Below are positions 1-58,849 of a DNA stretch of 58,849 nt, piece by piece. Below the pieces are notes generated by a model. It did not search any database and was not told where the DNA came from. It worked only from the letters and a program-made list of their open reading frames with translations. The DNA comes from Catajapyx aquilonaris (taxonomy: Eukaryota): the NCBI GenBank assembly GCA_000934665.2, contig JYFJ02002345.1, positions 1-58,849 on the forward strand. The letters run 5' to 3'. How positions within the stretch are numbered: the first letter of the stretch is position 1; each line of letters opens with the position of its first letter. Made by a program: the position numbers and the translations under genes.

Positions 1-374
1 AAAGTTTGGCCAAACCAAGACTGCCACACTCGTGCCCTTTCACACACTTACGGTAATTCGGCGTAAAAACCTCGTGACGCTCTCGAATCTCACTGGTAGC
101 GACATGGAAAGGAGTAATTGCGGGTCAAAATAAAAAACTGTACCTGGCCGTGGCGGCCGCAAATATCGCCCCAGGAGAAAAATATGCGCACCATCTCAAA
201 GTGCAACTCTTTCGCGTCCAGATACTCCAGTCTCATGCCGATACCGCCATATTTGCGGCCGTGACAGCGAGAGGAAGAAGTGTCAAACTCACGGGCCAGC
301 CCGCGATGGGCTCCCCGCAACAATGGATCGTGTAGCCTAGAGCTCGCTCTTAAGTCACTTGAATGGAGACTAAC

Positions 375-3300
375 CTGCTAGCAACATCCGTGGAGACCAG
401 TATCGACCTGGCCTTGGCTCTGAACTTGTTGAGTGCCCCCAGGCGCTTGTTCTGTGCGAGCTGCCCATGTAAGGGTATGGCAGCTAGCCCCAAGTTACGC
501 AGCATCAGGGCTGTTTTCATGGCCCCAGCACAAGTGGAGCAAAAGATCATGAATGAATTGCCCTCCAGCTTCTCAAGAATGTGGACTAGGTACACATCCT
601 ACAGGAGAGACCAGAGGGAAGAAAAGAAATGAAAACACAAATCAGTCAAGGAAATGCACACATATGAACTCATCATAATTATAAAAAGTCATAGCATCAA
701 TACATCAAATCCATGATTGATCTGTGGAAATTTCATGCTGCTTTCTAACATTCTCAGCTATGAGCAGCAGCCACTGCTGACAATATATATTTATGCCCTA
801 GTTTCCTCCTCCAGTTTCAGTCTTGCTCCTCACCTTGTCTTTGAGTGGCACAAACACATAGAATTGCTGCAGCTTGTCCACAGTCTGGTACTTGGAGGAC
901 ACTTCAACTTTTACTGGGTCTTGCAGGGAGGCCCTCTGAAGCTTCTGCACTTTCTTCGTCATGGTGGCTGAGAACAGGTAGGTTCTCCTCTCACGTGGAA
1001 TGGCCTTCAGAATCTTGTCCACTTCAACTTCAAAGTCCATGTTCAGGATGCGGTCGGCTTCATCCATTACCTTTTCAAATGAAATGTGATGAGATATTTT
1101 AACCTTTAAACCTAATTCTTATTAATTGAGTACAAATTGATTTATCCTGAATAAAGTGTCCATTTCAGTTATCAGTTTATGCCTGAAGCTGCTTGTTACT
1201 GAAACAGATACCTTAATTGGAGCACACTGTCTAGTTTCTTTAGTCTTTCTTCCCTTAAAAAAACAAGAGTTTTTAGTGAATAAACTGCACAAATTTTAAT
1301 ATAACCAGATAGCAATTCTCTCAAACTTACTGATGCTTGCCTCTCACCTGGCCTTCTAAATGTATGAGAATGCAAATTGCTGAAATTATGACCAGATAAT
1401 CAGATATGAAAGTGTCAGCAAGATGACCACTAATATGGCTTTCAGCTTACTCTTGGTGGGCATGGGTGGGATGGGATTAATAGCATGTTGTGTAGGGTGG
1501 AAGGTTAAAACAGCAAGCTTTCTAAAAAGTGGTACATGGCATTATTGTAGGGATTTCAGCAGAGAAAAAAATTGCTCTGTGACTACAGAAAGGTTGCATA
1601 CCACTTGTCTAATTTGTTAGTAATGGACTTACCAGGTACTTCAGTCCCCGAAGATGAAATCCCTTGGTATTTTCAAGGTGGTCCACTAGTCTTCCAGGAG
1701 TTGCAATGATGATGTGTGGCTTTTTCGCCAGAGCCATTGCTTGGTGCACCATGTCTATTCCACCAACTATTACTGCACACTTCACACCAATTGTTACACC
1801 TAACGGCACAAAAGATGTTGCACATAATTATTTGTTTTCAAATAGCTTCAAATAGCTGAAAGTTTGGACATATAATGGGCCACTACCAAGTCCATAGATG
1901 GTTTTAGCAGCTACAAGTTTCAGGTAATAAAAATCCAGCTGTGAGAGACACTATGCAAGAGTGGCTGGATCGGTGCAATTATTGTATTTATTTATTTATT
2001 TATTTATTTGCTACCCCTTGCCACCCTTTACAGGGTGATCGGTGCAATTATTATTATTTGGAAGGCAATTTAGCCTAGCGTCAAACCTTGCAAACCTATC
2101 GCTACAAAGGGTCTTTAGGTATGGGTTTTCAGACTTGGCATCACTTGAGGAACAACCATTTACTGATGTTGATGGTCCTAAAAAAATAAAATAAATAGGC
2201 TACAATGAGGAAAGGACTTACCCAAGGCTTCAAACTGCTGTGCAATTTGAAAGGCCAGTTCCCTTGTTGGTGTCAGGACCAGCCCAAACATTCGCTGTGG
2301 TCGCTCGAGAAGAGACTGCAGTATGGGAAGGGCAAAGGCTCCTGTTTTACCAGACCCAGTTTCTGCCAAGCCGATAATGTCCTTTCCTAAAAACAACATT
2401 TTAGTGTTACTATAGGTAGGCTCTGCTTTAAATTGGAGTTCAGTTCTAGAAAAACAGGGTCATGGGTAAAATGAAAAGTCAAGACGAGGCCTAACTGCAC
2501 ATATCTACAGACCTTTAAACTTTTTTTGGTTGCGGCCCACATCAGATAGGGAAAATATCTCCCGGCCCACCTAATGAGCCACTTACAACTGGTCACCTCC
2601 CTTACTGGGAGCTGCAAAGAGTGCATGTGTATGCTTTCTGTGTTAAGCGGTGTGCAGGATTTTCTTTTCTTTTTTATGTACTGTCCTATTGCTCCTCATT
2701 TCGCAAGATCATTTTATAGTTAACAAAAAAAATTAAAGCTCGCGTCCCACTTGGAGGGGCCTCCTGGCCCACCAGTGGGCCACAGCCCATAGTTTGGGAA
2801 CCACTGCTTTAAAGTAAAGAACGATATGACGTCACACCATCTCTGTTTTCTGAGCATGGGCACTCTTGTTGAGAGATTCAGGGACATGATTGGAGAGAAG
2901 AGCCGGGTAGTGGTGGGGCTGTCCATGATGTCATATTGTCCTTTGGTGCAAAGGACTGTATAGAGTCTATAGACCTTGCCCCAATGCACCAAGAATTAGA
3001 AGAAGAAAAAAGCCTATAGTGATTGTGCACACAAGGTTGCAGTAATAACTTACTGTCTTGATTTATTTCGTCATTTTCAATGTTTTTTCAAATATTAATT
3101 TTTTGGGTAATGATGCGAAGGTTGTTAACATGAAATGTAAAATGGAGCGCCATAAAACAGGGGCATATCTGCATACGACTGTAACTCACGTGTGATCACT
3201 ACAAATCTGACCCTTGTGGCACACCCGGCGTATCACTCACCTTTCAACGCCAGTGGAATAGCCTCCACCTGAATTTTAGTGGGACTCTTCCATTGTAACT

Positions 3301-3623
3301 GCTCACACGCTTCACACAAAACGTCAATCACACCCTGAAAGTACAACCATTTGTTAAATTCCATGTAACATATATCACCAGCAAACCTGCATCTCGCCTA
3401 GAAGTGAGCTAGGGCAATGGAACAGCTTTTATGTGTGTAAAGTATCCATGGACTTTCACGCCCCCGAAATGACGTATGTGCAACTAACCAGGTCCTTGAA
3501 GGTGGTGGTCTGCCCTTCCCCTGCCTCCTGGTCCTGCTGGCCTTTCCCTGATGGCCCTTCCGCACCATCCTCGCCCCCATCGCTGCTTGCACCAGACACG
3601 TTCTCATCTTCATTCGACGACAT
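375..3623 (-). CDS. DDX47: DEAD-box RNA helicase DDX47/RRP3 (first six coding exons; 3' end lies beyond the left edge)
   Basis: Exons 3623-3489, 3334-3241, 2386-2222, 1799-1633, 1070-834 and 598-375, all GT-AG and in frame. Motifs: Q-motif [33 protein letters not shown], and DDX47-typical [20 protein letters not shown]...TDVASR. Confidence 0.95.
1984..2036 (-). mobile_element. 53-bp 5'-truncated retroposon end (hairpin + GGGGT + (AAAT)n) in a DDX47 intron
   Basis: Perfect 16-bp direct repeat GATCGGTGCAATTATT at 1968-1983 and 2037-2052 flanks the insert. Minus strand reads accctgtaaagggtggcaaggggtagc(aaat)n. Confidence 0.75.
2508..2806. mobile_element. Degenerate hAT (Charlie/Buster-like) MITE fragment
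   Basis: Right end agtttgggaaccactg is the reverse complement of CAGTGGTTCCCAAACT, the same TIR type as the element at 35800. The left end is degenerate, so the start coordinate is approximate. Confidence 0.45.
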
Positions 3624-3803
3624 CTTGGACCATGTGTGTCACTAAATTCTCTAGTTTCAACTCTGGCCGTTTGTGGCGCTCTTCATTTCACACACACAAA
3701 AAAAGTCTATGCAAAAAAGTGCCTAGGAGTGGGGCGCCTCTAACGGCCAATCTACTCCACACAGTTTTCCGCGCGCTGATACAAATCCTATACTAATCAT
3801 CTT

Positions 3804-4113
3804 AACCGAAGCAGTAGTGGTGTAGTGGTATGGTGACCGACTGCTAATCGGGAGGTCCTGGGTTCGAATCCCGGAGGCCGGCGACCCTGACCATGGTTTT
3901 CTGTGGTTTCCCATGGTCCTTGCAGGATAATTCCGGGGTCGTTACCGTAATATAGGCCACAGCCGCCTCCTTCCTACCCTTTCCCTGCTTCATTCCGGTG
4001 ATGAGAAAAATAGTAAAAATGGAAGAGTTCCAGACAAAAAATTGGGAGAAATCCCCCCCTAGGGAAGCCCGTAGGCTGATAATGGGGTATCAAATTATTA
4101 TTATTATTATTAT
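3804..4113 (+). mobile_element. tRNA-derived SINE, Lm1/Talua-like insect type, with (ATT)n tail
   Basis: A box TGGTGTAGTGG and B box GGTTCGAATCC. Body GGTTTTCTGTGGTTTCCC...AGGCCACAGCCGCCTCCTTCC resembles insect Lm1-type SINEs. 15-bp TSD TATACTAATCATCTT at 3789-3803 and 4114-4128. Confidence 0.88.
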
Positions 4114-4290
4114 TATACTAATCATCTTCCAGTCTGATGGACCACATGTTTTGTAGAGAACAAACCACGTTGCTCAGCATGGGGAATTCATCCTTATGTA
4201 TAAAAAGACCTTAGCACAGACGTGGGTTAACATTATTTTTATTCATCAATTTAATACGAGAGGACGTGGATGGGTAAAAAGGACACTCCC

Positions 4291-7200
4291 TTACCTCCTC
4301 TTCAGGACCAAAAATATCAGAAATAGATACACAAGTGTCCAAGAGAGGCTGGAAACAAATCCTAGGGCTACCTCCCAGTGATAAATGGACCATCCGCGGT
4401 TCAACATGCTTCTGATTGCACTAGAAGGTAATGTTACAGGGCTCATATAACATAGCCACCTTACATAATTGGAAACGCCTTCTAATGGCCACATTGAGCC
4501 GCACATTACTTCGTTCAGTATAAACACTGACATGTACACTAACGTGGACTGGGCGACGTCCGGAAGCAACAATGCCACAAATATTCCTAAACAGGATGCA
4601 CAAACACATTGAAGGAGAATTAGTAAAAACACCTCAAGAACAGACCAACTGAGATACACTCCCAAAAGCAGATAGGTGATTATTATTAATCCTGTTGTGC
4701 TGTATATGGAGAGGCTGCATACCGTTAGTAACAGCGATGTTATCATCTCCCAATATTTCACCCCTGAAATAATAAAAAATACCACGGAAGTAATTTGACA
4801 TCACGTCTTATATTACTTTACGTATGAAGTTCTGTGTACTATTGAGAGATACAATGAAACATATCTGTTATTGAATCTTGATTATTATGAAACTATTGGG
4901 CTAAGATGTCTAATGTGTTTTCGTCACATATCACGTAAACTTGTTCTGCTGTTCGAAACGTTTTTTTGTGTGGAAAAGACAGGCTTCAAAGTATGTCATG
5001 ATGTGTTATGTACACTGTACAGTACAGTACAGTACATTACCTGAAACTGTGATTCGGTCTATAATCCCATCCTCTACTTCCCAAATAAAAATTGCGCCTG
5101 CTACCACCATTGTCACAGCAAATACGAGGCTGCAATGAATCATCAAAATATTAAATTGCAACCATTTCTTCATCATTGCAAAGTATCAATACGTACTTTA
5201 TGGCTTGAGCTGGTATAAAAAATTCTGCGAACTCGGGATCTGCCTTTCCAAAAATAGGCTCGCCAAAAGCCACTGCTGTTTCTATCAAATTTCCATTATC
5301 ATAACAGGCTCCAAACACTTCTTTCATAAAGGCGATGAAGCGAAATAGCACCATGTGCTGGACATACCCAGAACTGATGTAACCTGTAGAAAGATAATTA
5401 CATTTATTTTGCATTATTTTCAGCTTAAACTGCTGCACAGTTTACAGTAAAATAGAGTGTGGATTATTTATCATTACCTGTCGTATTAAGCCTTAAATGA
5501 ACTACTGAATTCTTCAAGGCATTATCAGTATTGTTTATATTAATTCCTTGTTCGCTCCTCCTTACAAGTGCTTCGGAATAGTCAGTCGGAAATAAAATGA
5601 ATCCCACTAAATATCCACTTTGAACAGCTGTCTCCGCTGAAGTTGCATCATCGTAAGGTAACTGAAATAAAGTAACTAATAAGATTCATTCAAATATGTG
5701 TTATGTGCTATATTAGTTGAACAATAATTATTATGTGACACAGTTAAACTAGAGAAGATCCCCATATTTTAAAGACAAATACTGTGTAATATTAATTATA
5801 CGCAAGAGCTAATAACTGTTATACGGTATAATATAATCTAACTCTGCAGTAGGTTTACAATACAATTTTAATGAAATGTTAATAATTAATAATGTTTATA
5901 ATAATTACTTCCTCTCCAAAAGCTAATTATGAAGTCTGTAAAGAAATATTTGCTTAGATGAAATGATACACTATCAATCAAAAACTTGCTTAATTTTTAG
6001 AGAGAGAGCACTGAACTCATTAACACAGCATTAATCTTAAGGCAGTTATTTGACATACCATATTTCACTTACCAAATTGACTACTTCATGGTCAAGCGTA
6101 TTCAAATATCGGCAACTGAGGTTATTAAATGAACAGTAATCGACAGGAGTGCACATTGTTTGTCGGGGAGCTTCGTGGTTCACTACACCCAAGTTGAGAG
6201 ATAGTGGCTTACTTCCAAATGCAAAATATGCTCCAGCTAATATTGTGAATGACATGTTCATAATTATAATAGTTGGGCTGGAAAAAGAATGAGATCTGAA
6301 TTAATATTATGCATCGGAACTGTGATTTTTTTCGTTCCTTACTATTATCCCATTTGCATTAAAATTGTATGTACAAAATATGTGCAACGGAAAATCTTTG
6401 CTGATATTGCAGGGCTTGTCCTATTATTCCAAACTCTTGTTGGGTGTATATATTGTAGCAAAATAAACACAAAATTACCTCGATATTAATTATCATTTAC
6501 GCTACAATTTCAGTGCAAATAAAACAATGCCCATCATAACAGTAGAGTTTACATGCCATGCATATACTATACTTACATGTAATTTCTCACTAATCTAGTG
6601 TAGTTATGCCTTAACATGGCTCCAACACGATGTGTCCATCGAGATTTTTTCTCTTCATCCTTGAAGTTAGGAACTACAAAAGATCTAGTTTCTGACACTG
6701 GTTGTATAGCCTCTTCCACAGGAGTTGATGTAGATAGTTCTGCTTGATTTCCTGAACCATCCTGAGCTCTAGTTTCCATCTCGTCTCCGGAACAGAAAGA
6801 CAAACAAATGTCATCTAAAGTGAGACCCCTATTTTGCAACATAAGTGACTTAGGATCAGTCTCAACTAGTAATCGACCGCTTCTCATGAATCCCATCACA
6901 TGTGATAAAAGTGCTTCTTGCGTGTAATGCGTTGTCAGAATGATCGTCACATCCTGCGATGCCAGTTCTTGCAAATACTTCCATATTCTGTAAAATAGCT
7001 AAACTTATATTCAAATTCCGGGTTGAATATAAAAGCAACACCTTTACATTTGTCTAAGCACAGGATCAAGTCCTACTGTTGGTTCGTCCAAGATGAGAAG
7101 TTTCGGCTCATGTAGGAAGGAAACTGCGAGCGACAATCGCTTTTGTTGACCACCACTGAAAATATTTAATCAAAAGGCAGGTTTGTCACACCTTGTACAT

Positions 7201-7918
7201 AACACTAAACTTGGAAGAGGAAAAGTAGCAGATTTTCTATTGTTAGTGCATATAATAATTATATGCGTTAATTAAATCCTTTGGGGTCTCGATCGACGAT
7301 AATTCAATAGTACATAATAATAATATTAAATGTTTCCTTACCTGAGTGTGTAAATATGCCTGTCTTTTGGTGGCAGTTGGAGTAACTTGTAAAAGAAGTT
7401 AGACTTTATTTTAATTTGTTCCGTTGGCATTCCATGAATTCTCCCAAAATAAAACATCATTTCTTCAATTGTGATTGGCTTGGACACTCCTCTTTCCTGA
7501 GGTGTGTATCCAATGAGGGTTTTAGGGACTCTCGAGGGCTTTGATCCGAAAACAAGGGCTTGACCTGCATCCAAAGACCGTTGTCCTGTTATGCAGGTGA
7601 GAACTGATGTTTTCCCACAGCCACTGGGGCCCAAGAGGGCATATCTGCAAGCAAATGCAGGTATTTTGTATACTATACTGTACAAGTGAAAAAGTAATCT
7701 CTGCTTTTGCGTCAAATTTAAAAAATAGTACTGTATAACATTCAGTTGCATTGAGAATTAACTTACACTGAGCCTTGTGGTACTGTCATTCGGAAGTTAC
7801 GTAGAACTACATTTGCCTTTTTCCCTCTTCCGTACGTCTTGAACGCTTCTTGAAAAACCACCACATCCTTCTTCTGTGTTGAACAGTGTATCTCATCGGG
7901 CATTGTGTTGCTCTGCAT
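4291..7918 (-). CDS. ABC transporter, H subfamily (NBD-TMD half transporter), paralog A
   Basis: Nine exons, approx. 7918-7767, 7644-7342, 7155-7048, 6987-6577, 6277-6073, 5661-5478, 5383-5196, 5129-5041 and 4763-4291. Walker A GPSGCGKT, signature LSGGQQKR, Walker [12 protein letters not shown]-loop LTTHY, ABCH-type [16 protein letters not shown] loop and GSMWPLEG...[11 protein letters not shown]. Confidence 0.9.
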
Positions 7919-10725
7919 CACACTAAAGATGTCTCGTTATGATAATCGACTCAAAAGGTAATCAGACACAGCAACTTCGAAGAAGTTCAGATTCTGGCAA
8001 TACTGTATCTGTAACAAAAATTAAATAGCAGAACTGGCCTTTATATAGCATGAATTATTTTCATCAGGACAGTGACGCGATGCTTTACAATTGGCTGCCT
8101 TCAGTTAATTTTTTCAAAGGTTCAGTATCAATGAGATATCCTTTTAATGAGTAATGCGCTGTTATAGTCATACAAGGGGTGGGAGTTGAATTTTATGCGC
8201 AGAAAACGTATGACTGTTTTGCCACCGAAAGCGATATACACATCTCAGATAACTGAAAAAATTTACATAGCCTTGGATTTCACGATATGGGGCTATTTAC
8301 TAACTACTAAATCTGGTTTTAGTTAAAAAAATTGTGCAGAGTTTGTAAATAGTTAGTATTTATGTCAGTTATATGTATGTGCAGAGTCGAGTGCAAAATG
8401 TTAGTGAGAAGTGGCGGAGGACATTATTTCCACCTTCATATATAATGCGGATATCTTCTCATGAAGTAAGACGTCACATCAACTATTCTTGTGTGTGCTA
8501 AATCCAGACTCTCACATGCTTCACATATTTTTATCAAATTGTTCTGTGTACTAACTTACCAAAAATACAGAAAGACCAGGATCACAGATATATGATTGTT
8601 TAAAGTTTTGCGATTGCAATATTCCTTCATTAGTTAAAAATGTGTATCCAGGGGATTAGAATTCTCTCTCAGAAAACTGACGGTCATCAGAAAATATGCG
8701 CCAATTAAGAAATAACAGCTAACTTAATTTAGACCAAAATGTTAATCTAACAGTTCTGAAAATCAGGTTTTCAGTTTATGTAGATGGAATAACGTAACAA
8801 GATTTTTAATTTTTTTTGTCTAAATGACATTTCTCAACCACTCTTAGCGGAAGTATTATTTAATCTTATATGCATAGGAACAAAGTTGTAGTGAATAATC
8901 ATAATCTACTGATACCTGCATTGAAATCTAGGTCTCCAGGTCACACACACAGCACCACGTTGAGTCACGAACTAACTCTCTTCTCACTCTACACAAAAGA
9001 TATTACTGTATATTGGATATTTTTTAGTGCAAGTTTCAAAATACCTTAGGCATCAAACTTTTTAAAAATTACACAACGTGCTGTACCTTACATGCAACAG
9101 ATGACCTTCAGAAACTAGTTCATAGCAAACACGGAAATAATTCTGCTGCGTTTATAGTAGAGTTTCTCACCTGCAAAGTTACACCACGAAATGCGAAGCC
9201 ATAAGGACTTACAGAAGGTCCCAGTCATCGTTTGGTTGTTGGTCACGAAAGACTTATGGGCTTGACCTTGGACGACAGCTGAGGAGAATTTCGTAATATT
9301 AATGAGTGTACAACAGTAGCATTTATATAAACGTACAGTAATAGCCACCCTGGAATTCTGACTCTTTGTAGTGAACCGACATGTGAACCGAACTGAAGAA
9401 AGTACAAAAAAGACATGAAAAATCCCTGCTGATTCCCATATAATATAATTATGCCCCCCATATAAGTTTTTTTGGAGGATGTGACTGCGTGATCATAATC
9501 CTAAAGATAGGAGAGTCTACTTGCATGTTGGATTGTTAGTTCGCAATAAGTCACGTGCGAGTAATATAAAAGACAATGACGGGGAATGGTTATGACGGGG
9601 AATGGTTATGACTTTGTGCCTTTCATTATCAACACAATATATGCTTTAATTGCTGTCACGGCCACCAGCAGGGAAATGCAAATTGCTGTTGTCACAGGTG
9701 ATATACAGTATACATATAGCCTACCGACAAGTATGACTTATTTCCATGCGTTTCCAAGTAATTAACTGATGTGACGTGAAGTGGAAAATATGGTACCGGC
9801 TGCAGAAGATCATGCGGAGATATCTAAAAATCTCAATTAATTAGCATATCTGAACGGAACCATAGTTTTAGATTATGAGTCATTCAGTGGACCTGCATGA
9901 TGTATATAGCAGTGTAATAATATATTTCTTGGGAAGCCAATAAAGTGCTTAGAAAGGATGAGGTTGTTTCCCTTATGCTGTACGTCACCAGTGCCTGGAA
10001 AGGACTTTCTGAAGGTCAAAAAAAAGGTCGACAGCAGTAAAGATTAATTCTAAGAAAAATCTACGTTCTCATGATATAGGTATACTGTACGTCAGTGGGG
10101 TCAGCGCAACACACTTGCGTAAATTCATAATAATTACATATAGGCTGGGCGTTGGGAAAGTAATGAGTTTTTCCATGAAAGCCATTTTTCAGAAGAGTCA
10201 AACATATTTAATTTTGATTCATTCAGTCCATATGTTTGTCCGATTTTTCTAGCATGTCCCGAAGACATTGCTTCTGACAACCCCTCCACACCAAAGAGTA
10301 CTGTACCATGGAGGGAGATTGATCTGGTGTTGTGACTGACACTGTATACAGAGAGATGCATGTTACAATTGTTACGATTCATTATGCAGAAGAAGAGGGT
10401 GACGGCCTGACAGTACAGGCCTGCATATTTTTCAGTCATCTCAAAAGCATCCTGAGGGAAGATAAATTAGCTAGTTTTTGTTAAATTAATTCCTCCAACC
10501 CCTGCTTTTCAGTTATTAGTTCTATAGTTTCTATTCTATTAGTAGCTATTCAGTTATGCTTTCCTGGTTCCAAAGTAACAATTAACTGAACAGTACAATA
10601 CTTTGTTATCGTCTCTTAGCCACACTGCTGGCAGCCATTGTTTATTCCATCGGTTTGTCATTTGGATTGGCCGGCTCATTGAAATCACAGAAAATTTGGA
10701 GTTCTTCTTAACATCCCTGTACAAA

Positions 10726-12186
10726 ATGCCTCCGAAGTCGTCCATCATTGTAGGTGCTTTTCACTGACTGGTTTTCAATCATGATTAAGCTTCTGTTAAT
10801 ATTCTGTGCAGTATTACAAAGAGATCATGTGTTTATTTATAGGACAAAAGCTACGTGGAACTAAGAAGCAGCATCTACAATAAAGAGGAATCAGATGGTG
10901 ATGATGTAAGTTACGGAGAAGTTAATGCCCATGATTGTGTGTAAAAACTTCACTAATATGCTTCTTATATTCCTCTCCAAAGACGGACGAATCAGGGAGC
11001 CTGAATGATGCCGAATCATTCCAACAACAGCAAAAACGCTCAAAAAACACATTGTCACCTAATTCAGCTAATAATGCGTCCTTGAACAAATCTTCAGTCA
11101 GACAACCAGACAAACGCAAGGGAAAAGGAAAACCCAAAGTTTATGAACCGCAAGAGACATCAAACAACAAAATGTCTAAGAGTAGTGGCAAATATGAATT
11201 GCGCGGAGGCAATTCAGAAGAACGACTGTTCAGGCTGAAGGAGCAGTTGAATATTCTGGGAAATCAGATGAAGCAGATCAGCGTGGAAATGGCAGATAAG
11301 GTTATGGTAAGTGGCTATACAGGGTGAGTCAGAACTAGAGGTGGTCAAGAAATCAAATACATCTTGACATACGTATAGTTCTGTTATGATTGTTGATTCT
11401 CTTTTAACTTACTGATACTTGTTGGAGTGCTTTTCCTGCTCATGTTTTTTAATGATAGAAGGAGGTCAGCTCCTGGAAGAAACAACTGAGAGAAGATCAC
11501 GAGAAGACACTTGCGAGCATGAGCTTTGAGCCAAGAAATGAGATCCAAAACTTGAACAAAGAAATTGACAACAAGATAGACAATTTGACCAAAATTCATG
11601 TTACATTATATCAGAGATCTAAGGCCGACGACAAGGAACTTGTTAAAACCTCATTTAATATCTGGCGAGACAACATGCTGAAAATAAAGGACAAGGAGCA
11701 CAAGGAACAGGTAAGATGCCTTTTGATTGTATCTGTACGTTCATAATACTAGTGTAAAAAATCTTCTGTTCTTGTTCACAGAGCTTCACTAATATGGCCA
11801 CGAATTTCTACAACACCAAGCTCAAGCGAAGGGCTTTTCAAGCGCTGAAAGAGAATGCTAAAAACAAATGGTCAGCACGGGTCCGTAAAAGCTCCATAGA
11901 CCAAGCGTACGCAATGGGAAAAGTTTCAGTAGAGGAATCAAAGAAAAAATATAAGCAGGTGTGATATAATTTTTATTGTGTTGTAGCCACATTGCTCACG
12001 CCTTTTCATTATTATAATTTTTAGCTGAAAGACAGCAGCGTGGCTAAAATCAAGGCTAAGAAAACAGAAGATAAAGAACATGTTGAATCAGCCGCTCTTG
12101 CCGAACTAAGGGAACAATCAAAGTACCTGATGGAACAAATGTCAATCTTGGCCCACAAAAGGCAGTGTCCGTGTCTAAAGGAATAA
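10726..12186 (+). CDS. POC5: POC5-like centriolar coiled-coil protein (~333 aa)
   Basis: Six phase-0 exons: 10726-10749, 10843-10905, 10983-11306, 11459-11710, 11782-11958 and 12025-12186. Trp-spaced Sfi1-like segments SFNIWR...ATNFYNTKLKRRAF...KNKWSARVRKS align by eye with the POC5 centrin-binding region (FFHWR...ADQYYQRTLLKKVW...KQWKDVVERA). Confidence 0.6.
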
Positions 12187-12451
12187 ATTTTAATGAGGCC
12201 AAAATTCTGATTTCAAATCGAGTTATATTCACCACACACATTTATATCAGCAAGAAATGTACCATCACTCTGTAAATAGTGCATCATAAAATCCAGAAAT
12301 CAAAAGTAAACCGCGACAGTGTTATATTTCAGAAACATTCATGTACTCTACAGTAATAGTGCAAATATTTCTTACTCAATGCTACTTCCTCAATATTTTC
12401 AGCCATATTTGCATCTGCATGTAAGTTATGTAGTACTGTACGCAATGCTGA

Positions 12452-15400
12452 TTAAGAAGAAGAACAACGAAACATATCCAACAGACTTATACCAGCAAGT
12501 TTTTTTCTAAGTGCAAAGTATATCAACAGCATTCCCAAGAGGACACAAATCCAAGCTAATTCACTTGCAAACCCAATTAAAACAGCCCTGCTACTGATTC
12601 CCCACCCCCTACTAACCATGCTCCTCATGGCTTCACTGGACAATGTCACAGGAGCCAGGTAGCACATCCACCTGAGCCAAGCCCTGTGTACTGCTTCCAG
12701 TGGCCACACCAACCCTCCCAGCAATTGGAGAGAGAAAGCGATGGCCACTACAAGCATGACGACTCCATCAATGCCAGGCAATATGACTCCTATCAGTGTG
12801 CCAGCACAAATGGCACACAGTGAATTCAAGATGCAGAGAAGAATTATCCACAATAATGAGCTAGCCACGGGGACTTGCAATAGGATGTAAATCATCAGCA
12901 ACACTACGAACGTGGGGTACAAGGAGAAGATCAGGAGTGATACGATGTGAGAAACTATGAATTCCCAGTGTCTGACACCTGCAAGAATATTCAGCAATCA
13001 CGTGTACAATAATCCAGGAAAAAAAGAGGACATACCTGAGACAATTGTTCTCTCCATCATTCCATCGAATTTTTCCCATTGAAATTTGACTGCAGAAAAG
13101 CCAAAAGAAATCGCGAATGTAACTCTGGAATTTTGTAATGTGAGAATTATATTATACACATTCATAATAACAACTTGACACAAAGTACAAATGACTTACT
13201 GTATCAGATATCCAGGAGCAATAAATTCCAAAAAGTTAGGCTTATTGCTGCCATATATTGGTTCTGATGCTATTGGTGCGGATGCCAATGGCGTAGTGCT
13301 TAGGTTGCAAGATTGTAACATGTGGCGTGCAAAATGAAGAAATCTTTTTAACATCATATGTTGAATAGTCAGGGAAGTTTGCAAGCCTGGAAATAAAATT
13401 GCGTATGAATTCATTAATTCCTCGTGGTATTTTCCAGAATAAGGTCGAAAACATACCGTTAGTATTCTTATACACAAAAACTGATACAGCACTACTTTAT
13501 TACTTCAAACGATGCTCTTACTTGCCATATCCATTCTGAGAGTTACACTTGACGTGACCTTATTTTTGTTCTTGCTAATGAATCGTCGAAAGAGATTTCT
13601 GGAGTAATCCTTGGGGATAATGAGAACTCCGAATGCGTCACCCTTTTCAACAGACATCACGGCAGCGTCCTCGTCTGGATACGGAACCTGAATATACGGT
13701 ATAAAGTTATTTCTTGAATATCTAAAAAATTCTTTCGCAGTATTATTTGCCGAAGAAAGATATGGAAAGAATACCTACAAGTGTGACCATTTCATGATCA
13801 AGTTTTCCCATGTAGGCGCAGCTTAAATTGAAGAAAGAGCAACCCTTGGGTGACTGGCACAGTGGATCCGCAGGCCATTCATGATTCACTACACCCAAAT
13901 TAACCTTCTTGGGATCACCTCCAAAGGTAAATGCCAATATGAGCATAACGAAAAGAGGCAAGTGAGAGAATGTTAATGATATCCTGGAATTGAAGAAATC
14001 ATTAATATTAGGCTACATGTAGCTTCAAAGAAAAGCACACAGCTGTGCCAGAAGACCTTACATGATGTTTCGCCAAAACCAAATAAAATTTTTCTTCATG
14101 AGTGCGCATATGTTATTTGCAGAGGAAGAATTACGACTCATTTCAGCCTCCCCCAACTTGTCATATGTCTCCTTACATCTTTTGACACCAACTGAGGAAT
14201 TTTCTTCATCCATTATGCAAAGAGACAGAAACATGTCGTCTAGCTTGCTGACTGAGTTGTGTTCACCGAAGGTGACCGATTCTGGACTGTCTTCGAAAAT
14301 CAATCGGCCATTTCTCATAAATCCTATTGTGTCGGCCTGCTTCGTCTCTTCCACATAATGAGTCGAAAGAATAATGGTCACATCTTCCAGAGCTAACTTG
14401 CGTAAAGTCTGCCAAATCCTGACAAATGTGCAAAACATAATTATTTTATTTTTACTGATACTGTGAGTTTACAATGTCAAAGCTTATTCACATTACCTCT
14501 GACGAAGTAATGGATCCATTCCAACTGTTGGTTCATCCAGAACCAGTAGTTTGGGATTGTGCAGCATTGCTATCGTCAGTGATACCCGTTTTTTCTGACC
14601 ACCACTAACAACAAAGATATAAAATACCTAATTTAATGTGGCTACAACAAAAACTTGACTGAAGCCATGAATCACTCTTAAGAAACCTTTTCACATAAAA
14701 ATTACATTTATAACCTGCGCAGTATTATTGTTAAGAAACTTATTAATGGCCAAAACTGACCTTGTGAGCCTCATTCACGCAAATGAAAAAAAAAACTTAC
14801 TTTTTGTTGTGTAAATGTTGTTTGAGTTTGTAAATCTCCCTGTACATAGGCTCCAAAAATCATACTTGCCTTAGGGTATGAATGACTCTATCCTGTGGTG
14901 GGATCTGCAAGAGTTTCATGAGATATGCTAGTCTCTGCTTGATTTCCTCATTTGTCATTCTGTGGATGTGGCCAAAGAAGTAAGTTGCTTCTTGTATTGT
15001 CATTGTAAGTGGAAGAGCTTCATTTTGCGGCATGTATCCTATTAATGAGCCTTGAACGCTGCTGTCAGGGGTTCGACCCAGAACTTTGACTTCTCCTGAG
15101 TCCACTGATATGTATCCTACGATGCAAGACAACACGGTTGTTTTTCCACAGCCGGATGATCCTATCAGGGCATATCTGCATAAATCAAAAGGTTATTGGC
15201 ATATTAACTTACAAGGTTATGTGAAATAGAAGTATAGTAAACAATAACAACAACGAAAAAATAAAAATATTAATATTAATAATGCGGGTCAATGATCAAT
15301 ACCGTACACTATTATTTTTAGATAACGTTATCATAAGTAAAATATTATGTGCCAATAATATTCTACTTACATTGTTCCCTTCTTGACTTGCATTTCAAAG

Positions 15401-15522
15401 TTCCTAAGAACTAAAGGGGAATTTCTTTTTCTGCTGTAGCAGTGGCATGCATCTTGGAATGTTACAGCATACTGATTAGATGGCAATAATATCTGACTCT
15501 CAGATCTCTTCTCGGCGTCCAT
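12452..15522 (-). CDS. ABC transporter, H subfamily, paralog B
   Basis: Same nine-exon layout as paralog A, approx. 15522-15371, 15174-14870, 14604-14497, 14418-14062, 13983-13779, 13687-13522, 13386-13199, 13124-13036 and 12978-12452. Motifs [34 protein letters not shown] and GGLVWPLEA. Intron 2 needs a GC donor. Confidence 0.9.
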
Positions 15523-16280
15523 GCTACGGATGCTGCTTAGAGTACATAGATAAAATACGTAGAATTATTATTTAAACATGACAGGATACAGGGTGGCTCA
15601 ACATTTCCCCTGCAATTCAAAATGAAATGCAGCAACCATCATGCAGTAGGTTTAGCACACTTCATACAGCTTAATGAGAGTAATATTATGCAATTTACTC
15701 TATATGCTTATGGTATCTCTTAACAAACTGTTTCAGTAATATCAAATTTGTGATGGTAATTATACAGTGCAAATAATAAATTAATGAACTCTTACTTCAA
15801 CAATGTCCTTTACACGAAGCGATGTTGCTCATAAAGTTTAGTTTTCACATATCTGCTAACACCAAGGCTAATACTTCACTTTGTAATCGGAGGAATTTTG
15901 ATATGATAAGATAACTTTCTATGATTACGATATATTCCCATTATGTGCAACTGCACCTGCCACTGCCAGCTGCCCTGATATAGATATCCGAGATGGATAC
16001 ATAACATGATGTTGACTCTGGCATTGTGAATAAAACAAAGGCTTGTAGACTATAAAAAAGTGGATTGTCTTGCAATAGAAATGAATAGATCAAGGAATCA
16101 CGAGAAAATTACTGATAGAATCATCCTGTAAGGCACATCGACATCATTCTTATGGCACAGTCACATAACAGCACCAGTTGTCATGTCCAAAGAGCTTAAT
16201 ACTAGGAAGAGTGGAAAAAAACGGTTTCCAAGCGTCGCCCCTTTTTGGCCAGTTGTTTAGTCAACGTGTTTGGCTGTCGA

Positions 16281-16308
16281 CCACTACGTGGCGCCACTAG
16301 GCGGCACC
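16281..16308 (+). promoter_or_regulatory. Two overlapping CTCF-like motifs
   Basis: CCACTACGTGGCGCC and CCACTAGGCGGCACC resemble CCACYAGRKGGCGC. They lie between the divergent ABCH-B and novel-family promoters. Confidence 0.4.
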
Positions 16309-16541
16309 GTCGAGTGCTGTCGAGAGGAATTTCAATAAACTGTGTTGATTTAATATCAAGAGGCACATAATTAAGAGTTATAAATCTAAAAACTGACCAA
16401 TATGAGGTCGTACGCGGTTAAGGCACTAATTTTGGACCCGAAACTGATATTCGACGCAGCTTGCCACCCTGCACCTAACAATCCAAATAATCACCGATCG
16501 TTGCTTAGAAATCAGGTTCGAATTTTGAAATGGAACTAGTT

Positions 16542-16888
16542 TATTATTATTTTTTTATTTTTTTTATTTTTTACGGTACCCCGTGATAGGGCCATAGGCC
16601 CTTATAGGGGGCTGGAATACCACCATTTTTCCTTCAATTTTCAGATTTTTTTCTTCTAACTCCGGTGCAAGGATGAAAGGACATGAGGTAAGGATAGAGG
16701 GATTTTTGGGGAGGGAACATAGGTGCAAGTGCAATGTCGGTAAAGGGGTCATGTGCTGTCCCCCAGGAGGTTAGGTTGCCAGACACCTCCTTGGTGCAGG
16801 TCAGAGACCCTCCTGACGCAGGTGAAAGGAAAGTTTCCCAGGCGGGGATCGAACCTGGGGCCTTTCACTCAGCAAGCCGAGACATTAC
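16542..16888 (-). mobile_element. tRNA-derived SINE (5'-truncated head), same family as the copy at 34564
   Basis: The minus-strand 5' half (TCTCGGCTTGCTGAGTGAAAGGCCCCAGGTTCGATCCCC...AACCTCCTGGGGGAC) is near-identical to 34590-34716. It ends in CCCCCT-hairpin-CACGGGGT and an A-rich tail. Confidence 0.85.
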
Positions 16889-17271
16889 GGTCGGGGGTCA
16901 TGATTGTCATCATCGCCTCTTTGTTGCTATACATTTGAGTCTTGAAGCAGAGCAAAAATAAAGGCTTTTTTATGCACCAAAGTGTACAGTCAGAGTTGAG
17001 ATGTTTCACTGCCAACTTTTCATTTAATATGTAGCCAAGATCTACTACTTTTAATGTCGAAAGTGGTCTGCAATGGTGAAAAGCATTTGAGAGCCAAAAT
17101 TCCCACAAATTCATCTGGAAAAAGTACGCTATATCAAATGGCAGGTACAGTACATCACCTTGACAACAAACTCGCTTCGAAGGTTGGAGATGTAAACAAA
17201 TAGACGCATATTCCAGGAATCTTTTGTTGGAGTCGGAAGTGTTTCTTTTACGTGCATTTACGACTTCAAAT

Positions 17272-19830
17272 ATGGAGGATAATATGGCAAGTATTATATT
17301 GACTGAAATATTTTTCTAAACCTTGTTGAGCATGTTTATGATTGTACCTATATTTCACCAACAGAAAAAGGTTCCTCCCAAAAAACCTGTAAAGGTAAGA
17401 CTTGGCAGAAAAATGTAGGCAAGTTGCAACATTGCAATAAATTATCTCATTTAATTACAGCACCGCAGGACCATTAAGCCATGGAAAAAATTGGTCGCGG
17501 TTACACCAGGGACAGAATGGTATAAAATCAAACCACTTTTACTTCCGCGAAGCGTAGGAGGAATGCATGACATCAAGTGCATGCTTGAATTTGCAGATGA
17601 ACTTCTTAAAAGTAAGCATTGACTGTGACTATAAATTGACATGCATTGACATGCAGGTGGTCATGCAATAGATGCGCCTTAAGGGGATAATAACTACTGA
17701 ATAAACAATTCCATATTGTTGTACTTTATATATACTGTGCATTTAAAAAAATAACCATTTTCTCCACACCAACTTCCAGGACAGAGAGCAAAGCAGCTAT
17801 ATCTGCGTGCACTGAAGGCCATGAAAAAGGGGGAAACAATAGAACTGATTGATAAAGTTAGGAGAGATGTGGCAATGAGTAAGGGATTTGAAACAGAGGT
17901 TACGAAACAACGAATCAAGTAAGATGTTCCCTACAGCACACGAGTGTCTCCACGTAAAATTCTTCGCTGTTATTACAATGACTTGTCTTCGCTTGTCTTA
18001 CCCTGACATTCACATATAATTGTATGGTACTCTTACATATTTGGTCAATTTAGGATTAGGCCTATTTATTATACGTAGTAGACCACTATCTCAAAATAAT
18101 GTGAAATGAACACTTTATTTCAGATACGGCCGAAAGTACCGCATTGATGTATTTTTAGAGCAACTTAAGGCCATTAAAATATTACTTACTTGCTTACTCA
18201 ACATGAAAACTGAGCATCTTTATACACTGGTCAGTTCGATACAAAGCAATGGCAAATGTGATGCAATAATATCAAAAATTTTATTGCAGGATCTTCTTCA
18301 TCCAGCTACAATCAAATATCTAAGAAAGCCCTTTCCCAGAAGACTGCTACTAGAAATGAACTCTCTACGGAGCAATCCGTAAGTGAAAAACTATAGCAAT
18401 CTTACGCAAATCCAAGAAATAATATAAGACTCAAATCCTGTGTTTGTCGAGTAAAGTAAGTAGTGATAATATTTCACTACTAACGTAATGCTTATTTAAA
18501 TGATTTGACAATACCCAGACGACTAATCATACTCCATTATTATAAGTGTCAGAATACGTAAAGTACCGTATGTATTGTATGATTGACAAAATATTGGACA
18601 AAATATTGTAACTGGTTCATCCACAGAATTTCCTTGGGAACTGCTGAAAAACCTATCACACTTCAAGACCTAATACAATCAGGATCTGGTAACTGGGAAT
18701 CCCGCATGTATGTGCAAGCATTTTACATTAAAGTGTATGCACACCAGTAATTAATTACTGATAAGCATGTTCATAATTCAGCAAACAGTACGATCCTGGG
18801 TATAAAATACCTCCTGTGATCTCCACGCCAAGAAACAAATTGGCGCCTCTCAAGTTCCTAACTCCCAGGAAGTTCCAAGAAAGCTGTTTCCCTCAAGAAA
18901 CGCCTCCTTGGTTGAGGCCCCCGAAGAACTTTGAAGAACGTCACATTAGTAGGCCTACGCTATTAGCAGCAGACATTGTGAAGCAGATGAGAGACGACTA
19001 CAACGATATGAATGAGCGATTGCGAGACGAGTACCTCCGCAACGTGGAGAAACAGACTAAAGAAATGGCTATGACCTTCAAGCACAAGTACTCCGGTGAC
19101 TTACTTTTGTTCTCATATCCTTCGCCAGCATAATTAGTTTCGGCTACTTTATCCTGGTCTTGAAGCAACCTTTCGCACAGGCCCCACGGTGAGGAGGTGT
19201 GTGAAGGGTTGCTTCAAGACCAGGATAAAGTGGCCGGAACTAATTGAACCCGATTGTACAGTACGTTGCTTGCTGACCGATATTTGTACATATGTAGCGT
19301 ACATCAAACACTACGACAGCGGAGCAGCTCTGGAGCATATGAGAACTAGAGCTAGGCTTGCCTTACACGAACACGCCGCAATTACTCCCAGCTTTTGGTA
19401 AGTTGTTAAAAAATATAGATTCATTAGAGAATAAATTGTAGACTTAAACATCTTTGCACAGGTATGTCGAGTTGCTGAGAAGAGCAGTACACTTGGAATG
19501 TCTTGGAGTAACTGAAATAAGAACCACAATGGATGACCTAATGTTATTGGGCGAGGTTGATGAATACCTCTTCACTAATGGCTTGCAAAAATTATGCTTA
19601 ATCACACTCTCACTTCCTATTACGGATTTAGCCACGGAGGCGTGGCAGGAAGCCGTTGTGGTATATCAAAATTTTTATTACATTCATTGGAAATGATTTT
19701 TAAGGTATTATCTTCTATAGACTTAAAATATTCTGATTGTCACTTGCAGTTCTTGATCAAGAATTTATTTCACGCTCCTGATAAGACTTTCCAGTATTGG
19801 ATGAAGTTCAAGAAATTTTACTGCGGCTAG
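17272..19830 (+). CDS. Uncharacterised tandem family, paralog 1 (11 exons, ~434 aa)
   Basis: Exons 17272-17286 (GC donor), 17365-17394, 17461-17611, 17780-17918, 18124-18229, 18290-18378, 18627-18707, 18782-19095, 19298-19397, 19462-19660 and 19750-19830. The ORF is open throughout and homologous to paralogs 2-4. Confidence 0.8.
19132..19245 (+). repeat. 48-bp-arm inverted repeat (hairpin or small MITE) in intron 8 of paralog 1
   Basis: Arms 19132-19179 and 19198-19245 pair fully, with 4 G-U pairs on the + strand and an 18-nt loop. Confidence 0.9.
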
Positions 19831-20739
19831 AGTTAATTACTCTCATTGTCACTCTCGCTTCTGGGATGAGGTGTGTCTCCGAGAAGGCTTCGGAGGATTT
19901 TAACTTGGCCACTTGCACCAACGTGAGACAGGTTTTTAAAAATAAACATTTATTTTTTTAACGTGCCACCTCTTATATTTTGGCATATTTTTAATTGCAT
20001 TGCCACAATGCCGCGGAAACAACAATACTTCAGTTTTCAAATGGTTTTTTAGTCGCAACAATTGCATTTTTCGGTAATGATACAGAAGCCTCCGATATTT
20101 CTCTCTTTTATTCTATATGATAAACTAGTAATTCATGAGTTGATAGGATTAGAATATTAGATGGAACGCAAGAGTTGTATGCTTTTCTTTCTTCAGGTGA
20201 ACTATATGTTAGGAAGAGTGTTCAGAGCGCAATATGGTGATAAGTCATCGTTCTGCACAGCAAGAACATCAACCAGAAGAATCTGAAGGCTGCAAGAGCC
20301 TAATAATATCTGTACATAAAAGATATTGTTTATAAATAATTATATAACAAAATATAACTTATTTGTACACAGTATATGATAAAAACTACTCGCATACATA
20401 TTGAATGGGACCACGTTAAACGTGAAAAATAAGAAATCGTTACACATCACCGTCCCCAGTATGTATATACAGTACTGTACATCCATCTATAAATATATAT
20501 ACAGCATAATACAGTATATAATAAAGTCAAGAAATTCACATGAATTTTTGAATAATATTATTCTGATACGTTGTGAAGCCCAGCAGTCATATTCCTTGTA
20601 TTGTGTGTATTTATGACAACGCATAGCATGACAAAAAAAATATTAATGCTGCTCAACCTATAGTTGCTATGGAAGTGTAAATAGTTTATATTAGAGATCA
20701 TTCTTGGAGGGAGAGGACGTGTACTATCTCTGCAGCATA

Positions 20740-23700
20740 ATGCCGAAGAAAGCGGTACGAATAACAATGGGTATCCGTTTCATTTTTATGTTAGGACAAG
20801 TTCTTGAGATCTTTCATTCTAGCAGCTGCAGCAAGTGGAATCTGCAGATCCTGCTGTGATCTTAGAACAGGTAAGCTATGCACTAGTATATCACTTCAGT
20901 GTACAGGATAACAATAATGTGACTTTAGTTTACAACACTATAACTGACAGTGCAGCATATGATTCAAACTATATTATGTCACTAGCTGTTGAGTACCTTT
21001 AGTAAATTAAATGTGAGTTATGTCGAGCTATGCAACCATTGTTTGTGAATAATTGTAATCGCGACTTTTTACTTACATTACTGTCAAAATTTAATCTTCA
21101 AATAATGTACAGTGCGTTTCAATAGTAACTAACCATGCGTAAAGCTGCTTTCTTGAGTCTTGCAAATGCAATGTCATTTAGTTATTATGCTGCATTATAT
21201 GAACAGATTTACGGAAAAATATATCCCGGGGAAAGAATAGTATTGGCACCACCTTCTTCAGCCGACTTTGAGTTCAAAGCCGTAGGAAAGCCCAGTATCA
21301 TCGGTGGATCAGAAGAATTATTCAAAATTCTTAGAACACCAATACTAAACCTTCAAAGTTTGTACAATGAATATATTCGTACTGCAAGTAACGGAACAAT
21401 GGCACAATGATGGACAATTTTTTTTTCCAGGAGAATTAACTTCGAAGCGTGTCTTGGAGTCACAGTTAGTCACAGGCAAGAAGCGCGATGTAATAGAAGA
21501 AAAAATGCATGCTGTGGAGGAAAAATTCAAGGCGGCAGAAGGGCAGCAAGAGTCTGGCCCTATCAGGAAACTAGATCTCGAAATCAACTGGAAAGAGTAA
21601 AAAAAAATTGCTCACAAATTTTGAGAGACCCAAGATCAAAGTGTAAACTCTGGCTGTGCTTCTTTTTCCAGGACAGTCCGGTGCAGACTAGCTCAAGACT
21701 TGGAGAAAAAAATGCACATCATTTACGATATCATTACCAGCTTGATGAAAATCACCAAGGAGGATTTAAATTCAAATGTAAAGTTCATTCACAACTTTTT
21801 ATGTTGCTATATTGCATACTAGGTGCCTTTGGCTGTGTTAGGAGCAATGGAAATATCCACAATTTCATAAGCTAATAAAAAATGTGAAAAATCAAAATGG
21901 CAAAACATTTGAAATACTTGTGAATCTAAACACGAATTTAACGTTTTTAATGATGTGGGAATGTCCTATGATGAGCATCGTAAATGATAAGTGCCAATAT
22001 CCACTCTAATTAAGCAAAAGGAGGCAAAATGAGCGGTGTTGTTGTGAGTAAAACTTCATACACTATATACGTGTATAATACATGTAATATCATTGTGCAG
22101 TACTACACGGCCGTACCAATAGAGAATGAAGATTTCATTAATTTTTCCTCTTGTTTGTACCAATATCTCGCTTTTTCAGGTAACACTAACGATCTCTACT
22201 GTCAAAGCTATTCGACGTGATCCACCCAAACCCGAAGAAAGTTGGGACAAATGCAGGTATTGTTACATTATGTTCGTTTAGAATATCAATGTTACTGTTA
22301 CATTTATGTTTCTCAAATTGTTTCATGCAAAATTATATTTAAAGAAATCTCACAACTACCGGTATCAATATTATGACAGTAAGCCTAATACAGTCTATTA
22401 TTTGTTTCACTTGCTTCCAGCAAGATTCAGAGTTGTGAACCACAATTATTGAAGAAGAAATTTGAAATTGGACCGTACGTATACACCATACAAGTTTTAA
22501 GCTATTTTCAATATAATCCACTTTAATCCAAAGTGTATTTCAGACTCTTACACGTGGTGACACCCGGCGTACGTCCAATGATGCATAGAAGAGCCATGAA
22601 GGTGATGGCGAAAGGCGTTACAGCCTCTACATTTGCAAGAATCACATTTCCTCTTGAACCACTCCCTCCGTGGAAAGAAGTAGCCCCAGAAGCTGTTTCA
22701 CAATATTATGTGAAAAATAAAACATTCACAGTAGAGCTGGCAACTGACATTGTACAGTCCATGAGGCATTCCCATTCGAACATGTCCGCAAGAGTCAAGA
22801 GAGATTGCGATAGTCTATTAAAATCTCAAACTCGTGACATGGAAATAACCTTCCCGCAAAAAATGTACGGTAAGAAATATCTCCTCAAATCACATAATAA
22901 TACTGAGATATGTTCCTTTTGCACTATGATACTAAACAATTCATTTTTCGATAACTAAAAGGACCCGCGCACTTGGAACACATTGTATATTATTTAAATA
23001 AATAATATACAGCGCATAAAAGTGTATGCCATGTGGTTAATATTTATCGCACGTGAACCATTGCAGGAGTGGATTACCATCATTATGATGCAGTCAGGGC
23101 GCTCTCAGAGATGAGAAAAAGGGGCAAGATTGCCGCCAAGACTTATGGAATGGAACAGGGAAGGAAATTTTACCCCAGTAAATGGTAGTGCCACTCAGCA
23201 TTATTTTTGTATCATTAATATATTCTCTCACGATTCCTCAATAATTTGTCATGGGAGTGAATGTAATGTAATGCTTAATTAAATGGATGCATAGGTTTTG
23301 GTAGAACAATAATTAGATCATGTGTAAAACATGTGGATATTAACTTTTGATATACAGTATTCAACCTCCCTGTGTAGTCAGTAACATATTAGAGTAGTAA
23401 TAGTGATACGCATGGAAATTTACATATTATCTATTTATTACAAGGTACATGGACCTGATAAAAGAGAGCGTCATCTTGAAAGCTGGGGAACTTCCAGAGA
23501 TCAAGGCTGCTTTGCAGAAGTTGATGAAAATGGCGGAAATGGACGAATGGTCTATTAAACAAGGATTCTCCAAGTTGTGTCTCCTGACTCTGTCTTTGCC
23601 ACTCGTAGAACTTGCCTCGCCTCTGTGGCAGAAAACCCTAATGGTAAAGACGTAGTGTCAAATAAGGCCATTTGTTTCAAATGTGATATGTGCGACTACT

Positions 23701-23877
23701 AAATCTCCCTCTTTCTTCCTCACCCCCCTTTTGTCTTATGAACAGTTCATGGTGGAAAGGTACTTCTGCGCCCCTGGAAGTATATTCCTAGAGTGGTTGA
23801 AATACCGGAACGTCACGTATTTGGTCAGTCAGGGCAAAGAACAGGTGTGGTGGCCTGACTTGAACAGCAACAAATAA
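20740..23877 (+). CDS. Uncharacterised tandem family, paralog 2 (11 exons)
   Basis: MPKKA|QLQQVES..LEQ|IYGKIYPGERIVLAPP...; ITFPLEPLPPW; WYMDLIKE..EMDEWSIKQGFSKLCLLTLSLPLVELASPLWQ|FMVERYFCAPGSIFLEWLKYR. Exon 3 is 21207-21357, exon 5 is 21672-21777 and exon 10 is 23445-23643. Confidence 0.8.
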
Positions 23878-24276
23878 AATGCTCTATATACCCGTGTATA
23901 ATGTCATTATTTGTAGGGCCGAGTCCTGTCCTAGAACATGACCTGTCCTAGAAATGCAGCTTCTCCTTGAATAATAAGGACTATCCTTCGAGTTATTTAA
24001 ACTACCCGCTCCAAAGACCCTTGATGCGTGTGTTGACTGTCGCAAAATAGGAAGTTATGGGTTATTAGCTTTCAATAATTTTGAAGCTAATATTGTTCAG
24101 TATACTGCATCATATGACATACTGACAAATAATACAGTAAATAATAAAAGCTGATTCAGATGCTAACAACAACAATAAATGCAAGCCATGAACAATACTA
24201 ATTGCTATGGAAATGCATCTGTAGTTGAATTTTTTTTTCTTCAAGGCAGACGCCTAAAAGATATATTGCGGCGAAT

Positions 24277-27200
24277 ATGTCAAGAGAAACGGTCAGTACA
24301 CATAAGTTGCCTTGTAGAATTATTTTAACTTGAAGAAAATCCTCACACTTTATTGCTTCATTTTTAGAAGGAAGATATCACCCGGGCATCTGAAAAATTG
24401 AAATCCACATTAGAACAGGTAATACTTTTTCCCACTTTGCGTTGCTATATGTTACCTAATTAGGCACAGCAACCTGCTAATGATTTTTGTTCACACTTTG
24501 TTCGCCCTCAAGTTACGTTAGCTACCTTATACGTTACGCTGACTGGCAATGCACATGATTCTAATTTACCCAGTATAAGTATAATTACCGAACATGCTTA
24601 TTCTTGCTATTCAGAGTCGTTGTTATTATCAACAATGAGTAAAGGTTTCAGTAACTTGTACTGGATATATGTGATCATGCATTATAATATAATGACATAT
24701 ATGATTGGTTACTGCACCAGATTTTCGGGAAGATAAACCCCGGAGACGTACTTGTGTTGGCACCTCCTAACTCGGAACATTTTGTTGTGGTGGATCCCCC
24801 TTTCCCCAGACAAGTTGCAGGATCAGAGGAAATAACCAAAATCATCGGAGCCTCAGTCGATCTTCTCAAACGTAAGAGGGTCTTACATGTTGTAAATTCT
24901 GAGTAACTGCAAGGTCTGTTTCAGAACAAAGAGGCGGGCAAGATTACTTGGAAAATCTGAGAAAGCAGAGATTAGCTAAGGATGTGGTAGACGCAGAGAC
25001 AGCACTCAGGCCCCGACGTCCGGCACACAAAATAGATATGATCCATAGTGGAGTTAATTTGCTGTTGATAGAGTATGGGCATCAAAGGACTTGACTGTGG
25101 GAAAAACCGAAATATTTTTTTAAAACGTTTCATCTTTGCAGGAAGCAACACCAGGAGACAATCGAAGAGTTTGAAACGTATCTTCGGATTATCATAATGA
25201 TTCTCACCAGTCTGCTAAACATGGACAACGAAATTTTAGACACATCTGTATAGTTAATCCTTCTTAACACTTGTAATATTATTATATTAAGCTATAGCCA
25301 GATTCAGTAATACGTCATGACAGTGGAGAATAAGACTTATGATGTTATGAATATTAACAGTTTAACACAATAATTCACTACTGAGGATTCTGTGAAGTTA
25401 TGTAGAGTCTGCAGTTTAGAGTCCACCTTTTTGTCTTAGAAGTGATTAAAATTAGTAACAATATTTTATTTAGTTACATTTAGATTTCCTTACCATTGAT
25501 CTCGAAGACCGAGGTTATTTAATAATCCTAATTGGGCATTTCACAGGTCACCCTTCATCCAGATGTTGTCAAAAAACTTCGACGAATATCGCTAGGCAAA
25601 CTTACGCCAGAAGAACAAGAGACCCAGCTAATGTACGAAAAAGTACTGAAAAAACTCAGGTGTGGTATTTTACTTAAAGTTATTAACGTCCTAGGGGGAA
25701 AAACATTGAGGTTGTATATAGGCCTATATTGATCAATATTCAGTAATGGTCATCACATTTTAATAGCAGAAACTTGCCAATATAATTTTTTCTATCATTG
25801 CCGTAGCAACCAAAAATTTTCACACGTGATAAAACATTATTAATGATAATTATGGTACAACTGTTATATAATCGCGTTATAATCATGCTTACCACACCTT
25901 CACAATGATGTAGGAATGGATCTATCTTCATAATTTGACACAGTGTGCCATTAAAATGGTCATTATTAGCATATATCAGATGGATCATTAGGCCTGTATA
26001 ATCGCGCCATTGGAAGGTCATAATGTAATCAAATGGACAAAATACTTATTTGCATAAGGTAATTATTATACATGAGTAAATTGATGGGATGTGGGACTAT
26101 TTCTGAAGCTGTATCATTTCTGTCTCGGTAATTTAGAAAATACCACTGAACCAATAATTTCACGAAAATATAATGTTATAATAAAAGTACTTAATGCTAA
26201 CTTGCAAGTGCATGAAAATATGAAGATGGTAATTTTATTCATGTGTTGTGAAGATCAGGGAAGTGTGCCGTCAAATTCGTCAAATAAAAAGTAAAGCTTT
26301 GACAGATTAGAAATTTTAAAAATCAGTCGTTACGGTAATAATAACAGAAAATCATATTGTCATGATTAAATACAGCGTCTTATAATTATTATTAAATGTC
26401 GCGATATAGGTATTAACATCATAATATGCGAGTGTGGATATTTGCCTTTTCTCTTGACATTTTTAAGTAGCACCTCCATTGCATTCAAAGGTGGTTGCCT
26501 ACAATCAGGTTATAAGAGTGATATTTCTTTGCTGGAGTCAACCTTGAAAATGGATTTTTCCGAAATTACAACGGTTGGAAAACTGATTGGCCCATGATAA
26601 TTACAAAATCCCCCAATCTGCACTAGTATAGTGCCAAAATTAATAATGCCATATAATTATTTATTTTTTCTGCAGCGATGATGTGATTCCCGTATCAGAA
26701 CTTCGGACTACGAGTATGTCTGTAACAGGACCGTAAGTATTCGTGCACATAGAGCACTATCGAATCTCTTTCGTTCAATTTTAATTCCTTCTATAGGATT
26801 CTACGTGTGATCTCAAAGGACTGCAAGCCAATGAACCCGATAAAAGCTGCCAAGTTGATGGCATCCGGAATATCGAAGTCAGAGTTTAACAGAATCACCT
26901 TTCCTATGGAGAAACATCCCCCATGGAGAATCCAAGATGAATCCAATACTACTGTTGTGACAACAGACGAGGCGAGAATCGAAATAGCAACGGATGTTTT
27001 GCAGTCCATTAGGAACGCCTACGTGAATATGTCAGAGAGGCTCAAGAGAGAACATGACCGACTGGTGGTCAATCAATCTCGTACTTTGGACAAGGCGTTC
27101 AGGCGCAAGTTCTACGGTAATAAAAATAATTATTAATCATGAAAGTGCCCAAAAATGGGATTGGAAATGAAGAAAATTACCAAATTGTCATTATCTAGTT

Positions 27201-28134
27201 GAAATTCATTCGGATATCAATATAATTATTGCCTCAAGTATGTTGTGTTTCGATAACAGTTACATTTTGTCATGCTGTGTGACTAATTTTATGGACATCA
27301 TTCCAGGATTAAACTGTAGACATGTCTCTGCAAATCAGGCTCTTGAGGACATGAGAAAAGTTGCAAGAACTGGAAAACTCAATGGGAAATATTTCGACAC
27401 ATTTGAAGAGGAAAAGAAATACTACCCCTGCCCATGGTAATAAATATCACTGTTCGACAAGGGTAAATTTTCTCAGGTTATGATGTGTGTTTTCATAAGT
27501 ATTTTCGCCGCTGATTCCAAATTGTGCTGTCAGGCACGGTTTTTGAGATATATCGTTTCAAAATTTGGAACGGTTTACTAGGGGTCTTTCCGGGCCTAAA
27601 TGTTGCTAGACAGTCTCGGATCTCTGGTGGTGAAAATACTCAACTACTCCTTAATGCTGCTTATAAAGTTTCAGTCATATTGCGAAATACCAGAATATCT
27701 CAAACAGTGTGCCTGACAGTGGGACACACACATATTCCACTCACTAAATCTGCTCCTTTTTTGAATTGCAAGGTACTTGGATCTCATCACTGAGTGCGTG
27801 AAATTGTGTGCATTTGATGACAAAAGAGTCAAGACAGCTTTCGAAGATATGCTGGTATTATGCGAATTGGATGAATTTACTATTCCTAAGGGAGTCCCAA
27901 AGCTGTGTCTTCTGGCCATGTCTCTCCCAACAGAAGAACTTGCCACAAAAATATGGCAGAGAAGCCTGGCGGTAAATATCAAAGCAAATCACTATAAGCA
28001 TTTATGTAACTCACTATCTCTCACATTGACAGTTCATAGTGGAAAGAATGTTCTTCGCACCTGAAAGTACCATCCGAGAATGGTTAAAATACCGAGGACT
28101 GTGTTATATGATGGATCGAGAAATCAAAAAATAG
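24277..28134 (+). CDS. Uncharacterised tandem family, paralog 3 (11 exons)
   Basis: MSRET|KEDI..LEQ|IFGKINPGDVLVLAPP...; ITFPMEKHPPW; WYLDLITE..ELDEFTIPKGVPKLCLLAMSLPTEELATKIWQ|FIVERMFFAPESTIREWLKYRGL. Exon 3 is 24721-24871, exon 5 is 25142-25247 and exon 10 is 27773-27971. Confidence 0.8.
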
Positions 28135-28825
28135 CGATCTATTTAATTTCTACATTTGCCTGAAAGCACTGTGTATATGCTTCAAACACGTCAATAAATG
28201 CACTATTCTGATCTATGAGTTCTTTAAAAATTACTACATAATAATTATGAAAGTTTTTTTTTGTTTGCAGCCTTTCAGATCGACTCGTGCACTCCAAGTG
28301 CACTCCATCACATCCGTTATTATACATACTGTACAGAAGCCTACACAAATACAATTTTCCTTGCTATCATAATAATAAAGTATTTAGGTTATAACTCTTA
28401 CTCAGTTATATGTCAATTTCATGTCCATTTTATAATAGTCTAGGACTGGTTTTTACGCTGGTGTGTCGTGGATGTTAGAGGAAAGAATCCTCATTATGAT
28501 TGTTGGAAAATAGGCGAATAGTGTTTTGTTTAGATCTCCAGTTTTGTCATGTGCCAATAGAGTAGTCATCCACTGGCATTGAGCATTATTGTGCAACAGC
28601 ATTTGCTGCCACTCTGACACTGAGATACATTAAATATTTTGGCTGAAATAGTGTAATATGCACTTGCTATTCATTTATGCGATTAGTTTATACCTGTAGT
28701 AAACTCTGAAAGTGAGCACTCATTGTCGTCCACTGTTCCCATGGTTATGTAAAATGCCGGTGCAATCATAACATTTCCTGGTTGCTTCACCGTACTACAC
28801 TACCTGCATTAAAACATCAGCAGCC

Positions 28826-31297
28826 ATGGCAAGTACAAAGGGTTGTCTCAATTTTCTGCATCGTAATTATTTCAAACCCCAATATCTTTCGTTGCATATG
28901 CTGAGAATAGGAAAATAGAAGAAAATACCGGTACCAAATCACACCACTGACGGCATCTATGAAACAGGTAAATTCTGATGAAATATGTTTCCGTTAAACC
29001 ACTCAATACCTGAAATATGCTTTCAGCGTTATGGGAACTTAAAAACTGGGGAAACACTGGTTGTGGCACCTCCAGGGACGGATAGGTTTCAGATCTTGCC
29101 TCTCACCTTGCCCAAAAACGTAGGAGGATGGGATACTATCTCCGAATTTATGACCCTGTCCGAGAAACTAGTAAAAAGTAATTATGTCACTGGTTATATA
29201 TTTCACACTAGTTTAAAACTGATATTAACTTATCTCCCTTGATTGTGAAGGTCAGATATGTGGACATTCCTACCTGGATACATTAGCCAAATTGGTTCCG
29301 CCCAAGCCAAAAAATTTTGAGGAAATCGTAAGAGCAAAAGATTTCAAATATTCACTCCGTCCTGATCCTCTACTTGCTAATTATTTTAGCTGCAGGCATG
29401 AGTAAGTATAGGCCAAAAAGCAACTTTTATTAACAGAAAAAGCATGTGTGTCATAGGCTACACACTTTCTCTAAATAATCTAATTTACAAATTGAACTGA
29501 ATATTGTCCCATGCAATGTATCAAAAATATTTTCTCTATGTAGATACTTACGCCAGGAATTAATTAGTGAACTTCTGGTACGACTTAAGGCGATAGATAA
29601 TCTTATAAACAGCTTGCTGAATATGAAAATCGAATTGCTGAAAACACTGGTAAGTTTAGAGTATAACCGTAGGTAAATTCAGTATTGCAGAATGGTTATG
29701 TTATTACTAGCTTAATGCCTTTGCACTTCAAGGAGCCTCTTCGACCTGTTTTAGTCCGAATGTTGCGAAAAAGGAAACGTAGAGCAACCGTAAGAGTAAC
29801 AACCAATGACCCGTTTGGACTCTGGGAGAAATATCAGTAAGCTGTTGTAAATATATGTACAAGTTATTGTATTTGCATTTTGAATTTTTAACAAGTTGGA
29901 GCAATAATAGTATGAACATCTGCAAACATATTTCATTTGGCAGTCAACTTTTGTGATTAACTTTCTTAACTTATTGTTGTCGACGTTGAGCCAAGTTTGC
30001 ATGACTGTAATACCATTTTTAATTTATGATTTCAGGAGGACAGGAAAGAAGTCAATAAGGCTACCTGACCTTCATGGATTTTGCTTTGAAGGACCGTAAG
30101 TGTGATATTATACTATGTTTGGAAAAGTTTACTTTGGACAATATATTCTTGCCTTGTACATTATTATAAGTGTACATATGCACGAGCTCACAGATATTCG
30201 GTCATTCCTAAAACATTTTTCAAGTGTACCACTAACAAACTTCACAACATATACGTGGATGTACGACTCCCTTTCCTAATTATTTTGTCAACCTCAGAGA
30301 ATTACGGATTGCGTCACACAACGTGAAACCTATGCCTGAAGCCCAAGCTGAAAAGATGCTGGCTAAACATGTGTCGAGTGAGACTTTCAAAGCCATAACT
30401 TTCCCTATTGAGGATAATCCACCCTGGTTCCCTGTGCCCAAAAAGCAAGAGCCCATCATTGGCGGGGTGAAAATAGTGTCGGCAATAGAAGTTGCACAGA
30501 GCATCCGAGACGAGTTCCTGAATATGAATGTGAGGCTGTGCAGGATGTATGCTCGTCTTACCAGCAAAGATGCAGGAGATATGGATGTTACTTACAAGAG
30601 GAAAGTGAAAGGTTTTTTTTTGTCATCCCCATTATTATCATTATCATTATTATCATCATTATTATCATCATTATTATTATCATTATTATTGCAGCATTCA
30701 AAATTGTTGGGATCTTGGGCCCAGAAAAGGCTCTCATGAAAATGAGACAATATGCTGCCTACAACAGATCGGAGAGGGTAGTAAATCCTAGCAAATGGTA
30801 AGGTGATTTAAAATTTTCTGTTGCATATGAAATGACACTTACAATGCACACTGTGGCTTATTAGTTTATTACATATGGAAAATACAACCTAGACAAATAC
30901 TTGTTATTATTTATTAATTATTATTTCCACTAGGTATCTCGAGCTGTTTCGAGAGGCTGTAGACCTGAATGCTCTTACAAACAATGAGGTAAGGGAAACA
31001 CTGGATGAACTGATGAAGGTTTCTGAAGTGGATGAACTAACCATACCCAACTGTAAGGAAAAGTTGTGCCTCCTTACCCTGTCTCTACCTGTCACTGAGC
31101 TCGCTAATCAGTCATGGCAGAGAGCGATTCAGGTAATTAAGAAATTAGTTAAGAGTTCATTTTCTCTGGGATTAATCGGAGTTAATTATTTGCTTCAGTT
31201 CCTGCTGGACAAATTGATGTATGCTCCCAAGGGCATCTTACAGAAGTGGTTGAAGTACAGAGGTCTTTCTAATCCTTTGGATCAGATTTTTACCTAA
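28826..31297 (+). CDS. Uncharacterised tandem family, paralog 4 (11 exons)
   Basis: M|ENRRKYR..KQ|RYGNLKTGETLVVAPP...; ITFPIEDNPPW; WYLELFRE..EVDELTIPNCKEKLCLLTLSLPVTELANQSWQ|FLLDKLMYAPKGILQKWLKYRGL. Exon 3 is 29027-29177, exon 5 is 29544-29649 and exon 10 is 30934-31132. The first exon is tentative (GC donor). Confidence 0.78.
30631..30690. repeat. (ATT/ATC)n microsatellite filling intron 8 of paralog 4
   Basis: Trinucleotide run lying between donor 30612 and acceptor 30694. Confidence 0.9.
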
Positions 31298-32483
31298 ATT
31301 GAAAAATATTGTAAGACAAAAATGAAACAAAAAGTGACATACTAAGAAACAAAATAATAAATTTATGTGCATATATTTTCGTCCTTGCTTCTTAAGAGTT
31401 GCTTGAAGAGTTCGTGTACTATACATCATTATTTTAACTGGTGTAGAGTACTTAATGTCTATTCGAAACTGCTGCAAAACCTGAATCATAATTTTCAAAA
31501 TCATAGCACTATTGTGATCACCTCTATGCTTTAAAAGTGGCAAGAGAGGGATTGCTGCCATTTTGCATTGTTGGAATGCAGGTTTATTAATTACATTTTG
31601 TTATTGTGTGGTTTTGTTGCAATAGTTTCACTTACGTGTGACCAATATCGTTTCATACCTTTTGGTGTTGGTAACTTCGTCAGCCTGGGAGTTTTTCATA
31701 ATGAGGTTCGATTATACAATATAATGCATGGTAAGCAACTATAGGAGACTTGATCATTGGTACAGGAATATTTCCTCATTCAATTCCAAATAAATAAAAT
31801 AAAAGTTATTACAGACTCACAACTTAAGTAGGCTATTATATCACATGATTACCAATAACTTTACAAAATTTAAGGAAAAACCCCTCTAAGATGACCTTGC
31901 CATATCCACCATAACAAGTCATGTGACCTTCAGTACACGTACTTGGAGCCGCAGGATTCTCACTGTGATGCCTTATTAAATGCATTGAGCATGGTAAGAT
32001 GCTACTGTACACATTTCTACATGTAAAAAGTTACCTGGGAATTAAACCAAGGCCTTGAATGTTTTCTTGCCCCCGGCTCCTACGTCACTTGCTCAGATCA
32101 TGAAGATAGTCATTGCAGGTTGTAAAAGGTTTTTTCACGCCCGTACCCATTCTTGCTGAGAACCAGCGGCACTCTGGAGGTAAGACGTCTCTGTTTAAGT
32201 TTTTGCTAAGTAATGGGCTAATTACTTGATGTGAGGCTCTCATTGCGCAATAATGACCTGTTAAATTCTTATGCCAGAGTATATGTACAGGAACTAGGAT
32301 AGTTCAGGCACTTAGAGGATCCTATGATGAAAGAGACGATTAAGAAAACAATTGGCATAAATGATATGGTGACAACAATGCAATACATGAGTGAAAGGAC
32401 AAACCACTCTGTAGTCCGGCTTGTGGCCAATATAGGACGTCAGACATAATGTGTTGAATGTATTTTTTTTTAACAGTGCAGCC

Positions 32484-34188
32484 ATGTCTGAATTAGAAGA
32501 CTTTTCCCAGCCGTCCTCTCAAAATACAATCACGGTTCGGAATGCATTTAAGACCTACGGACGTGGTAAAAATGAGAAACCGATTCTACGCAACTTTGGA
32601 ATGACTGTGAAACGAGGAACAATGTAAGTGCGAAAGGTGCAAACGCAATTCTGAGCATAAACACATTATGCAACATTAATCAGACATTTCATTTGGAGGC
32701 AGCTACACTATTGCAGGTGGAATTGGTTGCGGAAAGACGACAATAATCTCCTGCATTCTGGGTCAAACACTGTTGAACTCTGGTGAAATTAGAATATTTG
32801 GTCGGGATGCACGTTTGTTTGGAAAGGGCATCCCTAAATCAGCTGTGGGATACATGCCACAAGAAAATGGACTCTGTCAGTCCCTATCCATATATGAAAC
32901 TATGCAATATTTTGCCAGCATCCATGGACTTACCAAAAGAGAAGCTGGGCTCAAAATTGTATATTTAATAAAATTGCTCAGACTTCCATGTAAGGAGAGA
33001 AGACTGTGGTCTCTAAGGTAAGTAATTATTTTCCTTTACTGTTCTCATTTTTATAATAATTGGACTAGAAAAATATATCCTCACGATTGTATTTTTATGA
33101 TCTATTTACAGTGGTAGTCAATTGAAGATACTTTCATTAGCAGTTGCAATGCTACACGAACCATTACTGCTCATATTGGACGAGCCTACAGTTGGTGTTT
33201 GCCCAACTATGAAATTCACGTAAGCTGAAATATTATTTTCACCAGGAAAAATGTTGACGCAGTTGCTGTATTTAACCCCCCAAAAAACCATACATCAATA
33301 GACAATAGTATAGGCCTACATGTGCAAATATTATTTTAGATTTACTATCGATAACGCACTTCAGCCTTTGAGTGCTTCAACATTTTTCAAACTACAGAAA
33401 ACACATCCTGCATAAGTAAACAGAATATATTAATAACAGCCACTGTCTCCTAGCATTTGGTCTCATTTGCAAAAATTATCACAAGAGGATAACGTCACAA
33501 TCCTATTGACTACCAGCAACGTTGAAGAAGGTCGAAATTCTGACACAGTGGGAATGATATCGGAGCAGTTCTTGATCGCAGAAGGAAATCCACACGCTTT
33601 ACTGGAGAAGCATAAGGCTCGAACTCTGGAGGACATATTTTTGAATCTCTGCGAAGATGAGGCCCCTGCTGCAGTTCATGAGCCTATTCTGGAGCCTTGC
33701 TATCGTTCTAAAATCACAGAGAAGCAATATAGACGATCGAGGCCTACTACCCGTATTATGGCTGCCACTAAGAAATTGGTCCATCAGCTGTGGAGTTATG
33801 GATGGTACCTTCTGATTTTGCTTACTCAAGAGATATTGGAAATTAAACGTTCGTTTGCATTGCTTTCAGGAAAACTATATTGCTGTTAAACACAGGGGCA
33901 TTACTCATGCTGATTGCGTGCTTCGTCTGGGGTCTGAACCCTCATGGTGTGAATGTGGCACTAGTCAATAATGAATGGCCTCAGAAGCCTTTATGTCAGT
34001 ATGATGATTGTCACTTTTGCAACCTGAGTTGCAGTTTCATACAGAAGATGGATCATGGCATGATCACATTGGTAAGAATCAGTGGCAGCTCATGGTCAAA
34101 AAAATTGGGACACTTCATAACTGATAGCCGGCCTGCAATACTATGGGGTGGTCCCCAATAATAATAATGACAATAACATCATCAATAA

Positions 34189-34273
<85 letters not shown>

Positions 34274-36922
34274 GACATGTCACAGGCCGCTTCTTTAAAA
34301 ATAACAGGAGACTAATTTAAGATTTTTATGTTGGTGATAAACTAATCACACTTTATATTTCACAGCTTCCATTTGAAAATGCAGAGTTAGCAATGAATGC
34401 TGTTCATAATGGAATTGCCAGTGGAATAGTGGAATTCCCTTCGAACTTTTCTGAAAGGGTTGAAAATGCAATACCAAATTTGGCGGAAGGATCCCTTTTA
34501 AGTCTTAAATTTGATATGCTAAGTAAGTCCTCATAAATTAAACTTATTGTAATACTGTAAATGGGGGAAGTGTGGTGGCCGAGATGGTAACGTCTCGGCT
34601 TGCTGAGTGAAAGGCCCCAGGTTCGATCCCCACCTGGGGAACTTCCTTTCACCTGCGTCGGGAGGGTCTCTGACCTGCACCAAGGAGGTGTCTGGCAACC
34701 TAACCTCCTGGGGGACTGCACATGGCCCAAAAGCCATAGGACAATGCACCTGCACAAGTGTCCCCCCCCCANCCTACCCTATATCCTGAACCAGCCCTTG
34801 CACGGAGATTGAAGAAAAAACAGAAAACTGATGGTGGTATGCCACCCCCCTAAAACGAGCCGAAGGCTCGAGCACGGGGTATCAATAAAAAAAAAAAAAA
34901 CTGTAAATGAAGAATGCCTTTAGCATGTTTGTGTAAAAGTAACACTGTGATTATTATTGAATAATGCCTAACTGTTAGAATAATAACATGTGAATGGCAT
35001 TATAGGCTGCTAGTAAGTATTGCAATCATTTCAACATTTGCAATTATTTTGAAGCATTTAGAATAAAACTAGTGCAAATATTCAACTAGGGTATCAGCCA
35101 ATTCTCTGACTAAAAACATCTGAACATTAAAATGTGAAAAGTGCAATTTATAGATTGCTGGATATCACTGTGGTTTAATATTGTTTTCATCAATTAGTAC
35201 TCAGGGCTGTTGTGGTATTTCTAATAAAGAAAAAAAGGTATCGATTCTGTGTTAGGATGGCTCAACCACTTGTTGTGGATTTACCATTAATTACACAACC
35301 CATCCAATCAACAGTTTTTGGTAGTGTACAATCGGACGCAAAAACAATGTCCGGGGAGAGTCTTCGTTCAGCCTGGTGGAGGCAAACCATTGCACAGATG
35401 TGTACACACACACTTGTGTGTACGTCCATGCTTATCTGCCGAGTTTTTTCCCTCCTCCCTTAGCTACCCAGGTGCAATGGGTTGCCTCCACAAGGCTGAA
35501 CGAAGAATCTCCCCGGACATTGTTTATGCGTCCTCATGTACACTTATAAGACAAATATGATGTAAAAAATGGATAAAACTAATATTCTTTGCCAGATTAT
35601 GAAGTAGCTGTCCCAGTGCAAAAGATGTTGGTTTCATCTTTCGACACTTTCATCAAGGAGGTGCTTCAAAAAGCCAACATATCGCAATCATTCATGGAAT
35701 TCATTGCTTTTGGAAAATTAGGTGGAAGTGACTATCCTCAGTTTGTGGATTTTTCTGCTCCAGCTGCATTAATGAAGTGAGTAGCACAATCACATAGAGC
35801 AGTGGTTCCCAACCTGTGGGTCGCGTGTGGCCAGAGTAATTTTTATAAATGAATTACTAAATAAAAGTAAAAAATAAATAACAAATGTTATATGAAATTT
35901 AACCACATAGGTTTTTTTCAACACCTACTTATACTGGGGAGGGGGGGTGGGGGTCACAGGTTAGTTGACGATCACAAAAGGGGTTGGGAACCACTGATAA
36001 AGAGGGTCTTCTTCTGCACAAGTTGACGATCTGCAGAGGAAAGGTAGGTAAGAGTGGGTGGAGTAGTCATTTGTGATCCACATTTGAACTCCAATCTAGA
36101 CTTGGCACAACATGCGCCAGGAGTGACATCCACTACCCCTCCCTCTCAACGGAACATCAGCTTGGGCAGACACACATCCGTATAATCAATGTTATAAATT
36201 CATACGTATGATGTACAAATCTTATGGCAATCTTATGGCACTGATACTCTTTACTTCCAAGTGGTGTGTTTGGAATTGCACTGATCATATCAGCTGCATT
36301 GTTCTTTTGGGAGAAACAAGATGGAACACTGGAGAGATCATTTGTGGCAGGTAGGATATTATAAGACAATGACTTATGTTGCCATAATCAATGAAATGAG
36401 TATTCATGACTTCAACTTGTTCCTGCAGGAGTGAATTACCTGGAATCCATCACTGCATTCATCTTAACAATGGCCCTAGTGACAGCCTACATCACCCTCT
36501 CATCTATGATGGTCATGTATTTAGCCTTGGGATACGTTGCAACTATTGCAGCCATATACATATTTTTCATAGGGTTGATATTGGGTGTAAATGCCGCTGC
36601 CATGGGGATGTTGGTCGGGTGCATGTGCTCGAGTTACCCTGCAGTCGTTTTCATCGCAGGGCAAATAGCAGTGCAAAATCAAATATTTGGAGGTTTACTG
36701 TGGCCCCTGGAATCCATATCTAATGCTGTGATTAAATGGTTTTGTTACTCCAATCCAGTTACCTGGCCTAGTGAGGCCACCAGAGGCCTACTGCTAAGAG
36801 GGGAAAATAGTCATAGGGGAATTCTGCACTCACTAATGACAAGTGCTGTTGGGATGGCTATTTGCATTCTCATAACACTTCTATTTCTGAATCGAGCTAG
36901 ACTTTGCAGATGTGGAAAATAA
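32484..36922 (+). CDS. ABC transporter, H subfamily, paralog C (degenerate NBD motifs)
   Basis: Nine exons, approx. 32484-32623, 32703-33017, 33112-33219, 33454-33804, 33870-34071, 34366-34522, 35596-35776, 36262-36350 and 36429-36922. Walker A GGIGCGKT, signature LSGSQLKI, Walker [15 protein letters not shown]-loop LTTSN, and GGLLWPLES TMD. Confidence 0.88.
34190..34272. repeat. (AAT)n microsatellite
   Basis: Pure AAT run in an ABCH-C intron. Confidence 0.95.
34564..34899 (+). mobile_element. Full-length tRNA-derived SINE with poly(A) tail
   Basis: A box TGGCCGAGATGG and B box GGTTCGATCCC, with a poly(A) tail. 10-bp TSD ACTGTAAATG at 34554-34563 and 34900-34909. Confidence 0.92.
35323..35544. 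mobile_element. MITE-like element with ~73-bp inverted arms
   Basis: Arms 35323-35395 and 35472-35544 are reverse complements with few mismatches. No clear TSD. Confidence 0.75.
35800..35996. mobile_element. hAT (Charlie/Buster-type) MITE
   Basis: TIRs CAGTGGTTCCCAACC / GGTTGGGAACCACTG. The flanking 8-mers ACATAGAG and ATAAAGAG match at 6/8 positions and form a decayed TSD. Confidence 0.82.
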
Positions 36923-37354
36923 TTTAATAAAAAGCTATAATATTATGTGCATATTTATGGTGTTTGTTTGTTTCTCTTCCAAAAAATATTTACTTTCCCA
37001 AACACATGTGTCCACACGATTGCTGTAGTAATGTGAAAAAATGGATGATGGCCACTTAAAAAATAACTCAAAGACAGCCCCACAGTGGATGAAGCAAATG
37101 GAATGTTTTTTTAGTCAATTGCAGTGTGGATCTTGAGGAAGTGGTATGATACATTGTACATACCTTCATTACTACTGCAGTGCATGGGGTTGTGGATTGA
37201 TGAGTGTTACAAATTAAATGACCCTTGCAGGTAAAATGCATTTAAAACAGAAAAATAAATTAAATGCTAAAGAATCATGAAAAAAATCCAATTTGATATG
37301 ATTCATTGCCACTTTATTATCAAAACAGCCAATACTTTTGACAGTTTCTTTTTT

Positions 37355-40300
37355 TCATATTTTAAGAGATCTCAAGCTGCGATGTAGCTCTTCAAACTTG
37401 AGTATCTGGCGAATGAAAAAGTCGCCGTAGCGCCTAGCAACCTTTGTGTCAGCAATGTGGATCATATTCTTGTCAATGTAGAAATCAACCTGCGAAAAAG
37501 AGTACAAATCTGTACCACCTTCATAAATTCAAATTAATGACTTGCAGTCTCAAGTCAGATATAAACACACTGAAATTCTATTGGCATAGGGGAGGTCGCG
37601 TGATGATGGAGCAATGTGCGGGCTCACGGATGAAAGGGTCAGAGGTTTGACCCCATGTCACGGCTTCCCCCCTTTCAGCCTCTGTGGAGTTGGGTCATCT
37701 TTCGCTTCTTCTCAGGTGAGACTCCTTGAGAGTAACCACCTGGGGAACTCGCAAATTGGCTAAGCAATGACGTTGGACTTGCACCTCCCCTTCCACTCAC
37801 CCCTTCCCACAGACTCTGCCGATTTGCAAAAAGGTTCCAGACATGGATACTATGGTGCAAATAATAAAGATCCATGCAAGAACTTCTTGAAGTATGTACT
37901 GTACTCAATTTTTTAAAATTCATTATATTCTATCAGCTTGGGGATATTTTCATTCTGAAAGAACTCGCACAAAGAGCACAACTTAATTGTTATTCCTTCC
38001 ATTACGTTCACGAGGCAAAAGCTTGGACTGCCTTTTCCGAGCTGTAATGTGCAAGAGCAAGTAGAGTACATCTTTCATATTCTGAACCTACCTCAGATCC
38101 TGATTGGAATTCTCCTTCAAGACCTGATGTTCCTTTAGTCCACACTACATTCTTCATTTTGTGCTTGAAACAGAGCATGTAAGTGTGGAAGTGTGACTCC
38201 TCAACATCCATGAATGCAGCCAATTTGGCCAGTGGCATGGTGGTGTACAGCTTGAGGTAGGAGCGCACTGTTGGGAGCACAACTTGTTGCTGGACCTCGT
38301 CCATGAAGACCTTCAGTTGCAGCTGGTACGGGTCCTGAAAAAAGTATGCCAAGCCTTGTTAAACATACTCCAACGTCTAAAAGGGTTCACACAACACCAG
38401 TGATCATGAAACTAGTCAACCCACCCAACCTCGCCCTGGCCTAAAATCAAGCTTCTGACCTTGTGGTAATTGCCGGGTGGTGCATCATGAGGGGGTGGCA
38501 CAGCAGACAAGAACTTGGGGCAAGCTGAGAGGAAGCTTTTTTCAAATTCTGCCAGTTCCCCTCTCTGCATCCTCAGCATTCTTTCTGCATGATTCTTTTC
38601 CCTGAGCACAGCGTGCACAGATTCATCAATGCGTTGTGGGTGAAGAACCAAGCAGACTGCCAGCAGAGTGTACATCTGCTCCGTCTGCTTGTTGATCTGG
38701 TCATTCTGGTATGTCTTGTTCTGGAACAGCTGCTTTGTGCGTTGAATGTACAGCAGGATGTTCGAGATTGTGCGGATTGCATCTGAGTAGCGTCGCATCA
38801 TCATGTATGCAAAGCCGACATAGTAGTATGTTGTGATCTGGCATGCAGGGACTCGAGAGTACAGACTCTAAAACGTAGAAATAAGTAATGAGCAAGTTGT
38901 AGTAACAAAATATTCATTGATAATGCAATAAGCTTAACAATTATTGCACGGCAAACACAGACAGACTCCATGTTTCAACACTTATTTGTGAACTTCTAAT
39001 CAATTATGGCAAATACAGTGTAATCCAGCGAATTTGAAACTCACATGACCAAAATATGTCACTTCCCAGTTCTCAATTATCCAAACATTCCCCCACCCTC
39101 ACCATTACCTCTATTGTAATGCTCAAAAAAAGTAAACTTGTACATATCCACCTGCTTTTCTGTGCCTGCAGTTGTTGTAGTTGATAACAATATTAAGATG
39201 GCACCAAAATAACTCACACATCCCTTCAATTTTGCCCAAATAGGAAAAAAAATGGCATAAACGAGCTAGCCATCCCTAATTAGTCCTTCAGTTTCTCAAT
39301 ATGATCCTTAGAGATGGTCTTGGCATCCTTACGAATTTGAATAGCATCATTTTGAATCAATTATGTTTCACTAAATAAATTTCTTCTTAGGAGATACTGC
39401 ACACGCTTCCATGTTCAATTAGGATCATTTTCATCATGCATTCATTATAGCTTAAATTATACAATTGTTTCTCAATATTAATTGTTCTGATCATAGATAC
39501 TACACACTGCCAATAAAATCTGTACCCTAGAAGTCAACAAAAACTACATCATTGTAAAATTGGCTTCATGCTATTTTCCAAAATGATAACTTCATGGTAA
39601 GGTGTGCAAAGGTCAAATATTCTTCGACAAACAGGCAATACCTTCTTGTTAAGCTCAATGTTCTCCAGAACTTTGACAGCCTGGTAGTAGTCTCCAAGCA
39701 AGGAGTGCAACCTCAAAAGCCCAACCAAACTGAAGTAGCCCAACATCTTGTACAGAGAGTGGCGCCCAAACTCTCCAGCCACAGAATCTGGGTCTCCACC
39801 ACTGGAGTACACCTCCAGCTGCTGGTTGATGTTTGACTTGTCCACAAGGGAGTGCAGCACATTCAGTACTGAGAGTACATTCCACATCTTTGAGTTCTCA
39901 CGCAAGATCTCTAGCTCCTCTTTAGTTTTCTTTTCAAGCTTTGCTCTGTTAGAGGAAAAAAATTGTAATGATACATAACTTCCATCAATTCACAACTGGA
40001 CATTATAACATTATAAGTGAGCCACAACATTACATACTGTCACATAAAGCTCTTTGTATATGTACAGTACACCAAATGTATGATTTTTCCTCATTTTCAT
40101 ACCTGTACTGTGAGAAAGACTGGAACTGGTAGATGAACTCATCAATGATCTCCCAGAGCCACTGATTAGGCAGTTCTAGCCTGACGGGATGATCTGCACT
40201 CAGGATGAAATTGAAGATGTTGCAGTACGAGTAGTAGGAGTCGAAACGCTGCTCAATTGTGGGGCCCCCTTGAACTCGGGCATAGATGTGGCGATAATAC

Positions 40301-41375
40301 AGTTCACGGTATAGGATCAGAAATTGCTCATCATCCTGCACCAGCGGCGCAACCTCCTCTGCCTCAGGCCACGGTGATGTCTTAAAATATTCCTCTGTCA
40401 GTTGTGGGTACCTGCCAACAAAAGAATTCCACAGCTGACATAAAATGATGCACATCATGGCTTTCCTTTTCCCTGAGACTCTTCAACATTATGAGGTATG
40501 CACATCAGCACATGTATCACAAAAATACAATGAATAAATTAATCCATAATTTCATGCAATTGCAAGTATTGGTGATTCCTGATATGACATGAATGCTAAA
40601 ATCAAGTCACACTCACGTATTCTCATAGAGGTTCTGTATGTCGAAAAGCGATCCTTCATTGATCATGTCCCGGAAGAAGATGATGAACTTCCTGACGACC
40701 TCTGGCATCTGGAACTGCTGGTATTGCCTCTCATATTCCAGGTCCAGGCGGGGATCACCTGTGTGCAGGTCGTACTCATGGCCGCCGCCGCCGCCACCAC
40801 CACCGTAAGAGTATGAATCATACTGCATAGAGAAAGCAGGCATGATAAGACTATCCATGTGCCACGACAGTATTACAAAACTTACATGTAAGAGAAAAAA
40901 TAAGACACTGCCAAAAACCTCACGAAGACTGACTTGGACTTTTGCAGTAATCATAGCAAAAACTCCTGGTTTTCCAAAGATGCATACATGAATGCTACAT
41001 GCCAAGGTATAAATTAATGGTGTCATAAAAATGGTCAACTAGGCATTAAGATGATGTAATTAATAATGCCCTTTCATTAGATCAGTCTTAATTATGCCCC
41101 CAAAAAACTGCAAATTTCTTAAATTTCCAAGGTCAGGTACATATTGCAATTTTCATCAATTCATCAGTGCACAAAACCATAAAATGAGTCATTCGGAAAT
41201 CATTGCAGAATAGTTGCAGCAGACTATTTCATCAAACTTACAGCACGCACAATTTTTACATCATGTTCTGATATGCTACTGTAGCTCGCGCTTCAAGTTA
41301 GATGTGTGCCAGGATTTATTGTCATGTCACTGAATGAAATAACTTTTTGTGGAATTCATGTGAAGAAATCTTAAC

Positions 41376-41440
<65 letters not shown>

Positions 41441-42598
41441 GTTTTTCATATCCTTATCCTGACTGAGTTGTGAAAATCAGGGTGCAAAACTGGACATCTA
41501 TCAGTTTTTTCACATTTCCACTGGCCATAAGAGGCAATTCAGGATAAACTATTGTTTATCCACACCTTAATCAGGGTTGGGCAGTTTGTTTACGTGGTCG
41601 CCAAGGGCTCGCATTGTTACCGATTGTTACCGTATTTTTTTACTAATGCGCCCCCTTAATGAGGTCAACAATCTGAATATGCATGTGTCCCAATGAAGCA
41701 GACCCTCAAGTGGGCATATCTGGCAATGGGCCAATATGACTCCAGGACCTGTATACTGGCTGAGACCTTCTGCACTCTCGCTCGAGAGCGCGGAGCTGAT
41801 GATGTCAGAATGACATAGGCTGGACCTGGGCTGGGCAGGGGGAAGCAAGCAAGCAAGGTCAGGCAACACCCAGCATATGTCATTTTGACGTCATCGGCTT
41901 CGCACTCTCGAGCCAGAATGCGAAAGTCCTCGGCCAGTATAACCACCCAGGTACACGAATTTAATTATAAAAAATTGCGCGTAACCTACTATTTCTGGAA
42001 AGATAAAAAATTCCTGGACCCCCCAATTTCCTCTTGAAACCCATTGAACACAGGTCTCCTGCTACCAACGTACAATTTTTAAAATGACAATGCACTCCAC
42101 ACTTGCAAACCATACACCAAATAGCAAAGGCGATGATCACTCCCCCAAATAACATGAGCATTCCACACTCCCTGAGCATGACCAAGAATGTGTTTGCCTG
42201 CCACGTCAGAACTCATGCCATAATCTGGCAGCAAACTTGTATGATCATTTCAGATGCCTTTGGTAACGTCATAAGTTCAGACCGTAACACTGTTGTCCTG
42301 CATTGGTCTCCATTTACTGGTCACCAAACCTTACCACCCCATAATTTTCTTCAAAGCCTTTCGGCTAGTCAATTCTAACTTAACAAGCCGCATCACTTGT
42401 CGTCATTCCTGATTCACTTCCAACACACATATTTTCCAGCCCTCTATTCCAAAATATTGAACTCCACCCATGCAAAGAAAGAAGCCATCAGAGAAGAAGA
42501 GTGGAAGAAGGGCCAGCAAACTGTTGTTTCCTCACTTTCTTTACCTCCTCCTGGGGTCCCTCGTCCACCTTCCCTCCCTGCTCGTAACCCTTCTGCAT
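37355..42598 (-). CDS. EIF3L: Eukaryotic translation initiation factor 3 subunit L
   Basis: Exons 42598-42545 ([18 protein letters not shown], inferred from phase and context), 40822-40617, 40411-40103, 39945-39642, 38867-38460, 38334-38092 and 37489-37355. Conserved [41 protein letters not shown] and [29 protein letters not shown]. Confidence 0.96.
37589..37810 (+). mobile_element. Old, degenerate tRNA-derived SINE related to the 58510 element
   Basis: Decayed B box GGTTTGACCCC. Shares the blocks GAGTTGGG(T/C)CATCT, CCACC(T/C)GGGG and TTGCAC(C/A)TCCCCT with 58604-58719. Lies antisense in the last eIF3L intron. Confidence 0.6.
41375..41436. repeat. (AAT)n microsatellite
   Basis: Pure AAT run in eIF3L intron 1. 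Confidence 0.95.
41754..41939. mobile_element. TA-flanked MITE with ~70-bp inverted arms
   Basis: Arms 41752-41823 and 41870-41941 (TATACTGGC...GCTGG / CCAGC...GCCAGTATA), with TA on both flanks. Confidence 0.75.
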
Positions 42599-42699
42599 CC
42601 TTCAAGCCTCCTTCAGCCGAAACAATCTAAAAAGACACAACACCCGGGACCGTATGGAACAGACACGCGTCCTGCCTGCCTGCCTGGTGGTGCTAGGCC

Positions 42700-42843
42700 T
42701 AGCGCCGTCTGGTGGCCCACATTTGCCAAGCGCCATCTCCTTAATTTCCTGCACATTAACTTTAATTCTATTTTGTGTATGCAGGGTGTTGCATGTTTAG
42801 ATTATTAATAATTAAAGCCGATTAATATCGCGCCATCTGGAGG
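42700..42843 (-). promoter_or_regulatory. Cluster of CTCF-like motifs upstream of the inferred eIF3L start
   Basis: Minus strand GGCCACCAGACGGCGCTA (42700-42717), AGATGGCGCT (42729-42738) and CCTCCAGATGGCGC (42830-42843). Confidence 0.45.
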
Positions 42844-43595
42844 TGGATGATTCAACGACCAGCCGGCAGTTGGTGTGACGTCACTCATATTGTGCTGGTT
42901 GCACTCGTGCTTACCGCCTTGTCCAGTGTCCACTATAATTGTCCAGCGTTCGTTTGTGACCAACCAGGTCGGGTCGGATGAAGGCCAGATGTCCAGGCAT
43001 GTATCTCATGTTGGGGCTTAATCGGACTGTCACACTCAGGCCGCGCAAATGTTCAGGGAATAACGGTACCACACGGTACACATGGTACATTGCCATGTTC
43101 CTCTGAATATATTGTCATGTTCTGTCAGCATGTGCTGGATGCTGGACATTCAGGACATTGCCAATTATACCTTCAACGGTATGTGTACTCAGCAGAGTTT
43201 GTACATGTACCGTCTGAACGCCTGGTTTCTGAACGGTTTTTCCCCCGGAACTTTCCCTGAACATGCATGCGTTTACTAGGGTCATGATCAAGCCTTTCAT
43301 GTTTTGAGTGTCACTTGCAGTTTGAATATGTTTTGCTGGTATTAATTCCATATTCACATTTATTCAGCAGCCAGCTTCTGGACCAGCGCCATTGGCATCA
43401 GCAACTGCCATACACGTACAACATCGCCGAGAGTGCTTGAACCCTGGTTGGATGTGCAGGACGTAGGTCCCCAACACTTTGCATGCTAAGGTATGTCTCT
43501 TTTACAGAAGTCAGCAGTCACCTTGTCCAGCCACAATAACTTAAAACTGATTGCACTTTCGTATTAACAAGAGCTAATAACTCTCTTGGTATTAA

Positions 43596-43987
43596 GGGTG
43601 GGATAAAGGTCCTGGCACTTATGGAGGTTGACATGATAAATGTCGGGCCTAATACCTCCATAATTACTGAACAGAATGATATGAAATTTTAGACACAACA
43701 CGACACAACAACCCTTGTCACGGCTATGTTGAGCGAAACCTGTTTTAGGGATTCAGTTAATTATGAAAGCCACGAAACTGAGAGGAATTTGAAGGCATGT
43801 GAGGAAATAATGTCCTATGAAGAATAAGGACCAAATGAGCAAAATGGCTCAACATATAGCCGCGACAAGGGTTGTTGTGTCGTGTTGTGTCAAAAATTTC
43901 ATGTCATTCTGTTCAGTAATTACGGAGTTATTTGGCCCGACATTTAACATGTCAACCTCCATAAGCGCCGGGACCTTTATCCCACCC
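43596..43987. mobile_element. TTAA-flanked MITE (Kolobok-like GG..CC termini) with ~140-bp arms
   Basis: TTAA|GGGTGGGATAAAGGTCC ... GGACCTTTATCCCACCC|TTAA. Arms 43596-43734 and 43847-43987. Confidence 0.88.
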
Positions 43988-44423
43988 TTAATCAAGTGTA
44001 TTTCTGAATAAATGGAGTACCCAGCATTACCCGAGGAAAGAAAAGTTGCAGTTTGACTCAATTTAAGGCAACTGAAACGTTAGCTACTGAAATGCTGGTA
44101 GTTGCTGGCTGAGGGTCATTAGCCTGTATCATCTGTAAGATGTAGTGTGTGTACGAGGCTCTTGATAAATATTTTTACAATCTGTGTTGTGTCCTGCCAT
44201 GCTTCCTTTCCCACAGTTGGATTTTAAATGCGTGAAAAAAAATTTGCTGTGTAGGTCACTTGTATGCTAGTGAAATAACGTATTATTTGCACCCATAAAA
44301 CCTGGACTTCCCCGAGATAAAGGGTTTGTCAAATAGTTTAAATTGGGATATGGAGTGGTTTACAATAATTGTGCTTCATGAGTGGGTGTTTCCATTGTGT
44401 AAGTGAACATAATCCATTTGAAT

Positions 44424-44797
<374 letters not shown>

Positions 44798-44881
44798 TCC
44801 ATTTGAATAGAATATTTCTAAAATTGGATTTGCCACATTTAGCCTTGTCTTGTGACCTAAAAATTAATATCTTAATTACAG

Positions 44882-45958
44882 ATGCCTGCACGATGTTGCA
44901 TCCCTGGATGTAGGTCCAATTACAACCCTAAAGGCGGGTACACATCGGTTTTCAATCTTCCCAAAGATAAACAGCGCCGTGCCCAATGGAACTCAAAGAT
45001 ACAGTGGGGTGACTACATTCCAGGAAAATATACAGTAGTGTGTGTGAAGCATTTTGATGAAAGATTCATTTTGCGTGAAGAGCAGGTGACGACGGTTGAT
45101 GGGACTGTTCTTGTCGTGCCACGTGACAGGGCAACATTAACATCTGACGCTTATCCCACAATTTTTCCAAACGGGCCATCACATTGTTTGATTGTACCAT
45201 CACCGAAAAGAGAATCTGCAGAAAGAGTAAATGAACAAGAGCCAAGTGACAAGGAAGCCTTCCTGAAATGGTGTGCTGATGATGTTATTACTTCATTTGA
45301 GACTTTTCAAGGAAGAGTGAAAGATTCATTTAAGCCTGGATGGCATTGCAAGAGTTATGAAGGATACATGCTGCTCTACAAACTTGCTGTTACTGATTGC
45401 CCCAAACTTGTTGCCTCATTAAAAGTAGCAAATGATTTTACTGTTAAAATGTACTATGATAATATTCCTGTTGATGTTAAATCACTTGTATGGATGCTTG
45501 GCAAGGAGCTCAAATGTGATCGGTGGACCAAGTTTGATAACATGTTAAACCTTCTTGATACCTACACTTTAAAGGATGTTTCAGTTCATGACAAATTGTC
45601 ACATGCAGTTAATCTCGTTAAGGATTGTTGCCTTGAGGAGGATGATGAAAATAGGGAAAAGACTGAATTGAGAAATAAGTTGGAGTTCATTGCTGAACAG
45701 ACGCATCTTGCTTTTACAAAGAAGCCCAGGTACAGTCCAGATATGTTACGCTGGTCAGAAAAGCTATTCTTCAGTTACCCAGCTGCTTATGAAATGTTGC
45801 GAGAAAGTGCTTCACTCTCATTGCCCACCAAAAATTACCTGAAAAAGACATCTTCAAATGTGAGTTCAAAGTCTGATGTGAATAGGCAGGTTGCCTCCCT
45901 GAACAAGAAAGAATGTGAAATATTTTCAGAACTTGGAAAAATTGTTAATCGCACCTAA
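44882..45958 (+). CDS. THAP zinc-finger protein (358 aa) resembling the N-terminal part of a P-superfamily transposase
   Basis: C2CH THAP: CCIPGC..FNLPKD..W..VCVKHF..AYPTIFP. C-terminal RYSPDMLRW..PAAYEMLR..LSLP is typical of the region preceding the P-transposase catalytic core. Acceptor TTACAG immediately precedes the ATG, and AATAAA is near 46050. Confidence 0.88.
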   Translation: MPARCCIPGCRSNYNPKGGYTSVFNLPKDKQRRAQWNSKIQWGDYIPGKYTVVCVKHFDERFILREEQVTTVDGTVLVVPRDRATLTSDAYPTIFPNGPSHCLIVPSPKRESAERVNEQEPSDKEAFLKWCADDVITSFETFQGRVKDSFKPGWHCKSYEGYMLLYKLAVTDCPKLVASLKVANDFTVKMYYDNIPVDVKSLVWMLGKELKCDRWTKFDNMLNLLDTYTLKDVSVHDKLSHAVNLVKDCCLEEDDENREKTELRNKLEFIAEQTHLAFTKKPRYSPDMLRWSEKLFFSYPAAYEMLRESASLSLPTKNYLKKTSSNVSSKSDVNRQVASLNKKECEIFSELGKIVNRT

Positions 45959-46918
45959 GTGAAAATAAGATGTTATACAATATGTTATGTACCGAGTTCA
46001 AATTGTTATATTTTTTCCTAGCTGTTGTTTCACATAAGATGTCTGAGCAAATAAAAACCTACATTGAGATCCTCAGTAGTGAATAATTCATTCTACACCT
46101 TATGCACTTTAACAGGTAGTAAGTGCTGCATGATCATCAGGAACTACACTCGTCAAGGTCATGAATTTTAATCTTACATTTCTCTTAAGCTTTTGTGATA
46201 AACTTGTTTTCTTTGAAGGAATATTTAGTCCTCTAACTTCTGCATAACCCCTGATGGAACTTGAAGCACAGGATCATAGTGATCCCCTGTTCATAGGCAT
46301 GGTAATAATTTAACCCTAGGTGTAGAGTTCAGCTGACCAAGGTTGATACCATCTTGCGGATTGAGAATGTTTGAAAATGTCAGATGTAATGGAGAAGGAA
46401 AAAGTGCTTTGGAACTGTTGGAGGAAGTCAGGCTTGCAGCTACTTGCGATTCAACATCAGGGAGTGAGTCAGAGGGAAAGGGACTACTACCATATGGATG
46501 TATAGTGATTGTGTCTTTCCAAAAACTTCAAAACAAGGGAAGGAAGGAAGAAATGCCAGGGGACTAGGATATCAAACTCAAGTACTATATTTCAACATGT
46601 CGTCCAGCAGGACGGCTACAGGGAAACTTTCGGATTCCAAAACAAACTTTGGAAACTTCCAATTAACAGTTACATAGCAACCATCTCAATTCCACAGTGC
46701 AAGCAACAGTGAACATTCCCATTGCCAGGACTTGGACACTACAGTATGGTTGAAAGGTAACCAATTCTACCTAGACTGAATAATTTTTGTACTGATAACA
46801 CGTATTTTTAGATCCTGATAGGGATCACAAACAGTACAGTAGATATAGTGGGCCCCCTGGAATTACCACAGGACCCATGACGTGATGCGAAAAATGACAG
46901 TTTTTATCTAAATATCAA

Positions 46919-49900
46919 TCAGCATAAGTTACCTTGCCTGCAGTAGTCATGCTCTCCTGACTGGCCCTTAGGTATACACGACTTGATAGGTTTCCCCCTT
47001 TCTTTAGTCAAAGAACTAGCACTGATGTTCTTATGCATCTCACCGCGTTCAACTCGGCCAGAAAAAGACTTGAAAAATGCTGCAGCATCCTTTGCAGATG
47101 ACGCAGATTTTTGGTATTCCTCATAGAAGTACTTGAAGGCTTGAAGTAATTCACCTCCATTACAGCCTGCTTGATTGTAGAGCTTCAGTACATCATCTCT
47201 GAATGAGTCCAGTACTTCCCTAACTTCACTAGCTTGCAACAATGGTCTCGTAATGGCAGTATCAGCAGTTTGACCTGTTGCAATCCACTTCAATTTTCTA
47301 CACATTTCGTCATCTAGTTGCACTTGACAGTTTGCAACAGTAGCAGAAGCAACTGCATCAAGGTGACTACAAGGATGTCCCATTGCACCAACAATGCAGT
47401 CACAAGAACCAGCATCTACAGCCACATAATTAAAACCATGCGCTGATTTCACTTGATACAAGCACTCACCAAAGCGACACATCTCCAGGTTTCCCTTTTG
47501 AAACCCAGCTAACTGTCCAGTAGCTATAGACAGCAAATGCTTTGCAAAATAACCGTCCAGGTCATTCAAAGTAAAGTTGAGAAGGTCTAAAACGTTCATG
47601 GTTCGAGTCTGTCGTGACATGTGGCATTCCAGTAGTGCAGCAGTAGCTATGGCCATAGTTTCAGAACCATCAGGTATTTGCAAAGAGTCTAGATGCAATC
47701 CAGAGAGAAACTGTATCCAATGAGGGTACTTTTCTGCCACAGGACTTTTGAGGACATCACTGTAAGCACATCGGAAAGCATCTGGAGTACTAGAATGCAC
47801 AGTTTTGGACACAGACAAGTAGAGTTCCAGAAGGTCACACCCATCCACCTTATTCCTTTCATCCAAAAGCCACTTCCAGGCTACTTGGCAAGTCTGTGAC
47901 TGACCTTGGATGGTGGAATGCGGAAAGCAAGTTTGGATTGGATGCATTGCTGTCCAGTTAGATTCTGCAGTTTGCGTAGGGTGACTGGAGTTACACTCTA
48001 TTTCAGGATTTGCTGCATGGTTTCCTTCAAGTTCATCATTATGCATACACTGATTTCCATCCAGGGATGTGACAATAGCATAAATGGTGTTGGGCGTTTC
48101 CTCTTGTGAATCCTGGACAAAATGGCATTCTTCTGTCTCCAGCATCTGCCCGTGGCAGCCATCAATAGATGAGTACATTTCCTGCATGTCAGGAGGACCT
48201 GCGATTGAAGAAAATTCATCACAATACGTGCTACAATATACGGACTGGGATCGTTCAAGCGAAGTTCCATTTTGGACGGGATGGCCCTTCTTCTCCCTTC
48301 TCTTGGTAACATGAGAGCTCTCTAAAGTGGTGCCACTGTGAGCAGAACAACACTTTTCAAGCGATGAATCCACTACTATTGAACTAGGAAACTTCTGTCC
48401 ACCGAATGCTCCTGGTGACAAAGAATCAAGAAAGTTCTTGAGTGCAGCCATTATCATCTTTGCGTCTGCCCCAGAATTCACCACTAGTGCTCCTAAAGGT
48501 AACTTTCCTACTGGAGAATCCACCAACATCATCACCAATTCACAGTCTTGCCTGCTCGATACTTTGAGGTACATCCTTTCTCCTGAAGTCGGCAGCGAGT
48601 GAACCCGGTCCATCAATGGTGTCCGCAGCCAAGTGTAGAACCCATCTGGAATAACCCCTGCACCCACCGCTTGGCCCTTCATCTGGCATTCATTTGCCCA
48701 AGTCAGTAAATCCTGAGGTACATTCCTCCTCACCCTGTTAGCTGACATGGAGTAGTAGAGGCGGTACACCCATTTCTTGTCAGGACAGATGGCTCTATCT
48801 ACCTTAACCTGGGTGTAATCATCGCCATGTTCTTCCATAAGCTCCAACTGGTGCATTTTCATGGCCTCAATGGGACTCAAGCCAGCAGAGAAGAAGTGGC
48901 AAAAGCGATTCCGAACCTTGTCAGAAACATCACGGAACTTGAGCTCAGAAGGTGTGTTTATCAAATGATTGTGCTCCCCCTTCAAGCACACCACTGTTGG
49001 ATGAGTAGATAAATATTTATCCTTGGATCTGGAATGCAAGAATGAAATTAGCAATAGCTCAGTGCACTGAAATATACCTCATTACAATATAAATAGTGGT
49101 AGGTTCCATTCCCGCCAAAGAAAAAATTCTCAACAAAGAAGTCTCTGAATGTTTTTACTGCAAAATGATAATTACGTTCATTGACCTTGATTTTTAAACA
49201 CATCGGTAACTCTTTCACCTGTTTCTTGCATGGAGGACTTTAATGGTAACATCCATGGTGACAGGGCATCCAGTGTGCTTGGCTGCAGGTTTTTTTGTGC
49301 TGTGGAGCTGAGGGACAGTGTTGCGATGGCAGCGGTAAGTTCCCTGTTGAGAGATATTTACAAGAAAATATTGAAACTTGCAGCAAAAATACATTTTGTG
49401 GACGACAGCTGATGGTCGTACTGTGCTGAACTATCAAATTACCTTAAACTTCACATATTTCCCATTGAATGGCCTAGTCCTAAGCACCCTGAAGGTGGCC
49501 CCACTCTTCTTCTGAAATTCAGCAAGCCATCCATTGAATTCCTCTTTAGAATGAATCTGAAGGCGAAGCTTCAGTTCTGTGTTTGGGGGACCTCTCTGGT
49601 GAACCACTTTACAAGAGACTCCAGCCGGCATCTGAGAAAGTGACATAGACATAAAATCTCACAGTGAGTGTATTGGACACATGTAGGCAACATGCATACT
49701 AAACAAGAATAGCAAAAGCAAGCCAACTTTGTTAGCACAGACAACAAGCAGATCATCTTTGATTTGTGCTAATATGTTTTACATTCAATTTTTTAATTGA
49801 CAAGTAAGAGTTTGCTAAAAACATTTCTAACATAATCATATGCACATGAGGAGTGCAAATGAAGAGTTCATGCAAAAGATTTTAAGGATTCAGAATTATT

Positions 49901-51394
49901 AATCTTTATACAGACTTCGCATTTAAAATCTCGAAAGGATTCTAGTGCAACATCGGAAAAGCTATTCTCATAAGATGCACAAACTTTTCTCCCACTAAAT
50001 TATTTCCCCTTTAACTCAGTAATCAAAGTTGCAAGTGAATTAATTTTAGCAGACTGTACCACTCTGTTGTTTGCATTTTGCAATTTCCAATCTACACTTT
50101 GTGATGAGTTTGCTGCTTTCTTACAAGAATATTGTTGGAGTTGTTCTGCATTTTCCTGGGACTTGGGTTCAGAAAGTAAGAATGTTCCATAGGTGAAGTG
50201 TATGATGCATTAGATGCTCCAGGTTGTGTTCTTCCAGCACTTGGGCAAAGATCATCTGTTGCATCCATAAGATCAGCCACATTTTCTGGTTCAGGTTGAA
50301 GCTCGGTTTGAAGTCTCTTATTCCGTGGACCTGCAGGAGTCTATAAAAATTGGTTGTTGTTGAAACTCGGTTATCACACTTGTGAATTCATTAGGCACCA
50401 TCATTTTTAAGCAGTTAAACTGGCTTATTATTGAAGTTCTGTATTAGTAAAGTGTATAAAACTAGTTCCCACAAACTAAAAATGTTCAAATGAACTTTAA
50501 ATTTATTCTTCATTATATACAATACACATCACTATGGGTTAGATAAATGCATTTCCCTGTTTTTAGCAGATCATACAATGTAATTACCACACATTTAAGT
50601 GGTTCAAGGTTGTAACTAACCTTTTTTATTTTGTTGTCAGGAAAGTAACATTTTAAAATTCTGCTCGTGAATGCTCACATTTGACTTAATTTGATTAAAA
50701 CATGAATTTAACTGGTTATCCCATTGGTTATGGTATATTAAAGTACCGTATATTAATAAATATATTAAAGACCTTCCAGTACAATACAGGACCTAATTCA
50801 GCTGGTCTCACCACGGAACCAAAATAATAACAATTGATACACTCTCTTGCATTGTAACTACATCTCGCAGCTTACAGAGAAATGGGCCCAAATTTACAGC
50901 ATCCATTACAAAATATTTGTCACCTTTACTAGATGTTCTGGGAAGTTAAAAATGGTAGGTACGCAACCATCCTTCAGCTGACGCCGATTGACATATTTTG
51001 GAAGAAAGCAATCCTCTTCGAAATGGTCGGAACAAAGACAATGATACTGCGTAGGTTTGAAGTTTTCACGTCTCACTTGCTTCACCCACTCTGCACACAG
51101 ACTTTCATTTTTTAACGGAAACCTGAAAATTTAGCAATGGGGGTTTTAATCAGCTGTGTACATACACATATCGTCGTACTGTGGTAGTACCATAATGCAT
51201 AATATTAATCAACTGTAATAATTAGCCTGTGATTGTATAGGTCTGAGGTAATTTTTAAAATTTACACAGTATTAACAGTATTGAAGTAATAAAGTGAGAA
51301 ATAATGAATAGGCCAACTTCTCTTACTTGTGATATGTTCTTGATGACGCTTTGTCGAAGACATTATGGCAGTTGTAAGCAGCACAGGACTTCAT
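46919..51394 (-). CDS. THAP + WRKY/GCM1-like + degenerate MULE + SWIM zinc-finger protein (~968 aa if fully spliced)
   Basis: In-frame GT-AG exons 51394-51327, 51122-50924, 50340-50125, 49631-49443, 49343-49219 and 49028-46919. THAP: MKSCAAYNC..KFPLK..W..RENFKPT..LCSDHFEEDCF..CVPTIF. WRKY/GCM1-like: YRCH..KHTGCP..HNH. SWIM: CDCIVGAMGHPCSH. Confidence 0.8.
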
Positions 51395-51699
51395 ATTTCC
51401 ATAGCACCACCAAAATTACTCCGGTAAAATGGCGAGCCATTGGTCCACTTGATCTGTGCAAAGTAGCTGTGTTGATAGAGCGGCCATGGGCAGTTCTATG
51501 AGATGTCTACAAGTCCCTATCACATCTTGAAAGTACGTGCAGGCTGACATCTTGGGACAGTGGTGCCAACATGACTGAACGAGTGACAATCGGCGGATGA
51601 TCCTGTAAAATCATTTGGTAAAATGACATTATTTTGAGCTGTAGAATTAATCGTGTTTAAATTCAAAATGTAAATTGTAAATCAGACATTGCAGAACTT

Positions 51700-52041
51700 C
51701 AACTGTGCGCCACATGGCGCCCCGTGTCGACCGCTTCTCGAACCTCATTTTAACTAGTGATTTGTCTAATAAAAAAACGGCTATTTGTAATAGCTATTCG
51801 AACAGCCGAAGAAGAACAGAAAGGCTGCTACTGCTCCTGTTCTTGACTTCTTGTCTCCTTCGAACCTTCTTCTCTCATCTGTCGTCTCTTTTGGCCTCCT
51901 CTGGTCACCACAGCCTCTCTTCAAACCTCCCCCCGCAATCTTTGCCGTTCTACATCTGTCTGTGCCTGGTCTGCCTGACCTTTTCCCGTCTAAATAACCC
52001 ACCGTGACGACGCAACCATTCCCCGCCCCGGGGACCGCAAG
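51700..52041. promoter_or_regulatory. Probable bidirectional promoter (THAP-SWIM gene / MED31)
   Basis: GC- and CpG-richer stretch between the head-to-head 5' ends of the two genes. Confidence 0.5.
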
Positions 52042-54763
52042 ATGGGCACTCGGGGTAAGGTACCACCATCAGGGCCACAGGTGGAGGGACGCTCCGTACA
52101 ACCTGACCCGCAAGCCGAACTCCAGATTATCAGCCGACATATGTGCATGTGTGGCATCAGAACAGTATTAGCGCAATGTGGGACTCAAAAGTTTAATAAT
52201 CACGAGCACGTTTACACTCCTGCCATTGCGTTTGTTTGACACGTTCAGTAAACTGCTTGTCCGTATGGAAAATGTAAAATTGGTCTGGCGCACCTAGAAA
52301 CAAAAAAGTTTAGCTTGATAAATTCCGTTCTGGTTCATTGAACCCATGAGAACGTACCTGTCAAAAGGGTAGTTCTATCAAACGTCGGGCGTGCATAATT
52401 CAAAACCATGGCCGCTCACCACCATCGTTAAAATTCCAGAAACATTATGGCAAAGTTTTCTGGGTTTAAGGCATTACTAGTGAATGTGAGCCACACATAA
52501 GTTAAATTTGAGTAAACTTATTAGTTCAGCTGACCAGTGGCTTCGATACAGTCGGAGGATAATTGGAGTTATGCAGCTTCCTTGCCTTGGTTTGACTATT
52601 AGTTTGAGATCTGGGCTTTATTTTCTCCCTTCACAAAGACTGGTAGATCTTTTCACTTGATGCTGGCTGTGCATGCGTTCGAGGCATGTCATTCAGTGGC
52701 ATCACATGAGAAGGTCTTGAGTGTTACTGGGGGTGATAACTTGGCTGGACGAGCGAAAGCAAATCCCCTGCCGAGAGGATGTTCTTTACAATTTTTAAAT
52801 TATGACTTCTATAGTATGATTGAAATAACCATTAGATTTGCTTTATTTGACTTAATTTTTTCTTAGCATGTAAAACTTAATAATATGTAGTCCTCTAATT
52901 TGCTGCCTGTATGCACAGCAACATTATTAATAGTGACATTAACTTGCACTGTTAAACAAACCATTAAATACTGACTCTGTACAGTATAAAGATTGACCTG
53001 AGGTAACATTCATAAGTGATGCTAATTGTTTTGATTGATGTCAAGATAGGGGAAATATGCAAAAAGGATGCACAGTAATTTTTAATGACATGCGTACCTT
53101 CTGTTGAAGTAATGTACACTGAACGTGAAACAGTCAACTTCGGAAATGAGATGTGGGGAATTCCTTATTTAGTTTTTATTGATAGCTCCATCCTCGTTCG
53201 TATTGAGATAGAGTGCAATTGCAGACCAAATGTTTGCTGTGTGCAATGCAGAATTATGGCCCTTCCCCTTCAATTGCATGGCTTATAACAATGGACACGA
53301 GGAGTTGAAAAATACCATGAGCTCAATATTCACAGTTAGTATGAATGTTTTCCATGTGAATATTACCTCAGAGAATGTAGCCAGTAGATTGAAATTATTG
53401 TAGTTGAGTTTAATCTGTAACTATCCCATTAAATCCCTCATTAATCGATCAACTTGAATGTTTATGATTTACTAAATTTTGCGAAAAGTCACAGCCGCCA
53501 TGCAGCAGGACAAGTTGGGAGGAGAAAAGGCCGAGAAGCGTTCCAGAAGGAATCCGGTCAGGTCCAGTCAGTATTTTTTTAAACCCATTTTAATAACTAG
53601 TGTGATAATTTTATTTCCCACATGTCAAAACATGCACAGACACGCACACAAAAATAAAGGAAACTTTTCGCTTGTCCAACCGTATTTACATGCAGAATAC
53701 TTCACTTCACCTGTGAGTTACTCCCCATAAAAAATTTTTAAATGCCTCTCTTTTTTTAAAGTTACCAGATGTGTGGATGCAGCAATTTAACTGTGTCAAA
53801 CATGTTTCTAAAATGTGTCTTTCCAATCCAATTTTCTAGCTCCTGAGACGGAGGAACAGCAGAAGCTGCGCTTCCAGATCGAGCTCGAGTTTGTCCAGTG
53901 CCTGGCAAATCCAAACTATCTAAACTGTGAGGATCTGTTAATTGAATGTTACTCTAAAACAGCTCACTGTACATTGAACTTTTTTTGGGTTATCTTTTTT
54001 CATGCTTTCACTATGAATTGATGAACTGCTCAGATCCTCTTCATTGTCAAGTGTAATGAGTAAGGCAATGCTTTTTGTAAGAAAACATTGGGTCACTTGC
54101 CCAACACTGAAAAAAAACAGTGTTGCAGTTGGTTTAGGGAAGATAAATTCTTATTACTATACATGTGACCAACTAAAGTTGTCATTTTCTTTGACTTGTA
54201 TAATGAGTTTAGACTTAAGGATGTTCAAGTTAACAGAAGTTTCACTGTGCCACAGTGAGTGAAAATTACTTGCTTATATGACCTCCATAGGTCGTCACAG
54301 AGCACTGGACTGATAAACCTACTTCCTTTAAATTTCAGTCCTAGCCCAGCGAGGCTACTTGAAGGATCCATGCTTCATCAACTATGTGAAGTACCTCCAG
54401 TACTGGAAAGAAGCAGAGTACACTCGCTTTCTCAAGTACCCAATGTGCCTGTACTTCCTAGACCTGCTACAGTATGAGCACTTCCGGAGGGAGATTGTGT
54501 CCCACCAATGCACCAAATTTATTGATGACCAACAGATTTTGCATTGGCAGCACTACACGCGCAAAAGAACGAAGCTGCTCCTTCAGTCTCAGGCAAGTGT
54601 CGAACAGTTGTCCAACAGTAATAACGGCACCAACAACAATGGCACACAGGGAAATAGTGGCGCTGGCAATAATAACAGTGTTCCCCAATCCATGTACAAT
54701 TCTGGGAATCCAGGAGGGGTCATGGGAGTAGGGCAGGGACCTCCTGCAGGATCAAAGAGTTGA
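52042..54763 (+). CDS. MED31: Mediator subunit 31 (Soh1)
   Basis: Exon 53840-53926 (PETEEQQKLRFQIELEFVQCLANPNYLN) and exon 54339-54763 (FLAQRGYLKDPCFINYVKYLQYWKEAEYTRFLKYPMCL..HWQHYTRKR). The first exon 52042-52054 (MGTR, phase-1 GTAAG) is tentative. Confidence 0.93.
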
Positions 54764-55107
54764 TGTGTGTGATTGTGCATTTGCTTAGCTGTAATAAATT
54801 GATATGCACATTTAATGTGACGTGTTCATAGCATTGCTTATTTTATTAATAATGGGCAAGGTTATGCTGCAACAAGGAAATCTCTGCAAAGGTTTTGTAA
54901 CTGTTTGTGATGCCAATAAATAGTTTTGCACTCCAATATTTATCCTGTTTGTGCCCTCCAAGTTAACAGGCTGTAACCAGGGCCATGTACCTGGACCTTA
55001 TTACCTCAATTGCAATTAGAAATTCCAACAAGATGGTGCACCATCTCACCCTGGTGATGAGGCATTATCTGATAATTGCATGGTCTTATCAGGTTCCGTA
55101 GGTAGCC

Positions 55108-55597
55108 CAAGGGGGTAGTCACTTCGGAGAGCCGGTGTACACCCTCACTGGTGAGCCGAGGAGAGCCGCAGAGAGCCGAAGAAAAACTAGGTCATATAAT
55201 TACGTCATATGATGAGGAGCAAATGCGCGTTTTGTAGGGAAAATCCCCGCCAACAGCCGAGCTCCATAAACGGGCCGGATTGGGGCAGGAAGCAAGCACA
55301 TATGTGACACCAAGTGTGACACATGTGGCTAATTCCAAGCTAATTCAGGAAGTAATTCAGTTTAGCTTGCGGTTGGCCCCAAGCGCCCAGTGTTGGCCTC
55401 AGGTTGGCCTGGCCTGGCTGTTTTCTCCTGGTTTTCTCAGTGTTTTCTAGGCTCTCCTCGGCTCTCTGCGGCTCTCCAAGGCATCGGTGAGCCCATAAGA
55501 CCGTGGGTGAGCCTGCTGGTGAGCCGGGGGAGAGCCGCAGAGAGCCGCAACTCAAGAGAGCCGGTGTACACTTTTTTGAGGAGTGACTACCCCCTTG
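55108..55597. mobile_element. Non-autonomous P-superfamily-like DNA transposon (490 bp)
   Basis: Perfect 16-bp TIR CAAGGGGGTAGTCACT and perfect 8-bp TSD AGGTAGCC (55100-55107 and 55598-55605). Internal arrays of G(A/T)GAGCC(G). Confidence 0.9.
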
Positions 55598-56532
55598 AGG
55601 TAGCCACACTTCGCCTTGCTGAATTTTTCCTTGTGGGGGCATATGGACAGCGGTACCTACCAGGGAAACGTAAAGTTGACACCCACTGACAATGGCTCAG
55701 CCAGCATGCTATAAAAACACATGGACTCAGATTTAATAATTTTTCTGGCTACTTTGGTCACCAACTTCAAAGTCTATTGAACAAAATGCATTTTTTTTTA
55801 GAAAAATGGTTCTTTGTACTGACATAAAGAAATGTAACGAATGTAGGTCCACATACAATCAACTCATTTGTAGTTTTCTGTGGTAATCCTGAATTTTTTA
55901 CATGCACATTGTGACTTTTGACACAAGATAATGGTTGGAATTCATGTTCCAAGTAGCCTGCATGGATTTTCAAACTGTTAGGGATATTACAACATAATAA
56001 TTCACACACGCATGCAACATGACTACTGAATATTCTTAGCCATTACTATTATTGCACAATAAGAAAACCACAACACTATTTGCTGTTATGGCCTATTTTG
56101 CAGATATTTTTCCTGATGCAGTATGCAAACAATTCTTGCTACGCAAGGTGCTGTAACTATATAGCAGGATTTTGCCATTTGAGAACCAGCAATAAAAGAT
56201 TTATTTACACACTATACAGTGTCTGTTCAGGCAGTGATAAACTACTTCAGACTTGAGAATTACCTAGCACTCTGCGTGTGTAGGCTATGTCAGGACTTAT
56301 ACATGTAGCTGACATTTGCCCCATACATTAGATCTACAGTGCAATTTTGTGCAAAATATTACATGAAGTACAGTACTACCAGGGGTACTACCTTCTGCAT
56401 GCCCTACTCCACCTTTGATGCAGGGGGTGATAGGGGAAGTAATGAGGTGCCTGTCGCCTGCCAGTCGCAGCTAAGGGTACTTCATCACCTTATCTTCCAT
56501 CTTGAAATAATACCAGTGCATATGCAGAAACA

Positions 56533-58479
56533 ATGGCTGCAAGTTGGAGAAATATGCCTGCTTTGGTGTTACATGTCCTTATCTTGTGCAGTTTTCTTCA
56601 GTTTGGACATTTCGTGCCCCCAATTCTGAAAGCAGATACTGAATACGACATTTTAATGGCACAATTTGTTGAGCAGTTGGCGCAAGTAGAAGACAAATGC
56701 GCCTTGGTGTTTGCCACAAACAGAAACCGCATGTCTAACTCCTTGCAAAATGTGTTGCAGTCGCAGTCTAGGGGTATGAGACATGCTGCAGTCGTTTCGA
56801 AATTGGAAACATTGCCTCCTGCTAAGAAGGAGCTCTATTCCTTCACGACGATGCCACCACCAATCAAGTCAAGACTGTGGACTGGAGGATTTTGCACGCT
56901 ACATCTCATCTTGCCAACCAACACGGATCAAATGGATCACATGCTGGTGGATCTGGCTACGAAAGTGTTAATGGACAACTTACATGACAAGTTCCTCTTT
57001 TGGCTGCCTTCGACTAGTGACGAGGGTGTCCTTATGGGAGAGCCATTCAAAGGGATTAGGTTCAAATTGGCGGCATCATCAAATGGATCAGATGTCAATC
57101 TGTCCACCATCTGCTTTTTCTGCAACCAAGGTGAGCCTGCTGTAATGACCATAGGACTGCTCCAAGAGCAAGATGACTTAAATAAACTCAAATTGTATCC
57201 TGACACTAGTGGAAACTTGCATGGACTTGAGGTAAAATCTTGTAGCATGTATGAGAGTGACACAGAGAAAACACGTCAATTGATGGAGGCCCAGGGATCA
57301 TATGCCATAGAGCTGACTCAGATGGCACCAGTGGCTATGGAGGACATGATGAAAGGCAAAATACATATGTATCTCCACGATTTTACTTCCATTGGATTTG
57401 AATCCATGTACCCCAATGGCACTTGGAGTGGAGGAGTTGGTGAAATCCTGAATGGAAAAGCGAATATTTCATTTGTGTCCTTCATGACAGACCAGTCGAT
57501 GCAATATGGAAATAGCTTGTATCCGATAAACAAGTTGTTTCTAACCTTCGTCACAAAGAAGTCTGCATCGTGCATGAGGTGGGAAGTCTTCTTCTACCCT
57601 TTTACCATGTCATCGTGGATGTTTATTATCACCTGTACCTTAATGTCGGCCTGTTCCATCCATTTCGCTATGAGCAAAGGATATGGTTTGAAGTCTTCAT
57701 TTATAGGCGCCATCAAAATTGCGATGCGTATCCTCCTGGAGCAATCAAGTTACGACCCTGATGAAATGGCTCTTCGCATTTTGATAATCTCATTTCACAT
57801 GTTTTCTCTGGTTGTGCTCTGTGGATACAGGTCAAAATTGGTTTCCTTTCTGACTTTCCCTTCGCAAGAGTCTCTTCCCAGCACATTCTCCGAGGTTATG
57901 ACAAGTGGCTGGGAAATTGGGATGCCACCTACGGACCACATCCTATTTGGCGTCATGGCTCGAGAATCCAATCAACCAGCAATAAAATACATAGAAAGCA
58001 AAGCACAAGTAATGGACAGCGAAAAGGGTTGCTTTGAAGCATGTCTCGAGAGGAACTTTGCCTGCGTTGCTTATGACTACACAGTTGAAAAGACGATGAG
58101 TTTATTCAAGACTCCTTCTGGCGAAACCAGAATTCGCTGGCCTCAAGCAGTAGCGCTTGATCTATTTGTAGGTCCTATGTTCGGGCATGGGGAAGTTTAC
58201 TTCCCACGCTTACAGAGCACTGGTTTTTATTTTTTTGAAGGAAATTTTTGGGCTAAGGTGCAAGAAAATTATGTGTGGAAACTTACACTTAAGAAAATAT
58301 TGGAAGAAATTCGATCCGGCAGTTCTGCAAACCTGGGCCACGAATTTGTTCTGTCTGTATATAAAATTACAGTTGTGATCTATTTTTGGTTGTTAGGCCT
58401 ATTGCTTGCATTAATGTCATTTATTTGTGAAATTTTACGCAGACCTAAGCAGCGGTATGTGCACGTAATAATATGGTAA
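56533..58479 (+). CDS. Intronless divergent ionotropic receptor (IR, variant iGluR family), 648 aa
   Basis: Signal peptide; S1 NGTWSGGVGEILNGKANIS; LTFVT; PF..SW TM1; pore ILLEQ; TM LRILI..GYRSKLVSFLTFP..PSTFSEV; final TM near the C-terminus. Confidence 0.9.
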   Translation: MAASWRNMPALVLHVLILCSFLQFGHFVPPILKADTEYDILMAQFVEQLAQVEDKCALVFATNRNRMSNSLQNVLQSQSRGMRHAAVVSKLETLPPAKKELYSFTTMPPPIKSRLWTGGFCTLHLILPTNTDQMDHMLVDLATKVLMDNLHDKFLFWLPSTSDEGVLMGEPFKGIRFKLAASSNGSDVNLSTICFFCNQGEPAVMTIGLLQEQDDLNKLKLYPDTSGNLHGLEVKSCSMYESDTEKTRQLMEAQGSYAIELTQMAPVAMEDMMKGKIHMYLHDFTSIGFESMYPNGTWSGGVGEILNGKANISFVSFMTDQSMQYGNSLYPINKLFLTFVTKKSASCMRWEVFFYPFTMSSWMFIITCTLMSACSIHFAMSKGYGLKSSFIGAIKIAMRILLEQSSYDPDEMALRILIISFHMFSLVVLCGYRSKLVSFLTFPSQESLPSTFSEVMTSGWEIGMPPTDHILFGVMARESNQPAIKYIESKAQVMDSEKGCFEACLERNFACVAYDYTVEKTMSLFKTPSGETRIRWPQAVALDLFVGPMFGHGEVYFPRLQSTGFYFFEGNFWAKVQENYVWKLTLKKILEEIRSGSSANLGHEFVLSVYKITVVIYFWLLGLLLALMSFICEILRRPKQRYVHVIIW

Positions 58480-58509
58480 ATAGGATTGTATTGTCATAAT
58501 ATACTACTA

Positions 58510-58849
58510 GGGAGACGGAGTGGCGCCGCGGTAACGCGCGCGCCCACGGAAGTTAAGGTCCCGGGTTCAATCCCCACCCGGGGTTCCCACCTTCTTTCGT
58601 GCAGAGTTGGGCCATCTCTGACTTTGTTTCGGGTGGCAATTTCCGATAGACTAAGCCACCCGGGGGAGTTCACAAAATGACCAATTAACGACAGCGCACA
58701 TGCACTTTGCACATCCCCTCCTACAAACCCTGGAGTACACTAATAAGATTTCATCTTAACACGCTCCAAAAAACACCAATGGTGGTAATCCACCACCCCC
58801 TAAAGACCTAACAGGTCATTCACGGGGTAAATTTTATATATATATATAA
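58510..58849 (+). mobile_element. tRNA-derived SINE ~30 bp downstream of the IR stop codon
   Basis: A box TGGCGCCGCGG, B box GGTTCAATCCC, 3' CCCCCT-hairpin-CACGGGGT and a (TA)n tail reaching the window edge. Confidence 0.82.

Follow-up and report, generated by a model that had tools for sequence, protein, structure and literature searches.

Four deeply diverged tandem paralogs with a conserved exon–intron structure in Catajapyx aquilonaris: a probable lineage-restricted orphan family

A 58,849-nt stretch of the genome of Catajapyx aquilonaris (contig JYFJ02002345.1, positions 1 to 58,849, forward strand; hereafter the window) contains four similar multi-exon units, and the question is what these units are and whether their products belong to any described protein family. 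The units are four paralogs on the same strand, genes A–D, that occupy 17.3–31.3 kb of the window. They were modelled by splice-aware DP in which three exons of fixed length were forced, and gene A was curated against its paralogs. The resulting models are as follows.

17332..19830, + strand: gene A, 440 codons, 10 coding exons in the model, provisional 5′ end; exons (splice-aware DP plus curation) 17332-17394, 17461-17611, 17780-17918, 18124-18229, 18290-18378, 18627-18707, 18782-19095, 19298-19397, 19462-19660, 19750-19830
20161..23877, + strand: gene B, 469 codons, 11 coding exons, exon 1 weak, 5′ end provisional; exons (splice-aware DP) 20161-20196, 20826-20870, 21207-21357, 21431-21596, 21672-21777, 22180-22256, 22421-22474, 22544-22869, 23067-23184, 23445-23643, 23746-23877
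24277..28134, + strand: gene C, 463 codons, 11 coding exons, 5′ end provisional; exons (splice-aware DP) 24277-24291, 24368-24418, 24721-24871, 24925-25072, 25142-25247, 25547-25659, 26676-26732, 26797-27116, 27307-27436, 27773-27971, 28033-28134
28959..31297, + strand: gene D, 431 codons, 10 coding exons in the model, provisional 5′ end; exons (splice-aware DP) 28959-28967, 29027-29177, 29251-29401, 29544-29649, 29733-29836, 30036-30095, 30298-30611, 30695-30797, 30934-31132, 31199-31297

A preliminary description of the locus had assigned 11 exons to every gene; this number is predicted for B and C, but 10 exons are predicted for A and D. The end that it gave, 31297, is the stop of gene D. 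A start of gene A at 17272 was rejected, as it has no in-frame join to the next exon, and the model starts at 17332. A mini first exon ending ATGGCAA/GT in genes A and D, likewise lacking an in-frame join downstream, was set aside as coding sequence. The intron of gene D at 31133-31198 is open in frame, so that 30935-31294 reads as a single ORF. The exon-2 donor of gene B shares a 13/13-nt match with gene C. Scans for Rfam families and tRNAs found none in the window.

The paralogy of the units is evident from translated comparisons. Matches in tblastx between the four sub-regions are collinear and on the plus strand in all six pairs, with E-values of 3e-18 (A–B), 2e-19 (A–C), 6e-39 (A–D), 5e-57 (B–C), 5e-31 (B–D) and 7e-35 (C–D). 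Three exons have exactly the same length in all four copies, each between AG and GT.

151-nt exon, + strand, AG...GT bounds: A 17461-17611, B 21207-21357, C 24721-24871, D 29027-29177
106-nt exon, + strand, AG...GT bounds: A 18124-18229, B 21672-21777, C 25142-25247, D 29544-29649
199-nt exon, + strand, AG...GT bounds: A 19462-19660, B 23445-23643, C 27773-27971, D 30934-31132

Intron phases are identical across the predicted models at nine positions from the 151-nt exon to the stop, and the exons of variable length keep their length class modulo 3. The GT-AG boundaries of all 38 predicted introns are imposed by the DP construction; a CAG acceptor is present in 29 of these introns and a GTAAG donor in 14. 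The GC content is 43.4% in exons and 32.5% in introns.

Units that are closely spaced on one strand might also be four repeated modules of one long gene, and gene B does possess an in-phase candidate donor at 23844 (CAG/gtgtgg) ahead of its stop. Each unit, however, has a stop shortly past the conserved C-terminal motif, and no in-phase donor follows that motif in A or C; an AATAAA lies 59–266 nt past each stop, though not above background density. A single gene is thus a very improbable reading, and the units are treated below as four separate genes.

The copies have diverged deeply. Amino-acid identity between the four proteins is as low as had been described (25.9–36.7%), and self-blastn found no similarity between the copies at the DNA level; their introns are unalignable, with only two matches of 20–22 nt. 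Synonymous sites are saturated (pS 0.67–0.82), pN is lower than pS in all six pairs (0.42–0.51), and dN/dS, where dS is computable, is 0.22–0.37. Identity by codon position follows the order 2 > 1 > 3 in 6/6 pairs. The saturated pS, the lower pN, the order of codon positions and the unalignable introns together indicate old duplicates under purifying selection, as had been proposed; retention of paralogs by such selection is also what characterises an orphan family. In an unrooted tree the genes group as ((A,D),(B,C)), with a bootstrap of 100 and both alternatives rejected (AU p = 0.008); the branches of this tree of four paralogs measure 0.5–1.4 substitutions per site.

These data also bear on the possibility that the units are not functional genes but pseudogenes, left by decay of duplicates, or a repeat derived from a transposon. 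Directly upstream of gene A there is a 336-nt dispersed repeat, and the start codons are provisional, which would suit such an origin. Against it, the predicted conserved exons are all open in the four copies despite saturated synonymous sites, so the frames are intact as first noted, and the codon-position signature is present in every pair. Pfam searches with exon queries found no transposon domain, the units have no surrounding terminal repeats, and all 62 tblastn HSPs in the window fall within the array. This reading is already largely refuted and retains hardly any probability.

The predicted proteins are about 50 kDa in size, basic and hydrophilic, with a pI of 8.4–9.7 and a GRAVY of −0.31 to −0.41. 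Hydropathy over 19 residues reaches at most 1.07–1.51, and no membrane-like segment is present in the predicted proteins. Their description as basic and non-membrane is therefore borne out by pI and hydropathy; that they are non-secreted is provisional, as are the predicted N-termini on which it depends. No catalytic or metal-binding motif is recognisable in the four predicted proteins. The first conserved block is N-terminal and is encoded by the 151-nt exon. Further blocks comprise an amphipathic helix that contains SLLNM, a basic patch, FPxExxPPW with a helix of about 40 residues after it, and a C-terminal helical module with ExDE, KLCLLxLSLP and a closing W-L/M-K-Y/F-R/K motif. The motifs quoted in the preliminary description stand as approximate patterns with several exceptions: copy A has neither PG(E/D) nor APP, copy B has SLMKI where SL(L/M)NM is expected, copy D has AIEV in place of A.D(I/V), and the last motif has a 7-residue spacer before AP, versus 6 as quoted.

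The AF2 model of exon 8 has its main helix at residues 62–103 (pLDDT about 90), together with two short ones and a disordered FPxExxPPW stretch; it is one long helix rather than a domain. The C-terminal module is modelled as all-helical, with a mean pLDDT of only 51.9. On these models, the proteins are predicted to be largely α-helical, and their folded fragments helical.

Relatives were sought with single exons, that is, contiguous stretches of the window yielding pieces of 50–108 residues, and with profiles built from the four paralogs. None of the 11 exon-bearing fragments reaches a curated Pfam gathering cut-off. The best E-value, 0.012, belongs to the MCM_C winged helix, and the MTS methyltransferase was matched at 0.19; neither match is recurrent, and with the alignments of exons 3, 8 and 10 no Pfam family is matched by more than one of the four copies at E ≤ 10. 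The absence of a named domain from the preliminary description is thereby upheld. Profile searches of PDB sequences gave best E-values of 0.18, 0.39 and 0.28. An exhaustive HMMER search with the exon-8 profile found no match at E ≤ 0.001 among 1,835,955,588 (1.84 billion) representative proteins, and word-indexed protein searches (exon 8 of D and the exon-10 profile, each against longer proteins) gave none. As an indicator of library coverage, a 648-residue receptor-like ORF of the same window had one relative (26% identity) in the word-indexed search.

In the ESM Atlas, the C-terminal piece matched just bacterial ‘hypothetical’ clusters and exon 8 had no usable match; the recognition scores were 2062 (C-terminal piece) and 1716, where 2300 is reached by 91 of 100 known families. 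Pattern matches were confirmed neither in metagenome contigs (17 and 291 with the two profiles) nor in viral contigs (164), and no relative was accepted among the 8 pattern matches in prokaryote genome contigs. A 13-residue match in a MAG (L001) was pattern-driven and was judged to be chance. Within the portions of the literature that were accessible, three motif strings matched only irrelevant signal-peptide and viral-protein papers.

When each paralog was left out of the profile in turn, it scored 48–87 bits with exon 8 and 75–89 bits with exon 10. About 41 bits are required; the profile search could therefore detect relatives that differ as much as the paralogs do among themselves, which is the range that this check covers. 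Within the libraries searched, no relative was found at that sensitivity, as expected of an orphan family.

The copies might nevertheless be fast-evolving members of an already named family (a Pfam DUF, for instance, or a protein conserved in metazoans), with hidden homology. A distant relationship that depends on full-length sequence would escape queries of single exons and four-sequence profiles, relatives remoter than the paralogs lie beyond the power check, and there are faint matches to DEK, Abf2, MCM_C and MTS. None of the faint matches, however, recurs in a second paralog (exons 3, 8 and 10), the 1.84 billion representatives contain no match and both Atlas scores are below 2300. Hidden membership of a named family is rather unlikely, if still to be reckoned with. 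The reading that we favour, and that is probably correct, is that of four separate tandem paralogs encoding basic, hydrophilic, largely helical proteins of about 50 kDa that form a lineage-restricted orphan family.

The regions upstream of the genes contain short elements shared by pairs of copies.

17284..17293, + strand: ATGGCAAGTA upstream of gene A, 177 nt before the 151-nt exon
28826..28835, + strand: ATGGCAAGTA upstream of gene D, 201 nt before the 151-nt exon
20664..20674, + strand: TTGCTATGGAA upstream of gene B, 149 nt from exon 2
24202..24212, + strand: TTGCTATGGAA upstream of gene C, 153 nt from exon 2

The 10-mer ATGGCAAGTA occurs on the + strand only upstream of A and D (0.11 expected on both strands); it is a possible promoter or 5′-UTR element and is offered as a lead. 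The 11-mer TTGCTATGGAA, which forms part of a blastn match (15/17) shared by B and C, occurs in the whole window only upstream of these two genes (0.03 expected).

These regions are relevant to the earlier suggestion that the proteins are components of sperm, axoneme or centriole, which would be compatible with an orphan family. The proteins are basic and helical, and an X-box-like half-site is present upstream of all four genes, 60–250 nt before the predicted start. The sole perfect X-box match in the window, 20607-20620, is upstream of gene B, and at 28820-28833, overlapping ATGGCAAGTA of gene D, the consensus is met with two mismatches. A ciliary gene set would be marked by an X-box enriched near the start and by expression in ciliated tissue or testis. 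The scan of the window with an X-box consensus, however, showed no enrichment (149 matches versus 150.65 expected). The neighbour described as ‘POC5-like’ matches no Pfam family at E ≤ 0.001, nor is it adjacent to the array, being separated from it by an ABC transporter gene; the genes flanking the array are ABC-2-type half-transporters. Gene adjacency in animals is poorly informative. Beyond the weak X-box-like half-sites, the suggestion finds no support, and it is quite unlikely; the pairwise-conserved X-box-like upstream elements would still allow for a function in sperm or ciliated cells.

With regard to the favoured orphan family, one ancestral gene, probably of about 11 exons, gave rise to the four copies by old tandem duplications, and purifying selection has kept all four functional. 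The lack of enzymatic features and the composition of the proteins tentatively suggest non-enzymatic intracellular adaptors or scaffolds. Such proteins would bind partners via conserved linear motifs and helical modules, and their basic patches would fit a polyanionic partner, e.g., nucleic acid or tubulin tails. It is conceivable, with some reserve, that the family is genuinely new and ancient, confined to an under-sampled animal lineage, with its own motifs (FPxExxPPW; ExDE...KLCLLxLSLP...WQ; the C-terminal W-L/M-K-Y/F-R/K) and probably its own fold. As all four copies have persisted over a very long period, each would then have its own function.

If truly unrelated to anything described, the array would represent a new protein family, possibly with a new fold, in an animal lineage that is poorly sampled. 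Non-model invertebrates commonly have orphan families, and the importance of the array is at present modest. It is a clean case of extreme sequence divergence with an almost frozen gene structure; since exon lengths and intron phases are conserved and synonymous sites saturated, it is useful for studying the diversification of tandem paralogs. Automatic annotation without RNA data probably misses or fragments such genes, which makes curated models valuable for annotating the genome.

The nearest sequence match to the exon-10 module is the C-terminal domain of DEK (PDB 1q1v). In the exon-10 profile, 29 consecutive residues align with the helix-rich DEK residues 13–41, and both modules belong to basic proteins; the invariant KLCLLxLSLP...W-Q of the array proteins, however, falls outside the aligned stretch. 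The match to 1q1v amounts to 12.0 bits (i-Evalue 1.6) and Pfam DEK_C is found in none of the four copies, so DEK_C was rejected; the C-terminal AF2 model is all-helical but its pLDDT of 51.9 is too low for a fold search.

Likeness to the small domain of class I SAM-methyltransferases (MTS) is confined to copy C, in which a faint match (E 0.19) spans the block D-V-L-V-L-A-P-P. Class I SAM-methyltransferases carry a SAM-binding glycine-rich motif upstream of the (N/D)PP(Y/F)-type motif IV, which we take this block of copy C to resemble. The conserved block of the array reads A-P-P, in contrast to N/D-P-P, and is found no more than about 25 residues from the N-terminus; there is no conserved coding sequence upstream and hence no place for a SAM-binding motif. 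The exon alone matches MTS in none of the four copies, and with the A-P-P block N-terminal this candidate was rejected. An HMG-box, which would show a three-helix, L-shaped fold and match its profile significantly, was rejected as well: the best match is Abf2 (E 0.18, 15.3 bits), and the exon-8 model consists of two short helices and a 42-residue helix.

The closest parallel in kind is with orphan tandem families of animals, which likewise comprise head-to-tail paralogs with a conserved exon–intron structure, under purifying selection and lacking homologues outside their lineage. Tandem arrays are commonly formed by secreted or receptor families, unlike the basic, putatively intracellular proteins of this array. 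Compared with other orphan tandem families, the copies described here are unusually old, with 26–37% identity, and their gene structure is nearly exactly preserved.

The window DNA is animal nuclear in appearance, with short GT-AG introns and a GC content of 35-45 %. The array of interest consists of four tandem, same-strand units, designated A to D. Peptide fragments quoted in the preliminary description are present in plus-strand stop-to-stop ORFs at 17.2-31.3 kb, and all six pairs of sub-regions give collinear plus-strand tblastx matches, with E-values from 3e-18 (A-B) to 5e-57 (B-C). To fix exon lengths, AG and GT sites were listed within the open frame of each conserved block; the three exon lengths reported earlier (151, 106 and 199 nt) proved exact in every copy.

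Exons of the same exact length in 4/4 copies
151-nt exon, + strand: A 17461-17611, B 21207-21357, C 24721-24871, D 29027-29177
106-nt exon, + strand: A 18124-18229, B 21672-21777, C 25142-25247, D 29544-29649
199-nt exon, + strand: A 19462-19660, B 23445-23643, C 27773-27971, D 30934-31132

Full models were obtained with a splice-aware dynamic programme that employed donor and acceptor weight matrices and a codon score trained on 986 codons from the conserved blocks; the three fixed-length exons were forced, and copy A was curated against its paralogs.

Predicted gene models, with provisional 5' ends
17332..19830, + strand: gene A, 440 codons in 10 coding exons
20161..23877, + strand: gene B, 469 codons in 11 coding exons
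24277..28134, + strand: gene C, 463 codons in 11 coding exons
28959..31297, + strand: gene D, 431 codons in 10 coding exons

Between the 151-nt exon and the stop codon, nine intron positions are common to the four models, with phases 0, 1, 2, 0, 2, 2, 1, 2 and 0, and the exons that vary in length keep their length class modulo 3. The 38 predicted introns have CAG acceptors in 29 cases and GTAAG donors in 14. The start previously placed at 17272 has no in-frame join to the next exon; no significant conserved coding block was found in the regions upstream of A-D. B and C have a short conserved patch in intron 2 (21101-21160 and 24560-24619; tblastx E 5.8e-4). The patch includes a stop codon in B, and it may have a regulatory role or represent an exon, either alternative or relic. 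In gene A, a palindromic stretch within intron 8 (19138-19240) translates alike on both strands.

The simplest reading of the array is four separate genes. Each unit has its own stop codon, and no in-phase donor was found after the last conserved motif in A or C. AATAAA occurs 59-266 nt past each stop, no more often than the background density of 0.92 per 500 nt would give. A tblastn search of the whole window with the four proteins gave 62 HSPs, none of them outside 17000-31400 and none on the minus strand.

The copies are strongly diverged. Protein identity is 25.9-36.7 %, self-blastn of the window detected no DNA similarity between them, and their introns have only two matches in common, of 20-22 nt. 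Nei-Gojobori counts put pS at a saturated 0.67-0.82 and pN at 0.42-0.51; dN/dS is 0.22-0.37 for those pairs where dS is computable. Of the codon positions, the second is the most and the third the least identical in 6/6 pairs (0.58, 0.42 and 0.35 in an example pair vs a random expectation of 0.26), and GC content is 43.4 % in exons vs 32.5 % in introns of the models. Open frames alone prove little, since exon boundaries were partly picked to keep the frames open; the conserved exon lengths, common phases and codon-position signature are independent of boundary choice. The saturated pS, the lower pN and the codon-position signature in all six pairs thus bear out the earlier proposal of old duplicates under purifying selection. 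A maximum-likelihood tree of 383 ungapped columns has the topology ((A,D),(B,C)) with a bootstrap of 100 and branches of 0.5-1.4 substitutions per site; both other topologies were rejected (AU p = 0.008).

The upstream regions contain two short elements, both on the plus strand and with no other plus-strand site in the window.

17284-17293 and 28826-28835, + strand: ATGGCAAGTA, upstream of A and D
20664-20674 and 24202-24212, + strand: TTGCTATGGAA, upstream of B and C

The pairing of these elements agrees with the tree. Both resemble half of the RFX X-box consensus, and the single perfect X-box match in the window is located upstream of B. X-box matches are not enriched window-wide (149 vs 150.65 expected), and these putative X-box-like elements are a lead rather than evidence.

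The array is flanked on both sides by ABC-2-type half-transporter genes, a third copy of which is located beyond; the three are paralogous to one another.

4291-7757, - strand: ABC-2-type half-transporter gene with ABC_tran and ABC2_membrane exons, beyond the array flanks
12452-15192, - strand: ABC-2-type half-transporter gene with ABC_tran and ABC2_membrane exons, flanking the array
32680-36922, + strand: ABC-2-type half-transporter gene with ABC_tran and ABC2_membrane exons, flanking the array
38008-41038, - strand: eIF3 subunit L-like gene (Paf67, E 8.8e-56)
54332-54763, + strand: Med31 gene (E 1.6e-26)
798-2459, - strand: DEAD-box helicase gene

The last three are housekeeping neighbours. 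The ORFs at 10935-11746 (+), which the preliminary description labelled 'POC5-like', matched no Pfam family at E <= 0.001, and its guess of a sperm, axoneme or centriole role for the array is unsupported. No tRNA or Rfam matches were found in the window. A THAP domain (E 1.6e-13) is encoded by a 360-residue ORF (44876-45958, +), which adjoins an uninterrupted 719-residue ORF (46919-49078, -) that matches no Pfam family; the two may be a transposon-derived pair. A dispersed repeat of 336 nt, probably a SINE- or MITE-like element, is present in two oppositely oriented copies with 78.6 % identity, one just upstream of gene A (16559-16888, +) and one within the downstream ABC gene region (34587-34900, -). 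Long trinucleotide microsatellites with one common unit are located at 34157-34277, 41366-41436, 44672-44798 and about 30620-30690, one of them within intron 8 of gene D. Two inverted-repeat pairs, 43591-43734 / 43847-43992 (92 % identity) and 35323-35395 / 35472-35544 (90 %), are possibly MITE-like hairpins.

The predicted proteins of A-D have masses of 50-54 kDa, a pI of 8.4-9.7 and GRAVY values of -0.31 to -0.41; their maximum 19-residue hydropathy is 1.07-1.51 and they therefore have no membrane-like segment. In our reading of the alignment, the sixth exon encodes a conserved basic patch, the sequence of which in D resembles a nuclear localisation signal. No P-loop, Cys/His cluster or catalytic signature is present in the alignment. 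Folding of the exon-8 piece, with an alignment of the four copies as input, gave a model with a mean pLDDT of 70.3 and two short helices; the FPxExxPPW stretch is of low confidence, and the helix at residues 62-103 has a pLDDT of about 90. The model of the C-terminal module (D 30935-31294) is all-helical, but its mean pLDDT is 51.9 and the query contains 22 intron-encoded residues.

External searches employed single-exon pieces. None of 11 exon-bearing fragments matched Pfam at the cut-off and, for the alignments of exons 3, 8 and 10, no Pfam family was matched by more than one of the four copies, even at E <= 10. The best PDB sequence profiles had E-values of 0.18 (Abf2), 0.39 (DEK C-terminal domain, 12 bits across 29 residues) and 0.28. 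Exhaustive HMMER with the exon-8 profile found 0 of 1,835,955,588 proteins at E <= 0.001; word-indexed protein searches with exon 8 and the exon-10 profile returned no relatives, the ESM Atlas gave no usable lead (recognition scores 2062 and 1716), and scans of metagenome, viral and prokaryote contigs yielded no confirmed relative. In a power test of the exon-8 search, a profile of three copies was scored against the fourth: the left-out copy reached 48-87 bits with exon 8 and 75-89 bits with exon 10, in every case above the roughly 41 bits needed at that library size. That library thus holds nothing as close to the family as its paralogs are to each other. An intronless 648-residue ORF at 56533-58476 (+) is ionotropic glutamate receptor-like (Lig_chan E 2.9e-4, below the cut-off) and has a single relative with 26 % identity in the word-indexed search; library coverage of the Catajapyx lineage may therefore be poor. 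With single exons as queries, the family is indeed an unrecognised one.

At the gene level, the findings are well supported: A-D are four old paralogs under purifying selection, belonging to a family with no match in the single-exon searches. The family would be restricted to its lineage and encode soluble, basic, helical proteins; that these are non-enzymatic binding proteins is a tentative proposal, which we consider somewhat less probable than its converse. Among poorly sampled animals, tandem families of this orphan type are common.

Follow-up and report, generated by a model that had tools for sequence, protein, structure and literature searches.

A candidate host-transposase fusion gene with a THAP1-type head and a catalytically dead Mutator-type body beside MED31 in Catajapyx aquilonaris

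On the minus strand of Catajapyx aquilonaris contig JYFJ02002345.1, a THAP1-type zinc finger head is followed, after 493 nt, by what appears to be a catalytically dead transposase body of the Mutator superfamily (MULE). We analyzed this locus within a window, that is, the whole stretch of 58,849 nucleotides. We give somewhat better than an even chance to the reading that the locus is a host-transposase fusion gene, with one transcript from the THAP1-type head to the dead MULE body and a predicted RNA join between them. New transcription factors are known to arise from domesticated transposases and host-transposase fusions. With a real join, the locus would show a transposase body in place of a conserved regulator's dimerisation end and, together with a family of spider proteins, would be an example of convergent domain architecture. 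If the join is not real, the locus still holds a clear domesticated animal MULE gene beside a THAP1-like gene, which is an ordinary arrangement.

Gene model and RNA evidence

An earlier note on this DNA had proposed a 968-aa protein in which a THAP finger is spliced in frame to a transposase-derived body. When rebuilt from coordinates, the model consists of six minus-strand exons from 51394 to 46919, with a CDS of 2907 nt, 968 codons and no internal stops, and its introns are GT..AG in every case, so that the proposed length is reproduced. Exon 1 (51327..51394) contains the ATG and the first 22.7 codons of the THAP finger, including C4 and C9, and ends in phase 2 inside K23. Exon 2 (50924..51122) contains the remainder of the finger (C54, H57 and the VPTIF box) and ends in phase 0 at K89. 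Exon 3 (50125..50340) is a 72-codon linker in which the motif EHSY (50176-50187) is followed by a GTAAGA donor. The transposase-derived body begins with exon 4 (49443..49631), whose first codon is an ATG right after a pyrimidine-rich CAG acceptor; the acceptor sequence is tcactttctcag, cut directly before the ATG. Exon 5 (49219..49343) encodes the front of a C..C..HxH finger, putatively of the WRKY-GCM1/FAR1 type, with YRCH at 49326-49337 and TGCP. Exon 6 (46919..49028) has 702 codons and the stop, and contains the end of this finger (HNH, 48965-48973), a degenerate MULE RNase-H-like core, a helical domain, a SWIM finger and the tail. The four exons behind the THAP finger form a stop-free chain, and the body homology is colinear through the exon 4/5 and 5/6 joins, in agreement with the earlier proposal.

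The RNA evidence consists of one RNA-like run, X5, in the form of low-depth contigs. Contig 13 splices exon 1 to exon 2, from 51120/51122 to 51325/51327 (joint 51120>51325, cut +2), which confirms intron 1. The same contig continues to 50888; it passes the exon-2 donor by 36 nt and meets a stop (...VTNIL*), and therefore some RNA, at least, is unspliced there. Contig 12 covers exon 3 at 50156-50334, and further contigs cover exon 6 at 46857-47274, 48012-48387 and 48492-48874. No contig or read in X5 crosses exon 2>3 or 3>4 (50125>49631), and cover is zero at 49213-50014, including exons 4 and 5. The X5 depth is 2-3 on exons 1-3, 6-8 on exon 6 and 23-24 on both neighbor genes. Both halves of the locus are transcribed, at similarly low depth, which favors the fusion; the exon-6 contigs are at 2-3 times the depth of the THAP exons, which counts against it.

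The THAP gene lies head-to-head with MED31, as had been noted earlier. Pfam Med31 is matched at 54332-54763 (E 1.6e-26), and the spliced joints 52053>53839 and 53926>54339 are seen in X5. Contig 14, which holds MED31 exon 1, starts at 51806, and contig 13 of the THAP gene reaches 51400. The strandless gap between the two 5' ends (51401..51805) is at most 405 nt long and presumably acts as a bidirectional promoter.

The THAP head

THAP fingers have the zinc signature spacing C-x2-4-C-x35-50-C-x2-H, with a C-terminal AVPTIF-type box. Exon 2 alone matches Pfam THAP (PF05485) with E 1.7e-13 and 51.6 bits, where the cut-off is 23.9, and the match covers profile positions 21-87 of 87. The spliced exons 1 and 2 give the full signature (C4, C9, C54 and H57) and a CVPTIF box. 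Together with the RNA-confirmed intron 1, this bears out the claim that two small exons encode a complete C2CH THAP domain.

The finger is of the THAP1 type. Exon 2 is identical to residues 25-81 of human THAP1 (2jtg) at 32/58 positions (55%, E 1.4e-16), and its match to THAP2 is weaker (E 2.2e-11). According to published accounts of the human THAP1 gene, its introns lie after c.71, in phase 2 and before F25, and after c.267, that is, K89 (PMC4049367, PMC8039296). The window THAP introns are at c.68 (phase 2, before F) and c.267 (after K89). Both genes thus share the position of the intron behind the HK codon and that of the intron behind K89, as far as these accounts describe them. Human THAP1 (PDB 2jtg, 2ko0) also has a D/E-H-x-Y motif downstream of the finger, as the window gene does. 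In exon 3 this HCF-1-binding-type motif is EHSY, and the expectation for [DE]HxY by composition is 0.01 occurrences in this exon. No Pfam match was found for exon 3.

In the 213-aa human THAP1, as published descriptions have it, exon 3 encodes a nuclear localisation signal as well as a coiled coil, whereas the window exon 3 ends in a donor. A coiled coil is described for most THAP proteins. None was found in frame behind the window finger in a search without a dedicated coiled-coil predictor. An out-of-frame ORF at 50003-50209 gave no Pfam matches, and its PDB matches were repeat artefacts only.

The THAP1 identity, the two THAP1 intron positions and the HCF-1-binding-type motif together indicate that the THAP module is an old host-type head of the THAP1 family, and not a fresh P-element relic. 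The same three features speak against the earlier view of the THAP part as a second recent transposon domestication. Its description as a P-element domain stands in the sense of the deep kinship that is common to all THAP fingers; it does not extend to a recent transposon origin of the window THAP.

The transposase-derived body

Homology with the body relatives sets in at exon 4 (model 158-187 onward). In the collections searched, exon 6 has 553 matches at E<=1e-3 and 10 at E<=1e-30, the best with E 5.8e-50 at about 30% identity. Positions 177-487 of the model correspond to positions 22-340 of the relative P0001 (iE 2.4e-70), and a second colinear block covers 627-852. Pfam MULE (PF10551), SWIM (PF04434) or ZSWIM1-3_RNaseH-like domains are found in many of the best 150 of the 553 relatives. 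Exon 6 itself has no Pfam match at E<=0.1, so the SWIM and MULE models are not reached.

The SWIM finger, CxCx8CxH, is CDCIVGAMGHPCSH at 47363..47404 on the minus strand. Its ligands C808, C810, C819 and H821 are invariant columns of a 46-row alignment (A2), and the first Cys is C in 83/83 relatives. The ligand pattern of the upstream finger, YRC..GCP..HNH, is present in the window gene and conserved in relatives. FAR1 or related Pfam models were matched neither by the window exon pieces, scanned singly, nor by 23 relatives at E<=0.01. In the equivalent part of P0001, Atlas features point to ZSWIM3_N/FAR1 clusters (0.90), though as no more than a lead. The YRCH, HNH and SWIM motifs had all been placed correctly in the earlier note.

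The AF2 model of exon 6 has a pLDDT of 71.9 and a pTM of 0.67, and its folded parts reach pLDDT 80-96. The best PDB folds for it are those of the IS256-family transposase ISCth4 (6xg8, 6xgx, 6xgw; prob 0.92-0.99), although the match is weak (E 0.044-0.18, TM 0.25/0.43, 8-9% identity). IS256 is prokaryotic kin of Mutator, and the fold match is as expected of a Mutator-superfamily core. ISCth4 differs from the window model in being an active bacterial enzyme and in having no THAP, WRKY-type or SWIM fingers. The relatives and their domains, the ISCth4 fold and the SWIM ligands all point to the MULE/SWIM transposase origin that had been proposed. By homology, the downstream body is a Mutator-superfamily transposase derivative in which an N-terminal C..C..HxH finger is followed by an RNase-H-like core and by a SWIM finger.

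One gene or two

In the fusion that we propose, a THAP1-family host gene would share its short promoter region with MED31. The host head would retain the two THAP-finger exons and the linker exon with the HCF-1-binding-type motif, and its usual coiled-coil end would be gone. The GTAAGA donor at 50125 would be spliced in phase 0 to the acceptor directly before the ATG of the MULE gene, 0.5 kb downstream. The 968-aa product would then combine the THAP C2CH finger, the WRKY/FAR1-type C..C..HxH finger, an RNase-H-like scaffold no longer able to cut DNA, the SWIM finger and two D/E-H-x-Y motifs. Its most likely role would be that of a sequence-specific DNA-binding regulator in the nucleus. A second DNA-binding surface and multimerisation would come from the transposase body, which would take the place of the THAP1 coiled coil, and recruitment of an HCF-1-type cofactor would be retained. 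Shorter THAP-only products may be made alongside the fusion. We infer the 2>3 and 3>4 splices, and likewise the protein and its function.

The intron-3 donor hexamer, GTAAGA, is identical to the RNA-confirmed intron-1 donor. The phase compatibility of the join is weak evidence, since several other GT/AG choices were open when the model was first drawn up.

Two adjacent genes are a serious rival, with an appreciable though less than even probability, because X5 lacks the 2>3 and 3>4 junctions and reads through at the exon-2 donor, and because an ATG opens exon 4. The locus would then consist of a small three-exon THAP1-like gene and a separately transcribed domesticated MULE/SWIM gene, and their in-frame join would be coincidental. 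The THAP protein would have about 172 aa, with its stop at 50092, or would be a 95-aa read-through form; the MULE protein would start at the exon-4 ATG or at upstream in-frame ATGs. The frame is open for 9 codons upstream of the exon-4 ATG and holds two further in-frame ATGs, 7-9 codons upstream. Many relatives' proteins begin about this ATG, 5-12 residues ahead of a conserved LP motif, and therefore the body could be translated by itself. Exons 1-3 may make up a small gene that is complete in itself, because human THAP1, in its published structure, has exactly three exons, and the first two borders are shared. THAP is also missing from 149 of the best 150 body relatives. Within intron 3, the minus strand carries ATTAAA at 49792-49797, though hexamers of this kind are common.

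Other features fit two genes less well. A THAP1-type protein that stopped 27 residues past the HCF-1-binding-type motif would be without the coiled coil typical of THAP proteins, as these are described. The frame of unspliced exon 3 stops only 11 codons past the strong GTAAGA donor, and a strong acceptor lies exactly at the body ATG. The parts are only the length of intron 3 apart, and a separate 5' exon or start for the body is unseen, in a region where X5 cover is nil. Furthermore, the spider proteins described below show that the fused architecture is viable.

Domestication and loss of catalytic residues

Whether or not the fusion transcript is made, the body looks domesticated. It behaves like a fixed, single-copy, catalytically dead host gene and not like a mobile copy. 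Active MULEs have a DDE triad and a C/DxxH motif. In the window core, the first catalytic Asp position is K421 (48563..48565, minus strand, as are the positions that follow), where 76/83 relatives have D, and the catalytic Glu position is T728 (47642..47644), where 68/83 have E. The second Asp is kept as D486 (48368..48370), in a low-confidence part of the model; this column is D in 54/83 relatives and A in 17/83, including the spider clade. The CxxH motif is lost and reads G..Q. The core also has an insertion of about 134 codons (47948..48349), placed after the second Asp strand and before the lost CxxH, without counterpart in relatives. The insertion is predicted to be disordered, and exon-6 residues 214-293 and 307-360 have pLDDT <50.

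Active elements have TIRs, TSDs of 8-10 bp and multiple copies. No TIRs were found around the body, where the best inverted pair in the flanks measures 26 nt at 73% and has no TSD, and no second copy of the body was found within the window. The genome-wide copy number was judged from contig depth alone. The body is on a single unbranched 7282-nt DNA contig (44806-52052) with a word depth of 36.5, compared with 33.9-38 in the flanks; true repeats reach 1,600-100,000 in the same measure. These results agree with the absence of TIRs and the single-copy status on which the earlier note had made its proposal depend.

A decaying remnant, that is, a dead transposon copy or a neutrally drifting pseudogene behind the THAP gene with no host function, is improbable. 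The lost catalytic residues, the large disordered insertion, the lack of a Pfam MULE or SWIM match of exon 6 at E<=0.1 and the low RNA depth in X5 are compatible with decay, as is the lack of a close relative in the collections searched. However, with a nearest relative that is only about 30% identical, the 702-codon exon and the two short exons upstream of it are still open and their splice sites intact. The body also preserves the full set of four SWIM ligands, the HNH of its finger and the family's EHxY motif in the C-terminal tail. The folded parts are predicted with high pLDDT, and exon 6 is transcribed. This pattern suggests that the body is dead yet maintained.

Spider proteins with the same domain order

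A family of spider proteins of about 780 aa from six genera combines THAP, a MULE-like core and SWIM, with 60-66% identity to the query P0034. The fused set comprises P0034 and P0151-P0155, of which P0151-P0153 are named from Uloborus, Caerostris and Argiope. Pfam THAP is matched in P0034, P0151, P0152 and P0153 at 1e-13 to 3e-15. P0161, from Nephila, has 518 aa and includes THAP; P0156 (Stegodyphus) and P0157 (Trichonephila) are among the related spider proteins for which no THAP is scanned or precomputed. The spider proteins are annotated as 'uncharacterized protein', 'SWIM-type domain-containing protein' or 'THAP domain-containing protein 4'.

Their domain order is that of the window model: THAP, C..C..HxH finger, catalytically dead MULE core and SWIM. 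The spider family therefore indicates that fusions of THAP, MULE and SWIM get made and kept. The spider proteins share about 28% identity with the window body without being its sister in the tree, and their THAP is 30% identical to the window THAP across 40 residues (12/40). In the spider core, D2 is changed to A and the H of CxxH is lost, with D1 and E kept, whereas the window core has D1>K, E>T and no CxxH. The spider linker is short, and the D/E-H-x-Y motif is absent in the spider proteins checked. Because tree position, THAP sequence and catalytic lesions differ, the architecture of THAP, dead MULE and SWIM probably arose twice.

A THAP native to an undescribed THAP-bearing MULE transposon lineage, with one ancient in-transposon fusion behind both the window and the spider genes, is very improbable: both THAP-bearing lineages do fall inside one 27-row subgroup of an 84-row tree (SH-aLRT 98), and small upstream THAP exons may be missed in other members' gene predictions, but the window THAP is far nearer to human THAP1 than to the spider THAP, the window gene has THAP1 host-gene intron positions and the presumed MED31 bidirectional promoter, the two are not sister lineages (the window gene falls with P0002 and frog proteins, the spider genes with P0005) and differ in their catalytic lesions, P0008/P0164, which are sister to the THAP-bearing spider proteins and have D2>A in common with them, start without THAP, and THAP occurs in 1 of the best 150 body relatives and in 0/22 relatives of P0001.

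Known systems and the EHxY tail

The fusion reading resembles genes described in vertebrates as products of 'transposase capture' (Cosby et al., bioRxiv 10.1101/2020.05.07.082677). In the fusions presented there, exons of a host gene, under the promoter of that gene, are spliced to a transposase ORF via an acceptor near its start, as in the window model; the part derived from the transposase does not move, and a role as a transcription factor is presumed for the product, as we propose here. The main text of that preprint makes no mention of THAP, MULE, Mutator, MuDR or ZSWIM. The window gene differs from the fusions it describes in that the host part is itself DNA-binding (THAP1-type), nearly a whole transposase is captured and not just a DNA-binding domain, and the transcript that joins the two parts is predicted.

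FHY3/FAR1/FRS in plants and ZSWIM1/ZSWIM3-type genes in animals carry an N-terminal WRKY-GCM1-class finger, a MULE RNase-H-like core and a C-terminal SWIM finger in single-copy host genes, like the window body with its putative finger of this class. Unlike the window model, these have no THAP head described. In the window protein, moreover, their Pfam models are unreached at E<=0.1, the core has the insertion of about 134 aa, and D1, E and CxxH are lost. Repeated domestication of 'FHY3-like' genes in animals is described in PMC10027918. In the literature searched, we found no account of a near-complete Mutator-type body that carries a THAP1-type head.

The window body ends with a second HCF-1-binding-type motif, EHDY (46943..46954, minus strand), which is the tail motif of the body family. 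A [DE]HxY tail is found in 22/97 relatives, compared with 2.2 expected, and the conserved C-terminal 'GRPxK...EHxY' tail of this animal MULE lineage fits the HCF-1-binding consensus. We suggest tentatively that THAP heads took up already-dead MULE/SWIM genes at least two times independently in animals, in spiders and here, where the head is that of a THAP1-type gene with its HCF-1-binding-type motif retained, as a recurrent route to dual-finger regulators, and that both the transposases of the lineage with the GRPxK...EHxY tail and the domesticated genes derived from them may use HCF-1-type cofactors. The conserved EHxY tail offers a directly testable link from Mutator-type elements to HCF-1-type cofactors.

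Gene structure and surroundings

The exon chain was rebuilt from coordinates on the minus strand as exon 1 (51394-51327), exon 2 (51122-50924), exon 3 (50340-50125), exon 4 (49631-49443), exon 5 (49343-49219), and exon 6 (49028-46919). The five introns measure 204, 583, 493, 99, and 190 nt, and GT..AG borders are found in 5 of 5. The spliced CDS of 2907 nt (968 codons) has no internal stops. The earlier note had described a THAP finger fused in frame to a MULE/SWIM transposase body. Its 968-aa model is reproduced at the same length and stop-free, and the sequence features it named are real. As a host-transposase fusion with a domesticated MULE, the locus would belong to kinds that are both already known.

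MED31 (Pfam Med31, 1.6e-26) and eIF3L (Pfam Paf67, 8.8e-56) are present in the window, which is animal DNA, along with several ABC-2-type transporter genes and an ionotropic-glutamate-receptor-like ORF. The transporter genes, with Pfam ABC_tran and ABC2_membrane matches, occur in several copies at 4291-14468 (minus strand) and 33437-36922 (plus strand) as a tandem or inverted cluster. Tandem plus-strand ORFs at 22527-22958, 26753-27136, and 30236-30739 share the conserved stretch KPM...ITFP..PPW... and constitute an unnamed gene family; a Pfam scan of the first and third gave no match. An AWTAAA scan returned 200 matches in the window, too frequent to locate poly(A) sites.

The THAP head

Exon 2 by itself matches the Pfam THAP model (1.7e-13), and exons 1 and 2 together hold the complete C2CH ligand set plus the VPTIF box. 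The splice of intron 1 is carried by a contig of X5, an RNA-like sequencing run (joint 51120>51325, cut +2). In a search of solved structures, exon 2 found residues 25-81 of human THAP1 (E 1.4e-16; 32 of 58 residues identical, counted from the alignment) and the THAP2 structure (2.2e-11). The major isoform of human THAP1 has three exons, and the accessible text names an 'Intron 1 variant c.71+9C>A' (PMC4049367); a table row elsewhere reads 'c.267G>A, p.K89K/F25fs53X' (PMC8039296). These excerpts are taken to mean that human THAP1 exon 2 starts at the F25 codon and closes at c.267. The corresponding borders in the window are c.68 for exon 1, a phase-2 end immediately 5' of the Phe equivalent to F25, and c.267, at K89, for exon 2. 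On these excerpts, the two introns of human THAP1 occupy the positions of the two introns in the THAP head.

A database search with exon 3 gave no match. Its EHSY at 50176-50187 fits the D/E-H-x-Y HCF-1-binding motif, for which composition predicts 0.01 occurrences in this exon. In the literature excerpts consulted, this motif is present in most THAP proteins, beside the coiled coil. No coiled-coil end was found in frame behind the head, and the unspliced frame beyond the 50125 donor meets a stop after 11 codons. Because of the similarity to THAP1, the intron positions, and EHSY, exons 1-3 appear to form the head of an old THAP1-family gene of the host, and not a recent P-element relic. The same three features speak against the earlier proposal that the THAP part is a P-element domestication.

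A minus-strand ORF of 69 codons (50003-50209) overlaps the end of exon 3 in a different frame, and an acceptor-like cccag at 50156 has a phase that fits exon 2. As an alternative end of the THAP gene, or a relic of its coiled-coil end, this ORF is unsupported: Pfam gave no match at E<=10, and the PDB 'hits' are artefacts in which 4.5-bit repeats of designer Pizza proteins add up. Codon usage has no power here, since the surely coding exon 2 is only at the 35th percentile among 407 background ORFs, with exon 3 at the 89th and the ORF at the 85th.

The transposase-derived body

Exon 6 (702 codons) has no Pfam match of its own at E<=0.1, and a PDB sequence search gave none at E<=1. A word-indexed protein search, too insensitive at 30% identity, found no relative among 7999 scored candidates. 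An exhaustive protein search yielded 553 relatives at E<=1e-3, including 10 at E<=1e-30; the top one, the database protein P0001, matches at 5.8e-50 with 30% identity. In a Pfam scan of the best 150 of the 553 (23 at a threshold of E<=0.01, 84 at <=1e-4, and 43 at <=1e-5), MULE (PF10551), SWIM, and ZSWIM1-3 RNaseH-like domains were recurrent. Residues 177-487 of the spliced model align by phmmer to P0001 residues 22-340 (iE 2.4e-70), continuously over the joins of exons 4/5 and 5/6, and this colinearity supports introns 4 and 5. Homology resumes at residues 627-852; residues ~492-626 are an insert with no counterpart in the relatives. The N-terminal C..C..HxH finger (YRCH, TGCP, HNH) keeps its ligand pattern among relatives. 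None of the Pfam FAR1-type models matched it, and the sole family-level pointer is an Atlas lead on the P0001 segment that corresponds to it (ZSWIM3_N/FAR1 clusters, 0.90).

AlphaFold2 modeling of exon 6 from a 46-row alignment gave a mean pLDDT of 71.9 and a pTM of 0.67, with pLDDT below 50 at exon-6 residues 214-293 and 307-360. The predicted structure may weakly resemble the fold of ISCth4, an IS256-family transposase, which accounts for all five best Foldseek matches in the PDB, each of them weak (E 0.044-0.18, probability 0.92-0.99, TM 0.25/0.43). Mutator has its bacterial kin in IS256. The relatives, their recurrent MULE/SWIM domains, and the SWIM ligands uphold the earlier assignment of the body to a MULE/SWIM transposase.

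Catalytic sites were compared in a MAFFT alignment of 83 full-length-like relatives, selected from 183 proteins by a phmmer match in both blocks; none of the 83 is shorter than 420 aa in the cut region. The first catalytic Asp (D1), D in 76 of the 83, is K in the window (48563-48565, minus strand). The second (D2; D in 54, A in 17) is still D (48368-48370, minus strand), and the catalytic Glu, E in 68 of 83, is T (47642-47644, minus strand). The LLCxxH motif reads G..Q. The first SWIM Cys, C in 83 of 83, is retained, and all four SWIM ligands are invariant in the 46-row exon-6 alignment. The transposase half reads as a dead MULE/SWIM gene that the host has domesticated. A 702-codon exon that stays open at ~30% identity to its nearest known relative, with catalytic residues gone, suggests selection on the body for something other than transposition. 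Repeated domestication of 'FHY3-like' MULE-derived genes in animals is reported in PMC10027918.

The C-terminal tail contains a further motif. [DE]HxY, the HCF-1-binding consensus, is found in 22 of the 97 relatives whose tail beyond the SWIM-side block is 30 residues or longer (P0002, P0007, P0011, P0019, P0052, and 17 others), with 2.2 expected by composition. It usually lies 8-10 residues C-terminal of a GRPxK motif and is kept in the window as EHDY (46943-46954). Since the tail motif equals this consensus, the predicted fusion would carry two HCF-1-binding-type motifs, EHSY and EHDY.

One gene or two

The THAP half, to judge from its sequence, is the head of a THAP1-type host gene, and its union with the transposase half in one predicted mRNA is likely. 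We give a single fused gene somewhat better than an even chance. The frame is continuous through the chain, the intron-3 donor GTAAGA is the same as the confirmed intron-1 donor, and the intron-3 acceptor tcactttctcag lies immediately 5' of the body's ATG. The gap between the halves is short (493 nt), and the THAP gene appears to lack its end. RNA depth is similarly low on both halves, at 2-3 and 6-8 in X5, compared with 23-24 at both neighbours. However, phase compatibility alone is weak, as a few alternative sites existed.

Two separate genes are a less probable but serious reading. Neither joint 2>3 nor joint 3>4 is seen in X5, and exons 4-5 are without cover there; in so shallow a run this counts as 'not seen'. 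X5, though not on record as RNA, is RNA-like by its spliced MED31 joints. Its contig 13, spliced at intron 1, runs 36 nt past the exon-2 donor into a stop. In addition, an ATG opens exon 4 near the start point of many relatives' proteins, and THAP1 genes, in the excerpts available, have just three exons.

Possible origin of the proposed fusion and comparison with spider proteins

A THAP-MULE fusion was not found described in full-text literature searching, although supplements could list such architectures. Term searches of the text available for PMC10027918, PMC1702500, bioRxiv 10.1101/2020.05.07.082677, PMC12062965, and PMC13631171 also gave no description.

The database protein P0034 is the only one with a THAP domain (Pfam 1.4e-13) among the best 150 of the 553 relatives. 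A search with it gave 17 proteins, 13 of them 60-66% identical to it; the named genera are Uloborus, Caerostris, Argiope, Stegodyphus, Trichonephila, and Nephila. They are annotated as 'uncharacterized protein', 'SWIM-type domain-containing protein', or 'THAP domain-containing protein 4'. P0008 and P0164 are 47% identical to P0034. THAP was confirmed in P0151, P0152, and P0153; a Pfam scan did not find it in P0156 or P0164. The search also returned one mixed Tigger/THAP prediction. P0165 (Trichonephila, named 'tigger transposable element-derived protein 6') combines a spider THAP with CENP-B_N, HTH_Tnp_Tc5, and DDE_1. Since the contigs of P0165 and P0157 are both 99,382 nt, P0165 probably arose by merging of gene predictions and would then not be a third type of THAP-transposase fusion.

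The spider proteins resemble the window model in domain architecture (THAP, MULE-derived body, SWIM). Their lesions differ: they have A at D2 and lack the H of CxxH but keep D1 and E. In a quick IQ-TREE tree (LG+G4, 84 rows, 575 columns, support by SH-aLRT only), P0002 and two proteins of Eleutherodactylus coqui fall in one group with the window protein (97). The 15 spider-clade rows form one group (100) with P0005 as sister (97), and both groups lie inside a 27-row group (98). P0008 and P0164 have D2 changed to A as in the spider THAP proteins, yet start without THAP, and precomputed THAP is present in 0 of 22 proteins found with P0001. The exon-2 THAP shares 12 of 40 residues with a spider THAP, far below its likeness to THAP1. 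These tree positions, lesions, THAP-less relatives, and unlike THAP sequences favour a THAP head having been added twice, separately, to MULE-derived genes, as against a single ancestral element that bore THAP. Upstream exons may have been missed in other gene models.

A 360-codon plus-strand ORF (44876-45958), tail-to-tail with the locus, carries a THAP finger at its N-terminus (Pfam 1.6e-13) and also matches the P-element-transposase HTH weakly (E 0.064). A 1358-nt X5 contig with a spliced leader covers it at depth 23.5. Its THAP is identical to that of exon 2 at 20 of 76 residues; at just 26%, it is ruled out as donor of the THAP exons and is, by sequence, a separate gene, THAP9-like or P-element-derived.

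Copy number and repeats

No terminal inverted repeats were found around the body or the whole gene. The best flanking pair (46799-46824 / 51514-51539; 26 nt, 73%), without a target-site duplication, is judged a chance match. In the window, tblastn of the model matched its own gene plus, at 25%, the THAP ORF beside it, with no second copy. In the DNA run X1, possibly the source of the assembly, one unbranched contig of 7282 nt covers 44806-52052 at a word depth of 36.5 (flanks 33.9-38), which hints at a single-copy gene without being a copy count; real repeats in the same stretch reach ~1,600-100,000. An inverted repeat of 137 nt (43591-43727 / 43856-43992), 93% complementary with arms 128 nt apart, has a MITE-like look. 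Summed X1 word depth is ~100,000 at 44401-44801, which includes an (ATT)n/(ATA)n microsatellite (44677-44796), and 1,600-2,200 at 54827-55628, against ~36 for unique DNA, marking both as very high-copy repeats.
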